IMG/VR virus record: IMGVR_UViG_3300017917_000952 | Location: 124,001 to 188,000 of that record | Length of the DNA stretch: 64,000 nucleotides | Strand: one strand, 5' to 3' | Part shown: positions 1-64,000 of the stretch, piece after piece | How positions within the stretch are numbered: the stretch's first letter is position 1 | How the letters are laid out: every line of letters begins with the position of its first letter | Notes under the pieces: model-generated | The model's input: only the letters and a program-made list of their open reading frames with translations | Databases searched by the model: none | Told to the model about the DNA's origin: nothing | Program-made: the position numbers and the translations under genes

Positions 1-1
1 C

Positions 2-235
2 GATATTGATATTAGTTTCGAAGAAGCAAACTTTATTAAAGAAACGTTTACAGAAAAACACGACATTCGAGAGATTAGTCTAATCCAAGATAAAACTAAT
101 TTAGACGGTACTGTTGACGATAACCCTGATGCTAAGTTTGAAAGTGTTGACCAGATTGTAACAGAACAACTAGTTAATATCGACAGCAAAGAATTTGATA
201 AGAACACCCTGCTAGAAATCTATAATAATCTATGA
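2..235 (+). CDS. gp47: Recombination endonuclease subunit (T4 gp47/Mre11-SbcD-like), C-terminal fragment, truncated by window start
   Basis: Open frame from nt 2 (DIDISFEEANFIKETF...LLEIYNNL*) ending in TGA that overlaps the gp46 ATG (ATGA at 232-235); gp47-gp46 adjacency is conserved in T4-like phages. Confidence 0.75.
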   Translation, partial: DIDISFEEANFIKETFTEKHDIREISLIQDKTNLDGTVDDNPDAKFESVDQIVTEQLVNIDSKEFDKNTLLEIYNNL

Positions 236-2013
236 GTTTTAAATTAAAAAATCTTACCGTTAAAAATTTCATGAGCGTGGGCAACCAGACCCAGGCTGTA
301 GATTTTGATAAAGAACACCTAACTCTTGTATTAGGTGCTAACCTCGACCTCGGTGGAGACGACACAGGTAGTCGTAATGGCACGGGTAAGACTACAATTA
401 TCAATGCATTAAGTTATGCACTCTACGGACAGGCGCTGACTAACATTCGTAAAGAAAATCTTATCAATAAAATTAACGGTAAGAACATGTTAGTCACTGT
501 TGAGTTTGAAAAAGGCGGCAACAAATATAAGATCGAACGAGGCCGTAAGCCCAATGTACTTAAACTCTACGTCAATGATCAGGCTGTAGAAAGTAAAGAC
601 GAAGACGAAAGTCAAGGCGACAGTAGAGAAACACAAAAATCAATTGAAGAAATGCTTGAAATGAGTCATACCATGTTCAAGCATCTTGTTGCACTTAACA
701 CTTACACAGAACCGTTCCTGAGTATGAGGGCGGCAGATCAGCGCGAAGTAATCGAACAACTGTTAGGCATCACCTTACTGAGCGTAAAAGCAGAAGCACT
801 CAAGCAGGCTGTTAAAGAAACTAAAGATGCTATACAAGCAGAAGAAGTTAAAATTACAGCCATTAAAACTGCAAATGAAAATGTGCAAAAGAGCATTGAC
901 AGTCTACAACTTAAAAGCAGTGCGTGGGATAATAAACATCAACAAGAGTTAGAAAATCTCGGGCGGGCTATTCTTAATTTAGAAGCAGTAGACATCGAAG
1001 CGGAACTAACTGCTCATACAAATTTAAAAGCATGGGAAGAACTCGATACTAAACTTAGAAGTCTGAATAAACAACGGGCTACTCTAGAATCTGCTGTTAC
1101 TCAGGCCCAAAAGACACTGGATAAGTATGCTCGCGAAGTAGAAACACTGTCTAATAAGACATGCCCTGCTTGTGAACAAGAACTTCATGACCATAAACAC
1201 GAAGAAATGACTGCTGCCGCTGCATTACATCTTGCAGAAGCTCAGACTTACTTTGACAAAGTATCAGGCGATCTTAAAAAGATCTTGCTAGAAATAGGCA
1301 CAGGCGATATGCCTCGCAAGCCTACGACTTTCTATGAAACCGAAGCAGAAGCATTAGGTCATAAAAATAATCTAGATAATTTAGAAAAGTCCTTGATGGG
1401 TAAAGCAGAAGAAAAGAATCCCTATGCTGAACAGATTGAAGATTTAAAGAAAACTGCCATTCAAGAAATTGATTGGACTATTATCAATACTCTAACAAAG
1501 TATCGAGACCATCAAGAATTCTTACTGAAGTTGTTAACAAACAAAGATAGTTTTATCCGTAAGAAGATCATTGACCAAAACTTAACTTACCTAAACAAGC
1601 GACTAACTTATTATATCGATAAATTGGGTCTACCACACACTGTTGTTTTCCAAAACGATTTGTCAGTTCAAATCACTCAATTAGGACAAGACTTAGACTT
1701 TGATAACTTATCGCGTGGTGAACGTAACCGACTAATCTTGAGCATGAGCTTTGCTTTCCGCGATGTATGGGAAGGCCTATATCAAAGCATTAACCTGCTG
1801 TTCATCGATGAACTTGTAGATGCTGGTATGGATAGTGCAGGTGTTGAAGCGGCATTAGCAGTACTAAAGAAGATGGCTCGTGAACGCAACAAGAACATTT
1901 ATCTGATCAGTCACAAGGACGAACTTGTAGGCCGCGTTAACAATGTGCTACGAGTAGTCAAAGAAAACGGTTTTACCAGTTATTCAAACGATGTAGACTA
2001 TGTCGAACAATAA
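232..2013 (+). CDS. gp46: Recombination endonuclease ATPase subunit (T4 gp46/SbcC-Rad50-like)
   Basis: Walker A GSRNGTGKTT, coiled coil with CPAC zinc hook, signature LSRGE, Walker B LFIDE, H-loop LISH. Confidence 0.95.
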   Translation: MSFKLKNLTVKNFMSVGNQTQAVDFDKEHLTLVLGANLDLGGDDTGSRNGTGKTTIINALSYALYGQALTNIRKENLINKINGKNMLVTVEFEKGGNKYKIERGRKPNVLKLYVNDQAVESKDEDESQGDSRETQKSIEEMLEMSHTMFKHLVALNTYTEPFLSMRAADQREVIEQLLGITLLSVKAEALKQAVKETKDAIQAEEVKITAIKTANENVQKSIDSLQLKSSAWDNKHQQELENLGRAILNLEAVDIEAELTAHTNLKAWEELDTKLRSLNKQRATLESAVTQAQKTLDKYAREVETLSNKTCPACEQELHDHKHEEMTAAAALHLAEAQTYFDKVSGDLKKILLEIGTGDMPRKPTTFYETEAEALGHKNNLDNLEKSLMGKAEEKNPYAEQIEDLKKTAIQEIDWTIINTLTKYRDHQEFLLKLLTNKDSFIRKKIIDQNLTYLNKRLTYYIDKLGLPHTVVFQNDLSVQITQLGQDLDFDNLSRGERNRLILSMSFAFRDVWEGLYQSINLLFIDELVDAGMDSAGVEAALAVLKKMARERNKNIYLISHKDELVGRVNNVLRVVKENGFTSYSNDVDYVEQ

Positions 2014-2302
2014 AAATTTGGCTCGATATCTAGAGCTTTACTCAGAATATGTTAAGGCAAGAGTAGGTGTGCATAACTACCATGTAAGGTTTACTGAATA
2101 TGTAGGTAGAGAATCCTACTACAGGTTAGGTGAATGCATACGCAAGTTGCCAAAGATCGAACAAGAACTACTTAAAACTGCAAGAGCGGCTATAAAAGAA
2201 CAAAAAGAACTAGATAAGGCTGCGAAACTTGCAGACAAGTTACAGCGTCGAAAGAAAAGATCACTAAAGAATGTGGACGTATCAAGGGGAAATAGTAAAT
2301 GA
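2000..2302 (+). CDS. Hypothetical basic protein (100 aa)
   Basis: ORF overlapping both neighbours in an operon-like arrangement; no recognisable motif. Confidence 0.6.
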   Translation: MSNNKNLARYLELYSEYVKARVGVHNYHVRFTEYVGRESYYRLGECIRKLPKIEQELLKTARAAIKEQKELDKAAKLADKLQRRKKRSLKNVDVSRGNSK

Positions 2303-2702
2303 ACTACCAGATGACTGTGTAGGATTTGTCTATCTCATTACGAACACAACAAATAATAAAAAATACATTGGCAAAAAACTAGCAAAATTTAGCAAAACAA
2401 CCTATAAAACAGTAAAATTAAAAAACGGCAACAAAAAGAAAAAGAAAATTCGTAGCAAAATTGACAGCGACTGGCAGGAATATTACGGGTCCAGTCCAAA
2501 TCTAACAGAAGATGTCAACACCTTAGGCAAAGAAAAATTCACAAGAGAAATACTTTACTATTGCAAATCTAAATCAGAATGCAGTTATATCGAAGCAAGA
2601 GAACAATTTACTCGTAAAGTTTTAGAATCTGACGAATATTATAACGGACATATACAAGTCCGTGTACATGGCTCCCATATCAAAGGCAAATTAAACGGTT
2701 AA
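2271..2702 (+). CDS. Small GIY-YIG family nuclease (Seg-like catalytic domain only)
   Basis: GFVYLITNTTNNKKYIG motif, later EAREQF (metal Glu) and YYNG (conserved Asn); Lys-rich insertion; no C-terminal DNA-binding domain. Confidence 0.8.
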   Translation: MWTYQGEIVNELPDDCVGFVYLITNTTNNKKYIGKKLAKFSKTTYKTVKLKNGNKKKKKIRSKIDSDWQEYYGSSPNLTEDVNTLGKEKFTREILYYCKSKSECSYIEAREQFTRKVLESDEYYNGHIQVRVHGSHIKGKLNG

Positions 2703-3060
2703 AGCTCAGCGCAGGCTAACTTCGTGCGCCCGAAATCCTTGGTGATGTCGCAGGGTAAGGAAATCTCTCGCCGTTCAAGAGTACTCAGCAAGTATCCTTA
2801 ACAGGACCACGATCGCGAAATGCCGCGGTTTTGCTGTTTGAATAGAGTGAAATAAGGCCCAAGGATGGAGAATTAACAATAACTCCACGGTTCTTATACA
2901 AGATAGCGTTTGTATAATGACCCGCCGTTGTGAAGACTGGGATGGAGGTACCGGACAACCGCCTCTGTTAAATACCCTAACGCTGTGTGACTGCGATACT
3001 CAGATAATGTCAAACTTTGCCCTTAACGGGCTTAGTGTGACCGTTCTATCTAGATAATAT
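2703..3060 (+). ncRNA. Candidate large structured non-coding RNA (unassigned family)
   Basis: ORF-free, more GC-rich than flanks, many complementary helices by eye: 2709-13/2725-29, 2735-42/2859-66, 2765-68/2844-47, 2774-78/2838-42, 2786-91/2831-36, 2795-98/2803-06, 2811-17/2824-30, 2866-70/2883-87, 2889-2901/2910-22, 2945-48+2952-54/2959-65, 3019-22/3028-31, plus long-range 2746-53/2991-98 and 2752-57/2973-78. Strand assumed from flanking genes. Confidence 0.55.
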
Positions 3061-3064
3061 TTAA

Positions 3065-3127
3065 AACACTTCGTGTTGAAAAATGCTTCGAGTCGAAGAC
3101 GAAGAAGAACACGAACGCAGTTCGTGT
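3065..3127. repeat. Cluster of three short inverted repeats with 3-nt loops
   Basis: AACAC-TTC-GTGTT (3065-77), CTTCG-AGT-CGAAG (3086-98), ACACGAAC-GCA-GTTCGTGT (3109-27). Confidence 0.85.
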
Positions 3128-3134
3128 ATAAATA
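3127..3134 (+). promoter_or_regulatory. T4-type late promoter TATAAATA
   Basis: Exact T4 gp55 late consensus 24 nt upstream of ATG 3159. Confidence 0.8.
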
Positions 3135-3158
3135 ACACAACATATTTCTGGAAAAAAA

Positions 3159-4745
3159 ATGAATCTTTCCTCTTTATTATCGAAAATTGACTCTCTTGAG
3201 AATAGCCCAAGACAAAGTATCTTTGAGAGTATTGGCCAAGGAGATCAATATTTCCGTACATGGGAACGAGACATACATCCTGTACTATGTGAAGTAGCAA
3301 TGAGCCCTGAACAAATTCAACAACTATTCAAAGGAGTTGAAGCAGGTGCAGGAAGAAGTACCTTAGGTAAAGGCCTTGATGCAGTTAAAGGCGCTACAGA
3401 TAAAGTTAGCGATGCATGGTTTAACAAATTCGGTGGAATGCTACAGAACAGTACACCAGTACAGGCTTTCGATCAGAAATATGAAGATATTAAGAGCAAG
3501 ATTGCTGCAAAGCATCCAGACCTTGCAGCAAAATTAGCCAAGTACGGTGAATTTGCTAAAGAACATCCAAACTGGCACAAATTTCTATTAGCGATTGCAG
3601 GATCAGTTGCTTCTGCTGTTGGCGTTGCTGCCGCAGGAGGTGTTGGAGCAGGTGCTCTAGCAATAGGTACAGGTGTTGGTGTTGCAACAGGTATTCTTAA
3701 TATTGCAGATAGATTATTACAAGGACAAAAGGCGTCAACTGCTATCGGTCGTGGAGCAACTACTGGAGCAATAGCAGGCGTTACTGCCGGTGTACTTTCA
3801 AAAGTTGGATCATGGCTAGGCTCCATGAGAGAAAAATCTATTCCGTTCGGCCCAGAGGATGCGGGCCTAGAAAGAATCAGTTGGGATGCTAAAAAGACAT
3901 TAACTGCTCCGGGCATGGAGTGGACACAACGAACACAAGGATTCCAAGCATTAGTTAAAGCAGAAGACGCTTCCGCAATTCGTGCAGCAATGAATCAAAT
4001 CAGTACCAATCCAGGAACTGGTGGTTTTGAAGAGTTACAACGACTAGGAAGAATGGTTGCTAGTAAGGATTACATAGCCAACATGCAGACTGCGGTTGAC
4101 GGAGCATTTGCCGCAGCAAAGAATAACGACAGTTTATTGCAATTCATCAATACTGTTACTCAAGGAGCAGCAGCCGCTTCCGGTGGCGCCGCTAGTGCTG
4201 CGACAGCGTCTGGTGGTCAACAGCCTAAGCCGACAGCGGAGTCATTAAGCAGAACACAGGTTAACGAACTATTTGGCATTACTGGAAATAAAGTTGATGC
4301 TGCCAAATTACAAAAGGCTTGGGTAAAAGCAGGTAGTCCTACTGACAGCGAAGAAATTGCAAAAATACTTCAAGCGGCAGGAGTCGAATCTTCAGTAATT
4401 TCGAAAGCATTTACTGATATGTCGTTACCAGAACCTACAAGTACAGCAAGTGTAGCACCTGCTAAAGACAGTGCAGCCGCACCTGACAATGCAGCGCCCG
4501 TAGATGCTACTGCACCTACAGATACTAAACCTGCAACTGCTGAGCCGGCCGCTACTGCACCTGCTGCTCAACAAAGCAAAGTTGGTGTTGGACAAATTAA
4601 TAAAATTATCCCAACACTCCGTCTTCGAGATTTGAAGAGTGTACAAAAGACAGTAGATGCGGCTCTTGCTAAACGTACAACATCTACACAACCTACTAAC
4701 GAAAGTGTAGTGTTTTACAGCAAGTTTTTAGATAAAGAAATTTAA
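3159..4745 (+). CDS. Ala/Gly-rich hypothetical protein, probable internal/ejected virion protein (528 aa)
   Basis: Late promoter upstream; hydrophobic Gly/Ala segment (AVGVAAAGGVGAGALAIG); C-terminal domain shared with next ORF. Confidence 0.6.
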   Translation: MNLSSLLSKIDSLENSPRQSIFESIGQGDQYFRTWERDIHPVLCEVAMSPEQIQQLFKGVEAGAGRSTLGKGLDAVKGATDKVSDAWFNKFGGMLQNSTPVQAFDQKYEDIKSKIAAKHPDLAAKLAKYGEFAKEHPNWHKFLLAIAGSVASAVGVAAAGGVGAGALAIGTGVGVATGILNIADRLLQGQKASTAIGRGATTGAIAGVTAGVLSKVGSWLGSMREKSIPFGPEDAGLERISWDAKKTLTAPGMEWTQRTQGFQALVKAEDASAIRAAMNQISTNPGTGGFEELQRLGRMVASKDYIANMQTAVDGAFAAAKNNDSLLQFINTVTQGAAAASGGAASAATASGGQQPKPTAESLSRTQVNELFGITGNKVDAAKLQKAWVKAGSPTDSEEIAKILQAAGVESSVISKAFTDMSLPEPTSTASVAPAKDSAAAPDNAAPVDATAPTDTKPATAEPAATAPAAQQSKVGVGQINKIIPTLRLRDLKSVQKTVDAALAKRTTSTQPTNESVVFYSKFLDKEI

Positions 4746-4754
4746 GGAACAGAT

Positions 4755-5462
4755 ATGAAAATTAATGAACTGTTAGTTGAGAACGAACAACTTGACGAAC
4801 TAAATCTAAAAGGTCTTGGAACTGGCCTTGGTAAAGCAATCGGCGGCGCTGCTGGTGGAGTAGTTCAAGGAGCAAAAAATATCTGGTCCGGAATGAAACA
4901 AGGATATGCAGGCGCTCAACAAGCAATGGCTCCGGATGATGCAGGTACTACACCCGCAGCAACTAGCGGTACAGCACCTGCTGCAACTGCTCCTGCGGCT
5001 GCTCCGGCAGATACAACTGGTGGTTCTGGTGAAGTAGCAGCATCTAACATACTTGCAAGGGCAAAACAAGGTACAACACAAGATCCTAATGCTGCTCCTG
5101 CTGCGGCGCCTGCAACACCAGCACCTGCGGCTACTCAAGCACCTGCGGCTACTCAAGCAGGGCAAGAACCTGCTGCTGCTCCTGCTGCTGATCAGCAGAG
5201 CAAAGTTGGTGTTGGACAGATTAACAAATTAATTCCTACACTAAGAACAAGAGATCTTCAAAGTGTTAAGAAAACTGTAGATGCTACTATTGCTAAGAAA
5301 ACTGCTGCTAAACCTGCTGCACCTGCGGCCGCACCGGCAGCAAGTCCAAGCCAGGCTGAGATTGATGCCGACCGTGCAAGACTAATGGGTCCAGACAATG
5401 GTGGCGCAAACGAAAGTAAAGTAGTTAAGTTTAATAGTAAGTTCTTAGGAATGGATATTTAA
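4755..5462 (+). CDS. Ala/Pro/Thr-rich hypothetical protein, probable internal virion protein (235 aa)
   Basis: N-terminus MKINELLVE resembles head-protease-processed leaders; shares QQSKVGVGQINK...RDL domain and SKFL tail with upstream ORF. Confidence 0.6.
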   Translation: MKINELLVENEQLDELNLKGLGTGLGKAIGGAAGGVVQGAKNIWSGMKQGYAGAQQAMAPDDAGTTPAATSGTAPAATAPAAAPADTTGGSGEVAASNILARAKQGTTQDPNAAPAAAPATPAPAATQAPAATQAGQEPAAAPAADQQSKVGVGQINKLIPTLRTRDLQSVKKTVDATIAKKTAAKPAAPAAAPAASPSQAEIDADRARLMGPDNGGANESKVVKFNSKFLGMDI

Positions 5463-5683
5463 AAGAACGGTTGTCCGGTTTCTTTTGTAATCTCTAAATT
5501 ATTTTGGATAATTTTTCCTATAAGGACTCTATCTTCGTACGATAGAAGGTAGCCTTCGGCAATGCTAGTACCGCGCATGTGCCAACAAATTCTAAAAATT
5601 TCGTCTTTTAAGGCTTTTGACTCTTCTTCGTATTCTTTTACAACCTTGTCAATTTCTTCAAGGCTGAGAGACAAAAGCCTCAT
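5459..5683 (-). CDS. Small tail/baseplate assembly chaperone-like protein (74 aa), possible frameshift extension of upstream ORF
   Basis: ATGA overlap with 5680..6528; lies in the -1 frame immediately after a U UUU UUC heptamer. Confidence 0.6.
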   Translation of the reverse strand: MRLLSLSLEEIDKVVKEYEEESKALKDEIFRICWHMRGTSIAEGYLLSYEDRVLIGKIIQNNLEITKETGQPFF

Positions 5684-6528
5684 ACGAAAAAATTTGATGG
5701 ATCAAACGTAACTGGTACTTCGATTGTATCGCCTAAGAATCCTTTATCCCGCATTTCGTCAGTAACTGCAACTCTCATAGGCTTGACATTGTTGTTTTCG
5801 CGCAGTGCGGTTAGATGATCTTCGATTTTTTTGTAAATTTCTTTATCGATATTATCAACAAATTCTTTGATATGTGCTGGATCGCTAGTGCTACCTACCG
5901 CACTTTCGACTCTATCTATACTATCGATAATAGTACCTAAAGTTACCTGTGTCATCTTATTGAAACTATCTTTGAACAATTCAATCTTTTGTTCATCGGT
6001 CATTGTTTTATCATTTACAACTTCCATAATTTTTTGTGTTTCAAATGCCTGTATTGCTGCATGAGCAATGTTCTTATATGTGAGTGGCTTAACAAATACA
6101 GTTAACTCGTCATTAATAGGAACAACCGGATCCCATCTAATTTGATGTTGAAGACCGTCCATAATAAGTCGCAGGTCGACTTGATATTCAAGTTCTAGAT
6201 CTCCAATTTTTACAGGAGTAGTCATCATTTCGCCATATGTTGCTAGGCGAATAGCAATAAGAATAATATCTAAATCAATGTTTGGGCAAGCCCACGCATT
6301 TTTAATATTTGGAATACAGTGTTGAATTACATCGACAACGGCCTGCCCATTCATTAATGCATCAGGAACTTTAAGTGCAAGTTCATCCTTAGCAGTCATA
6401 GAATAAACAGCATATTCTCCTGTTTCAGATATTTCTAAACTGCCTTCCGGCCAAAATTCTCCGTTACTGGGCAACCTAATATAGATTTTAGGCTGTCTCA
6501 TATACATGGCTAATGGGTTACTGGTCAT
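5680..6528 (-). CDS. Baseplate hub assembly / tail assembly chaperone (T4 gp26/gp51-like)
   Basis: N-terminal YIRLPSNGEF...VYSMTAKDEL...DLDIILIAIRLATYG pattern typical of gp26-like proteins; divergent from the tape-measure-like gene. Confidence 0.7.
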   Translation of the reverse strand: MTSNPLAMYMRQPKIYIRLPSNGEFWPEGSLEISETGEYAVYSMTAKDELALKVPDALMNGQAVVDVIQHCIPNIKNAWACPNIDLDIILIAIRLATYGEMMTTPVKIGDLELEYQVDLRLIMDGLQHQIRWDPVVPINDELTVFVKPLTYKNIAHAAIQAFETQKIMEVVNDKTMTDEQKIELFKDSFNKMTQVTLGTIIDSIDRVESAVGSTSDPAHIKEFVDNIDKEIYKKIEDHLTALRENNNVKPMRVAVTDEMRDKGFLGDTIEVPVTFDPSNFFV

Positions 6529-6544
6529 AACGGTTTTGTCTCCG

Positions 6545-6581
6545 AATAAATAATAGATAGAATTCTTTCTAAGTATTTATA
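6545..6581. promoter_or_regulatory. Overlapping divergent late promoters
   Basis: AATAAATA on + (6545-52) facing ATG 6606; TATAAATA on - (6574-81) facing ATG 6528. Confidence 0.75.
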
Positions 6582-6605
6582 TACGCACAAAACTCCGGAA
6601 AAACA

Positions 6606-8894
6606 ATGGCAGACGAAGTAATTAGTGGTGGTCAACAGATAGCATCTGAAGCAACTTTACAGGCATTATTAAATGCCGTCAGTGGGTCGAGCGGTGCCAG
6701 CGCCGCCATGCAGGTACAAAAACTAGCCAATGCCTCCGGGGTAGCAGGTAAACAAGTTCAAGACTTTGGTGCAAACCTTGGAAATATTGTAGGTGCTGCA
6801 CAAAACTTAACTGGCGCATTTATACAGGGCACTGCAACATCTAGTCAGATGTTCGGTGCAATGGGCTCATTACCTGGCCCTATTGGATTAGTGTTCAAAG
6901 GTCTAAGTGCCCTTGCAGGATTCCAAGAACAGGCTATGGAATCTTATCGAACAATGTCGGGCGCCGGCGTTAGTTTTAGCGGTAGCCTATCCGATATGCG
7001 TGTAGCCGCTGCCCAAACTCACATGACGTTGCAACAGTTTGCGAACTTCATGAAAGTAAACGGAGAATCTCTTGCACGTCTAGGTGGCTCAACAAATGAC
7101 GGTGCAAAAGCATTTAGAATGTTAAGTGCAGAACTAATGTCAAGCCCTGCAGGTGTTAATTTAAAAGCATTGGGTTATACAACCGAAGAAGTTAACCAAG
7201 GCATGATGGATTATATCCAAATGACCGGCGGTAGAAGTCAAGAAGAGTTAAAAAATTCTAAGGCTTTACTTGCAAGTTCAACAGAGTACTTAACACAGTT
7301 AGACGGTCTTTCACAGTTAACGGGTAAATCGAGACAAGAACAAGAAAAGGCCTTAAAAGAAGCACAGCAAAATGCCGCGATTCAGCAGAAATTAGCAGGC
7401 ATGGATGAGAATCAAAAAGCGGCATACACTCGAGGCCTTGCTGAAATGAATGCTAAATTTGGCAAAGCAGGCGTAGAACTGTATCAAGCTCAGATGTTAG
7501 GTATTCCTCCACAAACAGAAGCCGCCCGTAACTTAGCAGCACTATCGCCTGAAGTTGCAAGAGCAAGTAAGGGAATGGCTGATGTAGCAAATCGAGGCGG
7601 CACGGCTGCTGAAACATTAAGATACTCTGCACAGGCTACACAGGGAGCAGTTGAAGCAAGTAAGAAATTCGGCGACGGTGTTAAGGCTGCGATGAGTTTT
7701 AGAACAGACGGTGCAGCACAAGCAATCAATTCTCTAGGTATGGCAGCGGTGCAGGCCGAAAAACAAGGTCGACAAACAACTGCTCAAGAATTAGAACTTC
7801 GCGAAAAAATTGCTAGAGAACAAAAGGCTCGTCAAGAATCGGAAGCAAAACAATTAATGGTTGCTGAACAGAACATTAAGTCGTTTAGTGTTGCCCTGTT
7901 AAGTTTTGTACAACCATTTGTAGCATTCTTAACTCCGATTATTGAAAAATTAAGTTTCTTAGCACCAGTTATCGGAACTGTTGCAGCGGCACTGGTAGCA
8001 TTGAAGGTAGCGGCAATGACCGTTGCTTCCGTAAGAACACTAAAGTCAACCGTCGGCGGCATGGTGGACACTATTACTGGTCGTGGAGGTCCTGGCGCAA
8101 ATGTTCCTAAAGGTCCAGTACCTACGCCTCCAGTACCATCTGCACCTGGCGGCGGCGCCGCAGGTAGCGGATTTGTTGGGTTTATTAAATCATTAGGTAG
8201 AGGTCTAGCAAGTCTAGCACCTATTGCTGTGCCTATGATTATTGGTGCCAGTGCTGTTGCAGCAACTATAGCAATAGTAGGCGTTGGCGTGGCGGCAGCA
8301 ATCGCAGTTATTGGAGTAAGTTTACCTATATTTGCAAAAGGCCTTGGTGAAATATCAAAAATTGACGGATTGAATCTAGCAAAGGTAGCACTAGGTATTG
8401 CGGCATTGGGCCCTGCTCTTGTGTTATTCACTGGGGGCAGTATTATTGCAGGACTCGGTGCAGTAGGTACAAAAATTACTAATTTCTTCTCAGGTGGTGG
8501 ACCGATTGCACAGATCAAAGAAGCCATTACTGAATTAAGTCCTTTATTACCTCAAATGCAAGGCTTAGGCCCTGCACTAAACAACTACGCTAGCGGTATT
8601 GTAGCGTTTGGTAAAGCAGTTAGTACTGTTGATATTGCTAAAGCAGAACGACTAAAAGAAGTAATGAAAGGACCAGGAGTTCTAGAAGGTATCGGTTCAG
8701 CAATCAAGGATGTTGGTGCTGCAACTGCGAAACTCGTTTCTGGACAGAGCGGAGGGCAAGAAAAAAGCAATTCAGAGCTTGCAGCCTTAAATAATGTTAT
8801 GAAAGAATTAGTAAAGTATTCTCGTGAAATTTCCGATTATACTAAACAAACGGTTGAAGCAACCAAAAAATTAAACGGAAATCACTTCGGATAA
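6606..8894 (+). CDS. Tape-measure-like protein (762 aa)
   Basis: Long Ala/Gly/Gln-rich helical sequence with hydrophobic amphipathic C-terminal segments; adjacent to chaperone pair; no catalytic motif. Confidence 0.65.
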   Translation: MADEVISGGQQIASEATLQALLNAVSGSSGASAAMQVQKLANASGVAGKQVQDFGANLGNIVGAAQNLTGAFIQGTATSSQMFGAMGSLPGPIGLVFKGLSALAGFQEQAMESYRTMSGAGVSFSGSLSDMRVAAAQTHMTLQQFANFMKVNGESLARLGGSTNDGAKAFRMLSAELMSSPAGVNLKALGYTTEEVNQGMMDYIQMTGGRSQEELKNSKALLASSTEYLTQLDGLSQLTGKSRQEQEKALKEAQQNAAIQQKLAGMDENQKAAYTRGLAEMNAKFGKAGVELYQAQMLGIPPQTEAARNLAALSPEVARASKGMADVANRGGTAAETLRYSAQATQGAVEASKKFGDGVKAAMSFRTDGAAQAINSLGMAAVQAEKQGRQTTAQELELREKIAREQKARQESEAKQLMVAEQNIKSFSVALLSFVQPFVAFLTPIIEKLSFLAPVIGTVAAALVALKVAAMTVASVRTLKSTVGGMVDTITGRGGPGANVPKGPVPTPPVPSAPGGGAAGSGFVGFIKSLGRGLASLAPIAVPMIIGASAVAATIAIVGVGVAAAIAVIGVSLPIFAKGLGEISKIDGLNLAKVALGIAALGPALVLFTGGSIIAGLGAVGTKITNFFSGGGPIAQIKEAITELSPLLPQMQGLGPALNNYASGIVAFGKAVSTVDIAKAERLKEVMKGPGVLEGIGSAIKDVGAATAKLVSGQSGGQEKSNSELAALNNVMKELVKYSREISDYTKQTVEATKKLNGNHFG

Positions 8895-8898
8895 GATT

Positions 8899-10632
8899 AT
8901 GTCTTGGAAAAAATATTTTACACCCGTTGACACAAGTGGTAAACTTAGCCCTATTAGCGGTGCTATGAATATGGGGTCGGGTGCAAATCCTAGCCGTTCA
9001 AACTATTCTAGTTACTTACCCGACATTTACGCTGGACATCCTAACCGTCTAGAGCGTTATGGTCAATATGATACTATGGATACAGACAGCGAAGTTAACG
9101 CTGCCTTTGATATTCTTGCAGAATTCTGCACACAGGCCAATGAAGAAAACGGAACCCCGTTCCAAATTTTCTTCAAAGATCAAGCAACACAAACTGAAAT
9201 CAAGATCATTAAGAAGTATCTACAACAATGGACACGAATGAACAAGTTTCAAATTCGTATGTTCAAAATTGTTCGGAATGCATTTAAGTATGGTGACAGT
9301 TTCTTTGTCCGAGATCCGGAAACACAGAAGTGGTTGTATATTGATCCAGCAAAAGTAGATAAAATTATTGTTAATGAAAGTGAAGGCAAAAAGCCTGAAC
9401 AGTATTTCATTAGAGATTTTAATCCTAACTTAGAAGCACTGGCAACAACTGCGATTCAGCCAACAAACGTACATGGCGGCGGAAGCCAGTTCGGCGGAGC
9501 ATATAACTCTGGTCTAGGCGGCGCAGGTGGTAGCAGGGGTATGACTGGTAGTTATCCTACTGGCGCATCTGGTACAAGATTCAGTGAAAATCAAAATCAA
9601 TATGCTATTGATGCACGACATGTCATTCATATTAGCATGAGCGAAGGTTTAGACAACAATTTCCCATTTGGAAATAGTCTAATGGAAAGTATCTTTAAAG
9701 TTTTTAAACAAAAAGAACTATTAGAAGATGCTATCTTAATCTATAGAATACAACGTGCTCCTGAGCGCAGAGTATTTTATATTGACGTCGGTAATATGCC
9801 AAGCCACTTGGCTATGAGTTTTGTTGAGCGTGTAAAAAACGAAGTTAATCAACGCAGAATTCCTAGCGTAACAGGTGGAGCCCAGAGCGTCGTAGATGCT
9901 GCATATAACCCATTAAGCATTAACGAAGATTATTTCTTCCCACAAACCGCAGAAGGTCGAGGTAGTAAGGTTGAAATTCTGCAAGGCGGACAAAATCTAG
10001 GAGAGATCGATGATCTTAGATATTTTACTAATAAGTTGTTTCGTGCTTTACGCATACCTAGCAGTTATCTACCTACCGGCTCTGACGACGGAGGATCTAA
10101 CTTCAATGATGGTAGAGTTGGAACAGCCTACATTCAAGAACTTAGATTCAACAAATACTGCGAACGACTACAAAGTCTCCTAAACGAACCGTTCGATACT
10201 GAATTTAAGATGTATCTACATACCCAAGGTATTAATGTAGATAACAATGTTTTTGAAATTAAATTCAATCCTCCGCAAAATTTTGCCGCATATCGACAGG
10301 CAGAAATGGATACTGCTCGTGTTAATACATTTAATACCATGGTTGCAGTCCCGTTTGTAAGCAAGAGATTTGCTATGAAGCGTTTCTTAGGTATGACTAC
10401 AGAAGAAGTTGCAGAAAACGAACGTCTATGGCGCGAAGAAAACATTGATGAAGATCAATATCTAAGCGCAAGTAGTGAACTTCGAGGTGCTGGAATCACA
10501 GCAAACGGTATAGCATCTGACACATCAACGCTAAGTGGTGCAGCAACACCACCGCCCGAAGCAGTAGAAACACCTGCAGAAGGCGGAGCAGCCGCTCCTG
10601 CGGCCGGCGCAACACCACCGCCAGCGGCATAA
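8899..10632 (+). CDS. gp20: Portal vertex protein
   Basis: LLEDAILIYRIQRAPERRVFYIDVGNMP...YFFPQTAEGRGSKVEILQGGQNLGEIDDLRYF, hallmark of T4-like portals. Confidence 0.95.
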   Translation: MSWKKYFTPVDTSGKLSPISGAMNMGSGANPSRSNYSSYLPDIYAGHPNRLERYGQYDTMDTDSEVNAAFDILAEFCTQANEENGTPFQIFFKDQATQTEIKIIKKYLQQWTRMNKFQIRMFKIVRNAFKYGDSFFVRDPETQKWLYIDPAKVDKIIVNESEGKKPEQYFIRDFNPNLEALATTAIQPTNVHGGGSQFGGAYNSGLGGAGGSRGMTGSYPTGASGTRFSENQNQYAIDARHVIHISMSEGLDNNFPFGNSLMESIFKVFKQKELLEDAILIYRIQRAPERRVFYIDVGNMPSHLAMSFVERVKNEVNQRRIPSVTGGAQSVVDAAYNPLSINEDYFFPQTAEGRGSKVEILQGGQNLGEIDDLRYFTNKLFRALRIPSSYLPTGSDDGGSNFNDGRVGTAYIQELRFNKYCERLQSLLNEPFDTEFKMYLHTQGINVDNNVFEIKFNPPQNFAAYRQAEMDTARVNTFNTMVAVPFVSKRFAMKRFLGMTTEEVAENERLWREENIDEDQYLSASSELRGAGITANGIASDTSTLSGAATPPPEAVETPAEGGAAAPAAGATPPPAA

Positions 10633-10640
10633 ATATTCAT

Positions 10641-10889
10641 ATGATACTAAGAGAATTCATATACTTTGATCGCGATCATGCTGATCCTCAAAAGGACAAT
10701 AGGTACATTAGTAAAAATGATACCAGTGTTCTTAAGAGTTCTGACCTACGTAAAACTCGTTTAACACTAAAAATGATTAACGAAATACGCAGAGCAGCCG
10801 AAGCACACGATAAAGAAAAGCGTGAAGAATTAGGCTTGGTACGAAAAATGTACGCTGCACCACCGCCTGAAGCGGCCGCAGCAGCATAA
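10641..10889 (+). CDS. Small head-module hypothetical protein (82 aa)
   Basis: Between portal and core genes, own TAAATA 5 nt upstream. Confidence 0.65.
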   Translation: MILREFIYFDRDHADPQKDNRYISKNDTSVLKSSDLRKTRLTLKMINEIRRAAEAHDKEKREELGLVRKMYAAPPPEAAAAA

Positions 10890-10976
10890 AAATTGTCAAA
10901 ACCAGAAGAAATTCTGCGTCTGCACGGTCAAAAAGGTTCATTTTTGGCCTATTTCAAGCCGATATATTAACTGTGC

Positions 10977-10984
10977 TGTAAATA
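10977..10984 (+). promoter_or_regulatory. Late promoter-like TGTAAATA
   Basis: TAAATA core 40 nt upstream of ATG 11025, with AGGAG SD in between. Confidence 0.65.
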
Positions 10985-11024
10985 CATCAAGCCTTGCCGC
11001 TACCCTATTAGGAGAATTAAAAAC

Positions 11025-12071
11025 ATGTCTACAAAATTTGAACAATTGCTAGACTTATTAATCAACGAAGAACACGATAAAGCTCAAGAGCTTTTCCATG
11101 AAATCGTTGTTGAAAAGTCTCGTGAAATTTATGAAAACCTTATCGCCGAAGAAGAAGATGAGGAAATGGATGAAGCAGCCGACGACGAAGAAATGGACGA
11201 GTCTGCTGATGACGAAGAATTAGATGAATCTGCAGATGACGAAGAAATGGACGAGTCTGCTGATGACGAAGAATTAGATGAAGCCGAAGACGAAGAAGCC
11301 GACGAAAGTATGGATCTAGAAGATTCTTACATGATGGACGGCGACGACGAAATGGGCGGAGATGCCACAGACGACCTAGGCGGTGACATTGGTGCCGACA
11401 TGGGCGACGAAGAAGGTGGCGAAGGTTCTGAAGATCAAGCAATTTTTGATATCAAGAACGCCATTGAAGAACTAGAAGCCGCGTTTGCTCAACTAGAAAA
11501 AGCACAAGGTGGTGAAATGGATGCTGACTTCGGTGACGAAGAAGGCGGTGACGATATGGGCGACGAAGAGCCTGCAAAGATGGGCTTCCAAGAAGGTCGT
11601 CGTATTACACGCGAGTACACTGAAAAAGTTGGTAACGACTGGGAAAAGAACAGCCAGAAGACTCCAGGCCCAGTAGGTTCTGGTAAAGGTGAACTAGCAG
11701 GTCAAACTAGTGTTTCCGACACAAAGAGCCCAATTAGCTCTGGTAAGGGCAAGCCATCTACTGGCGCAACTGCTCATAACATCCTTGGCGATGCTAAAAC
11801 AGGTCAAGGTAAGAACACAGGCGATCGTCCTGACAGCCTAAACAAAGGTATCGCTCAAGTAAGCGGCGAGAAGTTTGCTAAGGGCATTCATAACGTTGAC
11901 GGTGCTAAGTCTGGTGTTAAGACACTAAGCAAAGTTGCTGGTGGTCACGGTGCTGAGAAGAAAGGTTCTGGTCCGGGCCCAGTAGGTGCTGGAACAGGCG
12001 ACAAAGCAGGTCAGACCAACGTTCACAACACACCTAGCCCGCTAAACGGTGCACCTAACCGTAACGCTTAA
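11025..12071 (+). CDS. Acidic prohead core protein (positional analogue of T4 gp67/gp68)
   Basis: Very Asp/Glu-rich N-half, Gly/Lys-rich C-half, located between portal and protease. Confidence 0.65.
   Translation: MSTKFEQLLDLLINEEHDKAQELFHEIVVEKSREIYENLIAEEEDEEMDEAADDEEMDESADDEELDESADDEEMDESADDEELDEAEDEEADESMDLEDSYMMDGDDEMGGDATDDLGGDIGADMGDEEGGEGSEDQAIFDIKNAIEELEAAFAQLEKAQGGEMDADFGDEEGGDDMGDEEPAKMGFQEGRRITREYTEKVGNDWEKNSQKTPGPVGSGKGELAGQTSVSDTKSPISSGKGKPSTGATAHNILGDAKTGQGKNTGDRPDSLNKGIAQVSGEKFAKGIHNVDGAKSGVKTLSKVAGGHGAEKKGSGPGPVGAGTGDKAGQTNVHNTPSPLNGAPNRNA
11181..11285 (+). repeat. 27-nt tandem repeat x4 with 54-nt higher-order period (DDEEMDESA/DDEELDESA)
   Basis: Units at 11181, 11208, 11235, 11262; units 1/3 and 2/4 near identical. 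Confidence 0.9.
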
Positions 12072-12084
12072 TTAGAGAACCTGG

Positions 12085-12717
12085 ATGAAACAGATTTCTT
12101 ACTTACGCGAACATTTAAGTTTTGATCAGGCTCAAGCGGTGCTTGAGTCTGACGACAAGGATGGTAAGAACCTTTATCTAAAGGGTATTGCTATTCAGGG
12201 TGGTATTCGCAACGCTAATCAGCGTGTCTATCCTGTAGACGAAATTGAACGTGCTGTGAAAACACTTAATGATCAAATTCAAAACGGATATAGCGTATTA
12301 GGAGAAGTCGACCATCCTGATGATTTAAAAGTTAATTTGGATCGTGTATCCCATATGATTACTCAGATGTGGATGGAGGGTCCAAATGGCTATGGAAAGA
12401 TGAAAATCCTTCCTACGCCAATGGGAAACTTAGTCCGCACCATGCTTGAAAGCGGTGTAAAACTTGGTGTTAGTTCTCGTGGTAGTGGCAATGTCAACGA
12501 CATGAACGGCCATGTATCCGATTTCGAGATTATCACGGTGGACATAGTAGCTCAACCCAGCGCACCTGGTGCCTATCCTACTCCTGTGTATGAACATTTA
12601 ATGAACACACGCGGGGGTATGAAGGCATACAGGGTCGCTACCGAAGTAAAAGAAGATCCAAAGGCCCAGAAATATCTTCAAGAAGCACTCTTGAATGTTA
12701 TTAAAGGTCTGAAATAA
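12085..12717 (+). CDS. gp21: Prohead protease
   Basis: NANQRVYP, LGEVDHP (His), GVSSRGSG (Ser), DIVAQPSAPGA motifs. Confidence 0.95.
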   Translation: MKQISYLREHLSFDQAQAVLESDDKDGKNLYLKGIAIQGGIRNANQRVYPVDEIERAVKTLNDQIQNGYSVLGEVDHPDDLKVNLDRVSHMITQMWMEGPNGYGKMKILPTPMGNLVRTMLESGVKLGVSSRGSGNVNDMNGHVSDFEIITVDIVAQPSAPGAYPTPVYEHLMNTRGGMKAYRVATEVKEDPKAQKYLQEALLNVIKGLK

Positions 12718-12735
12718 GCCCGAGGAGAAAAATAA

Positions 12736-13824
12736 ATGGACGCATTCAAACAGTTAGTTGAGTCCGGCGTGATGACAGAGGAGACACGTACAGTTGTCGA
12801 GGCTGCTCTTGCTGCTAAGATTCAAGAAACTCGCGAACTTGTGACCGCTGAACTTCGTGAAGAATTTGCACAAAAATATCAACATGATAAAAGCATGATG
12901 GTTGAAGCAATCGACAAGATGTTAAGCGACCGCTTGACCGCAGAGATGTCCGAATTGTATGCTGACAAAAAATCTCTAGCAGAAGCAAAAGCACGTTATA
13001 CACAACGTATTAGTGAAGATGCTAAGAAGTTAGAGGGATTTGTTATCAATCAACTAGGCAGAGAGTTAGTTGAGTTCCAGGGCGATCGTAAGAAAGTCGC
13101 TGAGAACTTCCAAAAGTTAGAGCAATTTGTAGTACACGCTCTAGCAAAAGAAATCCAAGAATTTGCTACTGATAAGAAAGATCTAGCCGAAACCAAAGTT
13201 AAGTTAGTTCGTGAAGCAAAGAGCAAGTTTGAAGATATCAAGCAAAACTTCATTAAACACGCCGCTAAGGTTGTTGAAAGTACAGTCACTAACAAGTTGA
13301 CATCTGAAATCAAGCAATTGAAAGAAGACATCGACGGTGCCCGTAACAACGATTTTGGTCGCAGAATTTATGAAGCATTTGCACAAGAGTTTGCCGGTTC
13401 CTATCTAAATGAAAAATCCGAAACAAGTAAATTGTTAAAGATTATTCAGAAGAAAGACCAAGAACTTGCAGAAGCACAACAGGTCGTAGCAGAAAAGGCG
13501 AATCTAGTAGAATCTGTACAACGTGAAATTCGTATTACAAAAGATCTAATGGAACGCAAACAAGTTATGGCTGAGTTGCTAGCACCTTTAAGTGCTGACA
13601 AGAGAGAGGTTATGAAAGAACTTCTAGAGTCTACCCCGACTCAGAAACTTACAGAATCTTTTGACAAATACCTACCAGCAGTTATGGAAGGCCAGAAGAA
13701 GGCTCCTGCCAAAAAAGCAGCAGTCCTCACTGAAGGTGCAGAAGTAACAGGAAATAGAGAAATTAAGCCAGAGGTAGGCTTAGATAACATCTTAGATATC
13801 CGCAAGTTAGCGGGTCTAAAATAA
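12736..13824 (+). CDS. gp22: Prohead core scaffolding protein
   Basis: Coiled-coil Glu/Lys-rich protein between protease and capsid genes. Confidence 0.85.
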   Translation: MDAFKQLVESGVMTEETRTVVEAALAAKIQETRELVTAELREEFAQKYQHDKSMMVEAIDKMLSDRLTAEMSELYADKKSLAEAKARYTQRISEDAKKLEGFVINQLGRELVEFQGDRKKVAENFQKLEQFVVHALAKEIQEFATDKKDLAETKVKLVREAKSKFEDIKQNFIKHAAKVVESTVTNKLTSEIKQLKEDIDGARNNDFGRRIYEAFAQEFAGSYLNEKSETSKLLKIIQKKDQELAEAQQVVAEKANLVESVQREIRITKDLMERKQVMAELLAPLSADKREVMKELLESTPTQKLTESFDKYLPAVMEGQKKAPAKKAAVLTEGAEVTGNREIKPEVGLDNILDIRKLAGLK

Positions 13825-13847
13825 AAATATTCAAGGAGACAACGGAA

Positions 13848-15035
13848 ATGTCACAATTATTAAATGAAAGATGGTCCGAAACCAAGGACGCTCTGCTTGA
13901 AGGCCTACAAGGTACCCGTCGTTCTTCTATGGCAGTTTGCTTAGAGAACACACGTAAGTACTTGGCTGAAAGCGCAACTTCTGGCGCAACAAGTGCTGGA
14001 AATATCGCAACTCTAAACCGCGTTATTCTTCCAGTAATTCGTCGCGTTATGCCAACTGTTATTGCTAACGAAATCATCGGCGTTCAGCCTATGACCGGTC
14101 CAGTTGGTCAGATCCATACCCTACGTGTTCGTTATGCTGACTCTTCTAACGAAGTTACAGCAGGCGAAGAGGCACTAAGCCCATTCAAGATCGCTCAAGC
14201 GTATTCTGGTAACGACAATGCATCCACACCACGTGCGGCTGCTACTTCTACTCTAGAAGGTACACCAGGCAAGCGTATGAGCATTCAAATCTTGAAGGCA
14301 CCAGTCGAAGCCAAGAGCCGCAAACTAAGCGCTCGTTGGACATTCGAAGCCGCTCAAGACGCACAAGCACAACAAGGTATCGATATCGAAGCAGAAATCA
14401 TGGCTGCTCTAGCACAAGAAATTACTGCTGAAATCGACCAAGAAATCCTAGCAAGCCTACGTGGTCTAGCAAGTGTTGAAGAAACATATGACCAGGCTCT
14501 AGTATCCGGTACTGCTACATTCGTTGGTGACGAACATGCTGCTCTAGCAATTCAGATCAACCGTGTTGCAAACTTGATCGCTCAGCGTACACGTCGTGGT
14601 GCTGCTAACTGGGCAGTTGTATCTAACCAGGCTCTAACAATCCTTCAGTCTGCTACAACTAGCGCATTTGCACGTACTACAGAAGGTACATTCGAAGCAC
14701 CTACAAACACCAAGTTTGTTGGTACACTAAACGGTTCTATGCGTATCTATGTTGACGCATATCTACCAGACAGCGGTAGCCAGTCTATCGAAGACAACCA
14801 AGTTCTAGTTGGTTATAAGGGTTCTAGCGAAGCAGACGCTGCTGCGTTCTACTGCCCTTACATTCCTCTAATGAGCTCTGGTGTTGTTCTAGACCCAGCA
14901 ACATTCGAGCCAGTAGTTGGCTTCCTAACACGTTACGGCTATGTTGAGTTAACAAACACAGCATCCAGCCTTGGTAACGCTGCTGACTACCTAGGTAAGG
15001 TAAGCATCAACTCTACAAACACAAGTTTCAAGTAA
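13848..15035 (+). CDS. gp23: Major capsid protein
   Basis: LPVIRRVMPTVIANEIIGVQPMTGPVGQI, SRKLSARWTFEAAQD, FYCPYIPL, TRYG motifs; strong AAGGAG SD. Confidence 0.97.
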   Translation: MSQLLNERWSETKDALLEGLQGTRRSSMAVCLENTRKYLAESATSGATSAGNIATLNRVILPVIRRVMPTVIANEIIGVQPMTGPVGQIHTLRVRYADSSNEVTAGEEALSPFKIAQAYSGNDNASTPRAAATSTLEGTPGKRMSIQILKAPVEAKSRKLSARWTFEAAQDAQAQQGIDIEAEIMAALAQEITAEIDQEILASLRGLASVEETYDQALVSGTATFVGDEHAALAIQINRVANLIAQRTRRGAANWAVVSNQALTILQSATTSAFARTTEGTFEAPTNTKFVGTLNGSMRIYVDAYLPDSGSQSIEDNQVLVGYKGSSEADAAAFYCPYIPLMSSGVVLDPATFEPVVGFLTRYGYVELTNTASSLGNAADYLGKVSINSTNTSFK

Positions 15036-15065
15036 TCAACTGCTTGAATTTGAAAGAGTACAAAG

Positions 15066-15090
15066 AACCCGCGCAAGCGGGTTTTTTGTT
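15066..15090 (+). terminator. Intrinsic terminator after major capsid gene
   Basis: AACCCGC-GCAA-GCGGGTT followed by T-run; immediately followed by GTTAAATA late promoter (15088-95). Confidence 0.9.
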
Positions 15091-15108
15091 AAATACTATT
15101 CTAAGTAT

Positions 15109-15152
15109 TATGCAGTTCCATCTGCGTAGACCTAGAACGTCATATTAAGGAG
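15109..15152 (+). promoter_or_regulatory. Structured 5' leader (two hairpins with possible loop-loop pairing) abutting SD
   Basis: TATGCAG/CTGCGTA (15109-15/15122-28), GAC/GTC (15129-31/15139-41), loop TTC complementary to loop GAA; AAGGAG at 15147-52. Confidence 0.4.
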
Positions 15153-15159
15153 AAACAAA

Positions 15160-15834
15160 ATGGGACGTCCAATTAAAAAGAAATTTTTCGGTAATACAAA
15201 CATTGCCATCGACGGCGAAGGTGTAGGCGGTGAAGCAGTTGCTACTATTGCTAAAAACAATACTGGTACACTATATACAACTAGCACAACTCTAAGCCTA
15301 ACATTTACTGCACCTCAGATCGCCGGCGGTCAAACTGCATTAGGCGAAGTAACAACTAACGAATTAGGTAACGTAGCAACAGTAACATTGTTAGACGGTG
15401 GTAGTGGTTATACCAGCACACCTACTGCAACTGTAACTAGTGGCACAACAGGTACTGTAGCGACATTTACAATCAGCATGTCTACTAACCGTCAAAACGC
15501 TATTAAGTTTGATAGTTTTGTTCCCGGCGGTAGCTCTGCTGTTGGCGCAGGTGACATTATCAGACAGTCTGGTTCTAGAGCATACCTAGTTAAAAACAGC
15601 CAAGGTACTGGTATTTGCCGTTTAGTAACTTCTAGCACACTAGCAGAAGGTCAAATGAACTTAGTTGCTACAGATACAAACGGTAGCACATACTATGTTC
15701 GTAAGTTAACTGCTCGCAAGGCTGTTCTTGTACAAAGCACAGCAAGCGGAAGTTTCGTATTTGCTAACGAATCTGTTGCAGGATGGACTTTAGGTTCTCC
15801 TTCTGCAGGTTATGTAAGTATTACAAACAACTAA
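15160..15834 (+). CDS. Thr/Gly/Ser-rich virion structural protein (possible head decoration)
   Basis: Directly after capsid gene, late promoter and strong SD, beta-rich composition, GGSGYTSTPT motif. Confidence 0.6.
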   Translation: MGRPIKKKFFGNTNIAIDGEGVGGEAVATIAKNNTGTLYTTSTTLSLTFTAPQIAGGQTALGEVTTNELGNVATVTLLDGGSGYTSTPTATVTSGTTGTVATFTISMSTNRQNAIKFDSFVPGGSSAVGAGDIIRQSGSRAYLVKNSQGTGICRLVTSSTLAEGQMNLVATDTNGSTYYVRKLTARKAVLVQSTASGSFVFANESVAGWTLGSPSAGYVSITNN

Positions 15835-15852
15835 TTAGATCTAATCTAATTC

Positions 15853-15880
15853 AAAGGACTCTTCGGAGTCCTTTTTTATT
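15853..15880 (+). terminator. Intrinsic terminator with cUUCGg loop
   Basis: AAAGGACTC-TTCG-GAGTCCTTT + T-run; GGTAAATA promoter follows at 15883-90. Confidence 0.9.
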
Positions 15881-15894
15881 CTGGTAAATACAGG

Positions 15895-16401
15895 ATGAGC
15901 ACACAATGGCATTCTCCTACTCTAATAACACAGTACGCTGAAGATCCTTCACACATTGAATGGAACACCGACTTCGATACCGTGATAACCTTAAATGGCG
16001 GTCTTGCACTTTCTAAACCTTTGTTTCATATAGCTCGACAACCAAAGAATGATATTAAATCAAAGTCTTGGTTTTTAAGTGCAACAAATTTTAATTTTCA
16101 AAATCTCCCATCTATTGTAAACGGAATTTCTCTCAAAATAACTGCAACTAGACAAGGTCGTGTTACAGACGACACTGTTCAATTAGTGCATAACGGAGAA
16201 CTAATAGGAGAAAATAAGTGTTCAAGATCAGTTAACCCTGTAAATGTCTACGGCAGCGAATCAGATGCCTGGGGTGTTGAAAATTTAACAAGCATAATAC
16301 ATGATCCTTCATTTGGTATAGTAGTTAGATTTAAAAGTCATCCAGACTGGCCTCATTCTACCACTCCAATTTTAAGAGGCTTGGAACTTCAGATCTACTA
16401 A
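15895..16401 (+). CDS. Hypothetical virion-associated protein (168 aa)
   Basis: Late promoter 4 nt upstream; beta-sandwich-like composition. Confidence 0.6.
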   Translation: MSTQWHSPTLITQYAEDPSHIEWNTDFDTVITLNGGLALSKPLFHIARQPKNDIKSKSWFLSATNFNFQNLPSIVNGISLKITATRQGRVTDDTVQLVHNGELIGENKCSRSVNPVNVYGSESDAWGVENLTSIIHDPSFGIVVRFKSHPDWPHSTTPILRGLELQIY

Positions 16402-16432
16402 ACGAATAAATACCCTAAAGGAATCTAAAATA

Positions 16433-19400
16433 ATGGCGGGAAATAGACAATCAGGAACAAGGTCACTAGCCCCAAAGAGCGGGTCAGTTCAATCTCCTAA
16501 TTCATCTTTTATTTCACAAAATGATAACGGTGTAACGCTGGTATTATCATCGTCTACTAACATAGGCGGATTTTTAAGAGTTGTAAATGCAGGGACCGGT
16601 CTTTCCTTTGCTGTTATTAAGAATAACGCACAAAACGTTGGAAGTGTAAACAATCCTACAGGAAATGATCCACTTGCTCCTATAGATCAATCGTTGTTTA
16701 GTACTACGGCTCAGAGACAAACGGCAGGTGCATACTTTGCCGGTGGTGTCGGTATCGAAAAGGACTTAGCCGTAGGCGGATTTATCTACGGTCGTATTGC
16801 TGCTGCCAACACAGCAACCACGGCATCTAACATTGCTGTCTTAGAAACTAACGAAGATAAGAGATACTTCCCATTATTCACTGACGAAGATGGTATGATT
16901 GTGCAAGGCGCACAGATCTACGGTGATATTTTAAATCAAGACGGCAGCGAAGGTGGCCTGACCTATAACCCATACCTTGGTAAAATTACTACTGAGCGAG
17001 TTAAGATTAAATCTACAGATGATGCATCTAGTGTAGAAAGTGCTGCATTGTCTGTAGATGGTGGCGCCGGTGTTAAACTCAACTTAATGGTTGGACAAAA
17101 TATCATACCAGAAAGTGACGGTAGCGCAATTGGTACTGAAGAAGTTAGTTGGAGAGATGCATATCTAACTAATATCTATACAAAATTTTTAGGTAATACG
17201 AACAGCAACATCACACTAAGTCCAGCGGGCGGAGAAGGCATTGTTGAATTGTTCGGAGACATTCGCGTAAGAGGTAATAACCCAGTAGGTACTGCACCAG
17301 TTGTTACAAATACACTGTATGTAACCATGGACGGTAACGACACTAACGACGGCCGTGCAATGGATCCGAGCCGTGCTTGCCGTACAATTGGCGGTGCAAT
17401 GAACAGTCCGTACTATCAACCAGGCACACAGATTCTAGTAAGTCCTGGTCGTTATTTAGAAGACAACCCCTTAGTCATGAAGCCTTATACTTCGGTAAGA
17501 GGCAGCGATATTCGTACAACGTTTGTTGAACCAATTAACAAAACTCAAGACTTGTTCCATATGAATAGCGGTTGCTATTTAAACTATATGAACTTCTTGA
17601 ATGGCCGTAGCGGCAAGTTACCTGGCCAATACAACGAACGATTCAACAGAGGTGCGTTTGCAACAGCGTTCCCTCCTCAGACAGGTGATAACAGAATTGA
17701 CCTGTTCCAGAGTCCATATATTCAAAACTGTACTAACCAAAGCGGGCCATGGTTAATTGACGGTACAATGTTTGTACCTAACCAAACCGTTCAAGTACCT
17801 CAAGCAGTAGCAGTAGGATCTTGGGAAGCAAATACTACAACATTACTAGTTAATGTACAGCAAGGCGATATTGTAATTGGCCAGAGTATCAATCCAGGTA
17901 AACAAAATCCAGGATTCTTCAACGCAAGAACATTACTGCTAGCAAACAAGCCCTTCATTCAAAGTCAAACCGTTGCTTGGGTAAACACAAACTTCCCTGG
18001 CTTTGTTTATAATGAACAACTATGCTTTAGAGATGCCGGCATTTTAGTTGAAAACATGTCTTATGACATGGCCTTCGGCGGAAATGAGAAGAGTGTTGAA
18101 AGCGGGCTTTCATATTACAGAGGTGTAACTAGTGTTATTGCAGGACAAGAAACACAGACTGTAGGGGCAATCGAATACATTAAGTATCTATGCAGCCTAA
18201 TTGTCGAAAACAACACTTGCCCTGTCCTTACACCTCCGGCAAATATTCCTGTAAATTCTCAGGTCATTAACCTTAACTGCACAGGCGGTGCTATTGCATT
18301 AGATTCAATTGACAATTTATTTGACATCGTTATTGATATTATTAACAATGGTCCCGATGCTGCTCCTGATCTGTATATTGGTCCTGGACCTGACGCAGCC
18401 TTTGTCAGTGCAGAAATTTTAATGCAGGCAAACAGAAAGTTTATTCAAGAAATTACTCTTGATCATATTAACACTAACCTGTGTGTGCCTCCAAAGAGTT
18501 TACCTTATAACCAAATTAGATGCAAGAGAGATGCATTAATTATTCTTGACAGTGTTAGTTCAGACCTGTTATTTCCAACAACAGGAAACAGTCAGAGTAC
18601 CTTTGCAGGTATTCAGTATTTCTCCCAAGGCGGATACACCGGAAGTATACCGGCTGAAATTACTGCAACTATCGCAGCAATTACATACCTAAGAGATTTA
18701 AGTTTAGAAATTGTACAGAACATTACAGCAGAGATGGATGCAGTGTTAGGTATCTATCGATATACTGTTGGCGCACAAACTACTGCTAGTAACTATGCAA
18801 CAGCCTCCGAAGTGGCTACTCTAAAATCTGGATTTAATAACATCCTAACAATCTTAGGTGGTAAATCTACCGGATGGACTGACTTGATTGTACCAAACGG
18901 CGGTGAACCTAGTCCGTTTACTAGTGTAAAAAATGCCTACGATTTATTATTAGCAAATACCAGTTACATCCAAGGAGAAATTATTGGATTTGTAACTGCA
19001 AACTATCCAACACTGGTCTACGATCAGGCAAAATGCGAACGAGATGTAGAGTATATTCTACAGAGCCTTGCGTTTGATTTACTCTACGGAGGAAATCGTC
19101 AAAGCATTCAGGCAGGTCTAAGTTATTATTCTAATCTAACAGGCGTAACTGTTATACCAAATGAAACAACAGCAACAATAGATGCATTTACATTTATGAA
19201 AGATGTTGCAGTTGATCTTATTCAAGGTAACGCATACACACCAATTCAGACTAGAGTAAAACCAGTAACAGGATTACCGTTAAGTGATGCATCTGCTGCA
19301 ACAGAGATTACTAAGATCTTTAGCACAATCACAGATATTATCTTATCTGGTCCTAGTATTGCTGCTCCTCTTGAACCAATTAATTTAACTAGGTCCACTA

Positions 19401-21847
19401 GTACAACGGTAATCAATGCATTTGATATTATTAAAGCAAACAAGAATTTTATTGTTGCTGAAATGATTGCATATCTTGATAATACATATAATCCTGGAAG
19501 TTTTAACTACGACCAAGAATTGTGCTATCGAGATGTTGGCCTGATTATCGACGCAGTTAGCCAGGACATTCTATTAGGCGGAAATCAAAAGTCTCTCGAA
19601 GCAGGTCTAAGTTATTGGAGCGCCGGATACAATTACGTTTCTGGCCAAGTCTCTACAACAACGGCTGCAATTAACTATGTTCGCGATGTTGCGTTACAGG
19701 TAATTGCTAACACTACAGTAACTGGAATAACAAATACAGTTACAAAACAAGTAATTAATACCTTCTTCCAGTATGGCGGCGACTACATGCCGCAGGAAGC
19801 AGTGTCTAGAAACTTTAATATCATTACAGATATTATTGAGAACGGACCTGCGGTAGCACCTCCTATATATGCAGGCGGTGGTCTGTTTAGCCTAACAGGT
19901 CTGAATGGCAGTTCTGTAAAGATCGCACCAAAGGTAACTAGCGTTAACGAAGTCAGTACTGGTACATATTTGATCGGTTTGAACACAGCAACAATCGGAT
20001 TTGGAAAAAATGCAACATTGTATTTCGGAGAAACTGCGGTTTATCCGTTACAAGATGCACAAGTTTCTGCAAAGAGCTTAGAATACACAGGCAATGCAAC
20101 TACCTGGGATGAAAGAAAAGTAGATCCTAACGGTTCTATGGGCGGTAGTCTTGTTGACGGTGGAGTAATTAGTGATCGAAGCCCGATCCAGTCGTTTGTT
20201 TACGATGCGTTTACTCAACTTAACCAGGGCGGTGTTGGTATCAAAGTTACTAACAACGGCTACGCACAGTTAGTTTCTGTGTTTACAATTTTCTGTTCCG
20301 TGGGTGTTCAATGCGATAACGGAGGTATTGCTTCTATTACTAACTCTAACTGTAACTTCGGTGACATATCGTTGCTAGCAAAAGGCTACGGTAAGAGAGA
20401 GTTTAGCGGTACAGTATTCAATCCAAAGTTTAGAGCATATCCTTTCAGTCCTAACGGCCCGGGATTGCCTTACCTTGATCAATTCTATCCAGAGGGTTAC
20501 TGGCCTAACAATGGCGGTCGTGTTGAAGTGTTTGTCCCAGACACAGCAAACAGACCTCACATTGGCCTAGTAATGGAAGTTGAGCCCCCACTAGGCTATC
20601 TAAACGAACAAAGTTTACCAGGGTTCTTAAATGCTACACCTAGCACCAGCACACTAACAACTGGCACAATCAACCTAACAGGCATCAGTACAACTGATGT
20701 GTTTATTGGTAACGAATTAATTGTTAGAGATCAATTTGGTAGACAGTATGACGACAACGGCGTCTACTATGTTGCTACCGGTACTGTAGTTACAGATGTT
20801 AACTATAATTCAATTAGCCTCAGCAATGCACTAACTAGTGGCGGCGGGGATCCGACTAACCCGACATACTTTACACTATATTTCTGCGGAAATAGTTATT
20901 ACACAGTCCTTACTAGCGCAGTAGCAAACCAACCTTATGCTCCTAATACAAACATATTAGCAGCAAACAGTGATCCGTACTATCAAGGCCCACCAACAAG
21001 CCAGATTGCGGCTCACGTAACCGCACTTCAACATATGAGAAGTGTTGTTGATGCAGTTATTGATAATATACCTGTTACGCCTACCGCAGGAAATACTGCT
21101 ACGCAGGTTATTACTCCGTCTATCGTTGGCGGCGTACAAGCTCAGGCCTTTGTTGACTTACACATCGAATACATTATTGATATAGTCAATGCACCTAATT
21201 ACGCAGCAGCAACCGCAGTGGTTCCGCAAAGTCAAATACTAGAATCTGGTACTATACCCAATGGCGCGGGTAGTTGTATAATCTTGATTGAATCAAATAT
21301 AGAATTTATCGCACAAGAAGTTGCGGCCTATGTTGATTTTTGGTTATCGGGCGGCATAGGCAGTTACGATAAAACAAAATGTATTAGAGACATTAAACTA
21401 ATCTTACGACAACTAATTTATGATCTACAAAGTGGCGGAAACTATAATAGCATTTACTCTGGTCTAAGTTACTGGAGTCGTCCAGGCACACATCACATTG
21501 TTGAACTAGGCGAAGCGGTTGCAAGACCTGAATACTTCCCAGACGGTGCTATTATTAATTTCTATCAAAGAAGTTATATCAGTGCCAGCGGATACCTATT
21601 TGAATATGTAGGAGCAGGTACTAACTATGGCGCATTACCTCAACGTGGCGTAGCAGATCCTGTACAGAGTAAAGAAACAGTTCAGTTAAACGCAGGTAAG
21701 GTATTCTTTACCAGCACCGACCAGAACGGTGACTTTAGAATTGGTCCAGGATTAGTAATTAGTCAGGCAACGGGTGTTCTAAGCGGTAGAACATTCGTTC
21801 AAAGTTTATACGCAAATATGACTCCATTCATATTAGCAATTGAATAA
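16433..21847 (+). CDS. Large virion structural protein (1804 aa): beta-helix-like regions plus five helical repeats resembling phycobiliprotein subunits
   Basis: YVTMDGNDTNDG...CRTIGGA beta-helix-type start; repeats with Y-x4-C-x-R-D...GGN...GLSY at Cys531, 697, 868, 1031, 1650; late promoter at 16405-12. Confidence 0.75.
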   Translation: MAGNRQSGTRSLAPKSGSVQSPNSSFISQNDNGVTLVLSSSTNIGGFLRVVNAGTGLSFAVIKNNAQNVGSVNNPTGNDPLAPIDQSLFSTTAQRQTAGAYFAGGVGIEKDLAVGGFIYGRIAAANTATTASNIAVLETNEDKRYFPLFTDEDGMIVQGAQIYGDILNQDGSEGGLTYNPYLGKITTERVKIKSTDDASSVESAALSVDGGAGVKLNLMVGQNIIPESDGSAIGTEEVSWRDAYLTNIYTKFLGNTNSNITLSPAGGEGIVELFGDIRVRGNNPVGTAPVVTNTLYVTMDGNDTNDGRAMDPSRACRTIGGAMNSPYYQPGTQILVSPGRYLEDNPLVMKPYTSVRGSDIRTTFVEPINKTQDLFHMNSGCYLNYMNFLNGRSGKLPGQYNERFNRGAFATAFPPQTGDNRIDLFQSPYIQNCTNQSGPWLIDGTMFVPNQTVQVPQAVAVGSWEANTTTLLVNVQQGDIVIGQSINPGKQNPGFFNARTLLLANKPFIQSQTVAWVNTNFPGFVYNEQLCFRDAGILVENMSYDMAFGGNEKSVESGLSYYRGVTSVIAGQETQTVGAIEYIKYLCSLIVENNTCPVLTPPANIPVNSQVINLNCTGGAIALDSIDNLFDIVIDIINNGPDAAPDLYIGPGPDAAFVSAEILMQANRKFIQEITLDHINTNLCVPPKSLPYNQIRCKRDALIILDSVSSDLLFPTTGNSQSTFAGIQYFSQGGYTGSIPAEITATIAAITYLRDLSLEIVQNITAEMDAVLGIYRYTVGAQTTASNYATASEVATLKSGFNNILTILGGKSTGWTDLIVPNGGEPSPFTSVKNAYDLLLANTSYIQGEIIGFVTANYPTLVYDQAKCERDVEYILQSLAFDLLYGGNRQSIQAGLSYYSNLTGVTVIPNETTATIDAFTFMKDVAVDLIQGNAYTPIQTRVKPVTGLPLSDASAATEITKIFSTITDIILSGPSIAAPLEPINLTRSTSTTVINAFDIIKANKNFIVAEMIAYLDNTYNPGSFNYDQELCYRDVGLIIDAVSQDILLGGNQKSLEAGLSYWSAGYNYVSGQVSTTTAAINYVRDVALQVIANTTVTGITNTVTKQVINTFFQYGGDYMPQEAVSRNFNIITDIIENGPAVAPPIYAGGGLFSLTGLNGSSVKIAPKVTSVNEVSTGTYLIGLNTATIGFGKNATLYFGETAVYPLQDAQVSAKSLEYTGNATTWDERKVDPNGSMGGSLVDGGVISDRSPIQSFVYDAFTQLNQGGVGIKVTNNGYAQLVSVFTIFCSVGVQCDNGGIASITNSNCNFGDISLLAKGYGKREFSGTVFNPKFRAYPFSPNGPGLPYLDQFYPEGYWPNNGGRVEVFVPDTANRPHIGLVMEVEPPLGYLNEQSLPGFLNATPSTSTLTTGTINLTGISTTDVFIGNELIVRDQFGRQYDDNGVYYVATGTVVTDVNYNSISLSNALTSGGGDPTNPTYFTLYFCGNSYYTVLTSAVANQPYAPNTNILAANSDPYYQGPPTSQIAAHVTALQHMRSVVDAVIDNIPVTPTAGNTATQVITPSIVGGVQAQAFVDLHIEYIIDIVNAPNYAAATAVVPQSQILESGTIPNGAGSCIILIESNIEFIAQEVAAYVDFWLSGGIGSYDKTKCIRDIKLILRQLIYDLQSGGNYNSIYSGLSYWSRPGTHHIVELGEAVARPEYFPDGAIINFYQRSYISASGYLFEYVGAGTNYGALPQRGVADPVQSKETVQLNAGKVFFTSTDQNGDFRIGPGLVISQATGVLSGRTFVQSLYANMTPFILAIE

Positions 21848-21858
21848 AGAGAGATGAT

Positions 21859-22242
21859 ATGGCACAGTTACCATTAAACAAATTTTTAACAAAGACTGCG
21901 GTACTTACAACAAATACCACAGCAACGGTCTATACCAGTCCGATCGGTGTAACTTCTATTGTGTTAATGGCACAAGTTTCAAACTTAGATACAAGCACAC
22001 ACTATCTAACTTTCGAACACTTCCGTTATAAAACTGTATTGCCTGATGCTCAAGGCTTCGGCGGTCAAACAGGAAACACTCCTAGTACATTGATCAAAGA
22101 CTATGCGATTCCTGCTAATGATGCTGGATCGCCAATCTTTGGAAAATTAATTGTTGAAGAATTAGATAGTATACGAGCACACGCCGATACAACAGGAACA
22201 CTTCAGTTAGTATTAAGCATTCTGCAGACAGCAAATAGTTAA
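21859..22242 (+). CDS. Small structural protein (127 aa)
   Basis: Beta-rich, co-oriented within fibre cluster directly after the 1804-aa gene. Confidence 0.6.
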   Translation: MAQLPLNKFLTKTAVLTTNTTATVYTSPIGVTSIVLMAQVSNLDTSTHYLTFEHFRYKTVLPDAQGFGGQTGNTPSTLIKDYAIPANDAGSPIFGKLIVEELDSIRAHADTTGTLQLVLSILQTANS

Positions 22243-22254
22243 TAGGACATAGCA

Positions 22255-23325
22255 ATGCCAAGTTTATTAAGCGGATCAAAATTAAGAACAGGAGGTAGCG
22301 GGGAGTTTATCAAACTTCAAAACGCTATGCCTCAACTTCCGCAAAGTCCTACAACTAGTACCGGCTATACTGTAGTAACTAACGATAAATTAGTGACAAC
22401 ATACGCCAGCAGTTTAGGTAATGTTGAGTTTAATGGCGGCCAGATTTATAGCAATATAAACACTCAGACCTTAACTATAATAGGTACAGGAACAACTGCG
22501 GTTGTTATTAAGGCAAACAGTCCAGTATCGAGCACTAGTACCTTACGTGTACAAGGTGGTGCAGGAATAGACGGAGACCTATTTGTAGGCGGATACTTTG
22601 ATGCTAGTACATCTACCTTCCTAACTTTAAAAGTTAATAGTACACTAACTTCTACTGATCCGTTTACAGGAGCATTCCAAGTAGTTGGAGGTGCTGGTAT
22701 CGGAGAAAACTTAAACGTCTTTGGCAGATTAGGTGTGTTAAGCACCGCATCTTTTAGCACAGATGTTATAGTTAACAGAAAGTTAGACGTAGTCAGTACA
22801 GCAACATTCGATAGTGATATAAATGTACTAAAAACTACAACGACTAAAAATCTTATTTCGTTAAACACCGCAACATTCAACACAGATGTAAACGTTATTA
22901 ATTCTGTTAATATTACAGGCGAATTAAATGTAACAGGTAACGATGCTGTTAATTTAAGTCCGTCTGCTGCCAACGTTAATATACAGCCTTCGATTGGGGG
23001 CTCTATTACAATACAACCTAGTGTAGCAGGCACCATGGATAACATGATCATCGGCCAGTCTAACGCACAGGATGGATATTTTCAGACTGTAGATGCCGGT
23101 GATTTGACCGTAACAAATACTGCATGGGTCGGCGGTAGTGTGTATAGTCAGGACGGCATTGCCTACTACAATAATTTATTGTACACACCAAAAGTTACAA
23201 TATCAACAACACCGCCGGCCTCACCTAGACTTGGTGATTTTTGGATTGACCCGACTTACGGAGTTGAGTGCCAATATATCGATGACGGTGGCAATTTTAT
23301 TTGGGTACAATTTACAGGATTCTAA
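22255..23325 (+). CDS. Fibre-type structural protein (356 aa)
   Basis: STSTLRVQGGAGIDGDLFVGG-type repeats; C-terminal PRLGDFWID module. Confidence 0.7.
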   Translation: MPSLLSGSKLRTGGSGEFIKLQNAMPQLPQSPTTSTGYTVVTNDKLVTTYASSLGNVEFNGGQIYSNINTQTLTIIGTGTTAVVIKANSPVSSTSTLRVQGGAGIDGDLFVGGYFDASTSTFLTLKVNSTLTSTDPFTGAFQVVGGAGIGENLNVFGRLGVLSTASFSTDVIVNRKLDVVSTATFDSDINVLKTTTTKNLISLNTATFNTDVNVINSVNITGELNVTGNDAVNLSPSAANVNIQPSIGGSITIQPSVAGTMDNMIIGQSNAQDGYFQTVDAGDLTVTNTAWVGGSVYSQDGIAYYNNLLYTPKVTISTTPPASPRLGDFWIDPTYGVECQYIDDGGNFIWVQFTGF

Positions 23326-23328
23326 ACT

Positions 23329-24471
23329 ATGGCATTATTAAACTTTCCTACAAGTCCTTCAGTAAATGATACCTATGTTATAGGAAACATAACTTATCAA
23401 TGGACCGGCAGTGCATGGATACGACTAACCAGTAGCACTAGCTCGCCTATTATTATTAACACAATTAGCCAAAGTTTATCAACTGTAACCGGCAGTGTAG
23501 TAATTACAGGCGGTCTAGGAGTTGGCGGATCTGTTAATATTGGCTCAACAAGTACAATTGCCGGCGCTGAAATTATTACAACATCTACATTAGATACCTT
23601 TGTTAAACAAACAGTAGTCTACGCAGGAACCGATACGGCAGTCGGCGCAGTAACTACTTCCGGATTTCAGTATGTAACAATTTGGAACACTAGCACATTA
23701 CAGACTGTAACAGACAGGGGTAATTCTACAACCAATGCTATACAAGTTTTAAATCCTTCAAATGCAATAAGCACAGGCTCGGGTGCTCTAGTCATCAACG
23801 GTGGTGTAGGCATAGGTCAAGATTTATGGATCGGCGGAACTATTTACAGCGCCGGTGTTCCTGTTATTACAACTAGTTCTTTAATTAGTGATATTCTTGC
23901 AGGACCTGACATTAAGGTCGAATCAACATCATCGTACTTAATTACTGGAACAACGTCGATCTTAATCTCTAATACCAGTACACTACAAACTGTAACCACT
24001 AGAGGAAACACTACAGATCAGCAGGTAATCTTCTCTAATGCCACAGAATCTACGTCTAGCACTACAGGAGCGGTTATAATTAGTGGCGGACTAGGAGTAG
24101 CAAAACGCATAAATTCTGAAAGTTTACAGATTGCAGATACAATCATGGATTCTGCGAAAATTTTGGTAAATACTACAGATACGATAGTAGTCGACTCATA
24201 CCCGGTAACACAGTATAGGTCGGCAAAATACTTAATTCAGATAACAGAGGGGACTGGATCTGGGGCAAGTTTTGAAACTATTGAGATTTTATTGTTAGTA
24301 GATAATGATCAAACGGTATATGCAACCGAATACGCTGTGTTAACTTCACATGGTGACCTTGGAGAATTTGCCGCAGACGTTCAAGGAGATGATATGGTTA
24401 GACTGTATTTTACTGCACATTACGCTACTAGCAAAGAGGTAAAGATATTTAGGACTGGGATGACCGTCTAA
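23329..24471 (+). CDS. Fibre-type structural protein (380 aa)
   Basis: N-terminal FPTSPSVND...YQWTGSAW module, GALVxxGGxG repeats, C-terminal YRSAKY domain. Confidence 0.7.
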   Translation: MALLNFPTSPSVNDTYVIGNITYQWTGSAWIRLTSSTSSPIIINTISQSLSTVTGSVVITGGLGVGGSVNIGSTSTIAGAEIITTSTLDTFVKQTVVYAGTDTAVGAVTTSGFQYVTIWNTSTLQTVTDRGNSTTNAIQVLNPSNAISTGSGALVINGGVGIGQDLWIGGTIYSAGVPVITTSSLISDILAGPDIKVESTSSYLITGTTSILISNTSTLQTVTTRGNTTDQQVIFSNATESTSSTTGAVIISGGLGVAKRINSESLQIADTIMDSAKILVNTTDTIVVDSYPVTQYRSAKYLIQITEGTGSGASFETIEILLLVDNDQTVYATEYAVLTSHGDLGEFAADVQGDDMVRLYFTAHYATSKEVKIFRTGMTV

Positions 24472-24487
24472 TTTAGGAAACACTAAC

Positions 24488-27313
24488 ATGGCAATTACAG
24501 CAATAAGTAAAGACTTCGTAGTCAAATCCGGTGCGCTCGTTCAGGGAACGCAGGCGGTAACATCGTCAACAGGCCAGACGGCAACGCTTCAAGTTAATGG
24601 CGGAGTTGCAATTGCCAAGAACTTAATCGTAGGCACAACTGCTTCTATTTGGGGCGCACAAACAAACTACGGTCCCCTAACAGTTAACGGGCTAACTTCG
24701 CTTGCAGGATTAACCGCAGGTACTTCGACATTAACTTCTTTGCAGGTTACTGGACCAAGTTTATTTCAAGGCCAGACACTATTCACAGGCGCAGTAAACA
24801 CATTTAGCGGTTCGCTATTCATTACTGGTACAAACATTTTAACTGTTGACACAGGTGCAACGAACTTAGGTGGAACCTTAAACGTTGCAGGTGTAACTAG
24901 CATTACAAATAATACAGCAGCCGATTCTGCTGGTAATACTGGTGCTCTTGTAGTAACTGGTGGCATTTTAACACAGAACAATTTAGTTGTCGAAAGTACT
25001 GCATACAACACTACAACTAATACCGCAAACGCTTTATATGTAGCAGGCGGTATCTATGCAGATGGTGGATTAACTGTTGGCTCAAACGGTCCTGTACTGT
25101 TCAAAGGACCAGTTACATTTAGCGGTACATCGACGTATGTATTCTCTACGCAAACAGTTTATACAGACAACATCTTAAACTTACACGTTCCACCAGGCGG
25201 CATTGATAATCAATGGACCTTAGATGACGGTAAAGATATCGGCTTTAGATTCCACTATTATACAAACAGCACAGATACAAACGCTGCTCTTGTTCTAGCC
25301 AACGATAGTAAGTACCTAGAATGGTACGCAGCAGGTGCAGAAGGTACTAGCACATTTGCAGGAAGTAGTTACGGTACGTTTAAAACTGGCAATATGATTG
25401 CCGGTCGCGGAATGCGAATCGGATCGTTTGCTAGCACTACAGCCAGCGTAGCAGGTGAAAAACTTACAGTATTTGGCGGCATTTACTCAGATAGTATTGT
25501 AACTGCAACAACATTCGTTGGCGCACTATCTGGAACTGCTACATTTGCAACTAACATTATTGGCGGCGCAGCAGGCAGTTTACCTTATCAAAGTGCTCCT
25601 AATACAACTGCTCTATTACCAATTGGTACAAACGGATACATCTTAACAGTATCCGGTGGAAACCCTGCATGGGCGCCAGTTAGTGGGTTAAGTGCTGGTA
25701 ACGCTACAACTGCAAGTAACCTTGCAGGCGGTCTAGCAGATCAAATTCCTTATCAAAGTGCTCCTGGTCAAACAGTATTCAGTAGTGCATTAAGATTTAA
25801 TGGAACAACATTTACCACTACAAACGTAATTGTTAGCGGTACAGGTAATGCTACTGGATATAACAACGGTACAGGCGCATTGCAGGTAGCAGGTGGTGCT
25901 GCAATTAATAACGACTTGTGGGTTGGCGGCGATATTAACTTACAAGGTAACTTGTACTTAAAAGGCGCTGGTCTAGACCAAATCACAGGTAGTACAGGTA
26001 CATTCGACTTCATAAGCATTGAAGGTACTGGCACAAGTTTAACAGTATTTGATGGTGTTAGAATTGGTGGTGTAACAACTGTTACAAACACAACCGCAGT
26101 AAGCTCTACTAACACCGGTGCTCTACAAGTTCGTGGCGGCGTAGGTATTGCTGGCGGATTATTTGTTGGCGGTGCAATTACAGGTTCTTCTGCAACAATT
26201 ACCGGCAATCAGTCGATTGGTGGTAATTTAACAGTCACTGGTTACGAAACTATTAACGGTGGCGCTACAATCAGTGCGCTAACAGTAACTAATGCTGCAA
26301 CTGTTGGTACAAGTTTAGCAGTTACTGGATTCAGCAGTCTAAATGGCGGTGCAACAGCCAGCGCATTGACAGTAACTAATGCTGCAACAGTTGGCACAAG
26401 CCTAGCAGTAACTGGTTTCTCAAGTCTAAATGGCGGTGCAGTAATTAGTGCCGCAACAGTCACAAATAACTTAGCAGTTGGTGGCAACGAAACTATCACA
26501 GGTTATCTAACAGTTAACGGTGGTGGTACAATTAGCGCTCTAACCGTAACCAACGCAGTCACAGTTGGTACAAGTTTAGGAGTAACAGGATTTAGTAGCC
26601 TAAGTGGTGGTGCAACAATCAGTGCTGCTACAGTTACAAATAATTTAACAGTGGGCGGCAACGTTGCGGTTACGGGCTACAGTACTGTCGGTCTATTAAC
26701 TGCAACTGTATTCACTGCAACTAGTGCCAACATTATTGGCAACGAAACTGTAGGCGGTAACTTACAGGTAACTGGATTATTCACAGCAACTGGCGCATCT
26801 ACATTCGGTAACACTGTAAGTATTTCCGGTATTACCAGTATTACTAACGCAACTGACAGCAATGCTGTAAACAACGGCGCATTAGTAGTCAGCGGCGGCG
26901 TTGGTATTGCTAAGAGTCTAGTGGTAGGTGAAGACATTACCGTTGGAACTGCTACAACTCAAACAGTATTCAACAGTTTCTACAGCAATAACACCTTATA
27001 CGGTAACTATACCAGTGCTCATATTGTAACTAACAGTTTAATCAGTCTAGATACATGGAGTGCAACCGCTTACAGAACTGCAAAATACCTAGTTCAAGTT
27101 GTCGATGGTACTAAGATCCACGTACAAGAAATGTTAGTATTCCACGATGGAACTACAGTTTACATGACAGAATATGCTGTTGCAACAAGCCAGGGTGAAC
27201 TAGGAACATTTGACGCTACTCTAAGCGGTGGAACAATAACAGTTAAGTTCCAAGCAAACTATACACCTACACAGATGACTATCAAAGTAAGTAGGCAGAC
27301 AATTACATTATAA
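24488..27313 (+). CDS. Tail fibre-like protein (941 aa)
   Basis: Repeated TGALQVxGGVGI beta motifs, 29-aa tandem repeats, C-terminal YRTAKY domain paralogous to upstream ORF. Confidence 0.8.
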   Translation: MAITAISKDFVVKSGALVQGTQAVTSSTGQTATLQVNGGVAIAKNLIVGTTASIWGAQTNYGPLTVNGLTSLAGLTAGTSTLTSLQVTGPSLFQGQTLFTGAVNTFSGSLFITGTNILTVDTGATNLGGTLNVAGVTSITNNTAADSAGNTGALVVTGGILTQNNLVVESTAYNTTTNTANALYVAGGIYADGGLTVGSNGPVLFKGPVTFSGTSTYVFSTQTVYTDNILNLHVPPGGIDNQWTLDDGKDIGFRFHYYTNSTDTNAALVLANDSKYLEWYAAGAEGTSTFAGSSYGTFKTGNMIAGRGMRIGSFASTTASVAGEKLTVFGGIYSDSIVTATTFVGALSGTATFATNIIGGAAGSLPYQSAPNTTALLPIGTNGYILTVSGGNPAWAPVSGLSAGNATTASNLAGGLADQIPYQSAPGQTVFSSALRFNGTTFTTTNVIVSGTGNATGYNNGTGALQVAGGAAINNDLWVGGDINLQGNLYLKGAGLDQITGSTGTFDFISIEGTGTSLTVFDGVRIGGVTTVTNTTAVSSTNTGALQVRGGVGIAGGLFVGGAITGSSATITGNQSIGGNLTVTGYETINGGATISALTVTNAATVGTSLAVTGFSSLNGGATASALTVTNAATVGTSLAVTGFSSLNGGAVISAATVTNNLAVGGNETITGYLTVNGGGTISALTVTNAVTVGTSLGVTGFSSLSGGATISAATVTNNLTVGGNVAVTGYSTVGLLTATVFTATSANIIGNETVGGNLQVTGLFTATGASTFGNTVSISGITSITNATDSNAVNNGALVVSGGVGIAKSLVVGEDITVGTATTQTVFNSFYSNNTLYGNYTSAHIVTNSLISLDTWSATAYRTAKYLVQVVDGTKIHVQEMLVFHDGTTVYMTEYAVATSQGELGTFDATLSGGTITVKFQANYTPTQMTIKVSRQTITL
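26255..26689 (+). repeat. 87-nt (29-aa) tandem repeat x5 inside fibre gene
   Basis: Units begin 26255, 26342, 26429, 26516, 26603 (NGGATISALTVTNAATVGTSLAVTGFSSL-like). Confidence 0.85.
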
Positions 27314-27326
27314 ATGTAACACACTA

Positions 27327-27360
27327 AAAATAGGGCTCATTGAGCCCTATTTTGTTTTGT
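27327..27360 (+). terminator. Perfect 13-bp inverted repeat, probable (bidirectional) terminator
   Basis: AAAATAGGGCTCA-T-TGAGCCCTATTTT followed by GTTTTGT; TATAAATA promoter at 27382-89. Confidence 0.8.
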
Positions 27361-27431
27361 AAATCTGATTTTTCCTTTTTATATAAATAACACTATTATA
27401 GCCATTTTGGTGGAAAGGGAAACTAAAAGGC

Positions 27432-27812
27432 ATGCCTATAAACGCCGACTTTAAAGTCAAGCACGGCCTTGTGGTCAATACCACAGCGACGTTCTTGTCA
27501 ACAGTAACTTCAACTAGCACTACAACAGGTGGTGTAATTCTATCCGGCGGTGTTGGCATTGCCAAAGATGTTTACATCGGTGGAACTGTAAACATCCTCA
27601 ACACTACCTCAGCAACAAATACAACAACTGGCGCACTACAGGTCGTAGGTGGCGTTGGTATTCAGGGCGATCTTTATGCCCGCAACATTTATATGAACGG
27701 TACTTTAGTAGGTACCTTTGGCGGCGGTGGTGGTGGCGGATACCCCTATATTGATTTAGGCTATGTTTGGGACACACCAGTAGCAGGATCAGTGGATCTA
27801 GGCTCGTTGTAA
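27432..27812 (+). CDS. Small fibre adaptor-like protein (126 aa)
   Basis: N-terminal DFKVKHGL, two GALQVVGG repeats, C-terminal IDLGY...VDLGSL. Confidence 0.7.
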   Translation: MPINADFKVKHGLVVNTTATFLSTVTSTSTTTGGVILSGGVGIAKDVYIGGTVNILNTTSATNTTTGALQVVGGVGIQGDLYARNIYMNGTLVGTFGGGGGGGYPYIDLGYVWDTPVAGSVDLGSL

Positions 27813-27835
27813 ATTAACATGTAAGAGAAACAATA

Positions 27836-30800
27836 ATGACATCTGTATTACAATTTAGAAGAGGAAACACAGCACAGAACGATGCGTTCACAGGTGCTGT
27901 AGCAGAAATTAGTATCGATACAAGTACTAATACCTTACGTGTTCATAACGCAGTTACACCGGGCGGTACATTTATTATGCCAACACTGCGTTTAACCAAC
28001 GCAGAAAGATTAACAACAACTGCACAAGTAGGTCAATTTATATACGTCACTGATAACGTATCGGCGGGAGTTGCGCCAACATGGGTAGGCGATGGAGTAA
28101 CAGCAGGTGGCGTAGTTGCAGCGGGCGGTGTTGTATCAGCCGCATCTACAGCAAGTAATTTATCAGCAGGTACCGCTGGTCAGATTCCTTATCAAACAGG
28201 ACCCGGTGCAACCAGTTTCTTTGGTCCGGGATCTGCTGGACAGTTTTTACTAAGCAACGGAACAAGTGCGCCTGCATTTACAAATACCTTAACATATTCT
28301 AACGGTAGCATTAGAGTCGACGGTACTGCTAATGCTACTTCAACTAGTACCGGTGCGTTAATTGTTGCAGGCGGCATCGGTGTTGCGGGCGATGTGTATG
28401 TCGGCGGTAAAATTGTTTCTCAACAATTAGAAATTCAACTTACTACTGTAACTACAACATTAATTCAAACCGACGATGTCATTAAAACATCCAACACAAC
28501 CGCGGCACATAACGCTACTACTGGTGCCCTACAAATTGCCGGTGGCATAGGTGTCGGCGGAAGTATTTTTGTTGCAGGTAATGTAACCGCTACTACATTC
28601 TTTGGAAACTTAACTGGTACAGCCAGCACCGCAACTGCTGCGGCAACTGCTTACTCGACAATTGGCACACATACTGCTGGTACAGGTCTAAGTGGTACTA
28701 CTTTCAACGGCAGTGCAAACGTTACCTGGACATTGAACACTGCTACACTAATGCAGACAGCCGTTAACCTAAACGGCGGCGCAGCAGGTAGTTTACCATA
28801 TCAAAGCGCAGCAGGCGCAACAACATTCCTAGGAATCGGTACTAGCGGATTTGTATTAACCAGTAACGGCAGTGCTCCTACATGGACAGCATTGAGCGGA
28901 CTTAGTGCAGGTCTTGCCACAACGGCAAGCAACATTGCAGGTGGATTAGCAGATCAAATTCCTTATCAAAGTGCTCCTGGACAAACAACATTTAACGCAG
29001 CACTTCGTTTCAACGGAACAACATTTACCACAACAAATATTGTCGTAAGCGGTACAACAAATTCATTATCTAATACCAGCACACAGGGCGCACTATTAGT
29101 CACTGGCGGTGCTGCAATCGCTAAAGACTTATTTGTAGGTGGTGATATTAACCTACAGGGTAACCTGTACCTAAAGGGCGCCGGCCTTGACCAGATTACA
29201 GGTAGTACAGGTACATTTGATTACGTAAGCATTGAAGGTACCGGTACTGGATTAACCGTTGCTGACGGAGTATCTATTGGCGGCGACACATTAATTACAA
29301 AGACTACCGCAGCAAGTTCTACTAACACGGGTGCGTTACAAGTCCGGGGCGGCGTTGGTATTGCTGGCGGCCTTGTTGTTGCTACTGTTGTAACTGCAAC
29401 TAACTTCTCTGGTTCTTTAAGCGGTGGTACAGGCGGGGCGATTGTATATCAAAGTGCTGCAAATACTACAGCATTCTTAAGTACATCCACGACTGGTAAC
29501 TTCCTACAAGGTAACTTTAACGGTGCTCCTACTTGGACTAGCACAGGTAGCATGTATGTAGGTAGTTCCGTATTTGCAGAAGATATTCGTGGCGGGACAA
29601 ACGGACAAATTGTTTATCAAATCTCAGCAGGTAATACTGGTTTTGTCGGTCCTGGCACAACAGGTAACCTCTTCATTAGTGGCGGTGGAGGAACTCCAAG
29701 TTTCTTAGCAACAGGTGCCGCAGGTACTTTCTTAGGCAGTGCAGGTTCTGGTTCTGCTCCGGTATGGACTACAACTGCAACGATGTATGTACAAAACTCT
29801 AACGTAAGTACAAATCTACGTGGTGGAGTTGCAGGACAATTACACTATCAAACAGCCGCAGATACAAGTGGTTACATCACAACCGCTACAACAGGTAACT
29901 TCTTACAGGCCAACTTCAACGGTGCACCTACATGGACTAGCACAAGTAGTATGTATGTTAACCGTGCAACATTGGCAGACAGTGCTACAACAGCAACAAG
30001 TGCGGGTACTGCTTATGCAACTATCGGTACACTAACTGCCGGTACAGGTCTAACAGGTACTGCGTTCAATGGTAGTGCAAACCAAACTTGGACATTGAAC
30101 ACTGCTACCTATATGGCCAGTGCCGTAACTGCTAACAACTTAGCAGCAGGCGCAGCAGGTAGTCTGCCTTACCAGACATCTGCTGGCGCAACTACTTTCC
30201 TCGGTATCGGTACTAGCGGATATGTATTAACCAGTAACGGTACTGCTCCTACATGGAGTGCATTAAGCGGATTAAGTGCCGGTAACGCAACTACAGCAAC
30301 AAACTTAGCCAACGGTCTTGCAGGGCAGATTCCTTATCAATCTGGAGCAGGTTCGACAACATTCTTAGGAACTGCAACAACAGGTAACTTCTTACAAGCC
30401 AACTTTAATGGCGCACCGCTATGGACATCTAGCGGTACCATGTATGTTAACAGTGCGGTATTTGCAGAAGATCTGTATGGAGGAAGCTCTGGACAGTTAG
30501 TCTATCAAAGCAATCTTAACACAACTGCTTTTGTAACTACAGCAACCGCAGGCAACTTCTTACAGGCAAATGGTACTAATGCACCAACTTGGACAACAAC
30601 AGCATCTATGCATGTCGGTGCTGCGGTTACTGCAAGTAAGATTGTTGGTGGCACAGACGGACAGTTAGTCTATCAAATTTCTACAGGCGTAACAGGATTT
30701 GCTGGACCGGGCACTGCTGGACAATTATTAGTCAGCGGCGGTACTAGCGCACCAACATACACAAATACTAGCAGCATCTATATTCAAGACGCTAACGTAA

Positions 30801-33800
30801 GCACAAACCTACGTGGTGGTGTTGCAGGCCAAGTACATTACCAGACTGGTGCTAACACAAGCGGTTATATTTCAACTGCTACAACAGGTAACTTTCTACA
30901 GGCCAACTTCAATGGTGCTCCTACTTGGACCACAACTGCTAACATCTATGTAGCCAATGCTGCGGTTAGCACAAACCTACGCGGTGGTACACCATATCAG
31001 ATTCCTTATCAAACTGCTGCGAACACAACAGCATTTGCTAACTCAGGTACAAGCGGTCAATTCTGGCAAGCAACAACCAATGGCGCACCCGTATGGACCT
31101 CAACAGGCAGCATGTATGTTAATCGTGCTGTAAATGCCGATAATGCTACATTGGCTATCTCTGCCCAAGTTGCAGACGAAGTAAAAACTTTATCTAGAAG
31201 CGACAACGTTAATCGTTATCCTACTTTTGTGTTTGGTAACAATCCCTCGCTATCTCCAGAAGGACTTTACACAACTGGCAGTTTCTACGTTAATGCTCAG
31301 TCTGGTCTTGTAAATTTAAACAGCCTGTCCGTTAACAATACAGCCTATAGCACATCATCCGGTGTTAGTAACGCATTATACGTTGCCGGCGGCGCATTTA
31401 TTAACGGCGGCCTAACCGTTGCAACAGATGCTCCTGTACTATTCAAGGGCCCTGTGACCTTTGCCGGTACTGCGACATACGCATACAGTACCAACACTGT
31501 ATATACTGACAACATCTTAAACTTACACACACCCCCAGGTGGTGTAGGAACTGCATGGACCTTAGATGACGGTAAAGACATTGGGTTTGTTTTCCACTAC
31601 TATAAGAGCGTTGACAAAAACGGATTCTTAGGATTAGGTAACGACTCTGGTTACTTAGAATGGTATGAAAACGGCACAGAAAGCGGCGGTATATTTACAG
31701 GTACAAACTACGGTACATTTAAGACTGCTGCGATCAAACTGGTAGGTGGTACTGCTAATGCAGGAAACACATCTACCGGCGACCTAACTGTTCTAGGTGG
31801 CGTTGGTGTCGGCGGTAGCGTTTATGTCGGCGGCAACATTACTGTAGCGGGAACAATTAACGCAAGTATTACAGGTATTTCTACAACAGCAACAAACTTA
31901 GCAGGTGGACTGGCGGGCCAGTTACCGTATCAAAGTGCCGCAGGTGTTACATCGTTCATTACTACGGCTACTACCGGTAACTTCCTACAGGCCAACTTCA
32001 ATGGTGCTCCTACTTGGACATCGACGGCTAACATCTACGTTAATCGTGCAACACTGGCAGACAGTGCTACTGCTGCAACAACAGCAACAAGTGCGGGTAC
32101 TGCTTATGCAACAATTGGTACATTAACTGCCGGTACAGGCCTAACAGGTACTGCATTCAACGGTAGCGCAAACCAAACCTGGACATTGAACACAGCCACT
32201 TATATGGGCAGTGCTGTAACTGCTAATAACTTAGCAGGCGGAACACCGTATCAAATACCATATCAAAGTGCGGCTAACACCACACTGTTTGCAAGTTCGG
32301 GAACAACCGGCCAGTTCTGGCAAGCAACAACCAATGGTGCACCTGTATGGACAACAACGGCTAACATCTACGTTCAAAATTCTGTTCTCTCTACGCACCA
32401 ACGAGGCGGTGTAGGCGGCCAGTTACAGTATCAAAGTGCAGTTGACACTACAGCATTTGTAAGCACTGCAACCACTGGTAACTTCTTACAAGCAAACTTC
32501 AACGGCGCACCTACATGGACCACAACTGCTAACATCTATGTGGCTAACGCCGTAGTCAGTACAAATATTCGAGGCGGCACCAATTGGCAAATTCCGTATC
32601 AGAGTGCTGCAAATACTACTGCGTTTGCTAACTCAGGTACTAGTGGTCAGTTCTGGCAAGCAACAACCAACGGCGCACCTGTATGGACATCGACAGGCAG
32701 TATGTATGTTGGTCGTGCTGTAATTGCCGACAGTGCAAGTGGCGGTAGTGCTCAGGTCAATACTGTAGCACAGCCAACAAACTTTGATTATTTCTTAACA
32801 TTTGTTGATGCAAACAATGCAAGTGCAGCGGCAGAATTTGTCTACACAACTAGCAGCATCTATGTAAACCCAAGTGCTGGTAACCTACGTGTATCTGGTA
32901 TTGTTACTGCAACAACATTTGTCGGTAACGTAACAGGTAACTTAACAGGTACAGCAAGTAACGCAACAACAGCAACTAGTGCCGCTACTGCTTACGCAAC
33001 TATCGGTACACATACCGCCGGCACAGGCCTAAGTGGAACCACATTCAATGGAAGTGCAAACGTAACCTGGACCTTGAACACTGCTACCTATATGGCCAGT
33101 GCCGTAACTGCTAACAACCTAGCAGGTGGTAGTGCAGGTCAATTTGCGTTCCAGACAGGCGCTGGCGCTACATCTTTTGCATCAACTGGCAGTATGTATG
33201 TTGGTCGTGCTGTAATTGCCGACAGTGCAAGTGGTGGTAGTGCTCAGGTCAATACTGTTGCACAACCTCTAAGTGCTGATTACTTCTTAACTTTTGTTGA
33301 TACAAATAACGCAAGTGCAGCAGCAGAAAGTGTTTATACAACCAGTAGCATCTACGTAAATCCAAGCGCCGGTAACCTACGTGTATCTGGTATTGTTACT
33401 GCAACAACATTTGTTGGAAACTTAACAGGCAATGTAACAGGTAACTTAACTGGTACTGCTAGCACTGCAACTGCCGCAGGTACTGCCTATGCAACCATTG
33501 CGGCACACACCGCTGGCGCAGGTCTAAGCGGATCTACATTCAACGGTAGTACTGCGGTAACATGGACTTTAAACACAGCCACTTACATGGCTAGTGCTGT
33601 AACTGCTAATAACTTAGCAGCAGGCGCAGCAGGAAGTCTACCGTATCAAAGTGCGGCAGGTACAACTACTTTCTTAGGTATTGGTACCAGCGGATTTGTA
33701 TTAACCAGTAACGGTAGTGCTCCTACATGGACAGCACTAAGTGGCCTGAGTGCAGGAACAGCAACTACAGCAACAAATGCCGACAATGTAAGAACTGTTC

Positions 33801-35398
33801 AACAACCTGTTAGTGCAACTTACTACCCTGCGTTTGTTGATTCTAACAACAGTACAGCAGCATATGAAGCACTATACACAACTAGCTCGTTTAGAATTAA
33901 TGCATCAAGCGGTCTAGTAAGTATTGCAAACACACTAACCGCAATACCTAATACTAATCTAACTATTAGAGCACCGGATTATACGAATACATTCGGTGAC
34001 GGTCAGTACTTATACTTAATGGCTGGTCAAGGAAGTACTGCGAACGGAATTGGTAACGGCGGTAACACATATCTACAAGGCGGCCTTGGCGGAACGTCAA
34101 GTGGTGCAGGTGGATCAGTAAACATCTCCGGTGGACTATCATATGGTGGCATCGGCGGCGCTGTTAACATTCAATCCGGTACCGGCCCGTATGCGTCTGG
34201 TGCGATCAACATCACAGTTCCGAGCAATAACTCTGGTTCAACTCAGCCTGGCGGCGCTGTGACTCTGCAAAGTGGTAGTGCTGCAAGCGGTTCGACTAAC
34301 CTCGCCGGTGGTAATATTATTCTTTCTGGCGGATTAGGTACAGGAAATGCCGGAGGCGGTAAACTAGTATTCCATACATATTCTCCAGTAGCATCAGGTA
34401 CAGGTAACGGAACTTTTGTAGGATCGATGTTTGAAGTTAGTAACACCGGTGCTGTTGCGTTCGGTGGTTCAAGCAATTACGGGTCTTCAGGACAAATTTT
34501 ACAAAGTAACGGTAATGCATCGCCTACTTGGGTTAATGCAAGCAGTGTTACTGCCGGTGCCGCAACTCAAGTACGAACAACAGCACAGCCAGTTAGCGGA
34601 ACTTACTACCCGGCCTTTGTTGATAGTAACAATGCGAGCGCGACAGCAGAAACTGTTTATACAACCAGCTCGTTTGCAATTAATCCGGGCACTGGATTAG
34701 TGTCGATTACTAATACTACATCGGCGGTAAACACAGCAGGCTCACATCTAACACTAGCACAGCCAGGTACATCTGGCCAGACTATTATCGGATTCACGTT
34801 TAATGGTGCTCCTAGGGCAAGTATTAGAGCAGATTCTACCAACATGGTGTTTAACACCCAGGGCGGGGATTACTACTTTAATAATGATTTTGGTTCTAGT
34901 AGTGTTATCTTTAGAGCAGTTGGCACAACATTTATAACTGGATCTGCAAGTGGTTCTCAAATTCCTTCTTTAGGAGTAGGAACTGCACCTAGCGGAACAG
35001 CAGGTGAAATTCGTGCAACAAACGAAATTACTGCATACTATTCTGATCGTAGATTAAAAGAAAATGTACAAGTAATCGATAATGCTGTAACAAAAGTTCT
35101 ATCTCTAAATGGTATTACATACACACCGAACGATCTTGCTGCGAGTTTTGGCTACGATAAGAATGTTAAACTTGTCGGTCTATTTGCAGACGAAGTTGAA
35201 GCAGTACTACCAGAAGCAACTAGACCGGCACCGTTTGACCAAGACGAACACGGCAATAGCAAATCCGGTGAAAACTATAAGACTATTCAGTATGAAAAGT
35301 TAGTTCCGTTGTTAATTGAAGCAATTAAAGAACAAGAACGCACTATTCAGTCTCTAAAATCTGAGCTAGATGATATCAAAAAACAATTGGGTAAATAA
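27836..35398 (+). CDS. Giant tail fibre / receptor-binding protein (2520 aa) with C-terminal intramolecular chaperone (peptidase S74-like)
   Basis: N-terminal LQFRRG...EISIDTSTNTLRVH (Mtd-N-like); extensive repeats; C-terminal YSDRRLKENV...GLFADEVEAVLPE...YEKLVPLLIEAIKE. Confidence 0.9.
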   Translation: MTSVLQFRRGNTAQNDAFTGAVAEISIDTSTNTLRVHNAVTPGGTFIMPTLRLTNAERLTTTAQVGQFIYVTDNVSAGVAPTWVGDGVTAGGVVAAGGVVSAASTASNLSAGTAGQIPYQTGPGATSFFGPGSAGQFLLSNGTSAPAFTNTLTYSNGSIRVDGTANATSTSTGALIVAGGIGVAGDVYVGGKIVSQQLEIQLTTVTTTLIQTDDVIKTSNTTAAHNATTGALQIAGGIGVGGSIFVAGNVTATTFFGNLTGTASTATAAATAYSTIGTHTAGTGLSGTTFNGSANVTWTLNTATLMQTAVNLNGGAAGSLPYQSAAGATTFLGIGTSGFVLTSNGSAPTWTALSGLSAGLATTASNIAGGLADQIPYQSAPGQTTFNAALRFNGTTFTTTNIVVSGTTNSLSNTSTQGALLVTGGAAIAKDLFVGGDINLQGNLYLKGAGLDQITGSTGTFDYVSIEGTGTGLTVADGVSIGGDTLITKTTAASSTNTGALQVRGGVGIAGGLVVATVVTATNFSGSLSGGTGGAIVYQSAANTTAFLSTSTTGNFLQGNFNGAPTWTSTGSMYVGSSVFAEDIRGGTNGQIVYQISAGNTGFVGPGTTGNLFISGGGGTPSFLATGAAGTFLGSAGSGSAPVWTTTATMYVQNSNVSTNLRGGVAGQLHYQTAADTSGYITTATTGNFLQANFNGAPTWTSTSSMYVNRATLADSATTATSAGTAYATIGTLTAGTGLTGTAFNGSANQTWTLNTATYMASAVTANNLAAGAAGSLPYQTSAGATTFLGIGTSGYVLTSNGTAPTWSALSGLSAGNATTATNLANGLAGQIPYQSGAGSTTFLGTATTGNFLQANFNGAPLWTSSGTMYVNSAVFAEDLYGGSSGQLVYQSNLNTTAFVTTATAGNFLQANGTNAPTWTTTASMHVGAAVTASKIVGGTDGQLVYQISTGVTGFAGPGTAGQLLVSGGTSAPTYTNTSSIYIQDANVSTNLRGGVAGQVHYQTGANTSGYISTATTGNFLQANFNGAPTWTTTANIYVANAAVSTNLRGGTPYQIPYQTAANTTAFANSGTSGQFWQATTNGAPVWTSTGSMYVNRAVNADNATLAISAQVADEVKTLSRSDNVNRYPTFVFGNNPSLSPEGLYTTGSFYVNAQSGLVNLNSLSVNNTAYSTSSGVSNALYVAGGAFINGGLTVATDAPVLFKGPVTFAGTATYAYSTNTVYTDNILNLHTPPGGVGTAWTLDDGKDIGFVFHYYKSVDKNGFLGLGNDSGYLEWYENGTESGGIFTGTNYGTFKTAAIKLVGGTANAGNTSTGDLTVLGGVGVGGSVYVGGNITVAGTINASITGISTTATNLAGGLAGQLPYQSAAGVTSFITTATTGNFLQANFNGAPTWTSTANIYVNRATLADSATAATTATSAGTAYATIGTLTAGTGLTGTAFNGSANQTWTLNTATYMGSAVTANNLAGGTPYQIPYQSAANTTLFASSGTTGQFWQATTNGAPVWTTTANIYVQNSVLSTHQRGGVGGQLQYQSAVDTTAFVSTATTGNFLQANFNGAPTWTTTANIYVANAVVSTNIRGGTNWQIPYQSAANTTAFANSGTSGQFWQATTNGAPVWTSTGSMYVGRAVIADSASGGSAQVNTVAQPTNFDYFLTFVDANNASAAAEFVYTTSSIYVNPSAGNLRVSGIVTATTFVGNVTGNLTGTASNATTATSAATAYATIGTHTAGTGLSGTTFNGSANVTWTLNTATYMASAVTANNLAGGSAGQFAFQTGAGATSFASTGSMYVGRAVIADSASGGSAQVNTVAQPLSADYFLTFVDTNNASAAAESVYTTSSIYVNPSAGNLRVSGIVTATTFVGNLTGNVTGNLTGTASTATAAGTAYATIAAHTAGAGLSGSTFNGSTAVTWTLNTATYMASAVTANNLAAGAAGSLPYQSAAGTTTFLGIGTSGFVLTSNGSAPTWTALSGLSAGTATTATNADNVRTVQQPVSATYYPAFVDSNNSTAAYEALYTTSSFRINASSGLVSIANTLTAIPNTNLTIRAPDYTNTFGDGQYLYLMAGQGSTANGIGNGGNTYLQGGLGGTSSGAGGSVNISGGLSYGGIGGAVNIQSGTGPYASGAINITVPSNNSGSTQPGGAVTLQSGSAASGSTNLAGGNIILSGGLGTGNAGGGKLVFHTYSPVASGTGNGTFVGSMFEVSNTGAVAFGGSSNYGSSGQILQSNGNASPTWVNASSVTAGAATQVRTTAQPVSGTYYPAFVDSNNASATAETVYTTSSFAINPGTGLVSITNTTSAVNTAGSHLTLAQPGTSGQTIIGFTFNGAPRASIRADSTNMVFNTQGGDYYFNNDFGSSSVIFRAVGTTFITGSASGSQIPSLGVGTAPSGTAGEIRATNEITAYYSDRRLKENVQVIDNAVTKVLSLNGITYTPNDLAASFGYDKNVKLVGLFADEVEAVLPEATRPAPFDQDEHGNSKSGENYKTIQYEKLVPLLIEAIKEQERTIQSLKSELDDIKKQLGK
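32696..33460 (+). repeat. ~260-bp near-identical direct repeat pair (offset 492 nt) in giant fibre gene
   Basis: GGCAGTATGTATGTTGGTCGTGCTGTAATTGCCGACAGTGCAAGT... begins at 32696 and 33188. Confidence 0.9.
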
Positions 35399-35458
35399 CA
35401 CAGCGTCAATATTAGATATGTGTGTTTTACAGGCCAATAAATATCAAGGAGATTAACG

Positions 35459-35659
35459 GTGCCGTCAGTTTTACCAGCAACAGGATCAGCAATAACAATG
35501 GGTAGAGTGTATACTGCTTATACAAACGCTACCCCTACTGCTGGTACCAACGTTAGGCTAAGTGCAACGTTGGGTGCGAACTATGGTGGTAAAGTTGCCG
35601 GCGCACAAATTAGTTTCTCCTCGACGTTTGGTGGTAAGACAGCACCATACACATACTAA
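35459..35659 (+). CDS. Small fibre-associated protein (66 aa, GTG start)
   Basis: AAGGAG SD, late promoter 35436-43; LPATGSAITM N-terminus typical of proteins following S74-chaperone fibres. Confidence 0.6.
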   Translation: MPSVLPATGSAITMGRVYTAYTNATPTAGTNVRLSATLGANYGGKVAGAQISFSSTFGGKTAPYTY

Positions 35660-35671
35660 TATAGGTTTGAA

Positions 35672-36142
35672 ATGAGTTTAGACATTGAACGATTGATTTC
35701 TCTAGCAGAATCATCTCAAGTAAGCAAATGGGAATTAGATAACATAGTTTGGAACGAACGAACTTCTAACCCCGATGTCTTACTTAAATTTTTAAAACGC
35801 ATCCAGTATCTACAATCATTAAGTACATTGGATAACAGCGAACAAGAAGAACTTCGAATTCTTAAAGAACTTGCGTCAGAAATGGATCAGGGCGACTGCG
35901 AAGATTTATTCATTACTGAAGACGAACCTGCAAAACATAGATTTATCGAAAACCTAGCACGTCAGGGCGCATTAGAAACACTGTGTAACAATGCAATTAG
36001 TATTGATACTATGGAAAAGATGTGTAAATTAAGCCCTAATGACTTTATACTTACAGCAAAGCGTAGCCAAGATCTTATCAATTCTATTCAAGAACTGGTG
36101 ATCCAAGGCGAAACATTAAGTAACGACGTAGCAGGCGCATGA
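35672..36142 (+). CDS. Hypothetical protein (156 aa)
   Basis: Helical acidic ORF, ATGA overlap with next gene. Confidence 0.6.
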   Translation: MSLDIERLISLAESSQVSKWELDNIVWNERTSNPDVLLKFLKRIQYLQSLSTLDNSEQEELRILKELASEMDQGDCEDLFITEDEPAKHRFIENLARQGALETLCNNAISIDTMEKMCKLSPNDFILTAKRSQDLINSIQELVIQGETLSNDVAGA

Positions 36143-36792
36143 GTAAAAGTGTATTTGCCTCCAGCCAGTGGAGCCTAAAAAAATCTAAACTGGCAGTTTT
36201 AGTTCCCTGTAGAGATATGTTGCATACAGCATTTGCACAATGTCTCGGCGAACTGATTAAACTAAACACCCAAAATAATATTGACACGCACGTAGTCTAC
36301 GATGCAAGTACTATCTTGCTCACGCAGCGAGAGCGTCTTGCACTAGAAGCAAAGAATATCGGTGCAGAATATATGCTATGGTTGGATAGCGATATGGCAT
36401 TCCCGTCAACAACTGCTCTAAGACTTTTGGGGCATAAAAAATCTGTAGTTGCTGCAAACTATGTGCGCCGCCAGCCTCCATTCAAAGGAGTAGCCTACGA
36501 AAAAATCGGCGACTGGCAGAATCCTTTGCCCTACGAACCACAAGATGATCTAGTAGAAGTTGAAGGCATTGGCATGGGCTGTATGCTGGTTAAGACTAGC
36601 ATACTAGATGAAATTTCTAGACCTTATTTTGAATTTGGTTGGACACCCGAAAGCGATGATTGGTTGGGCGAAGACATGCACTTCTGTCAAAAGATTGCCG
36701 AAGCAGGGCACAAGATCTATGTTGATACTACCCTGAGCATGGAAACACGGCACATGGGTACTTGGGCATTTGGCCCAGACTTAATCAAGTAA
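36139..36792 (+). CDS. Glycosyltransferase family 2-like protein
   Basis: GT-A features: WLDSDM (DxD), GIGMGCMLVK, GEDMHFC. Confidence 0.8.
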   Translation: MSKSVFASSQWSLKKSKLAVLVPCRDMLHTAFAQCLGELIKLNTQNNIDTHVVYDASTILLTQRERLALEAKNIGAEYMLWLDSDMAFPSTTALRLLGHKKSVVAANYVRRQPPFKGVAYEKIGDWQNPLPYEPQDDLVEVEGIGMGCMLVKTSILDEISRPYFEFGWTPESDDWLGEDMHFCQKIAEAGHKIYVDTTLSMETRHMGTWAFGPDLIK

Positions 36793-37230
36793 TTCTAAAA
36801 TTAATTCTAACTTGCCTCGGATAACTTTGTTACCGAGGCTTGTTCTTAGGCCCTGATGTAATGGCTTTGGCCAATTATCATAACTACACCAAGCATATCC
36901 GCAGTGCTCGTCATTTAACTTAGGGACAAATTCGTTCTCAACAATTACAACATAGGTGTTGTATTGAAAATTTTGATCGTTGCTGGTAAACAATTCAAGA
37001 GGAACTGTTTTCTTTACTCCAGGAATTTTGCCAACTTCTTCGTCGGCTTCTCTTTTAAGAGTTTCAAACGGAGTATGGTCTGAAGGTTCTTTTTTACCGC
37101 CAACTAATCCCCAGGTACCTGATGTCCTGCCCTGTGTTCTAAGCAAAAACAAAAAGCGTTTTGTGTCCTTAGCAAGAATAAGGCCACCGCTGGCAATGAC
37201 CTGTTTTGGGTTTAAAGAATGATTCTCCAT
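36781..37230 (-). CDS. Nudix hydrolase
   Basis: Nudix box GGKKEPSDHTPFETLKREADEEVG. Confidence 0.9.
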   Translation of the reverse strand: MENHSLNPKQVIASGGLILAKDTKRFLFLLRTQGRTSGTWGLVGGKKEPSDHTPFETLKREADEEVGKIPGVKKTVPLELFTSNDQNFQYNTYVVIVENEFVPKLNDEHCGYAWCSYDNWPKPLHQGLRTSLGNKVIRGKLELILELLD

Positions 37231-38588
37231 GCGTCTTTATCGTAAATGCCTTCAAAACTCTTGCTCCAAGTTTCTCCATCCCATTTATACTGAACTCCTG
37301 TATAAATGTTAGTTATATAAGTCACCGTAGAGACCCCTTGAGAATTGAAGACCACAGACCATTGTAATCCGTCCCACTCGATAATATCGTTAGCATTTGC
37401 ACTAAAGTCGCTAAGGTTTCCATTTAACCATGCTCTCGGACCATCACCGAAGGTTGCACGTATATTTTCTAAGATAAGATACCTTGTGCCCGGCGCGGGA
37501 GACTCAGGGTTAAATGTTTCAGGATTAATAATTGCATCTACAGTACCACGTCCTGATATAATTGTGTTAGTCGGAATAGTATCAGGATCAACGTTTAACA
37601 CCATTCTACGTTCGTCGAACGGATCGAGGCTAATATAGGCAACAATTTCATTACCGTCTGCCTTCATTAAACGTAGTTGAGATAAGTTGGCTCTAAACTG
37701 GCCAGGATATAAATCTAATAACTTTCTCCATGTAACAGTGTAGTCGGGCATCTCATCTAAATTAGCATCAGTCGCAATATGATTTGTAACAATACTAGCA
37801 ACGTTATCTAATACCATTAGTTCATAGTTGCCGGGAGTAACCACTACTTTGGCTGCATGATCGCCTAGTCCTGAATATACTGCTTCGATACTTTCGTATT
37901 CTGAAGAGATAGTTCCCGGTTCGTTATTAAAGACATTGGCAATAATTTTTGTAATGACACCCATCTTCTTAACTTTAGCAGGCGGTGTGATCCAGATAGG
38001 TGTTTCAAAGGTAAGTGTTAGGATATCGATGTCTTGATTAGCACCTTGAGGAACTTGTCGACTGGTCCAGTTAGTTTGTTTTAGATACAACACAGTTAGA
38101 CTAGTCCAATCGACATAGTTGTCTGTAGTCTGTAATTCCATAGCAGGATTAAAGAAGTAGCTCAATTGCTCAAATATTTGCAACTTCATATCTGTGTTAG
38201 TGGTCCATATATCTGCGTTGAACGTTAATTTATAAGGCGCAGGCATAATACGTTCTACAGTATATCCTAAACCTTGAGTGTTTACATATTCACCGGACTG
38301 GTCGTCGTAGACACGCTCTCTAATCTGTACCTTACTAACAAATGTTGGATCTTGTAATCTTGCCTGCTCATAGTCAAGTCCTTTAATATAGCAGGCAATA
38401 AACGGAGCACTAGGTATAGTATTCTCGCTGTTCTTCTTTAGAATAGCAGAGGCCTGTCTGTTAGGATCGCCGTACATAACAGGTACCTGCTTAATTTTTC
38501 CAGAGCCATCCTTGTAACTAAAGTTACTCATAACTCTCATAAACTGAGTTAGATATCGTCTTATTTGACCGTCGTAGAACCAATCCAT
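37212..38588 (-). CDS. gp15: Tail sheath stabiliser / tail completion protein with C-terminal extension
   Basis: FYDGQIRRYLTQF, VPVMYG, PAPYKLTFNADIWT...QIFEQL..FNP pattern of gp15 family. Confidence 0.75.
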   Translation of the reverse strand: MDWFYDGQIRRYLTQFMRVMSNFSYKDGSGKIKQVPVMYGDPNRQASAILKKNSENTIPSAPFIACYIKGLDYEQARLQDPTFVSKVQIRERVYDDQSGEYVNTQGLGYTVERIMPAPYKLTFNADIWTTNTDMKLQIFEQLSYFFNPAMELQTTDNYVDWTSLTVLYLKQTNWTSRQVPQGANQDIDILTLTFETPIWITPPAKVKKMGVITKIIANVFNNEPGTISSEYESIEAVYSGLGDHAAKVVVTPGNYELMVLDNVASIVTNHIATDANLDEMPDYTVTWRKLLDLYPGQFRANLSQLRLMKADGNEIVAYISLDPFDERRMVLNVDPDTIPTNTIISGRGTVDAIINPETFNPESPAPGTRYLILENIRATFGDGPRAWLNGNLSDFSANANDIIEWDGLQWSVVFNSQGVSTVTYITNIYTGVQYKWDGETWSKSFEGIYDKDAWRIIL

Positions 38589-38589
38589 A

Positions 38590-39804
38590 TTAATTATCCG
38601 CCCTTGGTTTTAGTGCCTTGCTTAGTGCCTGTCGTTCAGGAACAACCTTACCTGAAATAGTTCCAGTATTTGTATTGTTAACAAATCCTGCTTTTTGTGT
38701 TTGCCTAATCGCAGCGCCTTCGAATGCCGTGCCTGGTGCAACATCTTGAGCACCAAACTGGTTCATAGTCATTCTGACACCTTGCTCGTGCATTACCCAA
38801 CGCTTGCCGTCATATTTGAACAATGCATTTGGCAGATAATCTGTTCTTAAATAATATTGACCTTTAGCAGGATTACTAGGAAACTGAATTCCGGAACCAA
38901 ATGGCGCACCATTAGGTGGAACACCATCACCGCCACCTAATCCAACATATATCTTTTTGGTAGGCGTATTCAATACAAAACTTGCATCTACTTTAGCATC
39001 AACATCAATACTAGCATCGAGGTCCATGTTATCAGTTGCAGCAATATCAACTAGGCCGCGATCATCTGTAGGAATAACAAATAAGTGTTTGTCAGTATAA
39101 CCGCTTAATGGTGCATCTGCTTGTGCTTGCTCAATAATTTGATTGTTAATATCGATACTCTTCTGATAAGTAGACAATAGATCCCGTAGAGTACTTCCGT
39201 CGCCCGCACCGCTGTCGGCATCAAGAATCTGTGCAAATTCCTGTGTATCAACTAGAGGTTGACACTTAGCACGTAGTAAGTGAGGATACCATGTTTGACT
39301 AAAACCGTTAGCGGGTCTGCTCACATCAGTTACAACATAAAATCTTTTCAATGCGACCTGTGCATCATCTAAGGCATACTCGTCCTTTAGATGCGGTAAC
39401 TCAAATACATCGCCAGGCATAATTTTACGGCCGATAGTATCTACACAATTTCTTAAATGAAAATGCACCATGATGTTGTCATTATTAAGAAATAAACCAA
39501 ACTGACTTAGGTTAAAATCTAAGTCCTGCATTTGATAGATACCTCTTAAAACATACACATCTGGTTCATAAATTCTATCTCTGTTCTCCATAAACAATAA
39601 GTCCTGAATACCTACTTCGGGTATAGGGTTAGTGCTGTTATTAGGAGTGCTAGGAGTGCTTTCTCCTTCAGCAGGCGCTGTAGTACCTGCATATTTGTGA
39701 ATAAAGATATCAGTTCCGCCGACCTGAAATTCTTCGTTAATTACACGGTCGAGAAACTTGAAATCATTGCCCTTTTCGGGACGGTAAAGAGAAAGTCTTG
39801 GCAT
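38590..39804 (-). CDS. gp14: Neck / head-closure protein
   Basis: gp14-like N-domain (QVGGTDIFIHKY...SQFGLF...PGDVFELPH), next to gp13 and gp15 homologues. Confidence 0.7.
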   Translation of the reverse strand: MPRLSLYRPEKGNDFKFLDRVINEEFQVGGTDIFIHKYAGTTAPAEGESTPSTPNNSTNPIPEVGIQDLLFMENRDRIYEPDVYVLRGIYQMQDLDFNLSQFGLFLNNDNIMVHFHLRNCVDTIGRKIMPGDVFELPHLKDEYALDDAQVALKRFYVVTDVSRPANGFSQTWYPHLLRAKCQPLVDTQEFAQILDADSGAGDGSTLRDLLSTYQKSIDINNQIIEQAQADAPLSGYTDKHLFVIPTDDRGLVDIAATDNMDLDASIDVDAKVDASFVLNTPTKKIYVGLGGGDGVPPNGAPFGSGIQFPSNPAKGQYYLRTDYLPNALFKYDGKRWVMHEQGVRMTMNQFGAQDVAPGTAFEGAAIRQTQKAGFVNNTNTGTISGKVVPERQALSKALKPRADN

Positions 39805-39811
39805 AGTCTTG

Positions 39812-39828
39812 TATTTATTCGCTAAATA
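39812..39828. promoter_or_regulatory. Back-to-back divergent late promoters
   Basis: AATAAATA on - (39812-19) 7 nt from ATG 39804; GCTAAATA on + (39821-28) 5 nt from ATG 39834. Confidence 0.8.
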
Positions 39829-39833
39829 GTGTT

Positions 39834-40592
39834 ATGACTGAGAACGAACTAGAACGCCAACGAGTTATTGACTATTGCAGAACTATGCTAGGTGATGGCA
39901 TGGTTGATGTTGAGCTCGACCCTGCACATTACAACACTGCTATAGACAGAGCATTAGCAAAGTTTAGACAGCGTAGCAGCAACGCAGTAGAAGAAAGTTT
40001 CGGCTTTTTAACTATACAAGTTGACATAAACGAGTACGTTCTTCCAAAAGAAGTCATGAATGTGCGCCAACTTTTCCGTAGAAGTATTGGTAGCAGAAGC
40101 GGCGGCGGAGAAGGCGGTACGCTATTTGAACCGTTTAATCTAGCATATTCCAACACCTATTTGCTGGCCAGTTCTAACATGGGCGGCCTTGCAACTTATT
40201 ATGCTTTTGCAAGTTATCAAAAGCAGGTAGGAAAGATGTTCGGTAGCGATATTAATTTTACATTCAATAAAACTACAAAGGTCTTAACAATAATGCAGCG
40301 CCCCCGCGCTGAAGAAGAACTGTTGTTATGGATGTATAATCACAGGCCCGACTTTAATCTTTTACAAGATCCTCAAGCAGGGCAATGGTTAAAAGACTAC
40401 AGTCTTGCAACCTGCAAGTTAATGCTAGGCGAAGCCCGCGAAAAGTTCAACAGTATTTCTAGCCCACAAGGCAGTACAAGTCTAAACGGTGCAGCACTCA
40501 AGGGAGAAGGCAAGGCCGAGCTCGAAGCACTAGAACAAGAATTGATCAACTACAAAGACGGCGGAACCCCACTTACTTTTGTAATTGGATAA
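39834..40592 (+). CDS. gp13: Neck protein (head-tail adaptor)
   Basis: LGDGMVDVELD...WLKDYSLATCKLMLGEAREKF...LNG pattern of gp13 family. Confidence 0.85.
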   Translation: MTENELERQRVIDYCRTMLGDGMVDVELDPAHYNTAIDRALAKFRQRSSNAVEESFGFLTIQVDINEYVLPKEVMNVRQLFRRSIGSRSGGGEGGTLFEPFNLAYSNTYLLASSNMGGLATYYAFASYQKQVGKMFGSDINFTFNKTTKVLTIMQRPRAEEELLLWMYNHRPDFNLLQDPQAGQWLKDYSLATCKLMLGEAREKFNSISSPQGSTSLNGAALKGEGKAELEALEQELINYKDGGTPLTFVIG

Positions 40593-40594
40593 CA

Positions 40595-41338
40595 ATGACA
40601 AATTTTAAAGAAGACAGTGTCGTACTTGATACGATTAATCCAACTGAGCCAACGTCTTCAACGTTATCAAACGGGCAGGTTATAGATCACAAGTGGTATC
40701 TAAAGGGCGGCGGCAACGATCACTATCCGTATTTTTTAAAAGCAATAGCCGGCACAGGAAAATCTCAGTATAACAGATGTTTTGAGTGGTGTAGCGGCCA
40801 TGGCATTATAGGTTGGGAAATCCTTACAAGAAATCTGTGCAATGAATTGACATTTTCAGATTGCTACGACCTAGCAATAGATACCTGTTTAAAAAATGCA
40901 GTAAAACTAGGGTACCAAAATGTAGTTAGAGGATATGTAACTCCTACAATTACAGGAATTCCTAAAACAGAAAAATGGGACTTAGTTGTAGGTAACCCTC
41001 CTAATTCTGGTGATGCTACTGGGTTCTTAAAGCAACAAGACACAGCAGGACAGCCTCAAGAATTAGTAAATCTAGCAATAAGGATTACTGTAGACCAAGA
41101 CTGGGAAGCACATAAAGATTTTTTTAAAAATATAAGCGACTATATAACAGATGATGCAGATATATTTTTATCCATGCATGACACTATGTTCTTGATGATG
41201 GAAGAAGAAATTTATGGCCCAGAGGGGTTTTATGTAGTATCTATAACTGATTTAAAATCCGACGATGGTGTGTATGTTACGGACCCGGGTTTAAAAATCG
41301 TCCACTTTAAGAAAAAAATCTTGACACCCTCAGTCTAA
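40595..41338 (+). CDS. Class I SAM-dependent methyltransferase (HemK/PrmC-like NPP motif)
   Basis: Motif I FEWCSGHGIIG and motif IV DLVVGNPP. Confidence 0.7.
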   Translation: MTNFKEDSVVLDTINPTEPTSSTLSNGQVIDHKWYLKGGGNDHYPYFLKAIAGTGKSQYNRCFEWCSGHGIIGWEILTRNLCNELTFSDCYDLAIDTCLKNAVKLGYQNVVRGYVTPTITGIPKTEKWDLVVGNPPNSGDATGFLKQQDTAGQPQELVNLAIRITVDQDWEAHKDFFKNISDYITDDADIFLSMHDTMFLMMEEEIYGPEGFYVVSITDLKSDDGVYVTDPGLKIVHFKKKILTPSV

Positions 41339-41349
41339 GATAATAAATT
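41321..41349 (+). promoter_or_regulatory. Sigma70-like promoter TTGACA-17-TAAATT
   Basis: TTGACA 41321-26, 17-nt spacer, TAnnnT 41344-49, upstream of dNMP kinase. Confidence 0.5.
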
Positions 41350-41372
41350 ATAGTATCACGCTAGGGGATGCT

Positions 41373-42044
41373 ATGATTATTGGTTTCGTTGGTTTTATCG
41401 GCAGCGGCAAAGACACAGCCGCAGATTATTTGGTTAATTTTCACGGATTTCGACGAGACAGTTTTGCTAACACACTTAAAGACGCGGTTGCAGCCGTATT
41501 TGGTTGGGACCGCGTTCTCTTGGAAGGGCGCACAAAAGAAGCGCGAGAGTGGAGAGAACAAGTAGACGAGTGGTGGGCAAACAGGCTAGGAATTCCAGAA
41601 CTAACTCCTCGCTGGATTTTACAACGTTGGGGTACCGAAGTTTGTCGTAAGGGCTTTCACGACGATATCTGGATTGCCAGTGTAGAAAATAAGATGCGAA
41701 AAACAACTGACAACATTGTTATCAGTGATGTTCGCTTTCCTAACGAGATTCGTGCGATTCATAATGCAGGCGGGCTTGTTGTTCGTATTAAGCGAGGCCC
41801 TGAACCAGAATGGTATGAAGATGCTGTTAACATGAATGCTGGACGATCAAACATGAGTTGGTTGATGAGTAAAACAAGGATGGAAAGCCTAGGAATTCAT
41901 GCTAGTGAAACAGCATGGGTTGGTGGCGATATTGATCATGTTATCACCAATGACAGTTCTATTGACGATCTGTTCACTCAGATTAGAAATCTGTTACCTA
42001 ACGAGTTACCGTTTGAACAACAGGTAGTGCTCGATCTAATTTAA
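41373..42044 (+). CDS. gp1: Deoxynucleoside monophosphate kinase (T4 gp1-like)
   Basis: GFIGSGKDT P-loop, FANTLKDAV, PRWILQRWGTEVCR, VISDVRFPNE. Confidence 0.9.
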   Translation: MIIGFVGFIGSGKDTAADYLVNFHGFRRDSFANTLKDAVAAVFGWDRVLLEGRTKEAREWREQVDEWWANRLGIPELTPRWILQRWGTEVCRKGFHDDIWIASVENKMRKTTDNIVISDVRFPNEIRAIHNAGGLVVRIKRGPEPEWYEDAVNMNAGRSNMSWLMSKTRMESLGIHASETAWVGGDIDHVITNDSSIDDLFTQIRNLLPNELPFEQQVVLDLI

Positions 42045-42376
42045 AAATCAGGGCGCAGGTCGCCCTGTTTCCATTTTATACCTTCCCGTTGTAGAGTACG
42101 TTGGCAGTTTGCACAGACTGTTTTGAGATTTGTAAAGCGACAATTCGTTAAATTACCGTCTACGTGATAGACGTTGAACACTTCTTCATGCGGCGATTTC
42201 GCTCCGCACTTGTCGCAAATTTTCTTTTTTACATAACCTCTCAATGCCCAAAGAGGTTGCCCTTCTTCCCTATTTCTTGAGCAGTGGTCGCAGACAGACC
42301 TGTAGAACGGCTTGCCTTCTTTGTAGTAATTAATAGCCACTGGTCTTTTTTGACATTTTTTACATAGTTTACGCAT
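42041..42376 (-). CDS. Zn-ribbon HNH-type endonuclease (111 aa; start re-called to ATG 42376)
   Basis: CKKC/CDHC and CDKCG...YHVDGNLTN...NLKTVCANC; late-type GTTAAATA on - at 42409-16 lies inside the longer ORF call, favouring the shorter start. Confidence 0.7.
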   Translation of the reverse strand: MRKLCKKCQKRPVAINYYKEGKPFYRSVCDHCSRNREEGQPLWALRGYVKKKICDKCGAKSPHEEVFNVYHVDGNLTNCRFTNLKTVCANCQRTLQREGIKWKQGDLRPDF

Positions 42377-42475
42377 TACCCCGCCCTTTTTCTGCCCTTT
42401 TACCCTTGTATTTAACCGGTACTTTTTACCACTTGTTGCTAAATATATCAAAGTGAATCCTTTAAGGAGTTTAAT

Positions 42476-45451
42476 ATGGCAACATTACAATCACCAGGCG
42501 TAAGCGTATCAGTTATAGATGAGAGTTTCTATACACCCGCAGGCGCCGGTACAGTTCCGATGATCTTCGTAGCAACTGGTCAAGATAAACCAAATGCATC
42601 CGGAACTGGCATAGCGCAGGGAACAACAGCAGCGAACGCTGGTAAAGTTTGGGTAATTACAAGTCAACGTGACTTGTCCGATACATTCGGTGTACCTTAC
42701 TTTGAAACAGATTCAAGTGGCAACCCTGTACACGGCGGAGAACTAAACGAATACGGTCTACAAGCCGCATACAGCGCACTTGGAGTTAGTTCCAAGGCTT
42801 ACATCGTTAGAGCAGACATTAACACTTCTGAACTAGCACCTAACCCTTCTATTCCTGGCGGTACTCCTGTTAACGGAACATACTGGGTAGTTACTTCAAA
42901 CACAGATTTCGGTATCAACGAGTGGAACGCAAGCACTAAGCGTTTCGTTACTAAGACTCCTTTAATCATTGATAACACAAACGTTGAGCTAGATTTTGAT
43001 CACCAGGCTGTTAGCCCAGCAGGTACAATAGGTCTACCAAGAACAGCGTTTGGAACTGTTGGCGACTACGCAGTTTTAGTAACCAGCGACAACGGTACCC
43101 AACACCCAGAAGGTGTATACTTCAAGTCTCCTACAAATGGATGGGTAGATGTGTTAGACGGATTTGACGGAGGTAAGGTTGTTAGACTAAGCGAACACTT
43201 TAATTATCCTAACTACACAAACGCAGGTCCTGGCGCACTAAATGCACCTACAGGCAGCGTTTGGATCAAGACTACTGCACCGGGCATGGGCGCAAACTGG
43301 GACATTAGAAAGTACAATGCAAGCACAGACAACTGGGATCGTGTAAGTGCTCCTCTATATCCAAGCACACAGGCTGCACTAGCAGACCTAGACGGTGTAG
43401 GTGGTGGATCAAACATTCCATTAGGATCTGTATTTGTACAGTACGATCCACAAGAAACAAACATGGCAGATTTCAGAAAGTGGATTCGTTATAAGTCCGG
43501 TCCTACTTCTGTATCAGTCGAAAGCGACTTCGTAGCCTCAGGAAACTGGGCATTTGACCTTGTAGAAACTGACGAATTTGGTAACAAGAGTTCCACTGCC
43601 ACATTCTCTGGTGTTGCATCTCCTGTTGTTTTAGTACAGAAAATTGCTGAAGCAATTAACAGTAACCTAAACCTAAAGTACACTAAGGCAAGCCATAACA
43701 CTGTTACAAACAAACTAACTATTACACATAGTTTAGGTGGCGACATTCTATTTGCAAATACCGTTGGTCAGCCTTTAGTTGATATCGGATTTGTAGGTGG
43801 CAACGTTCCTGAAATCGAAGGCAACATTGCAAACCTATATACCTACAGCGGCGCATATTGGGACGTCCTTGCTTCTAACTGGAAACCTCTAGTCTACGAA
43901 GCACAGGAAACTGCACCAACTACAGCACCAGATGATGGCCAACTATGGTTCGACAGTGACCTATCCGCAGACATCATGTACAATGATGGGCTACAGTGGG
44001 TTGGTTACCTAAACGCATTCCCAGGATCCGATCCAAAAGGTCCTACAATCAGCGCAACCAAGCCAACTACACAACAAGACGGTGTTACACCTTTAGTTGA
44101 CGGTGATATTTGGATTGACACTAGCGATCCAGACAAGTACGGTAGAAACATTTATGTTTACAATAGCGGTGCTTGGGAAATGGCTGACGTAACCGATCAA
44201 TCTAGCCCAGACGGTTGGGTATTTGAAGACGCACGTTGGTCCGTCAACGGTGAAACTGACCTAAGAGCAGATATCGAGGACCTATTACTAAGTGACTATG
44301 TTGATCCTGATTGTCCAGATCCACGCCTATATCCACGTGGCACACGACTATTCAACACACGCCGTAGCGGTAACAACGTCAAGCGTTATTTTGCAAACTA
44401 CATCGATCCAGATGTAGAAAATACACGTTATAATGACGAAGGTATGGCCGGTTACTTCCTAGGTCGCTGGGTAAGTGCAAGTCCAAATGCACCAGACGGT
44501 GCAGGCCAGTTTGGTCGTCTTGCACAGCGTAGTGTAGTTGTTAAGGCTCTAAAAGAAGAAATTGCAAGCAATACTACAATTAGAGATACTGATACACTAG
44601 TATTCAACTTGATTACTACCCCAGGTTACCCTGAAGTAATTCAGAACATGGTTGCATTTAACATTGACCGAGGCTTAACAGCGTTTGTCATTGGTGATAC
44701 ACCATTCCGTCTACCAGCAACTGGAACAGCATTAACAAACTACGGTATGAACACCGCAGGTGTTGTTGACAACAACGACGAAGGTGCTGTTACATACGAT
44801 ACTAGCCTAGCAATGTACTACCCAAGCGGTTATACAAATGACAACCTAGGCAATGCTATTGTTGTTCCGCCAAGTCACGTTATGCTACGTACATATCTAA
44901 ACAGCGACAACAAGAGCTATCTATGGTTTGCACCAGCAGGTACACGTCGAGGTGTTGCTGACAACGTAAGTAGTGTAGGTTACATTACTGGCGAGGGCGA
45001 ATTCCAGACTGCAAGTCTACACCAAGGACTACGCGATGTTTGTGCAGGTGTTAAGATTAACCCAATCGCAACAATTCCAGGTGTTGGCATTGTTACCATG
45101 GGTCAGTACACTCGTGCAAGCGTAGCCAGCGCATTAGATCGAGTTAACGTAAGTCGTTTAATTGCTCACCTACGTAGACAACTTTCTATCCTTGCTAAAC
45201 CATACTTGTTTGAACCAAACGATTCTCAAACAAGACAAGAAATCAAGGCAGCATGTGATGCTCTAATGACAGAATTAGTAAGTCAACGTGCTCTATACGA
45301 CTTCTTGGTTGTCTGTGACGGAACAAACAACACACCGGCAAGAATTGATCGTAGCGAACTATGGGTTGATATCGCTATCGAACCAGTGAAGGCTGTAGAG
45401 TTTATCTACATTCCTTTACGTATATTGAACACCGGTGAAATATCCGCATAA
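42476..45451 (+). CDS. gp18: Tail sheath protein (991 aa, with large insertion)
   Basis: LQSPGVSVSVIDES start; C-terminal WFAPAGTRRG, RVNVSRL, LFEPND, FLVVCDGTNNTPARID, IEPVKAVEFIYI. Confidence 0.95.
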   Translation: MATLQSPGVSVSVIDESFYTPAGAGTVPMIFVATGQDKPNASGTGIAQGTTAANAGKVWVITSQRDLSDTFGVPYFETDSSGNPVHGGELNEYGLQAAYSALGVSSKAYIVRADINTSELAPNPSIPGGTPVNGTYWVVTSNTDFGINEWNASTKRFVTKTPLIIDNTNVELDFDHQAVSPAGTIGLPRTAFGTVGDYAVLVTSDNGTQHPEGVYFKSPTNGWVDVLDGFDGGKVVRLSEHFNYPNYTNAGPGALNAPTGSVWIKTTAPGMGANWDIRKYNASTDNWDRVSAPLYPSTQAALADLDGVGGGSNIPLGSVFVQYDPQETNMADFRKWIRYKSGPTSVSVESDFVASGNWAFDLVETDEFGNKSSTATFSGVASPVVLVQKIAEAINSNLNLKYTKASHNTVTNKLTITHSLGGDILFANTVGQPLVDIGFVGGNVPEIEGNIANLYTYSGAYWDVLASNWKPLVYEAQETAPTTAPDDGQLWFDSDLSADIMYNDGLQWVGYLNAFPGSDPKGPTISATKPTTQQDGVTPLVDGDIWIDTSDPDKYGRNIYVYNSGAWEMADVTDQSSPDGWVFEDARWSVNGETDLRADIEDLLLSDYVDPDCPDPRLYPRGTRLFNTRRSGNNVKRYFANYIDPDVENTRYNDEGMAGYFLGRWVSASPNAPDGAGQFGRLAQRSVVVKALKEEIASNTTIRDTDTLVFNLITTPGYPEVIQNMVAFNIDRGLTAFVIGDTPFRLPATGTALTNYGMNTAGVVDNNDEGAVTYDTSLAMYYPSGYTNDNLGNAIVVPPSHVMLRTYLNSDNKSYLWFAPAGTRRGVADNVSSVGYITGEGEFQTASLHQGLRDVCAGVKINPIATIPGVGIVTMGQYTRASVASALDRVNVSRLIAHLRRQLSILAKPYLFEPNDSQTRQEIKAACDALMTELVSQRALYDFLVVCDGTNNTPARIDRSELWVDIAIEPVKAVEFIYIPLRILNTGEISA

Positions 45452-45465
45452 TTAAGGAGCATTAA

Positions 45466-46104
45466 ATGCCAATCGCAAGTTTATCAAGATTCTCTGTGCC
45501 GTTAGCCACAGATCAAAGCGCAAGTAACCAAGGCTTACTAATGCCTAAGTTACCGTACCGCTTCCGTGTAACACTAGTTGATTTCGGCGTAGGCGGGGCT
45601 CCTGCCACCGAATTGACTAAACAGGTTGTAACAGTAGATCGACCAAAACCAAGTTTTGAAGAAATCTCTTTACACGTTTATAACAGCGTCGTAAAACTAG
45701 CAGGTAAGCCTAAGTGGGAAGACATCAAGTTGAAACTACGTGATGATATGACCAACCTTGTTACTAACAAGGTAGGCGAACAGATGCAGAAGCAGTTCGA
45801 CTTCTTCGAACAGAGTTCTGCTGCATCTGGTCTAGACTATAAGTTTACAACTTATATCGAACTACTAGACGGCGGTAACGGCGGCTATGCTCCAGTTCCT
45901 TTAGAAACATTCGAACTACAAGGTTGCTGGATCAAGGCTGTAAGTTATGACGGCGGTGACTATGCCAAGAGCAACGAAGCACTAGGTATCGAACTAACAC
46001 TATGTTACGATAACGCTCTACAGACAGTGGGAATTAACGGTGGCCTAATCGGTATCGGTAGCCCAGTTGGTAGAACAGTTGGTACAACCGCAATCGGTAG
46101 TTAA
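45466..46104 (+). CDS. gp19: Tail tube protein
   Basis: Follows sheath; YRFRV...VDRPKPSFEEI...WEDIKLKLRDD...GCWIKAVSY...LTLCYD tube fold pattern. Confidence 0.9.
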   Translation: MPIASLSRFSVPLATDQSASNQGLLMPKLPYRFRVTLVDFGVGGAPATELTKQVVTVDRPKPSFEEISLHVYNSVVKLAGKPKWEDIKLKLRDDMTNLVTNKVGEQMQKQFDFFEQSSAASGLDYKFTTYIELLDGGNGGYAPVPLETFELQGCWIKAVSYDGGDYAKSNEALGIELTLCYDNALQTVGINGGLIGIGSPVGRTVGTTAIGS

Positions 46105-46122
46105 TCCAACACTAACACAAAG

Positions 46123-46150
46123 AAAGCCCGGCAAACACCGGGCTTTTTTA
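46123..46150 (+). terminator. Intrinsic terminator after tail tube gene
   Basis: AAAGCCCGG-CAAACA-CCGGGCTTT + T-run; GATAAATA promoter at 46154-61. Confidence 0.9.
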
Positions 46151-46166
46151 TTGGATAAATAATTTC

Positions 46167-47198
46167 ATGTCAGACGCATTTAATAATTTCTTGAGTGGTG
46201 GCCCTACTACCTCAACTGAAAAACGAACATATAAAAGTTACGCTCATGCGACTAACTTTTATGCTCAAGGTAGAGCCCTCACGAAAGTACCTAAATTAGG
46301 GTTTATATATTTTATATCCTTTAATTTAGCACAAGAAGTAGGAGTAAAATTTGCAGATCACGTTAGAAAAGATTTGGGGTTCCTTGCTAAGAAAGTTGAT
46401 CTTCCTAAGTTTAAGATTACTACACAAACCGTTAATCAGTACAACAGAAAAACCAACGTCCAGACAAAACTAGCATATGACCCGATTAGTATCGACTTTC
46501 ATGATGATACTAGCGAGATAACTTCAGCATTATGGAGAGCCTACTACGACTTTTATTATGCTGACGGTCGACAACCCGACGGACAATTTAGTACAGCATT
46601 TTCGGGCGATACTAAACTTGATTCTACAAACAATTCGTATGGTTACAGCAAAGGTAGTGGCCCAACTTCTTTCTTTAGTTCTATAGATATTTTTGTATTA
46701 AATCAAGGCAGATTTAGTCAATACAGTATTTCTAATCCGTTAATTACTTCTTGGGACCACGATACATTAGAGCAGTCTAACGGTACAAAAGTTCTTCAAA
46801 ACAAGATGTCTTTAACCTACGACAGTGTTGTGTATTCACAGGGATTCATTAGGGGTAGCGAGAATCAAGCAGTTACTGGATCGTTCGAAGCCGTCTGGTA
46901 CGATAAGGATGCTAACCTACCTTTCGGTTATAACGATCCTCTAAAACAGGTAATCAAACCATTTGTACCACAATACCCTACACCGTCCCCGCCGGGTCTG
47001 TCACAGAGCCAACTTGACAAACTATCAACTCAGGTCCCAACATATAGACCACCGAGACCAATTGGCGCAGGAACATTTGGCCTTTCGTCTATTAGACCAC
47101 CTAAGCCATTTAGCATTGATGTATGGTACGGTTATGGCGGATTACACGGCCGAGCAACTGTAAATGCGGGGCCTGTAAGACTTGTATTAAAGAAATAA
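46167..47198 (+). CDS. Tube-fold baseplate/tail-tube initiator protein (gp48/gp54-like)
   Basis: KKVDLPKF...NQYNRK...YDPISIDFHDD and NPLITSWDHD...LTYD, tube-like motif pattern. Confidence 0.65.
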   Translation: MSDAFNNFLSGGPTTSTEKRTYKSYAHATNFYAQGRALTKVPKLGFIYFISFNLAQEVGVKFADHVRKDLGFLAKKVDLPKFKITTQTVNQYNRKTNVQTKLAYDPISIDFHDDTSEITSALWRAYYDFYYADGRQPDGQFSTAFSGDTKLDSTNNSYGYSKGSGPTSFFSSIDIFVLNQGRFSQYSISNPLITSWDHDTLEQSNGTKVLQNKMSLTYDSVVYSQGFIRGSENQAVTGSFEAVWYDKDANLPFGYNDPLKQVIKPFVPQYPTPSPPGLSQSQLDKLSTQVPTYRPPRPIGAGTFGLSSIRPPKPFSIDVWYGYGGLHGRATVNAGPVRLVLKK

Positions 47199-47199
47199 A

Positions 47200-47556
47200 A
47201 TGTACAATAACATTCCATCACCTTCGAAGTCTCCAGCGGCTGTTGCCTATTCGAATTCTTATGAAAGGCCTACTGAGCTTGAAACAAATACCTTTAACAT
47301 AATGAAGGGATTTTTTGAAGCAAGGGGCTTTGACAAACTATCAGCCGAAAGCATTGCTGTAACATTCATTAAACAGGCACAAATGGATAGTTACAATCCT
47401 TTAGAAATTATAGATACATTAAAAACATTTGATGCTCCTAAACTAAATTCTGTTGTAACAGAAGTATTAAATTACAACAGATTCAAAAGCAGTTATTTAG
47501 GAAGCACAAAAGGTCTTCAACCCTTCGAACCAGTATCAAGAAATATAGTGGTATGA
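47200..47556 (+). CDS. Hypothetical protein (118 aa)
   Basis: Co-oriented ORF with ATGA-type coupling to next gene. Confidence 0.6.
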   Translation: MYNNIPSPSKSPAAVAYSNSYERPTELETNTFNIMKGFFEARGFDKLSAESIAVTFIKQAQMDSYNPLEIIDTLKTFDAPKLNSVVTEVLNYNRFKSSYLGSTKGLQPFEPVSRNIVV

Positions 47557-47996
47557 GTTTAAAATACGCTAAGGGCGTGTATCAATTGCGCCACCCCGAA
47601 AAATATATAGGAACAAAACAGCCTATCTATCGCAGCGGATGGGAACACACATTTATGATGTTCTGCGATAACAATCCCGGTATACAGGAATGGGCTAGTG
47701 AGCCGGTCAAAATACCTTACAGAGATCCGCTAACAGGACGACAGACAGTATATGTTCCTGATTTCTTAATTAAGTACATTGATCGCAATCAAAAAGCACA
47801 TGTTGAAATGGTTGAAATTAAACCGGCAAAACAACAGATCCTAGAAAAAGTTGGTAAAAATCCCTATGATCAAGCACAGTACGTAAAGAACATGGCCAAA
47901 TGGGAAAGTGCAACGGCTTGGTGTAGAAGCAGAGGTATTCGCTTTCGTGTAATTAATGAGTCTGATATTTTCCAGAATCAAGGTAAAAAGCGATAA
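47553..47996 (+). CDS. gp4: Head completion nuclease (T4 gp4-like, PD-(D/E)xK/TnsA-like)
   Basis: YRSGWE...WASEPVKIPY...YVPDFLI...EIKP. Confidence 0.85.
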   Translation: MSLKYAKGVYQLRHPEKYIGTKQPIYRSGWEHTFMMFCDNNPGIQEWASEPVKIPYRDPLTGRQTVYVPDFLIKYIDRNQKAHVEMVEIKPAKQQILEKVGKNPYDQAQYVKNMAKWESATAWCRSRGIRFRVINESDIFQNQGKKR

Positions 47997-48004
47997 GTAA
48001 AGTT

Positions 48005-48481
48005 ATGACTAAAAAGTTAGAAGAAGTTTTTAACCTGCCACAAGAACCCGTAATCGAGCCTTCTGTTGAAGATACTACTGCACCTATTCCTGTAATAGAC
48101 CTTCAAGAAAAACTAGAAGAATTTGATAAGATTGCAGCAGCACTACCTAAGGTAAAGGGGTTAGGGGATCTAGCCGATGCAGAGTTAGATGCACTAGCAG
48201 CGAAAGCAGAAGAAGCCTATGACAACTTAATGGATTTAGGCATGAACGTAGATGCACGATATGGTGCAAGAATGTTCGAAGTTGCAGCACAGATGATGAA
48301 TGCCGCAATTGTTGCTAAAACTAATAAGATTGATAAAAAGTTAAAAATGGTCGATCTGCAATTAAAGAAACTAGCCATTGATAAGAAAAACGGCGGATCT
48401 AACGAAACTGTTGAGGGTGAAGGTTATATCCTAACAGATAGGAATAGCATCCTAGAAAAACTAAAGAATTTGAATAAATAA
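48005..48481 (+). CDS. Probable terminase small subunit (gp16-like)
   Basis: Helical hairpin with RMFEVAAQMM and tail TDRNSILEKL, resembling T4-like small terminases; near gp17. Confidence 0.55.
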   Translation: MTKKLEEVFNLPQEPVIEPSVEDTTAPIPVIDLQEKLEEFDKIAAALPKVKGLGDLADAELDALAAKAEEAYDNLMDLGMNVDARYGARMFEVAAQMMNAAIVAKTNKIDKKLKMVDLQLKKLAIDKKNGGSNETVEGEGYILTDRNSILEKLKNLNK

Positions 48482-48487
48482 TACACT

Positions 48488-49081
48488 ATGAAAAACTTCA
48501 AAGAATACCTTCAAGAAAGTGCTCAGCAGAAAAAATACGAATTTCGTGTTAAGGTTGCTGGTGACTTTACTACCGAGCAAGAGACAAAGTTAAAGTCTAT
48601 GCTTGAGCGTTTTCAAGTTAACGCATTTAAAAAAGTAGGAGTTACTCCTATTCAAGCACTTCCATTAGACTTTCCGCAAGTTAAAAATTGTGAAGTTAAC
48701 ATCTACGAAGTTACATTAGATTATCCTACTACACAGCAGGAACTAACAGAATACTTAACATCTGGTCTAGAAGTCAGCAAGCAACGTTTAGTTGTTCGTC
48801 GACCAGGTGAACCGAGTGAAGAATACCAACACGAAGAACCAAAGCGTGAAGGTGCTCTATTAAACGATCCGGATTATAAAGAAGCAGGTAACCCTCAATT
48901 TGAAGATTACTTTGGCGACAAATATAACAGCGGCTTTGTGAAAGAACTTAACGATCTATTAAAACTAGAGCGTAAGGCACGTGGCGAAGAAATTCCTACA
49001 GAAAGTGCTGCTAAGTTCAATACAGATAGTCCGGCTAACACAACTAGCCCAATGCAGGCTGCTAAGGATCCAAGGAAATAA
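48488..49081 (+). CDS. Hypothetical protein, probable internal head protein (197 aa)
   Basis: N-terminus MKNFKEYLQES resembles T4 capsid targeting sequence. Confidence 0.55.
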   Translation: MKNFKEYLQESAQQKKYEFRVKVAGDFTTEQETKLKSMLERFQVNAFKKVGVTPIQALPLDFPQVKNCEVNIYEVTLDYPTTQQELTEYLTSGLEVSKQRLVVRRPGEPSEEYQHEEPKREGALLNDPDYKEAGNPQFEDYFGDKYNSGFVKELNDLLKLERKARGEEIPTESAAKFNTDSPANTTSPMQAAKDPRK

Positions 49082-49083
49082 TT

Positions 49084-49935
49084 ATGCAAATGATCGACGT
49101 ATTAAAGCGTTTAGCCCAACTAGATGCTAAGAACCCAAATGTAATTAAAGAAGGCGCACAGGTACAAGAGTGCGGTCCAATGGGAATGATGGACAGTATG
49201 CCTGGTATGGGAATGGACAAGCCTTCTGTTCCTGCAAACTTCAGTATTAATGCTTCTGCTGCATCAGGCAATGAAGTTGCAGACATGATGTCGCAGATTC
49301 TTACCCTAGCAGGTATGAAGTCCGTTAGCGCAGACGACCTAGGCAATGAACCTCAAGGCGCATTAGTAACAGCAGAACCTACAATGGCTGTTGGTCCTAT
49401 GGCTGCTGAGCCAATGCCAAGTGCTGCCGATAGTATGCGTAGTGTTCTAGATAAACTAAATCCAGAAGCCGGTGATGATGAAAAAGAATTAGGTCCTTTC
49501 CAGGGCGACAGCGGCGACGATGTTTCAAAAGATCACGGCGACGTAGATAATGACGGCGACCATGACATGGACGACCACGAAGCAGAAAAGAAAGAGAAGG
49601 TAGACGAGTTCGATAACGAACCTGCTGACCCTAACGAAAAAACTTCTGCTGATGCAAATAGATTTGCACACCAAGAAAATCAACCAGGTAGCGGCAATAC
49701 CAGTGATGGTGAAAAACGTCAAAACAATTTACCAACAGCAACGTTTGAAAACTTAATGAACGAATACAAAAAGTTTATTGGCGAATCTGAAGGTGACGAG
49801 GAAGTTGAAGAAGCAAAGAAAGAGGAAGAACTAGATGAAGGTACTTGCTCTACATGCCACAAAGATCCTTGTGCTTGCGACGACAAAGTTGACGAAGGAA
49901 CATTAGATATCCTTAAGTTAGCAGGTCTAAAGTAA
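49084..49935 (+). CDS. Acidic hypothetical protein, probable prohead core component (283 aa)
   Basis: Low-complexity acidic; ends LDILKLAGLK like gp22. Confidence 0.6.
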   Translation: MQMIDVLKRLAQLDAKNPNVIKEGAQVQECGPMGMMDSMPGMGMDKPSVPANFSINASAASGNEVADMMSQILTLAGMKSVSADDLGNEPQGALVTAEPTMAVGPMAAEPMPSAADSMRSVLDKLNPEAGDDEKELGPFQGDSGDDVSKDHGDVDNDGDHDMDDHEAEKKEKVDEFDNEPADPNEKTSADANRFAHQENQPGSGNTSDGEKRQNNLPTATFENLMNEYKKFIGESEGDEEVEEAKKEEELDEGTCSTCHKDPCACDDKVDEGTLDILKLAGLK

Positions 49936-49949
49936 GTTACTTTAACCAT

Positions 49950-49976
49950 AATAGCCCCTTCGGGGGCTATTCTTTT
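49950..49976 (+). terminator. Intrinsic terminator with cUUCGg loop
   Basis: AATAGCCCC-TTCG-GGGGCTATT-CTTTT; AGTAAATA promoter at 49978-85. Confidence 0.9.
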
Positions 49977-49990
49977 CAGTAAATACGGAT

Positions 49991-51568
49991 ATGGCAGCAG
50001 ATAATAAACTAGTAAAGACCGCGCACCAAACGCAGAGATTTACAGAAGAAGATATCGAAAACCTGATGAAGTGTCAGGATCTTCAAACAGGTGCGACCTA
50101 CTTCCTTGAAAACTTTTTCTATATTCAGCACCCTACTAAGGGTAAGATGAAGTATCAGGCTTTTGAATATCAAAAGGAACTATTAAACAGTTATAACTCA
50201 CATCGCTTTAGCGTTAACATGCTAGGTCGACAGATGGGTAAAACTACTACTGCGGTGGGGTTTTTGTTATGGTACGGAATGTTTGTACCTAACAGTACTA
50301 TTCTTATTGCCGCGCACAAATATACAGGCGCACAAGAAATTATGCAGCGTTTACGTTATGCATATGAAATGTGTCCTGATATGATTAGGGCCGGGGTCGT
50401 AAGTTATAACAAGCAGAGTATCGAATTTGAAAACGGCAGTCGTATAGTTGCACAAACAACTACAGAAACAACAGGTCGTGGTATGTCTATATCACTACTA
50501 TACCTAGACGAATTTGCATTCGTTGAACCTAATATTGCAACTGAGTTCTGGACTTCTATTTCGCCTACTCTAGCAACTGGTGGTAAAGCCATTATCACTT
50601 CTACACCAAACAGCGACGAAGACCAGTTTGCCTTAATTTGGAAAGAAGCAAACAAGCGTTTAGACGAGTTCGGCAACAGTACAGAATTAGGAAAGAACGG
50701 TTTCTTCCCGTATATGGCTGTGTGGAGCCAGCACCCTGAGCGTGATGAAAAGTGGGCCAATGAAGAACGTAGTCGTGTAGGCGAAGAAAGATTCCGTCGT
50801 GAACACGAATGTGAATTCTTGGTATTTGACGAAACGTTAATTAGTAGTTTAAAACTTGCCGATCTTGAAGGTACTGAGCCTATTATTAAAATGGGTCAAT
50901 GCCGCTGGTATAAAAAGATTAATCCGAAGTATACCTATATTGTTGCACTAGATCCTAGTTTAGGTACAGGCGGCGACCCTGCAGGTATACAGATCATTGA
51001 ATTGCCTAGTTTTACACAAGTAGGAGAATGGCATCATAACCTAACACCGATACAGGGACAGATACGTATCTTAAGAGATATCTGCCAATACATTTCTGAT
51101 GAAGTTACAAAGCGAGGCGCAACACCTAGCCTGTATTATAGCATAGAAAACAACAGTGTGGGCGAAGCAGGTCTAGTAGTTATTAACGAAGTGGGCGAAG
51201 AAACTATACCAGGTTTGTTCCTAAGCGAACCCATACGTAAAGGACATGTACGCCGCTATAGAAAAGGATTTTACTCAACACATACGGCAAAAATATCTGC
51301 ATGTGCTAAGTTAAAACACTTAATCGAAAGCAATCGTATGCAGATTAACTCTAAAGCACTGATTTCCGAACTAAAGGCCTACATTGCTAAAGGGCTAGGG
51401 TTTGAAGCAAAAACAGGGCAGCACGACGACCTTGTAAGTGCTATGCTTCTAGCAATACGTATGGCTATGGTACTACAGGACTGGGATCCTGCTGTTTATG
51501 ACAAAATGCGCGAAGAACGCGAGGACGAATGGGTTATGCCCATGCCAGTGTATGTGAGCTCGTTTTAA
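49991..51568 (+). CDS. gp17: Terminase large subunit
   Basis: Walker A GRQMGKTT, Walker B LYLDEFAF, TSTPN coupling motif, RNase H-like ALDPS and HDDLV. Confidence 0.95.
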   Translation: MAADNKLVKTAHQTQRFTEEDIENLMKCQDLQTGATYFLENFFYIQHPTKGKMKYQAFEYQKELLNSYNSHRFSVNMLGRQMGKTTTAVGFLLWYGMFVPNSTILIAAHKYTGAQEIMQRLRYAYEMCPDMIRAGVVSYNKQSIEFENGSRIVAQTTTETTGRGMSISLLYLDEFAFVEPNIATEFWTSISPTLATGGKAIITSTPNSDEDQFALIWKEANKRLDEFGNSTELGKNGFFPYMAVWSQHPERDEKWANEERSRVGEERFRREHECEFLVFDETLISSLKLADLEGTEPIIKMGQCRWYKKINPKYTYIVALDPSLGTGGDPAGIQIIELPSFTQVGEWHHNLTPIQGQIRILRDICQYISDEVTKRGATPSLYYSIENNSVGEAGLVVINEVGEETIPGLFLSEPIRKGHVRRYRKGFYSTHTAKISACAKLKHLIESNRMQINSKALISELKAYIAKGLGFEAKTGQHDDLVSAMLLAIRMAMVLQDWDPAVYDKMREEREDEWVMPMPVYVSSF

Positions 51569-51582
51569 CTAAATAACATATT

Positions 51583-53568
51583 ATGCAACCAATTCAAATA
51601 ATCAGCCAAGACCTGTTCGACAAAGTACGTAGCCGTTTCCAAAACTTAGAAATGGGCGACGAAACAGGAGCAGTTACTATTGACCCTGCCCTAGCACGTT
51701 TCTTTGATTTTGATTTTGTTATCGAAGGTAACAACCTAGGCCGTGTTAGTATCAGTTTAAACGAATTGGGCGCATTAAAAGTTTACTACAGTCAAGGCAT
51801 TACTGAGAATCAGGATGATCCTGCTAAACAGAGTTGGTATAAGTTTCTAAAAGAAATGCGATTCTTTGCTATGCGTAGACTATTAAGATTTGACACTAGA
51901 GATATTAGTAAAACAAATCTTGACAAAAACGATTTTCAACATTTAGCCGCAACGCAGGCGCCTAAGGAACAAGATATGCCAGAAACTATGAACGAATCTA
52001 TGTGGAACCATAAAAGCACAAAGAAAACTAGCCGCGCTGTGCGAGGAACAACAGAAGTTATTGTTCGACACAGTAAAGCAGTTGATGAAATGTACCCTGG
52101 CGCACGTAGTCAACGTAAAAATATCAAGGCAATTTTTATTCAAAACAAGGACGGCGAGCGTTTTAAGTATCCGTTTATTCATCCAGCAGGTGCGTTCGCA
52201 ATGGCACAGCACGTTGACCATGGCGGTGTACCACATGACGCAGCAGGCAAAGCAATTATTAGAATGAGTGAGCAGATTGCTCAACTACAAGAATTTCAAC
52301 GTAAAGTAAGTCGCTCCACCCTGCACGACGATGCCACAGGAATTACAGAGAAGGCCGTAGGCCGTTTACAACAACTAAAAGCACAGGTGGAAGCATTAGG
52401 CAAGCGTCATCACTATGAATGCTGGATGGAAGAATTTGGCGGCCAAGAGGCAGCAGGTGATGACATTATGGAATTAGATGCTGTTACAATGGAACAGTAT
52501 AAGCAAGCATTTACACAAACTAGTTTCCAAGAAGAACTAGCAGGGTACTTCCCGTTATTACACAAGATCATGAGTGAGACAAACACAGTTGATCTTGAAG
52601 ATTACGTTAGCGAAGAAGGCGAAGACGATACTGTTAAAGACGATACCGATTTTAAAGAAGATGCGTTTAATGCATTTGAACAATGGGCAGAAGCAGTTGA
52701 GCAAGGCAAACTTGCCGACGATGAAATCCAATCACTTAAACAGGCAATTCAAGATACACAACAATTAGATCTAGGACCCGACGGACAAACTGCATTCCAA
52801 TTCTTTAGTCAGTTTGGTTTAGATGATGAAGACTTAGAAAACAAATTTAAAGCAGCGGCAGAATTAGACCCTAAAACAGATCCACTTGAAGTATTCCAAT
52901 TATGGGCTCAAGAAAACTATCCTGAAATTCTAGTTGCACTAGGTGTTAGCGGTACAGCAGAACAACCTCCTGCTGCACCCGCTGAACCACCAGCACCCGA
53001 GGCTGGCGCAGCACCTGCACCAGAACAACCTACAGCAGAAAACGAAGAAGAAAAGGGCATGGAAAAAGTAATGCCTACTCGTGAAGGCATTGTTAAAGAA
53101 GTTGCTAAAATTGTCAAGAGTTTCTATAACGCAGATAATCCTAACGTAGGACCATTCCGCGGTGGCGAAGGCATAGCCCTTGACTGCAAAAAACAAGTTG
53201 CTGAAAAATTTGGCGACGAGGCTGGCGAGTTTGCAGAGCAGATTGCCGGTAAGTTTATTGAAAAATTAACAATGGAATGGCAACAGAAACACGGCAATGT
53301 CGGCGATGACGGATTAGCAAGATTGAAAGAACTTGTTCAAAACATTAAAGGCAAAGTAGAGAGCATCGGGGACGTAGGCGGCCATCCTGGTAAAAATATT
53401 ATGCCTGCTCAAGATGAAGGCATTGAAGATCGCTTAAAAGACCTAGATCCGAAAAATCCAGTTAATATTCCTGCATATCAACGTAAGGCTGCGGCCCAAG
53501 GCGGCAATCGACCAAAAGAATCTGCAGAAATGGAAAGCATTTTGAAACTAGCAGGTTTGGCAAAATAA
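51583..53568 (+). CDS. Large acidic hypothetical protein (661 aa), probable head/core-associated
   Basis: Late promoter 7 nt upstream; NES-type internal sites; ends SILKLAGLAK. Confidence 0.6.
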   Translation: MQPIQIISQDLFDKVRSRFQNLEMGDETGAVTIDPALARFFDFDFVIEGNNLGRVSISLNELGALKVYYSQGITENQDDPAKQSWYKFLKEMRFFAMRRLLRFDTRDISKTNLDKNDFQHLAATQAPKEQDMPETMNESMWNHKSTKKTSRAVRGTTEVIVRHSKAVDEMYPGARSQRKNIKAIFIQNKDGERFKYPFIHPAGAFAMAQHVDHGGVPHDAAGKAIIRMSEQIAQLQEFQRKVSRSTLHDDATGITEKAVGRLQQLKAQVEALGKRHHYECWMEEFGGQEAAGDDIMELDAVTMEQYKQAFTQTSFQEELAGYFPLLHKIMSETNTVDLEDYVSEEGEDDTVKDDTDFKEDAFNAFEQWAEAVEQGKLADDEIQSLKQAIQDTQQLDLGPDGQTAFQFFSQFGLDDEDLENKFKAAAELDPKTDPLEVFQLWAQENYPEILVALGVSGTAEQPPAAPAEPPAPEAGAAPAPEQPTAENEEEKGMEKVMPTREGIVKEVAKIVKSFYNADNPNVGPFRGGEGIALDCKKQVAEKFGDEAGEFAEQIAGKFIEKLTMEWQQKHGNVGDDGLARLKELVQNIKGKVESIGDVGGHPGKNIMPAQDEGIEDRLKDLDPKNPVNIPAYQRKAAAQGGNRPKESAEMESILKLAGLAK

Positions 53569-53592
53569 ATCACTTTATCGCAGCCAGATAGG

Positions 53593-53644
53593 TTGCAATG
53601 ATAAATAAAAGTGCGTAACATAACGTTATGCACTTTTTCTTTTT
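53593..53644 (+). promoter_or_regulatory. Composite element: terminator hairpin overlapping late and sigma70-like promoters of ssDNA-binding gene
   Basis: TTGCAA(53593-98)-17-TAACAT(53616-21); TAAATA 53602-07; 13-bp hairpin 53607-19/53625-37 then T-run. Confidence 0.6.
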
Positions 53645-53700
53645 TAGTCAGTGGGCTTTAAAAGAATGGCACATAAAACATTTTATTAAGGAAAAACATT

Positions 53701-54687
53701 ATGGCAACTCTAGCAGAAATTCGCGCAAAACTTCAACAAGCATCTCAAAATAACACCGGTGGCGCAACTGGTGGAGACAACGCAATTTACCCCCATTGGA
53801 ACATTCAAGAAGGCACTAGTGCTACTGTACGATTCCTTCCCGATGGCGATCCTAACAACACCTTTTTCTGGATTGAACGTGCAATGATCAAATTGCCTTT
53901 CGCCGGTATCAAAGGTGAAACTAACAGCAAACCAACAACTGTTCAAGTTCCTTGTATGGAAATGTGGGGAGAGTCTTGCCCAATTCTAACAGAAGTTCGT
54001 CCTTGGTTCAAGGATAAGAGTCTCGAAGAAATGGGTCGTAAGTACTGGAAGAAGAAGTCTTATCTGTTCCAGGGCTTTGTTGTTGATAGCAAATTGTCCG
54101 AAGACAAAACTCCTGAGAATCCTATCCGCCGATTCATTATCGGTAGCCAGATTTTTAACATTGTTAAGAATGCGCTGATGGATAGTGAGATCGAAGAACT
54201 GCCTACCGACTATGTCCGTGGTCTTGATTTCAAGATTACCAAGACTAGCAAAGGTGGCTATGCTGACTATTCTACATCTAATTGGGCTCGTCGCGAACGT
54301 GCTCTTAGCGATGCAGAAAAGGCTGCAATTGACCAATACGGTCTGTTTAAGTTGAGCGACTTCCTGCCGAAGAAGCCAACTGAAGTTGAACTCAAGGTTA
54401 TCAAGGAAATGTTCGAAGCGTCTGTTGACGGCGAAGCATTTGACATGGAACGTTGGGGTCAATACTACAAGCCTGCAGGTATGTCTAGTAATACTGCTGG
54501 TTCTGCTCCTGCACGCCAGGCAGCACCTGCTCCGGTTGCACAGAAACCTGCGGTAGAGGAAGACGATCCCCCTTTTGAAACAGCGGCACCTGCCGCAACC
54601 CCAGTAGCCGCTCCTGCCGCATCTGGTGATGCAGGTAGTCGTGCCGCAGACATTATCGCGATGATTCGTAATCGTCAAAAGCAATAA
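53701..54687 (+). CDS. gp32: Single-stranded DNA-binding protein
   Basis: VRFLPDGD, VPCMEMWGESCPIL, YWKKKSY, GLDFKITKT..GGYADYSTS motifs of gp32 family. Confidence 0.9.
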   Translation: MATLAEIRAKLQQASQNNTGGATGGDNAIYPHWNIQEGTSATVRFLPDGDPNNTFFWIERAMIKLPFAGIKGETNSKPTTVQVPCMEMWGESCPILTEVRPWFKDKSLEEMGRKYWKKKSYLFQGFVVDSKLSEDKTPENPIRRFIIGSQIFNIVKNALMDSEIEELPTDYVRGLDFKITKTSKGGYADYSTSNWARRERALSDAEKAAIDQYGLFKLSDFLPKKPTEVELKVIKEMFEASVDGEAFDMERWGQYYKPAGMSSNTAGSAPARQAAPAPVAQKPAVEEDDPPFETAAPAATPVAAPAASGDAGSRAADIIAMIRNRQKQ

Positions 54688-54704
54688 TTTAAAGGGGAAA
54701 AATA

Positions 54705-55763
54705 ATGGCAAAGGCCTTTGATATTTCAAAGTTTCGTAAAACTTTGACTAAGTCTATTGATGGACTTGGACTAGGATTTAACGATCCTACAGACTGGGTG
54801 TCAACAGGTAACTATGCCCTTAACTATCTTATCAGCGGTGACTTCTTCAAAGGAGTACCGCTAGGTAAGGTAACTGTATTTGCCGGAGAATCCGGAGCAG
54901 GTAAATCATATATCTGCTCCGGAAACATCATCCGTCATGCACAGGAACAGGGCATTTATGTTATTCTAGTTGACTCAGAAAACGCTCTCGATGAAACTTG
55001 GTTACACGCACTAGGCGTGGATACAAGTGAACAAAAACTTCTTAAACTCAATATGGCAATGATCGATGACGTTGCTAAAACTATCAGCGAGTTTATGAAA
55101 GAATACAAATCTATGCCAGAGGACGAGCGTCCAAAGGTATTGTTTGTTATCGACTCTTTGGGTATGCTTTTGACTCCAACTGATCTAAATCAGTTTGAAG
55201 CAGGCGACCTAAAAGGTGACATGGGTCGTAAACCCAAGGCACTGACAGCACTTGTTCGTAACTGTGTTAATATGTTTGGTTCATGGAATGTTGGATTAGT
55301 TTGTACTAATCACACATACGCAAGCCAGGACATGTTTGATCCAGATGATAAGATCAGTGGTGGTCAAGGCTTTATCTACGCAAGTTCCATTGTTGTCGCT
55401 ATGAAAAAACTCAAACTTAAAGAGGATGAGGATGGCAACAAGGTTAGTGATGTTCTTGGTATTCGTTCTGCCTGCAAGGTTATGAAAACACGTTATGCCA
55501 AGCCATTCGAAAGCGTTCAGGTTAAGATTCCTTACTCAACTGGCATGGCTCCTACCTCCGGACTTGTTGACTTATTTGAGAAGATGGGTGTATTATCTAA
55601 AGTAGGTAATAAACTTGCTTATACAGATAAGGAAAGTGGAGAAATTGTAGCCGAGTTCCGCAAGAACTGGACTGAAGATAAACTAATGCTAATTATGAAG
55701 CAATGGGACGAATCAACAGTACAACCAACGGCTGTAGACGAACCCGCTGAGTCAGAGGAATAA
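54705..55763 (+). CDS. uvsX: RecA-like recombinase UvsX
   Basis: Walker A AGESGAGKS, DSENA, VIDSLG, TNHTY, GGQGFIYASS. Confidence 0.95.
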   Translation: MAKAFDISKFRKTLTKSIDGLGLGFNDPTDWVSTGNYALNYLISGDFFKGVPLGKVTVFAGESGAGKSYICSGNIIRHAQEQGIYVILVDSENALDETWLHALGVDTSEQKLLKLNMAMIDDVAKTISEFMKEYKSMPEDERPKVLFVIDSLGMLLTPTDLNQFEAGDLKGDMGRKPKALTALVRNCVNMFGSWNVGLVCTNHTYASQDMFDPDDKISGGQGFIYASSIVVAMKKLKLKEDEDGNKVSDVLGIRSACKVMKTRYAKPFESVQVKIPYSTGMAPTSGLVDLFEKMGVLSKVGNKLAYTDKESGEIVAEFRKNWTEDKLMLIMKQWDESTVQPTAVDEPAESEE

Positions 55764-55764
55764 A

Positions 55765-56019
55765 ATGGAAGAAGATCTAATCATTGAAATTTGGGATGTT
55801 TTCAAAGAATACATCTCCGACAAAAACAAAGAAACAGCCGCAAATCACTTTGTCGATATGCTTATCGGCAAAGATGTAGAAATCAGTGTGCTCAAAGGCA
55901 TGATGGGGTATGATCCTCATCTTGACGATGCAATCACTCTTGCTACACAAGATGAATTCGAAGAGGATGACGAATCCTACGACGAAGACGGCTGGGACTA
56001 TGACGAAGACGAGGAATAA
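55765..56019 (+). CDS. Small acidic hypothetical protein (84 aa)
   Basis: Tightly coupled between uvsX and uvsY-like genes. Confidence 0.6.
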   Translation: MEEDLIIEIWDVFKEYISDKNKETAANHFVDMLIGKDVEISVLKGMMGYDPHLDDAITLATQDEFEEDDESYDEDGWDYDEDEE

Positions 56020-56022
56020 CTC

Positions 56023-56478
56023 ATGTCCTGGTATGCTAAAGTCTCTAAGGACATAGCACACCTTCCCGGTTGTTTAGATCACTTTTACACAGAGTTAGAA
56101 TCAGCAAGATCAGAGGTCAAAATCTACGGAAACGTAGAGAAGGCCTCTGCCTTGCTTCCTGGCATTGTAGAGCATAGATTTAATCAACTCCAGGAAATTG
56201 AGGCTATCCTAGAATATCTCAACATTGAACTGAGAAGAATCAAATCTAAGGCATTTAAAAAATACTTAGAAAATTATCAACGGGCATTGAGCAGTCGAGA
56301 TTGTGAAAAATACGTTGAAGGAGAGGCAGATGTTGTTGATATGGAAAAAATTATCAACGAATTTGCTATGTTGCGTAACCAATGGTTAGGAATCATTAAA
56401 GGTTTGGATATCAAGCAGTGGCAATTGAGTAACATCATCAAATTAAGAGCCGCCGGTCTTGAAGATATTTCACTTTGA
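56023..56478 (+). CDS. uvsY: Recombination mediator UvsY-like
   Basis: Helical 151 aa with KYVEGEADVV...IIKGLDIKQWQLSNIIKLR, UvsY-like tail; between uvsX and uvsW. Confidence 0.7.
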   Translation: MSWYAKVSKDIAHLPGCLDHFYTELESARSEVKIYGNVEKASALLPGIVEHRFNQLQEIEAILEYLNIELRRIKSKAFKKYLENYQRALSSRDCEKYVEGEADVVDMEKIINEFAMLRNQWLGIIKGLDIKQWQLSNIIKLRAAGLEDISL

Positions 56479-56487
56479 GTGTATAAT
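56459..56487 (+). promoter_or_regulatory. Sigma70-like promoter TTGAAG-17-TATAAT
   Basis: Perfect -10 ending 6 nt before ATG 56494, implying a leaderless transcript. Confidence 0.65.
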
Positions 56488-56493
56488 ATTGCT

Positions 56494-57666
56494 ATGAACA
56501 TCGAAGACCTCATCTCTGAACTGGTATTTGCTAGAATTAGTCTGCAAACCTACGACACCAATTTGGTTTATAGTTTTTATGACCAAATTTCTCGAGGAAG
56601 CGGCCTGACAGAAAAGCAAAGTGTTTTGGCAGTTAGAATTTTAAAGCGTTACAGTCAGCAGTTGAGTCAATTTTTGAACAAAGATGTGTCGTCGTTTCTT
56701 CAAAGTCCGGCATTTCGCTTGCCTATCCGTAAAATAAGCAATGATAGAAGACTAACCATTGCTACCCATAGTACCATGGGTCGGGTAATTAAGGCAGTTT
56801 TTCCATATAACGAAAAAACTGTGGAAAATATCCGAAAAAATCGTGACTCGCTTGGACAAGCACAATGGGACAAAGACGAAAAATGCTGGTTTTTCAGTTT
56901 AAATGAAAATTCGCTCCAATTTTTGTCAACACTGGAACAGTTCGAATACGACGAGACCGTGGAATTGTTCATTAATCAAATCAAGGACATACATAATGAC
57001 ATTGAAAATTATGTCCCGATGTTAATTGTTGAAGATTTGAAGCCAAAACTTAAAAATTGTGACAAAAATATGCCTGATTTGAACCAAAACGACTTCATTT
57101 CTGCAATTTTTGAAGCCAGAAAAAGAGGTGTGTGTACTTGGGACGATACTATCAATAGATTCATTGATAGTGACGAAGTCGATCCTATTACACGAGAGTT
57201 CTTAAAAACCGATCCAGGCGAAAAATTCGGTGTGGACAGCGAAATTCACCAAATTTTTAGCCTATCTACAGTTGTTGCAAACCTACTGCCTGTAATGGTA
57301 GTGATCCCCGGTGGTGACGAGTTAGATAAAATGACACTGGCCCGAGATTTTTTTAAAGATTTGGGAATTGAAAATGAAGAAATGAGTGTAATGTTTAGAT
57401 TGCCCTCAAATACTCACGGATTGTTCAATGAGTATGTAAAACTTAATGAACTAAATTCACCTATCTCAGAAAAAACTAAGGTTGTCTTTGTCAGCAGTAA
57501 AATTCCTAAACCAATTTTTAAGTCAAAAATAAAATTCAACTGCATTTTGAATCTTGGGTATAGCAATGTTCACTATACTATGCAGAATTTTTTAAAAAAT
57601 CACGAAAATGCTATAATGTATAGTAAAGCAAAAGAAATAAAAAATTTAAAATATGGCTTCCTGTAA
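56494..57666 (+). CDS. Hypothetical protein upstream of UvsW (start re-called to ATG 56494)
   Basis: Long ORF; QWDKDEKCWFF segment is HARP-like; overlaps uvsW start. Confidence 0.6.
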   Translation: MNIEDLISELVFARISLQTYDTNLVYSFYDQISRGSGLTEKQSVLAVRILKRYSQQLSQFLNKDVSSFLQSPAFRLPIRKISNDRRLTIATHSTMGRVIKAVFPYNEKTVENIRKNRDSLGQAQWDKDEKCWFFSLNENSLQFLSTLEQFEYDETVELFINQIKDIHNDIENYVPMLIVEDLKPKLKNCDKNMPDLNQNDFISAIFEARKRGVCTWDDTINRFIDSDEVDPITREFLKTDPGEKFGVDSEIHQIFSLSTVVANLLPVMVVIPGGDELDKMTLARDFFKDLGIENEEMSVMFRLPSNTHGLFNEYVKLNELNSPISEKTKVVFVSSKIPKPIFKSKIKFNCILNLGYSNVHYTMQNFLKNHENAIMYSKAKEIKNLKYGFL

Positions 57667-59113
57667 AATTATTATTAAAGACGAAGTCAATGTTAAGATA
57701 GAAAATTTAGATCTTGACACGAGAAAGGCATTAGTCCGTAAATTTAAGTACGAAGACCCTACTGCACGGTATCGTCCGGCCTACAAACTGGGGCGTTGGG
57801 ACGGTACTGTGAGTTTTTTCGGTCTTGGAGGAACAACTTATCTGTCAATGTTGCCTCAGGTATTAGAATATCTCGAGGCAGCAAATTATTACATTGAACT
57901 TGAAGATCATAGGAATCCTACAGACCTAAAATTTGAGGAAATTTCTGAAGATTTTTGGGGTGAAAAATGCTGGCCCGAAGGACACAGGTTTGCAGGAGAA
58001 CCTATTAGACTGCGTGATGATCAAGTTGAAGTTATCAATAAATTTTTAGAGAATCCGCAGTGCATACAAGAAATTGCAACTGGTTTTGGTAAGACCATTA
58101 CCACCGCAACTTTGGCAAAAATTTGTGAAAAATATGGTAGAACAGTCACTATTGTCCCGAACAAGTCACTTGTCGAGCAAACAGAAGAAGATTTTATTAA
58201 CGTTGGCCTTGACGTCGGAGTTTACTACGGCGACAGAAAAGATCTTAATAAAACACATACTATCTGCACTTGGCAAAGTTTGAATATTTTAGACAAAAAA
58301 TCCAAGGAAATTAGCGACGAAGAACTGCTAACATTAGCCGAGTTACTAGAAGGTGTGCAGACTGTTATGGTTGACGAAGTACACATGGCTAAGGCAGAAG
58401 TTCTTAAAAACCTATTAACAAGAAATTTAGCAAATGCACCCATTCGTTGGGGGCTTACTGGCACTGTACCTAAGGCAGATCACGAATTTCAAAGTATTCG
58501 TGCCGCACTTGGAGAAGTAGTTCATCAAGTTAAGGCACATGAATTACAAGAGAAAGGCGTTCTCAGTAATTGCCACGTACAGGTCATACAGACCGCAGAG
58601 TGGAAAGAGTTTGGCGGGTATGCCGAAGAGCTAAAATACCTGGTTACAAACGAAGAACGCATGAGTTACATTGCAAATCTAATTACAGGCATTGCCGAAT
58701 CTGGCAACACGCTGGTGTTAGTTGACCGAATTGAAAGCGGAAAATTTTTAACCGACAGACTCACTGATAGCGTATTCATATCAGGTGCTGTAAAAACCAA
58801 AGACAGAAAGGAAGAATACCGTGAAGTGGCAACTGCTGATAACAAGATTATTGTGGCGACTTATGGTGTGGCCGCTGTGGGTATTAATATTCCTCGTATT
58901 TTTAATTTGGTTCTTTTGGAGCCCGGAAAGAGCTTTGTCCGCGTTATACAATCAATTGGGCGTGGCATTAGAAAAGCAGAAGACAAAGACTTCGTCCAGA
59001 TTTGGGATGTCACAGCGGCAACCAAGTACGCTAAACGGCACCTTACGGAAAGGAAGAAGTTTTATAAAGAAGCCAAGTATCCGTTTACGATTGAGAAAGT
59101 GAAATACCAATAA
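57653..59113 (+). CDS. uvsW: SF2 DNA helicase UvsW
   Basis: LRDDQ, ATGFGKT, DEVH, LTGT, QSIGRGIR. Confidence 0.93.
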   Translation: MASCKIIIKDEVNVKIENLDLDTRKALVRKFKYEDPTARYRPAYKLGRWDGTVSFFGLGGTTYLSMLPQVLEYLEAANYYIELEDHRNPTDLKFEEISEDFWGEKCWPEGHRFAGEPIRLRDDQVEVINKFLENPQCIQEIATGFGKTITTATLAKICEKYGRTVTIVPNKSLVEQTEEDFINVGLDVGVYYGDRKDLNKTHTICTWQSLNILDKKSKEISDEELLTLAELLEGVQTVMVDEVHMAKAEVLKNLLTRNLANAPIRWGLTGTVPKADHEFQSIRAALGEVVHQVKAHELQEKGVLSNCHVQVIQTAEWKEFGGYAEELKYLVTNEERMSYIANLITGIAESGNTLVLVDRIESGKFLTDRLTDSVFISGAVKTKDRKEEYREVATADNKIIVATYGVAAVGINIPRIFNLVLLEPGKSFVRVIQSIGRGIRKAEDKDFVQIWDVTAATKYAKRHLTERKKFYKEAKYPFTIEKVKYQ

Positions 59114-59616
59114 TGCAAATTTTAACCCTAGAAAACAAAACATTTTATCTTAATGATCTACCCGAAGAGATTGAAGACGATCTTCGGTTCTCAGTATTAG
59201 ATAATTCAGACAGCAGCAATCCTGATCATTTTTTCATTCCGTTAATTTTCTTAGAAAGTTTTACAGGTCCTGCGGTTGTACTTAAGGTAGGACCACATGA
59301 AGTAACAATGCCTCTGGATTGGTGTACTATCGTTGGCGACCCAGAAGGGCCCGACATGGAAATACTACCGTTAACGAGCCTCAACGATAGAGGATTTAAA
59401 ACATTTTGTTTTAATCCTATTAGCGGGTTCAGACCGGAATTTTTAGAAATTGACATCATAGATGTTTACCAAGATGTGAAATGGTATTTTCCTAAGATGA
59501 AGCCGGGTCAATTGCTATGTACACCTTTACATGCAGGCGAAAAACCACTGTGTGCATATTTTGTTAAAGAAGTAAGTCGTCAAAGCGAACTGGTAGATTA
59601 TACTAAGTGTTGGTAA
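59113..59616 (+). CDS. Hypothetical beta-rich protein (167 aa)
   Basis: TAATG coupling with uvsW; no catalytic motif. Confidence 0.65.
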   Translation: MQILTLENKTFYLNDLPEEIEDDLRFSVLDNSDSSNPDHFFIPLIFLESFTGPAVVLKVGPHEVTMPLDWCTIVGDPEGPDMEILPLTSLNDRGFKTFCFNPISGFRPEFLEIDIIDVYQDVKWYFPKMKPGQLLCTPLHAGEKPLCAYFVKEVSRQSELVDYTKCW

Positions 59617-59617
59617 T

Positions 59618-59884
59618 ATGGAATCTCGATTTGAGCCAGGTCAGCGGTACGTTTACGAACATGTAGACGGAGTTACCTATGCAAGAAAATCAGGTGATCC
59701 TGTTAGTTCAAGATTTGAAATCGGGAGGACATGGGAAAGAGTCAGCCACGACGCAGAGTTAAAAAGGCAGGACTTGTGGAAAAATATCTATAAGGCTGCT
59801 GAAGATAATCCTGCCTTGCAAAAAGCAATTGATGAATGTATATTACTATATTACCTGAGTAAAAAAGATGGCAGCGAAACTTGA
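59618..59884 (+). CDS. Hypothetical protein (88 aa)
   Basis: Operon-coupled ORF. Confidence 0.55.
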   Translation: MESRFEPGQRYVYEHVDGVTYARKSGDPVSSRFEIGRTWERVSHDAELKRQDLWKNIYKAAEDNPALQKAIDECILLYYLSKKDGSET

Positions 59885-60329
59885 TATTAAGAGAGAATTA
59901 AATGCAGTAGATCGTAAAATTTACGACTTCTATGAAAACCTTACGGATGAAGAAAAGAAAGCATTTAGTCCTTATGTTTTGATGCGGTATACTAGTAATG
60001 TACAAGGTGACCGAGATATTCAAGAATGGTTCCTTGAGATGACCAATGAATGTGTCAATAAAAATCATTGGGATCTAAGTAAGAATCATAAAGCACTTTT
60101 GTGGAAACTATTTGCAGCCACAGGTGCTGGTGTAAACTGTTATCATCCTTACATTGCAGCAGGCAAAAAAGAAAAAGCAAATAAGATAGAAAAATTGCTG
60201 GCAGAAATTTATCCCGCAAGGAAGATGGAAGATATTAAACTGTTAGCATCTATGATGACCGAAAAAGACAAACAGGAATTGTTTGACAAAATGGGTTTTG
60301 ATAAAAAGCAACGGAAAGAATACGAGTGA
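59868..60329 (+). CDS. Possible clamp-loader small subunit (gp62-like)
   Basis: FSPYVLMRYTS...TNECVN...LLWKLF...YHPYI pattern loosely like gp62; replication context. Confidence 0.45.
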   Translation: MAAKLDIKRELNAVDRKIYDFYENLTDEEKKAFSPYVLMRYTSNVQGDRDIQEWFLEMTNECVNKNHWDLSKNHKALLWKLFAATGAGVNCYHPYIAAGKKEKANKIEKLLAEIYPARKMEDIKLLASMMTEKDKQELFDKMGFDKKQRKEYE

Positions 60330-61021
60330 TAGACCTAGTGGCACAACCTTATAAATGCAATCACTGTAGCAAGAGTTTTATGCAGGAGAAAACTCTTGTT
60401 GCTCATATGTGTGAAAGAAAAAGGCGTGCTCTACAAAAAGATGAGAAACGTGTTCAAGCAGGTTTTATGGCATTCAATCGCTGGTGGCAATTAGCACAAG
60501 GCGCAAAGAAACTAAAAACCTATGATGAATTTTGCGATACATCTTACTACAACGCCTTTGTAAAATTTGGAAGTTTTATTAACAATGTCAATCCTATATA
60601 CCCGGAAAAATTTATTGACTTTGTTATTAAGAGCGGAGTTAAATTAGATCATTGGTGCAGGGACGAGCTCTACGACCAATACTTAATCGAAATGATTAAG
60701 GTAGAGCCAGTTGAAAGTGCAATGCAGCGTTCTATACAGACTATGATGGAATGGGCAGACGAGCATAATGCAGATTTTGCACATTACTTTCTATATGTAA
60801 GTTTGAATAGAGCAGTGCGTGATATCAGGAACGGAAATGTGAGTCCTTGGATCATTTTAAATACAGTATCAGGAAAAGAAATGATACAAAAAATGAGTGA
60901 CGAACAATTAGATATGATCTCACCTACATTTGATGTAGCGTTCTGGCTTAAGAAGTTTCGTGATGTTCCTGCTGATGTTGCACTTGTAAAAGAAATTTGT
61001 AACGGAGCAGGAATTAAATGA
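60326..61021 (+). CDS. Hypothetical protein with N-terminal C2H2-type zinc finger (GTG start)
   Basis: YKCNHCSKSFMQEKTLVAHMC. Confidence 0.65.
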   Translation: MIDLVAQPYKCNHCSKSFMQEKTLVAHMCERKRRALQKDEKRVQAGFMAFNRWWQLAQGAKKLKTYDEFCDTSYYNAFVKFGSFINNVNPIYPEKFIDFVIKSGVKLDHWCRDELYDQYLIEMIKVEPVESAMQRSIQTMMEWADEHNADFAHYFLYVSLNRAVRDIRNGNVSPWIILNTVSGKEMIQKMSDEQLDMISPTFDVAFWLKKFRDVPADVALVKEICNGAGIK

Positions 61022-61404
61022 GTAAAGATGCACTAAGAAAATTCTGTGAAATGCATCAAGTGCGTGTAATTGACACGAATAAAAGAGCACATAGATATCA
61101 CAAAATCAATGTGAAATATTTTAATGATTCTAATGATTATAATAGAATCTATGAAGATGTAGTACGCACGGAAACTGAACCATTATATACTGTAGAGATT
61201 GCAGAAAGCGAACTAGAAAAAATTGCCGATTTTGAACAACAGGTTTTTAATAACATGAAACAAACAGGCCATTACAGAATGTTCGAAATTTTAATGGAAC
61301 AGAAAGAAGAAGAACAAAGATTGCGAAATAAGTATCCTGCTGTTAAGAAGGCATACGAGCATTACAGCCTGATGTTAAAATTGGCGGAGAGCGGAGAATT
61401 ATGA
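61018..61404 (+). CDS. Hypothetical protein (128 aa)
   Basis: ATGA-coupled ORF. Confidence 0.6.
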   Translation: MSKDALRKFCEMHQVRVIDTNKRAHRYHKINVKYFNDSNDYNRIYEDVVRTETEPLYTVEIAESELEKIADFEQQVFNNMKQTGHYRMFEILMEQKEEEQRLRNKYPAVKKAYEHYSLMLKLAESGEL

Positions 61405-61589
61405 AAGCAGTAACAGTTGGTTCGCGTTGGTGGGCCGGTGATAATAAAAGATTTGTTGTTATAAATGTAATCACTATAGAAGGACATACGTGGGTTCATT
61501 ATAGAGATGACAAAAATAAAGAAAGCCCTAGGGAATATAGTTGTTACCTAGAAAGTTTCTTATCAAGATTTAGTGAGTTACCAGAATGA
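61401..61589 (+). CDS. Hypothetical protein (62 aa)
   Basis: ATGA-coupled on both sides. Confidence 0.55.
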   Translation: MKAVTVGSRWWAGDNKRFVVINVITIEGHTWVHYRDDKNKESPREYSCYLESFLSRFSELPE

Positions 61590-61945
61590 CAAGATTAAAC
61601 GGGTTTGTAGAAAAAGGTTGGGGGCATGAATTTATTTTTGCCACCAACGATAAGTATTGTGGAAAACTTTTAAAGTTTAACAAAGATGCAAAATTCAGTA
61701 TGCACTTTCATGCTGTTAAAGATGAAACATGGTTTGTATTGAATGGTCGGTTCATTGTTAAGTACATTGACACAGTAGACGCAACTCAAAAAGAAGTTGA
61801 ACTAAAACAAGGCGATGTATGGCATAACCCGCCGCTGTTTCCTCATCAGGTAATCTGCTTAGAAGAAGGCACACTCATTGAAGTCAGTACGCCGGACAGT
61901 ATTGCAGACAATTATCGAGTTGCCAAGGGAGACAGCCAGAAATGA
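61586..61945 (+). CDS. Cupin-fold sugar isomerase-like protein
   Basis: EKGWGHE, SMHFHAVKDETW, PPLFPHQV, IEVST cupin metal-binding motifs. Confidence 0.8.
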   Translation: MTRLNGFVEKGWGHEFIFATNDKYCGKLLKFNKDAKFSMHFHAVKDETWFVLNGRFIVKYIDTVDATQKEVELKQGDVWHNPPLFPHQVICLEEGTLIEVSTPDSIADNYRVAKGDSQK

Positions 61946-62715
61946 AAATCTTAATTACAGGTCATAAAGGCTTTATTGGAAAAAATCTAGTAACACACCT
62001 GCAGGACCATGAGTTAAGTTTCTATGAACCGGGAGATAATCTACCGTCAGTTAATGGACTAGACTGGGTAATTCACCTCGGTGCAATTACATCAACTACA
62101 GAGACAAATGTAGAACGTGTAATGGAAGCCAATTATGATTTCAGTCGCTGGTTAGTAAATGAATGCCTAAAACACGGTGTTAACTTTCAGTACTCAAGTT
62201 CTGCAAGTATCTATGGGCTTAAAACAGAATTCAATGAAAGCAGTCCTGCTGATCCTAGAAGTCCTTATGCCTGGAGTAAATTTCTATTTGACAGATATAT
62301 AACATATCTAGCAGGAAACTGGCCAATTAAGGTACAGGGGTTTAGATATTTTAACGTCTACGGTCCGGGTGAAGATCACAAAGGTGACCAAGCAAGTCCT
62401 TACTTCAAATTTGAGAAGCAGGCTAAAGAAACAGGTGTAATTAAACTGTTTGAAGGTAGTGAAGAATTTAAACGCGACTTTATTCCTGTCGAGACAGTTT
62501 GTAAAATTCACAAGCACTTCCTTAGTGTACCTGATACAGGGATATGGAATGTAGGTACTGGCCGAGCAACTTCTTTTGCTGATGTAGCAAGAATGATTGC
62601 TGACAAGTACGGCGCTAGGATTGAATATATTCCAATGCCTGAAAATTTAAAACATCAATATCAAACATACACCTGTGCTGATACTAAGTTACTGAAAAGT
62701 TATTACAACATATGA
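61942..62715 (+). CDS. hldD: ADP-L-glycero-D-manno-heptose 6-epimerase
   Basis: GHKGFIG, YSSSASIYG, SPYAWSK, RYFNVYGPGEDHKGDQAS, RDFIPV. Confidence 0.85.
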   Translation: MKILITGHKGFIGKNLVTHLQDHELSFYEPGDNLPSVNGLDWVIHLGAITSTTETNVERVMEANYDFSRWLVNECLKHGVNFQYSSSASIYGLKTEFNESSPADPRSPYAWSKFLFDRYITYLAGNWPIKVQGFRYFNVYGPGEDHKGDQASPYFKFEKQAKETGVIKLFEGSEEFKRDFIPVETVCKIHKHFLSVPDTGIWNVGTGRATSFADVARMIADKYGARIEYIPMPENLKHQYQTYTCADTKLLKSYYNI

Positions 62716-63104
62716 AGATATTTGTAAACGGCACATTTGATATTTTGCATAGAGGACATCTTGAAATGTTAAGGTATGCAAAAAGTCTCGGTGACGAATT
62801 GATGGTATGTATTGATAGCGACCATAGAGTAAAAGAATTAAAAGGTGATAGTCGTCCTATCAATAATCAAGAAGATAGAAAATTTATGTTAGACAGCCTC
62901 AAGTGGGTTGACCGTTGCTGGATTTTTAGTGACGAGGAAGAACTAGAAAAAATTATTGAGCTCTATCAACCTGACATTATGGTTAAAGGTAGCGACTATA
63001 AAGGTAAGCCTATTGTAGGCGAACAGTATTGTAAAGAAATTAGATTTTATGACCACACAGGACATTCAACAACGAGACTCATTCAACGTATTACTGATCG
63101 GTGA
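62712..63104 (+). CDS. Heptose-1-phosphate adenylyltransferase (stand-alone HldE C-domain / RfaE2)
   Basis: NGTFDILHRGH (HIGH-like), RVKELKGDSRPIN, VKGSDY, STTRLI. Confidence 0.85.
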   Translation: MKIFVNGTFDILHRGHLEMLRYAKSLGDELMVCIDSDHRVKELKGDSRPINNQEDRKFMLDSLKWVDRCWIFSDEEELEKIIELYQPDIMVKGSDYKGKPIVGEQYCKEIRFYDHTGHSTTRLIQRITDR

Positions 63105-63846
63105 TAGTTGCATTGACGAATATAAAATCGGAACAGTTGATAGACTAAGTCCCGAAGCACCTGTTCCGGTTATTAAGATCACTGATGTCGAAACTGTACC
63201 GGGCATGTCTGCTAACGTAAAGAAGAATTTAGAAAATATAGGGGTCTATGCCGACTTTGTAACTAACGACGAAGTGATAACAAAGACTAGATACATCGAT
63301 AAACGTTCTGGCCAACACATGCTCAGAGTTGACGACGAGCCTAAGATTGTTCCATGGTCTGGCCACACTCCTTTCCCTATCGAGTCGTATGATGCTGTAA
63401 TAGTGTCCGACTATAACAAAGGGTTCTTAACCTATGAGCAGATTGCAAATATAATTTCCGCTGCTAGAGGCCCAGTCTTTATCGATACAAAGAAATCACA
63501 ACTTGCAGACATTAGTGCGCCTAACGTCTACATAAAAATTAATGATTCGGAATATAAAAATTCTAGAAGTCTGCCCTCTAACTTAATTGTTACATTAGGT
63601 GATAGAGGTGCATGGTATAAGAATCCAAGAACGGAGATGTTGTTTCCAACCAAACAGGTTGAAGTAGTTGATGTCTGCGGTTGCGGAGATACATTTTTGT
63701 CTGCTTTGGCCGTCCAATACCTATATACAAAGAACATAGAACAAAGTATAATGTTTGCTAACACCGCGGCAGGAATTACAGTACAGCATCGCGGAAACTA
63801 CGCACCAACTTACGACGAGATTCGAAATGCCGGACATCGATATTGA
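63049..63846 (+). CDS. Heptose-7-phosphate kinase (stand-alone HldE N-domain / RfaE1, PfkB family)
   Basis: IGDSCIDEY..GTVDRLSPEAPVPV, SDYNKG, DVCGCGDTF. Confidence 0.85.
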   Translation: MTTQDIQQRDSFNVLLIGDSCIDEYKIGTVDRLSPEAPVPVIKITDVETVPGMSANVKKNLENIGVYADFVTNDEVITKTRYIDKRSGQHMLRVDDEPKIVPWSGHTPFPIESYDAVIVSDYNKGFLTYEQIANIISAARGPVFIDTKKSQLADISAPNVYIKINDSEYKNSRSLPSNLIVTLGDRGAWYKNPRTEMLFPTKQVEVVDVCGCGDTFLSALAVQYLYTKNIEQSIMFANTAAGITVQHRGNYAPTYDEIRNAGHRY

Positions 63847-64000
63847 TTTTGCTGATAGAACTAAAGTTTTGGACATCATAAAACATGTTCCTGCATCAAT
63901 TATTGAAAAAGATGTCAGCAAAAAACATAACACAGGCGTTTATTGTAGTAGTATCCCAGTAAATCCGCTAACCGGTACGGCAAGTATTGATTATCGAGAA
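63827..64000 (+). CDS. DnaE (DNA polymerase III alpha, family C)-like catalytic fragment, truncated by window end
   Basis: Not in supplied ORF track; ATG 63827 gives MPDIDIDFADRTKVLDIIKH...KHNTGVY..., matching the family-C PDxDxDF catalytic motif and GxHxxGV motif. Confidence 0.7.
   Translation, partial: MPDIDIDFADRTKVLDIIKHVPASIIEKDVSKKHNTGVYCSSIPVNPLTGTASIDYRE

What the first reader, a model, noticed from the sequence alone, without database searches (positions are those of the whole stretch)
2703..3060. Candidate large pseudoknotted ncRNA immediately downstream of a GIY-YIG nuclease gene
Seen: the only long intergenic stretch in an otherwise gene-dense 64 kb, starting at the GIY-YIG stop codon, packed with mutually compatible helices: an 8-bp closing helix ATCCTTGG/CCAAGGAT (2735-42/2859-66) enclosing nested stems and a three-way junction (2765-2847), hairpins at 2709-29, 2866-87, 2889-2922, a bulged GAGG-UAC-CGG-ACAA-CCG-CCUC hairpin (2945-65), and two long-range pairings from inside the first domain to the 3' part (TGTCGCAG/CTGCGATA 2746-53/2991-98; AGGGTA/TACCCT 2752-57/2973-78) that would be pseudoknots. 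That architecture is ribozyme/RNP-like. It does not match tRNA, tmRNA, RNase P, or a complete group I/II intron by eye. Inference: a nuclease-associated RNA (analogy: IscB/omega-RNA, TnpB/reRNA, where a compact nuclease is paired with an adjacent structured RNA), a new ribozyme, or a structured replication-origin transcript. A late-type TAAATA also sits inside it (2969-74).
Basis: partly seen in the sequence, partly recalled or inferred. Interest (0 to 1): 0.85.

Follow-up and report, generated by a model that had tools for sequence, protein, structure and literature searches.

The report
Known orphan phage RNA, full-length form
The gap after the GIY-YIG nuclease gene holds a real, strongly folded non-coding RNA of about 360-425 bases, but its first 136 bases belong to a motif catalogued in 2010 (Polynucleobacter-1 RNA, Rfam RF01718) whose function is still unknown.

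Summary
The structured RNA is real. Window 2704-2839 matches Rfam RF01718 (Polynucleobacter-1 RNA) at 74.2 bits against a gathering score of 37. The conserved element runs on to about 3059, the unmodelled 'tail', and three small hairpins follow up to 3127.

In 116 non-identical relatives from uncultivated large or jumbo myoviruses, 13 helices and three pseudoknots show compensatory changes. Its three long-range pairings are not conserved. The true pseudoknots are 2703-05 x 2715-17, 2903-09 x 2980-86 and 2927-31 x 2955-59.

In an RNA-first scan of these phages, 109 of 119 copies follow the GIY-YIG gene, a homologue of P-SSM2 PSSM2_218, the context the 2010 authors reported. The pairing is not obligatory:
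- Seven phages have a PD-(D/E)XK nuclease in that slot.
- Seven have unrelated genes inserted between nuclease and RNA.
- 457 isolate phages have the protein, but no isolate has similar DNA, and none of the four checked has a comparable gap.
- Bacterial copies lie in a cassette between a DUF6641 gene and a short tyrosine recombinase, with no nuclease.

One new feature stands out. Two 3' modules carry a 7-nt sequence that varies between genomes yet is identical within each RNA. Function is unknown; I favour an autonomous trans-acting RNA.

The parts
2271..2702 (+). GIY-YIG-domain-only nuclease gene (143 aa). It is a homologue of P-SSM2 PSSM2_218 and of phrog_447, a family mis-named 'NAD synthetase'.
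   Evidence: PF19835 at E 1e-33; phrog_447 at E 9e-37; 34% identity to PSSM2_218, E 8e-19. GIY and YIG motifs are visible in the translation.
2703..2839 (+). 5' domain, matching Rfam RF01718 Polynucleobacter-1 RNA. It comprises PK0, P1, P1a, P2, P3 and the junction P4/P5/P6.
   Evidence: cmscan 74.2 bits against a gathering score of 37, model positions 1-141 of 141. Covariation in 116 relatives.
2703..2717 (+). PK0: the first three bases after the stop codon (2703-05) pair with the P1 loop (2715-17).
   Evidence: AGC/GCU changes to GAC/GUC and GGC/GCC in relatives. MI pair GC:83 AT:27. 86% canonical at the +1 register.
2709..2729 (+). P1 hairpin (2709-13 / 2725-29).
   Evidence: 100% canonical; 5 of 5 pairs show two-sided changes.
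2737..2754 (+). P2 hairpin, atypically short in this copy. It is closed by P1a (2730-31 / 2759-60).
   Evidence: Rfam alignment. 95% canonical at the -1 register. P1a is 97% canonical, CG:90 GC:11.
2763..2782 (+). P3 hairpin.
   Evidence: 90% canonical; 5 of 5 pairs compensatory.
2786..2836 (+). P4 (2786-91/2831-36), which closes a junction holding P5 (2792-97/2804-08) and P6 (2811-16/2825-30). P6 plus the U-rich 3' strand of P4 also scores as a terminator-like site.
   Evidence: P4 99%, P5 98% and P6 96% canonical, with compensatory changes. Terminator-like hit at 2811-2830.
2840..3059 (+). 3' domain ('tail'), not in the Rfam model. It comprises P7, P8, PK-A, PK-B, P9, P10, P11 and the twin modules.
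   Evidence: nhmmer homology to about position 375-395 of the element in relatives. Own covariance model R1: 159.6 bits at 2886-3062, the only copy in the window.
2866..2887 (+). P7 hairpin.
   Evidence: Inner pairs 85-93% canonical with GC/UA/CG/AU types.
2889..2922 (+). P8 hairpin. Its loop (2903-09) forms PK-A.
   Evidence: 12 of 12 pairs show two-sided changes.
2980..2986 (+). 3' strand of pseudoknot PK-A, pairing with the P8 loop 2903-09.
   Evidence: 92% canonical against 25-51% in slid controls; 7 of 7 pairs compensatory. Examples: CUAGCA/UGCUAG, CUGAUA/UAUCAG.
2927..2931 (+). 5' strand of pseudoknot PK-B, pairing with 2955-59, the loop of the P10 hairpin.
   Evidence: 98% canonical. 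2929/2957 UA:83 CG:33; 2930/2956 GC:79 AU:31.
2938..2978 (+). P9 (2938-42/2974-78), which encloses P10 (2945-48/2962-65) and the invariant GGUACCGGACAACCGCC.
   Evidence: 2939/2977 is the top MI pair: GC:52 CG:32 UA:20 AU:8. P9 is 92% and P10 96% canonical. Invariant columns listed.
2987..3008 (+). Twin module M1: GUGAC, a 6-nt spacer, ACUC, then the heptamer AGAUAAU (3002-08).
   Evidence: Heptamer identical to that of M2 in 82 of 82 (regex) and 109 of 116 (alignment columns) relatives, with 11 or more variants.
3015..3035 (+). P11 hairpin between the two modules.
   Evidence: 93% canonical; 3018/3032 UA:67 AU:22 CG:14.
3037..3058 (+). Twin module M2: GUGAC, a 6-nt spacer, AUCU, then the heptamer AGAUAAU (3052-58).
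   Evidence: Parallel covariation with M1 at 3002/3052, 3003/3053, 3006/3056, 3008/3058 and in the spacers. At least 21 state changes on a tree built from 2703-2985.
3066..3127 (+). Three small hairpins after the core: Ha (UUCG loop, 3066-78), Hb (3087-99) and Hc (3108-27). They are possible 3' end, terminator or processing structures.
   Evidence: Hc pairs 3110-15/3121-26 are among the top MI pairs and are 94% canonical at the +1 register. Ha and Hb are seen in alignment A1 but are poorly aligned.
3127..3134 (+). TATAAATA (T4-type late-promoter consensus), 24 nt before the downstream ORF 3159-4745.
   Evidence: Only 3 copies in 64 kb, each 24-45 nt upstream of an ORF of at least 80 aa. Its reading as a late promoter rests on knowledge of T4.

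Best explanation
Shown:
- Window 2703-3059 (+ strand) is a full-length, two-domain copy of the Polynucleobacter-1 RNA. The 5' domain matches RF01718. The 3' domain is the unmodelled 'tail'.
- The RNA folds into about 13 helices and three pseudoknots.
- It is carried by a clade of uncultivated large or jumbo myoviruses at a fixed place: gp46 (Rad50-like), then a small nuclease, then the RNA, then hairpins, then a late-promoter-like TATAAATA.
- It starts within about 30 nt of the stop codon of whatever ORF lies upstream.

Inferred:
- It has no room for a promoter of its own, so it is made as the 3' extension of the upstream early transcript and then exists as a stable folded RNA.
- It is an autonomous functional module, not a partner of the GIY-YIG protein in particular. 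The same RNA family sits with its own upstream TATAAATA-like box in bacterial cassettes that hold no nuclease.

Proposed mechanism (weakly supported): the pseudoknotted body is a scaffold. Around hairpin P11 it displays two equivalent modules (GUGAC, spacer, AYCU, heptamer). Their 7-nt sequences must be the same as each other, but may differ between genomes. The RNA would therefore act in trans by engaging two copies of one partner. That partner would be a short complementary nucleic acid or a symmetric (dimeric) protein, so the RNA would work as a decoy, a regulator or the core of an RNA-protein complex.

Confidence that this is an RF01718-family structured RNA is about 0.97. Confidence in the trans-acting twin-site mechanism is about 0.3.
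For: - Rfam hit 74.2 bits against 37, over the full model.
- Homologues of the whole 2708-3095 stretch lie directly after the GIY-YIG stop in 41 of 60 loci by single-sequence nhmmer. With the profile, 63 of 75 loci score, and the remaining 12 have a same-sized gap; the nine of those aligned hold a divergent 'type B' RNA with the same 3' design.
- Unsupervised MI-APC recovers Watson-Crick pairs for all helices and for PK-A and PK-B. Pair counts are 90-100% canonical against 0.1-0.78 in slid controls.
- G.U cells number 561 against 71 A.C cells, which places the RNA on the + strand. The only ORF in the window copy is kept in 1 of 116 relatives.
- Autonomy: bacterial and MAG copies lack the nuclease. 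A PD-(D/E)XK nuclease replaces GIY-YIG in 7 loci, and unrelated ORFs are inserted in 7.
- The protein occurs in 457 isolate phages, while no isolate phage has similar DNA. Four isolate loci that I checked have no comparable gap.
- Twin heptamers are identical in 82 of 82 and 109 of 116 relatives, with 11 or more variants and at least 21 changes on an independent tree. The same design appears in types B and C and in bacterial copies.
Against: - No transcript data exist, so the ends, stability and timing of the RNA are all inferred.
- No partner for the heptamers was found. No complement occurs in cis within 1.5 kb, none is enriched in the 64-kb window, and none lies near the bacterial copies.
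- The heptamers are only moderately accessible in a thermodynamic fold: unpaired probability 0.39 for R1 and 0.62 for R2.
- Concerted evolution of the two modules could instead come from gene conversion, or from a DNA-level protein site.
- My 3'-domain covariance model does not reach the bacterial or type B copies at E <= 0.1. Their 3' similarity rests on inspection and on the 2010 alignment.
- Linkage to a nuclease gene within the phage clade is near-total, which still allows a functional tie.
Confidence: 0.55

Rival explanations
1. Nuclease cofactor or guide. The RNA binds the small, DNA-binding-domain-less nuclease encoded just upstream and aims it at nucleic acid through the two identical heptamers plus adjacent spacers, by analogy with IscB/TnpB omega RNAs.
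For: - In phages the RNA nearly always follows a small nuclease gene (116 of 119).
- Two unrelated nuclease folds, GIY-YIG and PF24608 PD-(D/E)XK, occupy the same slot.
- The GIY-YIG protein is a catalytic domain only: 143 aa, with the domain covering residues 2-128.
- The heptamers vary between genomes within a constant scaffold.
Against: - Orthologues of the protein occur in 457 isolate phages, while no isolate phage has similar DNA and four checked loci have no comparable gap.
- The RNA occurs in bacteria with no nuclease nearby.
- Genes of 0.8-1.8 kb are inserted between nuclease and RNA in 7 loci.
- The variable part is only 7 nt with about 11 variants, mostly purine transitions.
- No complementary sites were found.
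Confidence: 0.1
2. Cis-acting intergenic element. It would be a 3' UTR or operon-end structure that stabilises, terminates, insulates or antiterminates the early transcript, or that controls expression of the upstream nuclease, and would have no function as a free RNA.
For: - It starts within 30 nt or less of the upstream stop codon in every phage.
- It sits at the boundary between an early recombination cluster and a late-promoter-like TATAAATA.
- Conserved hairpins Ha, Hb and Hc follow it.
- P6 with its U-run looks like a terminator.
- Weinberg 2010 scored the motif as possibly cis-regulatory.
Against: - A 360-nt, triple-pseudoknotted fold with many invariant unpaired bases is far more than a terminator or stabiliser needs.
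- Both the upstream and the downstream genes vary.
- Bacterial copies stand alone in a 1-kb gap, divergent from the neighbouring gene and with their own conserved upstream TATAAATA-like box.
Confidence: 0.15
3. Ribozyme. The RNA would be self-processing or otherwise catalytic, for example cutting itself free from the upstream mRNA at its 5' edge.
For: - It has a large, pseudoknotted architecture with invariant junction nucleotides.
- The 5' boundary coincides with the stop codon, and its first three bases are locked into PK0.
Against: - No known self-cleaving ribozyme or group I or II intron model matches, even at E <= 10.
- No split host gene is present.
- Nothing in the sequence data speaks to catalysis.
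Confidence: 0.08
4. DNA-level element. The twin modules would be two copies of a protein-binding DNA site, like iterons or operators, or a replication-origin or primer region, and the upstream structure would be a pre-primer transcript.
For: - Parallel (not complementary) covariation of two 22-nt direct repeats about 50 bp apart is the signature of repeated protein-binding sites.
- Bacterial copies lie between inverted repeats next to a recombinase.
Against: - The modules are embedded in, and abut, helices that covary as RNA, with G.U pairs specific to one strand.
- No further copies occur in the window.
- The constant differences between M1 and M2 (ACUC against AUCU) persist.
Confidence: 0.04

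Closest known systems
Polynucleobacter-1 RNA motif (Rfam RF01718; Weinberg et al. 2010, PMC2864571)
   Same: - Full-length match to the covariance model, with the same helices and conserved junction bases.
- The same 3' 'tail' sequences as in the original alignment (GGAGGUACCG...AACCGCCUC).
- The same upstream gene family (PSSM2_218-like).
- The same freshwater and Burkholderiales association.
   Different: - The Rfam model stops at 2839. In this copy the element continues for about 220 nt.
- PK-A, PK-B, PK0 and the twin identical heptamers are set out here (the 2010 file only labels a 'tail' and a 'tailpknot').
- The 2010 authors found no copy in a purified phage. The context here is clearly a large myovirus.
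- Variants B and C, and the PD-(D/E)XK context, are additions.
HEARO / omega RNA of IscB, and TnpB reRNA
   Same: A structured RNA encoded next to a compact nuclease gene. It was first catalogued as an orphan motif in the same 2010 survey.
   Different: - Co-occurrence with the nuclease is not obligatory here.
- There is no long hypervariable guide.
- No transposon ends are present.
- No target match was found.
Large orphan ncRNAs of phages and prophages (GOLLD, ROOL)
   Same: Hundreds of nucleotides long, multi-pseudoknotted, carried by phages or mobile DNA, and not tied to one neighbouring gene. This comparison is from my own knowledge.
   Different: No sequence or model match: the Rfam scan is negative apart from RF01718. 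This RNA is also smaller. Whether it forms multimers is unknown.
IS110-family bridge RNA
   Same: One RNA with two similar binding modules that must share a short identical 'core'. This is an analogy only, from my own knowledge.
   Different: - No DEDD recombinase is present.
- The bacterial neighbour is a catalytic-domain-only tyrosine recombinase, and it also occurs without the RNA (L211).
- No matching DNA sites were found.

Membership tests
Rfam RF01718 Polynucleobacter-1 RNA | Covariance-model score at or above the curated gathering score, over the whole model. | tested here: met
   74.2 bits against 37, model positions 1-141 of 141, E 7e-14 for the 64-kb window.
Rfam RF01718 Polynucleobacter-1 RNA | Consensus helices (P1, P2, P3 and a multistem junction with two inner hairpins) maintained by covariation. 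| tested here: met
   P1 100%, P3 90%, P4 99%, P5 98% and P6 96% canonical with two-sided changes. P2 is 95% canonical at the -1 register.
Rfam RF01718 Polynucleobacter-1 RNA | 3' 'tail' with extra hairpins and a pseudoknot, as annotated in the original Stockholm file. | tested here: met
   The flanks in the 2010 alignment show ugggauggagguaccg and AACCGCC motifs. The same elements lie at 2938-2965. PK-A and PK-B are supported. Correspondence with the authors' exact pseudoknot was not checked column by column.
Rfam RF01718 Polynucleobacter-1 RNA | Located downstream of a GOS11034 / PSSM2_218-like gene. | tested here: met
   The window GIY-YIG against PSSM2_218: 34% identity, E 8e-19. 109 of 119 RNA-first loci have this gene upstream.
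Guide RNA of a compact nuclease (IscB/TnpB-like) | RNA and nuclease co-occur wherever either is found. | tested here: not met
   The protein occurs in 457 isolate phages; no isolate phage has similar DNA, and four checked isolate loci have no comparable gap after the gene. The RNA occurs in 7 of 8 genome loci without the nuclease. A PD-(D/E)XK gene or inserted genes lie upstream in 14 loci.
Guide RNA of a compact nuclease (IscB/TnpB-like) | A hypervariable guide segment of 12 nt or more next to a constant scaffold, matching a DNA target. | tested here: not met
   Only two 7-nt segments vary, with about 11 variants. No complementary site in cis, in the window or near the bacterial copies.
Guide RNA of a compact nuclease (IscB/TnpB-like) | Physical RNA-protein complex and RNA-dependent cleavage. 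| not testable with these tools
   Needs pull-down and cleavage assays.
Group I intron with a homing-endonuclease ORF | Match to the group I core, and interruption of a host gene. | tested here: not met
   No Intron_gpI hit even at E <= 10. The flanking genes are complete, and the downstream gene differs between phages.
Known self-cleaving ribozyme classes | Match to an Rfam ribozyme model. | tested here: not met
   Rfam scan of 2600-3200 at E <= 10: only RF01718 and two chance-level hits. Catalysis itself is not testable here.
tRNA / tmRNA | ARAGORN detection. | tested here: not met
   No tRNA or tmRNA gene in the whole window.

The most novel reading that the evidence does not exclude
The RNA is a programmable specificity module for domain-poor DNA enzymes. 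Its two modules would use their identical 7-nt 'core' plus the adjacent variable spacers to recognise two DNA sites (or half-sites) that share a core. The enzyme would be the catalytic-domain-only nuclease in phages (GIY-YIG or PD-(D/E)XK), or the 188-aa tyrosine recombinase that lacks a core-binding domain in bacterial cassettes. This would be a guide or bridge RNA for enzyme families not known to use one.
Probability: 0.07. Interest if true: 0.92.

Novelty: new member of a known kind. Interest (0 to 1): 0.42.

Why it matters
The motif has sat in Rfam since 2010 as an orphan, known from 16 environmental sequences and one bacterium, with no copy in any purified phage. The results here do four things:
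- They place it in the genomes of a large clade of uncultivated freshwater myoviruses. More than 120 IMG/VR contigs carry it, some of 260-345 kb.
- They define its full length and its three pseudoknots.
- They show that it moves as an autonomous module between phage and bacterial mobile DNA.
- They expose a sharp, testable constraint: two 7-nt segments that must be identical.

That constraint gives a direct experimental handle on a complex RNA of unknown function. If the partner turned out to be DNA together with one of the adjacent enzymes, it would be a new kind of RNA-guided system. If not, it is one more well-described orphan RNA.

Tried and rejected
- **DNA similarity to isolate phages.** No match for 2650-3160 in blastn distant mode.
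- **Folding energy.** Single-sequence z-scores are uninformative.
Rejected by pair counts.
- **Late promoter at 2969-74.** Not conserved.
- **Coding explanation.** The 46-aa ORF 2917-3057 is kept in 1 of 116 relatives.
- **tRNA or tmRNA.** None in the window.
- **A complement to the heptamers.** No fixed site within 1.5 kb. No enrichment in the window: ATTATCT occurs 3 times against 6 expected. No third module near the bacterial copies.
- **A helix between R1 and R2.** Suggested by RNAfold in type A, but it cannot form in type B or the bacterial copies, and it would not explain why the heptamers are identical.
- **DUF6641 as a hidden nuclease or RNA-binding protein.** The AlphaFold model has pLDDT 81 but no PDB fold match (best E 0.45). 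No literature was found.
- **DUF6641 and the recombinase as obligate partners of the RNA.** Rejected, because L211 has both proteins with a 165-aa ORF in place of the RNA.
- **Invertible-switch idea.** 25-nt inverted repeats flank the RNA in L085, but all assemblies show one orientation. I did not pursue this.
- **3'-domain covariance model.** It did not reach the type B or bacterial copies.
- **Literature search for RNA-guided tyrosine recombinases.** Nothing relevant.
- **The count of structure pairs.** Not used, because it needs a typed structure string of several hundred characters. I made the equivalent counts in Python.

Full report
**What is at the coordinates.** The window is part of a large myovirus.
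- A Rad50-like gp46 gene (232-2013; SMC_N/AAA_23) is followed by a 100-aa ORF.
- Next comes a 143-aa GIY-YIG-only protein (2271-2702; PF19835, E 1e-33), then a 456-nt gap.
- After the gap come a 528-aa ORF and baseplate genes.
- The nearest isolates by gp46 are PA5oct-like jumbo phages, at 50% identity.
- The gap 2703-3158 is the longest ORF-free stretch of the 64 kb. The runner-up holds an 82-aa ORF.

**Identity.** An Rfam scan of the whole window gives one hit: RF01718, Polynucleobacter-1 RNA, at 2704-2839 on the + strand. It scores 74.2 bits against a gathering score of 37 and covers all 141 model positions. At E <= 10 nothing else of substance matches 2600-3200.

The family comes from Weinberg et al. 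2010 (PMC2864571). Their supplement makes four points:
- The motif is found in environmental samples and in one Polynucleobacter genome.
- Its 3' half is not always detected.
- Most copies lie downstream of genes of family GOS11034, with possible homology to PSSM2_218 of cyanophage P-SSM2.
- No purified phage had a copy.

Their raw alignment also carries a 'tail' subfamily with a pseudoknot, and its flanks contain 'ugggauggagguaccg' and 'AACCGCC'. The same sequences lie at window 2938-2965. I confirmed that PSSM2_218, annotated 'NAD synthetase', is a homologue of the window's GIY-YIG protein (34% identity, E 8e-19). So both the 5' part of the RNA and its gene context were already described. 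Its function was not.

**Is the structure real?** Folding energy alone says nothing: z = -0.91 for the + strand and -0.65 for the - strand. The comparative evidence is strong.
- The GIY-YIG protein has at least 544 relatives in IMG/VR.
- The DNA after its stop codon is homologous over about 375-395 nt in most loci.
- I collected 116 non-identical full-length copies, 47-78% identical to the window.
- An unsupervised mutual-information scan returns Watson-Crick covariation for every helix listed under 'parts'.

Pair counts give 90-100% canonical cells, with two-sided changes, for P1, P1a, P3, P4, P5, P6, P9, P10 and P11. P8 has 12 of 12 pairs compensatory. Three tertiary pairings are also supported:
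- PK0: 2703-05 with the P1 loop 2715-17.
- PK-A: the P8 loop 2903-09 with 2980-86. It is 92% canonical, and 7 of 7 pairs are compensatory.
- PK-B: 2927-31 with 2955-59. It is 98% canonical.

G.U cells outnumber A.C cells 561 to 71, so the + strand is the RNA. The only ORF in the window copy survives in 1 of 116 relatives.

The local hairpins and the junction are correct. The three long-range pairings are not kept in relatives: 30%, 47% and 65% canonical, at or near the slid controls. Positions 2974-77 covary with 2939-42 instead. The TAAATA at 2969-74 is not conserved. A TATAAATA sits at 3127-34, 24 nt before the next ORF, after three small conserved hairpins.

**Linkage to the nuclease.** I ran an RNA-first scan of IMG/VR with a 5'-domain pattern.
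- 109 loci have the GIY-YIG gene upstream on the same strand, mostly 4-80 nt away.
- In 7 of those 109, genes of 0.8-1.8 kb are inserted between the two. One insert is a radical-SAM protein.
- 7 loci have a PF24608 PD-(D/E)XK endonuclease in the same slot instead.
- One locus has an unrelated 135-aa ORF upstream.

Twelve loci with a close GIY-YIG gene gave no nhmmer hit. Ten of them were scanned with Rfam and gave no hit either. Nine of them have a same-sized gap holding a divergent 'type B' RNA with the same 3' design, and the type C loci have a different 5' part. Within this phage clade the linkage is therefore essentially complete.

It is not general, however.
- The protein family (phrog_447) occurs in 457 isolate phages, yet no isolate phage has similar DNA.
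- Four isolate loci that I checked (Melnitz-3, ACP17, ACG-2014d and P-SSM2) have no comparable gap after the gene.
- A scan of 185,579 species genomes found 8 loci, 7 of them convincing, including the Polynucleobacter rarus chromosome. None has the nuclease.

In those genomes the RNA lies in a gap of about 1 kb, divergent from a DUF6641 gene in 6 loci. In 3 loci a 189-218-aa catalytic-domain-only tyrosine recombinase follows it. One further locus (L211) has DUF6641 and the recombinase with the same flanks but a 165-aa ORF in place of the RNA. So in bacteria the RNA is a swappable cargo. The RNA behaves as an autonomous module.

**The unexplained feature.** The 3' end carries two modules, M1 (2987-3008) and M2 (3037-3058), on either side of hairpin P11. 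Each consists of GUGAC, about 6 nt, AYCU and a heptamer. The heptamers (3002-08 and 3052-58) behave as follows:
- They are identical to each other in 82 of 82 copies parsed by pattern, and in 109 of 116 by alignment column. Of the seven exceptions, five reflect truncation or misalignment and two differ only in the last base.
- Eleven or more variants exist.
- On a tree built only from 2703-2985, the heptamer state changes at least 21 times.
- Types B and C and the bacterial copies follow the same rule with other heptamers.

I found no complementary partner in cis, in the window or near the bacterial copies. Selection for sameness rather than for a particular sequence suggests two equivalent contacts with one kind of partner. 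It could also reflect a DNA-level repeat.

**Mechanism and verdict.** The best reading is a stable, trans-acting structured RNA. It would be made as the 3' end of the early nuclease transcript and would present twin recognition sites. I hold this with low confidence. The rivals are a nuclease cofactor or guide, a cis-acting operon-end element, a ribozyme, and a DNA-level site. They are set out above with what would refute each.

This is a new member, and a fuller description, of a known orphan family. It is not a new class. Its interest is moderate. The guide- or bridge-like reading is unlikely, but it would matter if true.

Noticed in passing
L085:4191-6249; L088:1668-3764; L084:345-2124; L211:2300-4441: Bacterial and MAG genomes carry a recurring three-part unit. 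It consists of a DUF6641 gene, a cargo segment of about 1 kb, and a 188-218-aa tyrosine recombinase with a catalytic domain only. The cargo segment is bounded by inverted repeats of about 15-25 nt (L085 4666-90 / 5617-41). The cargo is the Polynucleobacter-1 RNA in most loci but a 165-aa ORF in L211. This looks like a cassette or an invertible or dif-like module. DUF6641 has 2,686 homologues and no known fold.
   Followed up: partly
L152:8259-8777; L172:4127-4642 (also L119, L153, L158, L162, L167): In seven phage contigs a PF24608 PD-(D/E)XK endonuclease (171 aa) occupies the exact slot of the GIY-YIG gene, between gp46 and the RNA. This is a non-homologous replacement of one small nuclease by another.
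   Followed up: partly
L016:4699-5220; L020:4424-4890; L063:4687-5144; L070:3224-3610; L078:4424-4832: Divergent RNA variants fill the same gap. Type B has a different 5' and middle part and the heptamer ACAUGAA in both modules. Type C has another 5' domain. Rfam does not detect either type. My 3' model detects type C only.
   Followed up: partly
window 3002-3008 and 3052-3058: In nearly all phage variants, including type B and all but two rare ones (GGAAAAU, and a shifted GGAGAAA reading), the heptamer reads as a sense codon plus a stop codon (NNA-UAA or NNA-UGA, then N). The bacterial heptamers do not. In this copy the two modules are exactly 50 nt apart. No conserved ORF ends at either site, so I have no explanation.
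   Followed up: partly
window 2947-2954: The invariant GGUACCGG inside P10 includes the self-complementary hexamer GGUACC. It could mediate RNA-RNA dimerisation. Because it never varies, covariation cannot speak to this.
   Followed up: no
window 2811-2840: Hairpin P6 followed by UUUUGCUGUUUG scores as an intrinsic-terminator-like site inside the RNA, at the end of the Rfam model. A short form of about 135 nt and a long read-through form are conceivable. That would fit the 2010 remark that the 3' half is 'not always detected'.
   Followed up: no
L095:10375-11148; L129:4678-6488; L159:1898-2734: Accessory genes are inserted between the GIY-YIG gene and the RNA: a 257-aa unknown protein, a B12-binding radical-SAM protein together with a 151-aa ORF, and a 278-aa unknown protein. 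In each case the RNA still begins 17-26 nt after the new upstream stop codon.
   Followed up: partly
phage records (e.g. NC_006883 176711-177148, NC_041997 9483-9905): The GIY-YIG family (phrog_447, PF19835) is annotated 'NAD synthetase' in hundreds of public phage genomes. This looks like a propagated misannotation.
   Followed up: partly
window 3159-4745: The downstream 528-aa ORF is rich in Gly and Ala, matches no Pfam or PHROG family, and is present after the RNA in only a few relatives. The gene downstream of the RNA is variable.
   Followed up: no
window 3127, 27382 (+ strand) and 6581 (- strand): TATAAATA occurs only three times in 64 kb, about 4 being expected per strand by composition. 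Each copy lies 24-45 nt before an ORF start. If these are T4-type late promoters, most late genes in this phage must use a different signal or lie in long operons.
   Followed up: no

Follow-up and report, generated by a model that had tools for sequence, protein, structure and literature searches.

The conserved programmed -1 frameshift of long-tailed phages is established for the lambda G/GT-type tail assembly chaperones (Xu, Hendrix and Duda, 2004), where a slippery heptamer near the end of a short ORF makes a short form and a C-terminally extended long form from one start. This strategy is regarded as nearly universal in the tail assembly chaperones of long-tailed phages, T4 being the classic exception. 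In the contractile-tailed phage P2, a -1 slip on T TTT TTG appears to produce the E and E+E' tail chaperones (Christie et al., 2002). T4 encodes the hub assembly chaperones gp26 and gp51 (PMC3004832, Table 2) as two paralogous genes, and the literature has reached conflicting conclusions on their roles in hub assembly. In cyanophages such as S-SSM7, a 'gp26' gene is accompanied by a small 'gp51' gene (T4-like gene clusters 11 and 12), the two being annotated as separate genes.

The window analyzed here is a 64,000-nt stretch of a 206,751-bp IMG/VR virus record (IMGVR_UViG_3300017917_000952), estimated to be 58% complete, from pond and freshwater metagenomes; it carries T4-like portal, prohead protease and gp46-like genes. 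On its minus strand, a 282-aa ORF (ORF A, 6528..5680, genetic code 11) ends N-F-F-V-stop, with the TGA stop at 5682-5680, and the heptamer T TTT TTC (U UUU UUC) lies at 5692-5686 in X XXY YYZ phase with it, one codon before the stop. The 74-aa ORF B (5683..5459, minus strand) starts at an ATG overlapping this stop as ATGA. A slip of -1 at the heptamer would read F-F-R-M-R-L-L and continue for 75 codons plus a stop (5686..5459), joining 6528..5686 to 5686..5462 in a product of 281 + 75 = 356 aa. A second, overlapping heptamer, A AAT TTT (5695-5689), shifts into the same frame, but it is present only where the preceding codons are xxA AAT and is thus not a conserved requirement. The first-pass annotation, which proposed a -1 frameshift fusing the two ORFs, was correct in its observation, and its central claim is strongly supported by comparative evidence. 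The heptamer itself is not above chance, with 20 copies of TTTTTTC in the window against 22 +/- 4.6 expected; what exceeds chance is its phase, position and conservation. Contigs from three other studies (aquaculture, estuary and aquatic metagenomes) cover 5403-5997 with substitutions only, none of them within 5661-5692, and without indels, so the T6 run is not an assembly error.

ORF A belongs to the T4 gp26 family (Pfam PF12322, T4_baseplate; 32.8 bits over residues 44-240 against a cut-off of 24.5) and matches phrog_150, 'baseplate hub'. The four Cys residues (a CxxC...CxxC zinc-ribbon-like pair) present in most members of the family are absent from the window's protein, but this is a common feature of the family and not a defining one. 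BLASTP of A or B against T4 gp26 was not significant, the link resting on Pfam and profiles. ORF B has no Pfam, PHROG or NCBIfam family, and NCBIfam gave nothing for A or the neighboring genes. The AlphaFold model of A is confident (pLDDT 84), but Foldseek and VIA-align searches gave only generic helical matches (Z below 8), and profiles of A, gp51 and B found no relative in the PDB. The divergently transcribed neighbor (6606..8894, plus strand), a 762-aa virion protein, is probably the tape measure (a gp29 analog) and the presumed client of the chaperone pair: 26 of 30 named Atlas feature hits are PhageMin_Tail or TMP_3 families, scoring 0.93-0.94, the protein is Ala/Gly-rich with hydrophobic segments, like gp29, and the RaK2 homolog carries the note 'similar to ... 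tail tape measure protein'. This remains a lead rather than proof, as BLASTP against T4 gp29 was not significant and no PDB hit was found.

A DNA-level search of the phage collection with the locus found nothing. However, tblastn with B and with A found the same two-ORF arrangement in distant jumbo phages, namely PA5oct-like phages, Atu_ph07, Phosso, the RaK2/121Q/GAP32/CBB/BF/XaC1 group, SCTP-2 and RAS14. The in-phase heptamer is present in all 16 intact isolate loci (T TTT TTT in RAS14), 3-33 nt before a 0-frame stop whose position varies, and the -1 frame is open for 70-80 codons. All 78 complete IMG/VR loci of the window's clade, at 44-72% identity to A, have the site, as do Aeromonas phage Aeh1 and cyanophage S-SSM7, both with GAT TTT TTC and a -1 ORF, and all 79 complete cyanophage-like IMG/VR loci, where the -1 frame is open for 59-66 codons. 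The stop lies 3 nt after the heptamer in most of the window's clade and in 78 of the 79 cyanophage-like loci (6 nt in one), but 12-33 nt after it in most RaK2-like phages. In total, all 175 homologous loci examined that have an open -1 frame carry the heptamer in the same phase; of 106 non-redundant ones, 105 have TTTTTTC and 1 has TTTTTTT.

Selection at the site acts on nucleotides. Among 74 non-redundant junctions, the codon before the heptamer is AAT, GAT, ACT, AGT, CAT, CGT, GTT or TCT, always ending in T although it encodes N, D, T, S, H, R or V. Elsewhere in the same genes, Phe-Phe is written TTC TTT 26 times, TTT TTT 17 times, and TTT TTC and TTC TTC only 2 times each out of 47, while at the site it is TTT TTC in 105 of 106 non-redundant loci. 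Moreover, the -1 peptide is conserved from its very first codon, an invariant Arg whose C is the last base of the heptamer; the -1 frame is thus under protein-level selection from a base inside the heptamer, upstream of any start codon. Only 12 of the 74 loci have an ATG where the window does, and 27 of 74 have no ATG, GTG or TTG within 12 codons. PA5oct, RaK2 and Aeh1 have no usable start there, and the ORF is not annotated in their records.

The first-pass annotation also pointed to a hairpin 5 nt downstream of the heptamer. The inverted repeat AGGCT (5680-5676) / AGCCT (5665-5661) is present, but a 5-bp stem is unremarkable, and it is a competing alternative to the two hairpins of the minimum-energy fold (5641..5685, minus strand; -15.4 kcal/mol, z -2.8). 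RNAalifold found no consensus structure across 74 relatives or across the 60 of the window's clade, the mean z of individual folds being -0.8; the hairpin is therefore not accepted as a conserved stimulator. Inspection of the window sequence showed no upstream Shine-Dalgarno-like run. Bases +10 to +16 after the heptamer start (TAAGGCT) are unusually conserved, including a 91% preference for AGG over AGA, for which we have no explanation.

Natural in-frame fusions join the two parts at the slip site. A profile of the window-type B domain, searched against 1.84 billion representative proteins, found 476 relatives, most of them 40-98 aa with ragged N-termini, as produced by gene callers when no conserved start exists. 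At least 17 are proteins of 319-351 aa with B at the extreme C-terminus. In one such fusion, P0036, the window's A aligns to residues 4-266 (E 8e-26) and its -1 peptide to residues 266-342 (E 2e-19), so that the two meet at the slip-site Phe-Arg. P0036 is predicted to fold as one body (pLDDT 87, pTM 0.81), with a helix (262-271) running across the junction and three further helices in the B part. On one contig (L197), this in-frame long gene is preceded, in tandem, by a 297-aa PF12322 paralog ending D-F-F-Q-K-K-stop, with FF written TTC TTT; the short paralog P0153 also lacks the four Cys residues.

T4 gp51 is itself a PF12322 protein (residues 1-201, E 3.9e-52) with a 48-aa tail, while gp26 is the domain alone. 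T4 gp26 ends K-E-F-F-E-L-L-stop and is followed by gene 25, with no -1 ORF; JS98, AM101 and KFS-EC are alike. A search for close relatives of T4 gp26 in IMG/VR returned only T-even-like loci. The -1 peptides of Aeh1 (E 2e-5) and S-SSM7 (E 7e-4), and the separate small ORF of the phiW-14-like phage Cygsa01 (E 1e-6), align with gp51 residues 200-249, colinearly and beginning at the slip-site Phe for the -1 peptides. Alignments of small alignments against single T4 sequences with hhalign were weak; in profile-profile comparison, the cyanophage/Aeh1-type B matched gp51 tails with probability 96% (E 4.9e-9), and the window-type B matched the cyanophage type with probability 50% (E 1.6e-4). Direct similarity between the window-type B, a longer variant, and gp51 tails is weak (probability 4%, E 0.01), and this link is therefore probable, not proven. 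As to gene number, the window's record, RaK2, PA5oct, Atu_ph07, S-SSM7 and Aeh1 each have one PF12322 gene and the heptamer, although a second gene cannot be excluded for the window's incomplete genome. T4, JS98, AM101 and KFS-EC have two genes and no heptamer, with FF written TTC TTT, TTT GTC or TTC CTT, and Cygsa01 has one gene without the heptamer plus a separate small ORF with its own ATG.

We suggest, with a probability of about 0.85 in the absence of protein, ribosome-profiling or reporter evidence for any member, that ORF A and ORF B form one recoded gene of the gp26/gp51 family. Most ribosomes would read A to its stop and make the 282-aa short form, the equivalent of gp26, while a fraction would slip back one base with tRNA-Phe occupying UUU and UUC of the heptamer and make a 356-aa long form, the equivalent of gp51, sharing residues 1-281 with the short form and carrying a 75-residue C-terminal domain predicted to be helical. 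The two forms would be made in a fixed ratio and, by analogy with T4 gp26 and gp51 and with lambda G/GT, would act together in assembling the central hub and tape measure.

Separate translation of B by termination-reinitiation at the ATGA overlap, with the heptamer merely encoding a conserved Phe-Phe, is permitted by the window's ATG. Cygsa01, with its free-standing B ORF (TAATG), shows that B can be made as a free protein, and Phe-Phe is conserved even in T4 gp26, which has no B ORF. However, we consider it unlikely as the only source of B, since 62 of 74 non-redundant relatives lack the ATG, conservation of the -1 frame begins upstream of it, the TTT TTC spelling and the preceding third base are fixed although FF is written otherwise elsewhere and in genomes without B, natural fusions exist, and no Shine-Dalgarno-like run lies in the 20 nt before the window's ATG. 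In the window, frameshifting and some initiation at the ATG could coexist.

Transcriptional slippage, with RNA polymerase adding one U in the U6 run, would encode exactly the same N-F-F-R junction, and a homopolymer is present in every locus. Without transcript data this reading is disfavored only by the shortness of the run, which is six bases in 105 of 106 non-redundant loci and never exceeds seven, whereas efficient slippage by bacterial RNA polymerase probably needs runs of about 8-9 or more; it seems improbable. Homopolymer runs are error-prone and in-frame fusions of the same two domains do exist, but a once in-frame gene broken by a sequencing error or a recent mutation is effectively excluded by the recurrence of the arrangement in 175 loci from isolates and metagenomes and by the indel-free contigs from other studies. 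Moreover, the in-frame fusions form a distinct lineage with a different, non-slippery junction and a second, short paralog next to them.

Three genomic arrangements, a frameshift, two genes, or a split gene, thus supply a short form and the B domain. No description of a frameshift in gp26/gp51 genes was found in a literature search that covered few subscription journals, so an earlier description cannot be ruled out. These data place what is probably the same strategy as in other long-tailed phages in the gp26/gp51 family of most T4-superfamily lineages, and offer an explanation for the paralogous genes 26 and 51 of T4. They also correct the annotation of hundreds of genomes; the cyanophage 'gp51' is called from a non-conserved ATG. 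It is somewhat more likely than not that the ancestral hub and tape-measure chaperone of the whole T4 superfamily (cyanophages, Aeh1-like phages, RaK2-, PA5oct- and Atu_ph07-like jumbo phages, and large uncultured freshwater and marine clades) was a single gene recoded on U UUU UUC, T4 genes 26 and 51 being its duplicated descendants. This would supply the G/GT-type frameshift long thought missing from T4-like phages, in a protein family unrelated to gpG, and would assign gp26 and gp51 the roles of G and GT.

Compared with lambda G/GT, to which the first-pass annotation likened the locus, the window shares the slippery heptamer near the end of the short-form ORF and the position next to the probable tape-measure gene, and its T4 homologs are assembly chaperones. 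However, no Pfam, PHROG, NCBIfam or fold link to gpG-like chaperones was found, the short form is large (282 aa), and the gene is transcribed divergently from the probable tape measure rather than lying directly upstream of it, between the tube and tape-measure genes. The P2 system likewise appears to use a U-rich heptamer decoded by tRNA-Phe to make two tail-assembly products. The gp26 and gp51 labels of the first-pass annotation are apt. PF12322 matches ORF A and both T4 proteins, and in both genomes the genes lie at the divergent junction with the hub and tape-measure gene cluster, but T4 encodes the two forms in two genes and the window probably in one recoded gene. The cyanophage 'gp26' and 'gp51' pair has an architecture identical to that of the window, with an in-phase T TTT TTC, a stop 3 nt later and a -1 ORF, its B domain being a shorter variant of about 60 aa against 75.

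A second slippery heptamer, A AAT TTT (5689-5695, minus strand), overlaps the first one, T TTT TTC, and leads into the same -1 frame. It occurs in roughly half of the window's clade, wherever the preceding codons are xxA AAT, and might add to slippage. The only locus with T TTT TTT in place of T TTT TTC is that of Stenotrophomonas phage RAS14; as a result, its first -1 codon encodes Tyr and not the otherwise invariant Arg. In Escherichia phage CMSTMSU (UNVERIFIED_ORG) the hub gene is broken into two ORFs, and the heptamer region reads ...H-F-S-H-N...; this is most likely due to poor assembly quality, and the locus was left out of all the counts. Downstream of the slip site, bases +10 to +16 after the heptamer start (consensus TAAGGCT; window positions 5670-5682, minus strand, and the same offset in 74 relatives) are highly conserved, with Arg written AGG and not AGA in 91% of loci, and Leu written CTN in 80%. 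No conserved hairpin explains this. The conserved stretch looks like a Shine-Dalgarno sequence; however, it lies downstream of the slip site.

Alignment of the gp26-like protein (5680-6528, minus strand) with its homologs revealed that it lacks all four Cys residues (CxxC...CxxC) that are nearly invariant in RaK2-, PA5oct- and Atu_ph07-like homologs and in T4 gp26 and gp51. The whole IMG/VR clade around the window seems to lack them too, as does P0153, the short paralog encoded on contig L197. Several of these genes are missed or mislabeled in the public records. The -1 ORF is not annotated in PA5oct, RaK2, or Aeh1, the hub gene of fHe-Yen9-04 is labeled as a heavy-metal transporting ATPase, and that of WPEC5 is labeled "portal protein".

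The 762-aa Ala/Gly-rich protein with long hydrophobic segments (6606-8894, plus strand) is probably the tape measure. Its homologs in PA5oct were detected in virions by ESI-MS/MS, according to the note in the record. The gene is followed directly by the T4-like portal gene at 8899-10632.

A third arrangement, in which the B domain is made as a free protein, was found in the phiW-14-like Pseudomonas phage Cygsa01: its single PF12322 gene, ending S-I-F-T-stop, has no slippery heptamer and is followed by a 57-aa gp51-tail-like ORF with its own ATG (TAATG). In T4, in addition, an internal in-frame product of gene 26 is annotated (26', 95 aa; 3803-4090, minus strand, of the T4 locus, L098), and T4 may therefore make three PF12322-derived products.

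Follow-up and report, generated by a model that had tools for sequence, protein, structure and literature searches.

Predicted phycobiliprotein-like repeat domains in a tail-fiber or baseplate-type protein of an aquatic, probably cyanobacterial, phage

We examined a 64,000-nucleotide stretch of IMG/VR record IMGVR_UViG_3300017917_000952 (positions 124,001 to 188,000), referred to here as the window. An open reading frame at 16433-21847 (+) encodes a protein of 1804 amino acids that lies between the major head protein (13848-15035) and the tail sheath (42476-45451), with portal, protease and gp15-like genes also nearby. The protein matches PHROG tail-fiber, short-tail-fiber, virion-structural and baseplate-wedge families with E-values of 1e-13 to 2e-78, and a protein carrying the same repeat domain occupies the gp7 position in the cyanophage P-HM2. 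Homologs are annotated as 'virion structural protein' in cyanophage records. The assignment to the tail fiber or baseplate is inferred from gene position and family matches. The capsid protein of the phage is 121Q/Rak2-like (70% identity) rather than of the Kyanoviridae type.

The protein begins with a region at 16433..17911 (+) (aa 1-493), for which searches of Pfam and of PDB sequences (the latter with aa 1-485) returned no match. This is followed by four tandem repeats of approximately 165 amino acids. R1 (17912..18391 (+), aa 494-653) carries Cys531 with its codon at 18023 and matches positions 2-151 of a profile HMM built for the repeat family (iE 1.5e-51). R2 (18398..18913 (+), aa 656-827) carries Cys697 (codon 18521) and matches positions 2-157 (iE 3e-43). 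R3 (18923..19396 (+), aa 831-988) carries Cys868 (codon 19034) and matches positions 2-159 (iE 1e-54), and R4 (19406..19891 (+), aa 992-1153) carries Cys1031 (codon 19523) and matches positions 2-155. In pairwise BLASTP comparisons the four repeats are 31-37% identical, with E-values of 1e-17 to 4e-32. The middle region at 19892..20974 (+) (aa 1154-1514) contains a block (aa ~1208-1325) that is conserved in cyanophage tail-fiber families and gives the best stretches of similarity to phrog_5342, 529, 9851 and 29288, although a PDB sequence search with aa 1161-1520 found nothing.

A fifth copy of the domain is located near the C-terminus and is circularly permuted. The C-terminal half of the family HMM (positions 80-156) matches first, at 20975..21241 (+) (aa 1515-1603, iE 5e-10), and corresponds to the G and H helices. 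The N-terminal half (positions 7-76) follows at 21269..21523 (+) (aa 1613-1697, iE 1e-18), and corresponds to helices A, B, E and F' with Cys1650 (codon 21380). This arrangement is shared by all seven orthologs examined at the domain level, and K-C-x-R-D is invariant at this site in 43 orthologs. NCBIfam gave only a weak match, of aa 1646-1669 to the Cys-82 region of CpeA. An AlphaFold2 model of aa 1480-1804 shows confident helices in the first part of the copy, but a Foldseek search with this model gave no significant match, and phycobiliproteins appeared only at probability <0.25. This is expected for a permuted order combined with a disordered tail, and the assignment of the fifth copy rests on the HMM half-matches and confident helices only. 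The remainder of the protein, at 21530..21844 (+) (aa ~1700-1804), is a C-terminal fiber domain that is highly conserved among the 43 orthologs and is predicted with low confidence in the AlphaFold2 monomer. A tblastn search found this domain in 150 phage records, all but two of which are cyanophages or unannotated marine single-cell viral records, and the cyanophages include podovirus tail fibers.

A preliminary description of the sequence had reported five phycobiliprotein-like domains, each with a bilin-attachment cysteine, at 17920-21480. We confirmed this observation, since C-x-R-D occurs at exactly the five codons that had been listed and the five peptides given around them are all present. 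However, the fifth copy is permuted rather than an ordinary repeat, and the span given cuts off the end of this copy and misses the rest of the gene. The accompanying interpretation, that this is a tetrapyrrole-binding structural protein that might produce a pigmented or light-sensing virion, is partly supported. Its structural component is borne out by the analyses described below, whereas its functional component remains an inference.

The resemblance to phycobiliproteins reflects real homology. The whole protein matches Pfam family PF00502 with an E-value of 2.8e-11 and a score of 44.1 bits, compared with a cut-off of 22.2. Single repeats are borderline, with R4 scoring 22.8 and 21.8 bits and R3 scoring 18.6 bits, while R1 and R2 give no hit, and only 8 of 110 diverse copies hit the family on their own at E<0.01. 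A profile of the four repeats retrieved phycobiliproteins in 24 of 26 PDB matches, with the cysteine aligned to Cys-82/84. An hhalign comparison of the 110 diverse repeats with phycocyanin alpha subunits gave a probability of 92.6% (E 4.6e-7, 108 columns) and aligned K-C-x-R-D-x-G-Y, the G-G pair and the G helix, which places the phage cysteine at the Cys-84 bilin-attachment site on helix E. The AlphaFold2 model of R4 (pLDDT 89.5, pTM 0.86) has a predicted globin-type fold, and its top 50 PDB fold matches in Foldseek are all phycobiliproteins (TM 0.52-0.64, about 155 aligned columns). It could be argued that the similarity is convergent or due to chance and that the repeats are an unrelated helical bundle, given that E-values for single repeats against PDB sequences and Pfam are marginal (0.004 to 0.2; 18.6-22.8 bits) and those from Foldseek are about 4e-3. 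We consider this very unlikely because independent methods agree, the hit lists contain almost only phycobiliproteins, and identical spacing of K-C-x-R-D-x-G-Y, the G-G pair and the G helix cannot plausibly arise by chance.

The repeat defines a large family of 1377 clusters with up to 39 copies per protein. In 596 copies from 76 IMG/VR loci, the cysteine is retained in 583, the arginine in 587 and the aspartate in 594. In 150 representative family proteins the cysteine is kept in 999 of 1017 full motif instances, and 1452 C-x-R-D motifs are observed where amino acid composition predicts about 5. The motif is also kept in the distant copies of S-PM2, P-HM2 and DSL-LC03. In addition, 79% of all cysteines inside the domains are the motif cysteine, and elsewhere in the domains cysteine occurs at only 0.17 per 100 amino acids, so there is no partner for an intradomain disulfide. 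The preliminary description had named a cysteine that is paired between repeats or poorly conserved among homologs as evidence against its proposal. Conservation was confirmed, and a partner within the domain was not found. An alternative is that the cysteine serves a different chemistry, such as inter-chain disulfides or other cross-links that lock the fiber after lysis, or binding of heme or a metal through the Cys, Asp and Tyr residues. Cys41, Asp44 and Asp55 of the repeat fall on one side of the long helix by helical periodicity, which suggests, by inference, one free cysteine per domain on a conserved acidic face, and globin folds bind heme. However, the proximal-His arrangement of heme globins was not seen among the conserved columns, and the fold matches are to phycobiliproteins only, not heme globins. 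Moreover, three equivalent cysteines in a trimer could not all pair, and conservation of Arg and Asp fits bilin binding better. We therefore regard this alternative as unlikely.

Among 50,697 phage records the domain occurs only in cyanophages (134 of 134 and 349 of 349 records), where it is found in tail-fiber proteins, gp7 and other virion structural proteins. The hosts of these phages make bilins, and only cyanomyoviruses carry ho1, pcyA, pebS and cpeT (PMC10452541). The cpeT gene lies immediately upstream of the homologous giant fiber gene in S-CAM4 and 1.4 kb upstream in S-PM2, and hit coordinates place it 2-5.5 kb away in several other genera. In contrast, Pfam scans of 30 of the approximately 50 ORFs in the window, outside of which lie about two thirds of the 206,751-bp contig, revealed no heme oxygenase, FDBR or S/T/E-F lyase family and none of the V4R or Fe-S proteins of BBAG neighborhoods, and no CpeT homolog was found in the window or in the flanks of 76 related loci. 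A search of genome contigs with a degenerate pattern recovered 11 true arrays, all in MAGs or a single-cell genome and none in an isolate genome, and these sit mostly in bins of heterotrophs. A search for stand-alone relatives of about 170 amino acids returned only fragments on short contigs and no cellular phycobiliproteins.

We propose that the gene encodes a virion tail-fiber or baseplate protein of a T4-superfamily aquatic phage, probably a cyanophage, whose central part is an array of four phycobiliprotein-type globin domains with a fifth, permuted copy near the C-terminus. The homology, the fold (as a predicted structure) and the conservation of the chromophore triad are established by our analysis, and the domains descend from the same stock as phycobiliprotein subunits. 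They retain the helix whose Cys, in phycobiliproteins, forms the thioether to the bilin and whose Arg and Asp hold the propionates and pyrrole nitrogens. What follows is inferred from sequence alone. Each domain probably picks up a linear tetrapyrrole (PCB, PEB or biliverdin) in the infected cell, and attachment would be autocatalytic, as in BBAG globins, or helped by a lyase such as the phage CpeT-like protein. The assembled fiber would then be a chromoprotein. The most likely use of such a pigment would be to make fiber or baseplate behavior respond to light, although a stabilizing or protective role is also possible. We consider bilin binding to be plausible, but no better than an even possibility. 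The aromatic residues of helix G that contact the alpha-84 bilin in phycocyanin (W128 and Y129) align with Thr or Gln in the phage consensus, the F-helix region is predicted to be a beta hairpin, and about a third of family copies are a short form lacking the last helix. Moreover, to our knowledge, colored cyanophage preparations have not been reported.

A competing possibility, which we hold to be somewhat less likely, is that the domain is an exapted phycobiliprotein fold that carries no chromophore and serves only as a rigid, length-setting spacer of the fiber. Copy number differs between orthologs (3, 5, 7 or 9) and reaches 39 in the family, as expected for spacer modules, and short and permuted forms exist. 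We also looked for an alternating, alpha/beta-like super-repeat of two domains. Copy numbers do change in steps of two, but similarity between positions shows no clean period-2 pattern, and this idea was rejected. The domains occur in proteins that also hold collagen-like, lectin-like and chitin-binding modules. The family has its own invariant residues (Asp at Cys+14, Tyr71 and Asn13) that phycobiliproteins lack, and these could form a self-contained polar network in place of a ligand, such that C-x-R-D and the family-specific Asp and Tyr would be kept for this internal network or for an interdomain contact. The lack of conserved helix G aromatics, and of detectable bilin genes among the window ORFs scanned, is also compatible with this view. 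However, an unpaired cysteine kept in about 98% of more than 1400 copies, in a domain otherwise nearly free of cysteine, is hard to explain by packing alone, and the three retained residues are exactly those that serve the chromophore in phycobiliproteins and BBAGs. No chromophore-less phycobiliprotein lineage is known to us.

The domains might instead mimic phycobiliproteins to engage host phycobilisome machinery (linkers, lyases, NblA or proteases), for example after ejection into the cell. The restriction to cyanophages among cultured phages and the similarity to the phycocyanin alpha type are in keeping with this, and phages are known to manipulate phycobilisomes through NblA (PMC12695635). 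However, the X-Y hairpin and the surfaces used for alpha-beta and disc assembly are missing, sequence identity to real phycobiliproteins is only about 15-24%, and the proteins are giant fiber or baseplate components with receptor-type C-terminal domains, not obvious ejected proteins. This explanation therefore appears quite improbable.

We found no publication describing these domains. If they do carry bilin, this would bear on why cyanophages encode bilin synthesis genes and a CpeT-like protein even when they infect Prochlorococcus, which lacks phycobilisomes, a question that Sullivan et al. 2010 call 'a mystery' and 'unresolved' (PMC3037559). The same question applies to the HO-PcyA cassettes of phages thought to infect non-cyanobacteria (PMC11480375). 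A phage-encoded apoprotein with the C-X-R-D site is the missing candidate acceptor. In addition, adsorption of S-PM2, P-HM1 and P-HM2 is light-dependent yet independent of host photosynthesis (PMC6628666). All three carry these domains in fiber or gp7 proteins, and P-HM1 and P-HM2 also encode ho1, pebS and cpeT. The absence of the domain from P-SSP7 is confounded by morphotype and is no more than compatible with a link to light-dependent adsorption. A more speculative and, at present, doubtful reading is that tail fibers and baseplates of cyanomyoviruses and related aquatic jumbo phages are bilin chromoproteins that act as the phage's own photoreceptor. In this view ho1, pebS, pcyA and cpeT would exist, at least in part, to make and attach the pigment to these virion domains, and light absorbed by the fiber would gate adsorption, which would explain why the three phages do not adsorb in the dark. 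The domains would also represent a third and very large C-X-R-D lineage beside phycobiliproteins and BBAGs, with implications for how bilin-binding globins diversified. Even if they prove colorless, a photosynthetic antenna protein recruited as a repeat module of virus fibers is an unusual case of host-gene exaptation.

Phycobiliprotein subunits (PF00502; phycocyanin, phycoerythrin and allophycocyanin alpha and beta chains) share with the phage domains the globin-type helices A, B, E, F', G and H, a length of about 160 amino acids, a similar G helix, and the K-C-x-R-D-x-G-Y chromophore helix with the same spacing to the G-G pair. The alpha type is closest by profile comparison and beta chains are closest by fold search, although identity is 12-24%. 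The N-terminal X-Y hairpin used for alpha-beta pairing is absent; alignments begin at phycobiliprotein residue ~29-39 or Pfam profile position 25-32 and the repeat starts directly with the helix equivalent to A. The phage domains are fused head to tail (4+1 copies here, up to 39 elsewhere) inside predicted virion proteins rather than being free subunits of about 160-185 amino acids encoded in paired alpha/beta genes of cpc, cpe or apc operons. In addition, the F helix is replaced by a predicted hairpin, there is a long G-H loop, and the family has the invariant Asp, Tyr and Asn noted above.

The bilin-biosynthesis-associated globins BBAG-1 and BBAG-3 (Rockwell, Martin and Lagarias 2023, PMC10151467) are phycobiliprotein paralogs outside the light-harvesting antenna that also keep C-X-R-D, the hallmark of phycobiliproteins and of these globins. 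They show that this motif can support lyase-independent covalent bilin attachment, with weak fluorescence. BBAGs are single-domain cellular proteins clustered with HO, pre-PcyA, V4R and Fe-S genes, whereas the domains described here are tandem modules of a phage structural protein, and no such neighbors were found among the window ORFs scanned.

Giant tail-fiber, 'gp7' and virion structural proteins of T4-like cyanophages, such as P-HM2 gp7 (4454 aa), S-PM2d218 of S-PM2 (3779 aa) and the 'short tail fiber' of S-CAM4 (4057 aa), carry the same repeat family with C-x-R-D kept and the same kind of C-terminal fiber domain. S-PM2d218 acquired selected mutations during coevolution with its host (PMC9910659). 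However, these proteins hold only 2-4 detectable copies among other modules, and are annotated as hypothetical or tail fiber with no mention of phycobiliprotein similarity. Finally, repeat-module fibers of other phages, with Ig-like, collagen-like and beta-helix spacers, likewise have variable copy number and modules shuffled within fiber proteins, but those modules have no cofactor-binding ancestry and no invariant unpaired cysteine.

The repeats lie within a single long ORF of 1804 aa on the + strand (16433-21847). A regular-expression scan of its translation identified C-x-R-D at Cys531, 697, 868, 1031 and 1650, whose codons start at nt 18023, 18521, 19034, 19523 and 21380. These are exactly the positions named in the preliminary description, and the peptides that it quoted are all present, so that its observation holds. 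When the protein is cut at the repeat boundaries and the pieces are compared with each other, the first four (R1-R4) prove to be genuine, old tandem repeats with 31-37% identity (E 1e-17 to 4e-32). A family HMM places them at aa 494-653, 656-827, 831-988 and 992-1153.

The fifth motif, which had been described as a further domain of the same type, is not in an ordinary copy. Positions 80-156 of the HMM match aa 1515-1603, whereas positions 7-76, which include the Cys, match aa 1613-1697 (window 20975-21523 overall). The helices that normally end the domain (G and H) therefore come before A, B, E and F'. This circular permutation is present in all seven orthologues examined at domain level, among them those of the related loci L002, L004, L017, L024, L046 and L048. 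In an AlphaFold2 model built with 43 orthologues the region is predicted as confident helices, with pLDDT of about 87-98 over aa ~1500-1700, although a fold search with that model gave no clear answer.

Four independent lines of evidence support a phycobiliprotein fold. First, Pfam finds one family in the whole protein, PF00502 'Phycobilisome protein', at E 2.8e-11 and 44.1 bits against a cut-off of 22.2; single repeats are borderline. Second, a profile of the four repeats searched against all PDB sequences returns 26 weak hits, of which 24 are phycobiliproteins, and the repeat Cys always aligns with Cys-82/84. Third, we collected 596 copies from 76 related IMG/VR loci, aligned 110 diverse ones, and compared this alignment by hhalign with phycocyanin genes retrieved from metagenome contigs. 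The comparison with the alpha subunits gives a probability of 92.6% and E 4.6e-7 over 108 columns, and superposes K-C-x-R-D-x-G-Y, the G-G pair 18-19 residues after the Cys, and the following G helix. The beta alignment, however, had too little diversity to be informative. Fourth, AlphaFold2 with the 110-copy alignment gives a confident model of R4 (pLDDT 89.5, pTM 0.86) with six helices. Its 50 best Foldseek matches in the PDB are all phycobiliproteins, mostly phycoerythrin and phycocyanin beta chains (TM 0.52-0.64, about 155 aligned columns, 12-19% identity, probability 1.00, E from 4e-3). What is missing is the N-terminal X-Y hairpin, which real subunits use to form alpha-beta pairs; all alignments start at about residue 29-39 of the phycobiliprotein.

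A full scan of 1.84 billion representative proteins with the four-repeat profile identified 1377 clusters at E<=1e-3 and 571 at E<=1e-30. These are giant proteins of up to 6382 aa with up to 39 matched stretches. About a third of the copies in the 150 most diverse representatives are a short form that ends near HMM position 100-110, without the G-H loop and the last helix. A fold search against viral models finds the domain in cyanophage 'tail', 'tail fibre-like' and 'structural' proteins, and in uncultured Caudovirales proteins that carry collagen-like, chitin-binding or lectin-like modules. Among 50,697 deposited phage genomes, tblastn hits 134 records with the window repeats and 349 with a P-HM2 copy, and every one is a cyanophage apart from one unannotated marine viral record in each list. 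The carriers include gp7 of P-HM2 and P-HM1 (in P-HM2 a 4454-aa protein between gp6 and gp8), the 3779-aa S-PM2 protein next to gp12, a 4057-aa 'short tail fiber' of S-CAM4, and a 3161-aa protein of the freshwater phage DSL-LC03.

In contrast, a degenerate-pattern scan of 185,579 species genomes found only 11 true arrays (genome-contig loci L077-L091), none of them in an isolate genome. They sit in MAG bins labelled as heterotrophs (Rhodobacteraceae, Crocinitomicaceae, Sphingobacteriaceae, Chitinophagales, Polynucleobacter, Neomarinimicrobiota) and in one Prochlorococcus single-cell assembly. These are either mis-binned phage contigs or a hint that some carriers infect non-cyanobacteria. The domain is therefore essentially phage-borne.

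The residues that hold the chromophore in phycobiliproteins are strongly conserved. In the 596 copies, Cys is kept in 583, Arg in 587 and Asp in 594. The family also has its own invariant Asp at Cys+14 (596) and a Tyr (595). In the 150 most diverse representatives there are 1452 C-x-R-D motifs where composition predicts about 5, and the Cys is present in 999 of 1017 full motif instances. Of all Cys residues inside 1352 domain copies, 79% are this one, and other Cys occur at only 0.17 per 100 residues, so there is no partner for an intradomain disulfide. The residue before the Cys is Lys in 791 of the 1452 motifs, as in alpha subunits. In addition, the motif survives in the distant copies of S-PM2, P-HM2 and DSL-LC03. 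C-X-R-D has been named as the motif of phycobiliproteins and of BBAG-1/3 globins, which bind bilins covalently without lyases (Rockwell et al. 2023, PMC10151467).

The IMG/VR contig, 3300017917_000952, is 206,751 bp long, and the gene sits in a T4-type late module consisting of portal, prohead protease, major head protein, this gene, a 2520-aa fibre protein, a gp15-like protein and the sheath. The 2520-aa ORF (27836-35398) matches tail-fibre families (phrog_4563, phrog_33119) over its last ~120 residues and contains no phycobiliprotein-like repeat. The major head protein (13848-15035) is about 70% identical to those of 121Q/Rak2-like jumbo phages of enterobacteria, Vibrio phage 2.275.O and Sinorhizobium phage Phosso, and is less similar to those of Kyanoviridae. 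The fibre modules, by contrast, are of cyanophage type, so that the phage combines a jumbo-phage-type capsid protein with cyanophage-type fibres. The last 115 residues of the repeat protein (21530-21844) form a domain found almost only in cyanophage fibres, being shared with tail fibres of cyanomyoviruses and cyanopodoviruses (S-SBP1, KBS-P-1A) and with one Pelagibacter phage. This domain could be a receptor-binding or trimerisation module, although the AlphaFold2 monomer is low-confidence here. A cyanobacterial host is therefore likely but not shown. A SegE-like GIY-YIG homing endonuclease (2271-2702) and a TnsA-like endonuclease (47553-47996) lie among the replication and structural genes and are probably mobile insertions. 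A cluster of sugar-nucleotide genes (61942-63846; NAD-dependent epimerase/dehydratase, cytidylyltransferase-like, PfkB-type kinase) suggests that the phage modifies a sugar or the cell surface.

Orthologues in 43 loci (for example L048, L011, L004 and L002) keep the same ends but carry 3, 5, 7 or 9 motif copies, so the tandem array changes in steps of two at its N-terminal side. R1-R4 of the window correspond to the last four of the longer arrays. However, similarity between positions shows no clean two-domain periodicity. Copy number that varies in this way resembles that of a spacer, and a colourless spacer remains a possible, though less favored, reading of the repeats.

Pfam scans of 30 ORFs of the window, beyond which two thirds of the contig lie, found no haem oxygenase, ferredoxin-dependent bilin reductase, or CpcS/CpcT/CpcE-F-type lyase. 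Likewise, S-PM2 CpeT has no homologue in the window or in the flanks of related loci. In cultured cyanomyoviruses, however, there is a suggestive neighborhood, in which the CpeT-like gene, usually treated as a host-metabolism gene, sits inside the baseplate and tail-fibre gene cluster (S-CAM4 NC_031900, locus positions 5515-18502; S-PM2, 4025-17340; P-HM2, 8001-8405). In S-CAM4 cpeT is the nearest upstream protein gene of the giant repeat-bearing fibre gene, separated from it by 290 bp holding two tRNAs, and in S-PM2 it lies 1.4 kb upstream. Hit coordinates place it 2-5.5 kb from the repeats in several other cyanomyovirus genera, namely in S-CAM1, ACG-2014h/i/j, S-RIM32, S-H9-1, S-H9-2 and S-RSM4, and in P-HM2 it sits between gp5 and the fibre genes. 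Because these genomes share synteny, this amounts to few independent events.

Our analysis establishes homology to phycobiliproteins, a predicted phycobiliprotein fold, and very strong purifying selection on exactly the three residues that hold the bilin, in a virion fibre or baseplate protein family tied to cyanophages; that the domains still bind a bilin is an inference. The preliminary interpretation, a phage structural protein that may bind tetrapyrroles, is thus supported only in part. Binding is favored by the conserved triad, the unpaired Cys, the precedent of lyase-free attachment in BBAGs, the fact that the hosts and some of the phages make bilins, and the position of cpeT inside the fibre gene cluster. 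Against it, the aromatic contacts of helix G are not conserved, the F region is remodelled in the predicted structure, short and permuted forms exist, the family has its own invariant polar residues, copy number varies like that of a spacer, and no bilin genes were found among the window ORFs scanned. On balance we consider bilin binding about as likely as not, a colourless spacer somewhat less likely, and other chemistry or mimicry, taken together, unlikely.

If bilin is bound, the domains would bear on questions that have been raised about cyanophages. The role of phage pcyA and pebS has been called 'a mystery' and that of cpeT 'unresolved' by Sullivan et al. 2010, whose Table 3 shows ho1, pebS and cpeT together in P-HM1 and P-HM2 (PMC3037559). 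Liu et al. 2019 show that P-HM1 and P-HM2 do not adsorb in the dark, that P-SSM2 adsorbs less well, and that the podovirus P-SSP7 adsorbs normally. We found the domain in P-HM1, P-HM2 and S-PM2 but not in P-SSP7. This comparison is confounded by morphotype, however, and is only compatible with a photoreceptor role. In addition, S-PM2d218, the 3779-aa repeat protein of S-PM2, acquired selected mutations in a coevolution experiment (PMC9910659).

Full-text literature searches found no paper describing phycobiliprotein-like domains in phage structural proteins. One database fragment of the family already carries a precomputed PF00502 label, so automatic annotation has touched it. Bilin-binding globins are themselves already known, and we regard the phage domains, in which bilin binding is inferred, as a lineage of these globins in a wholly new context.
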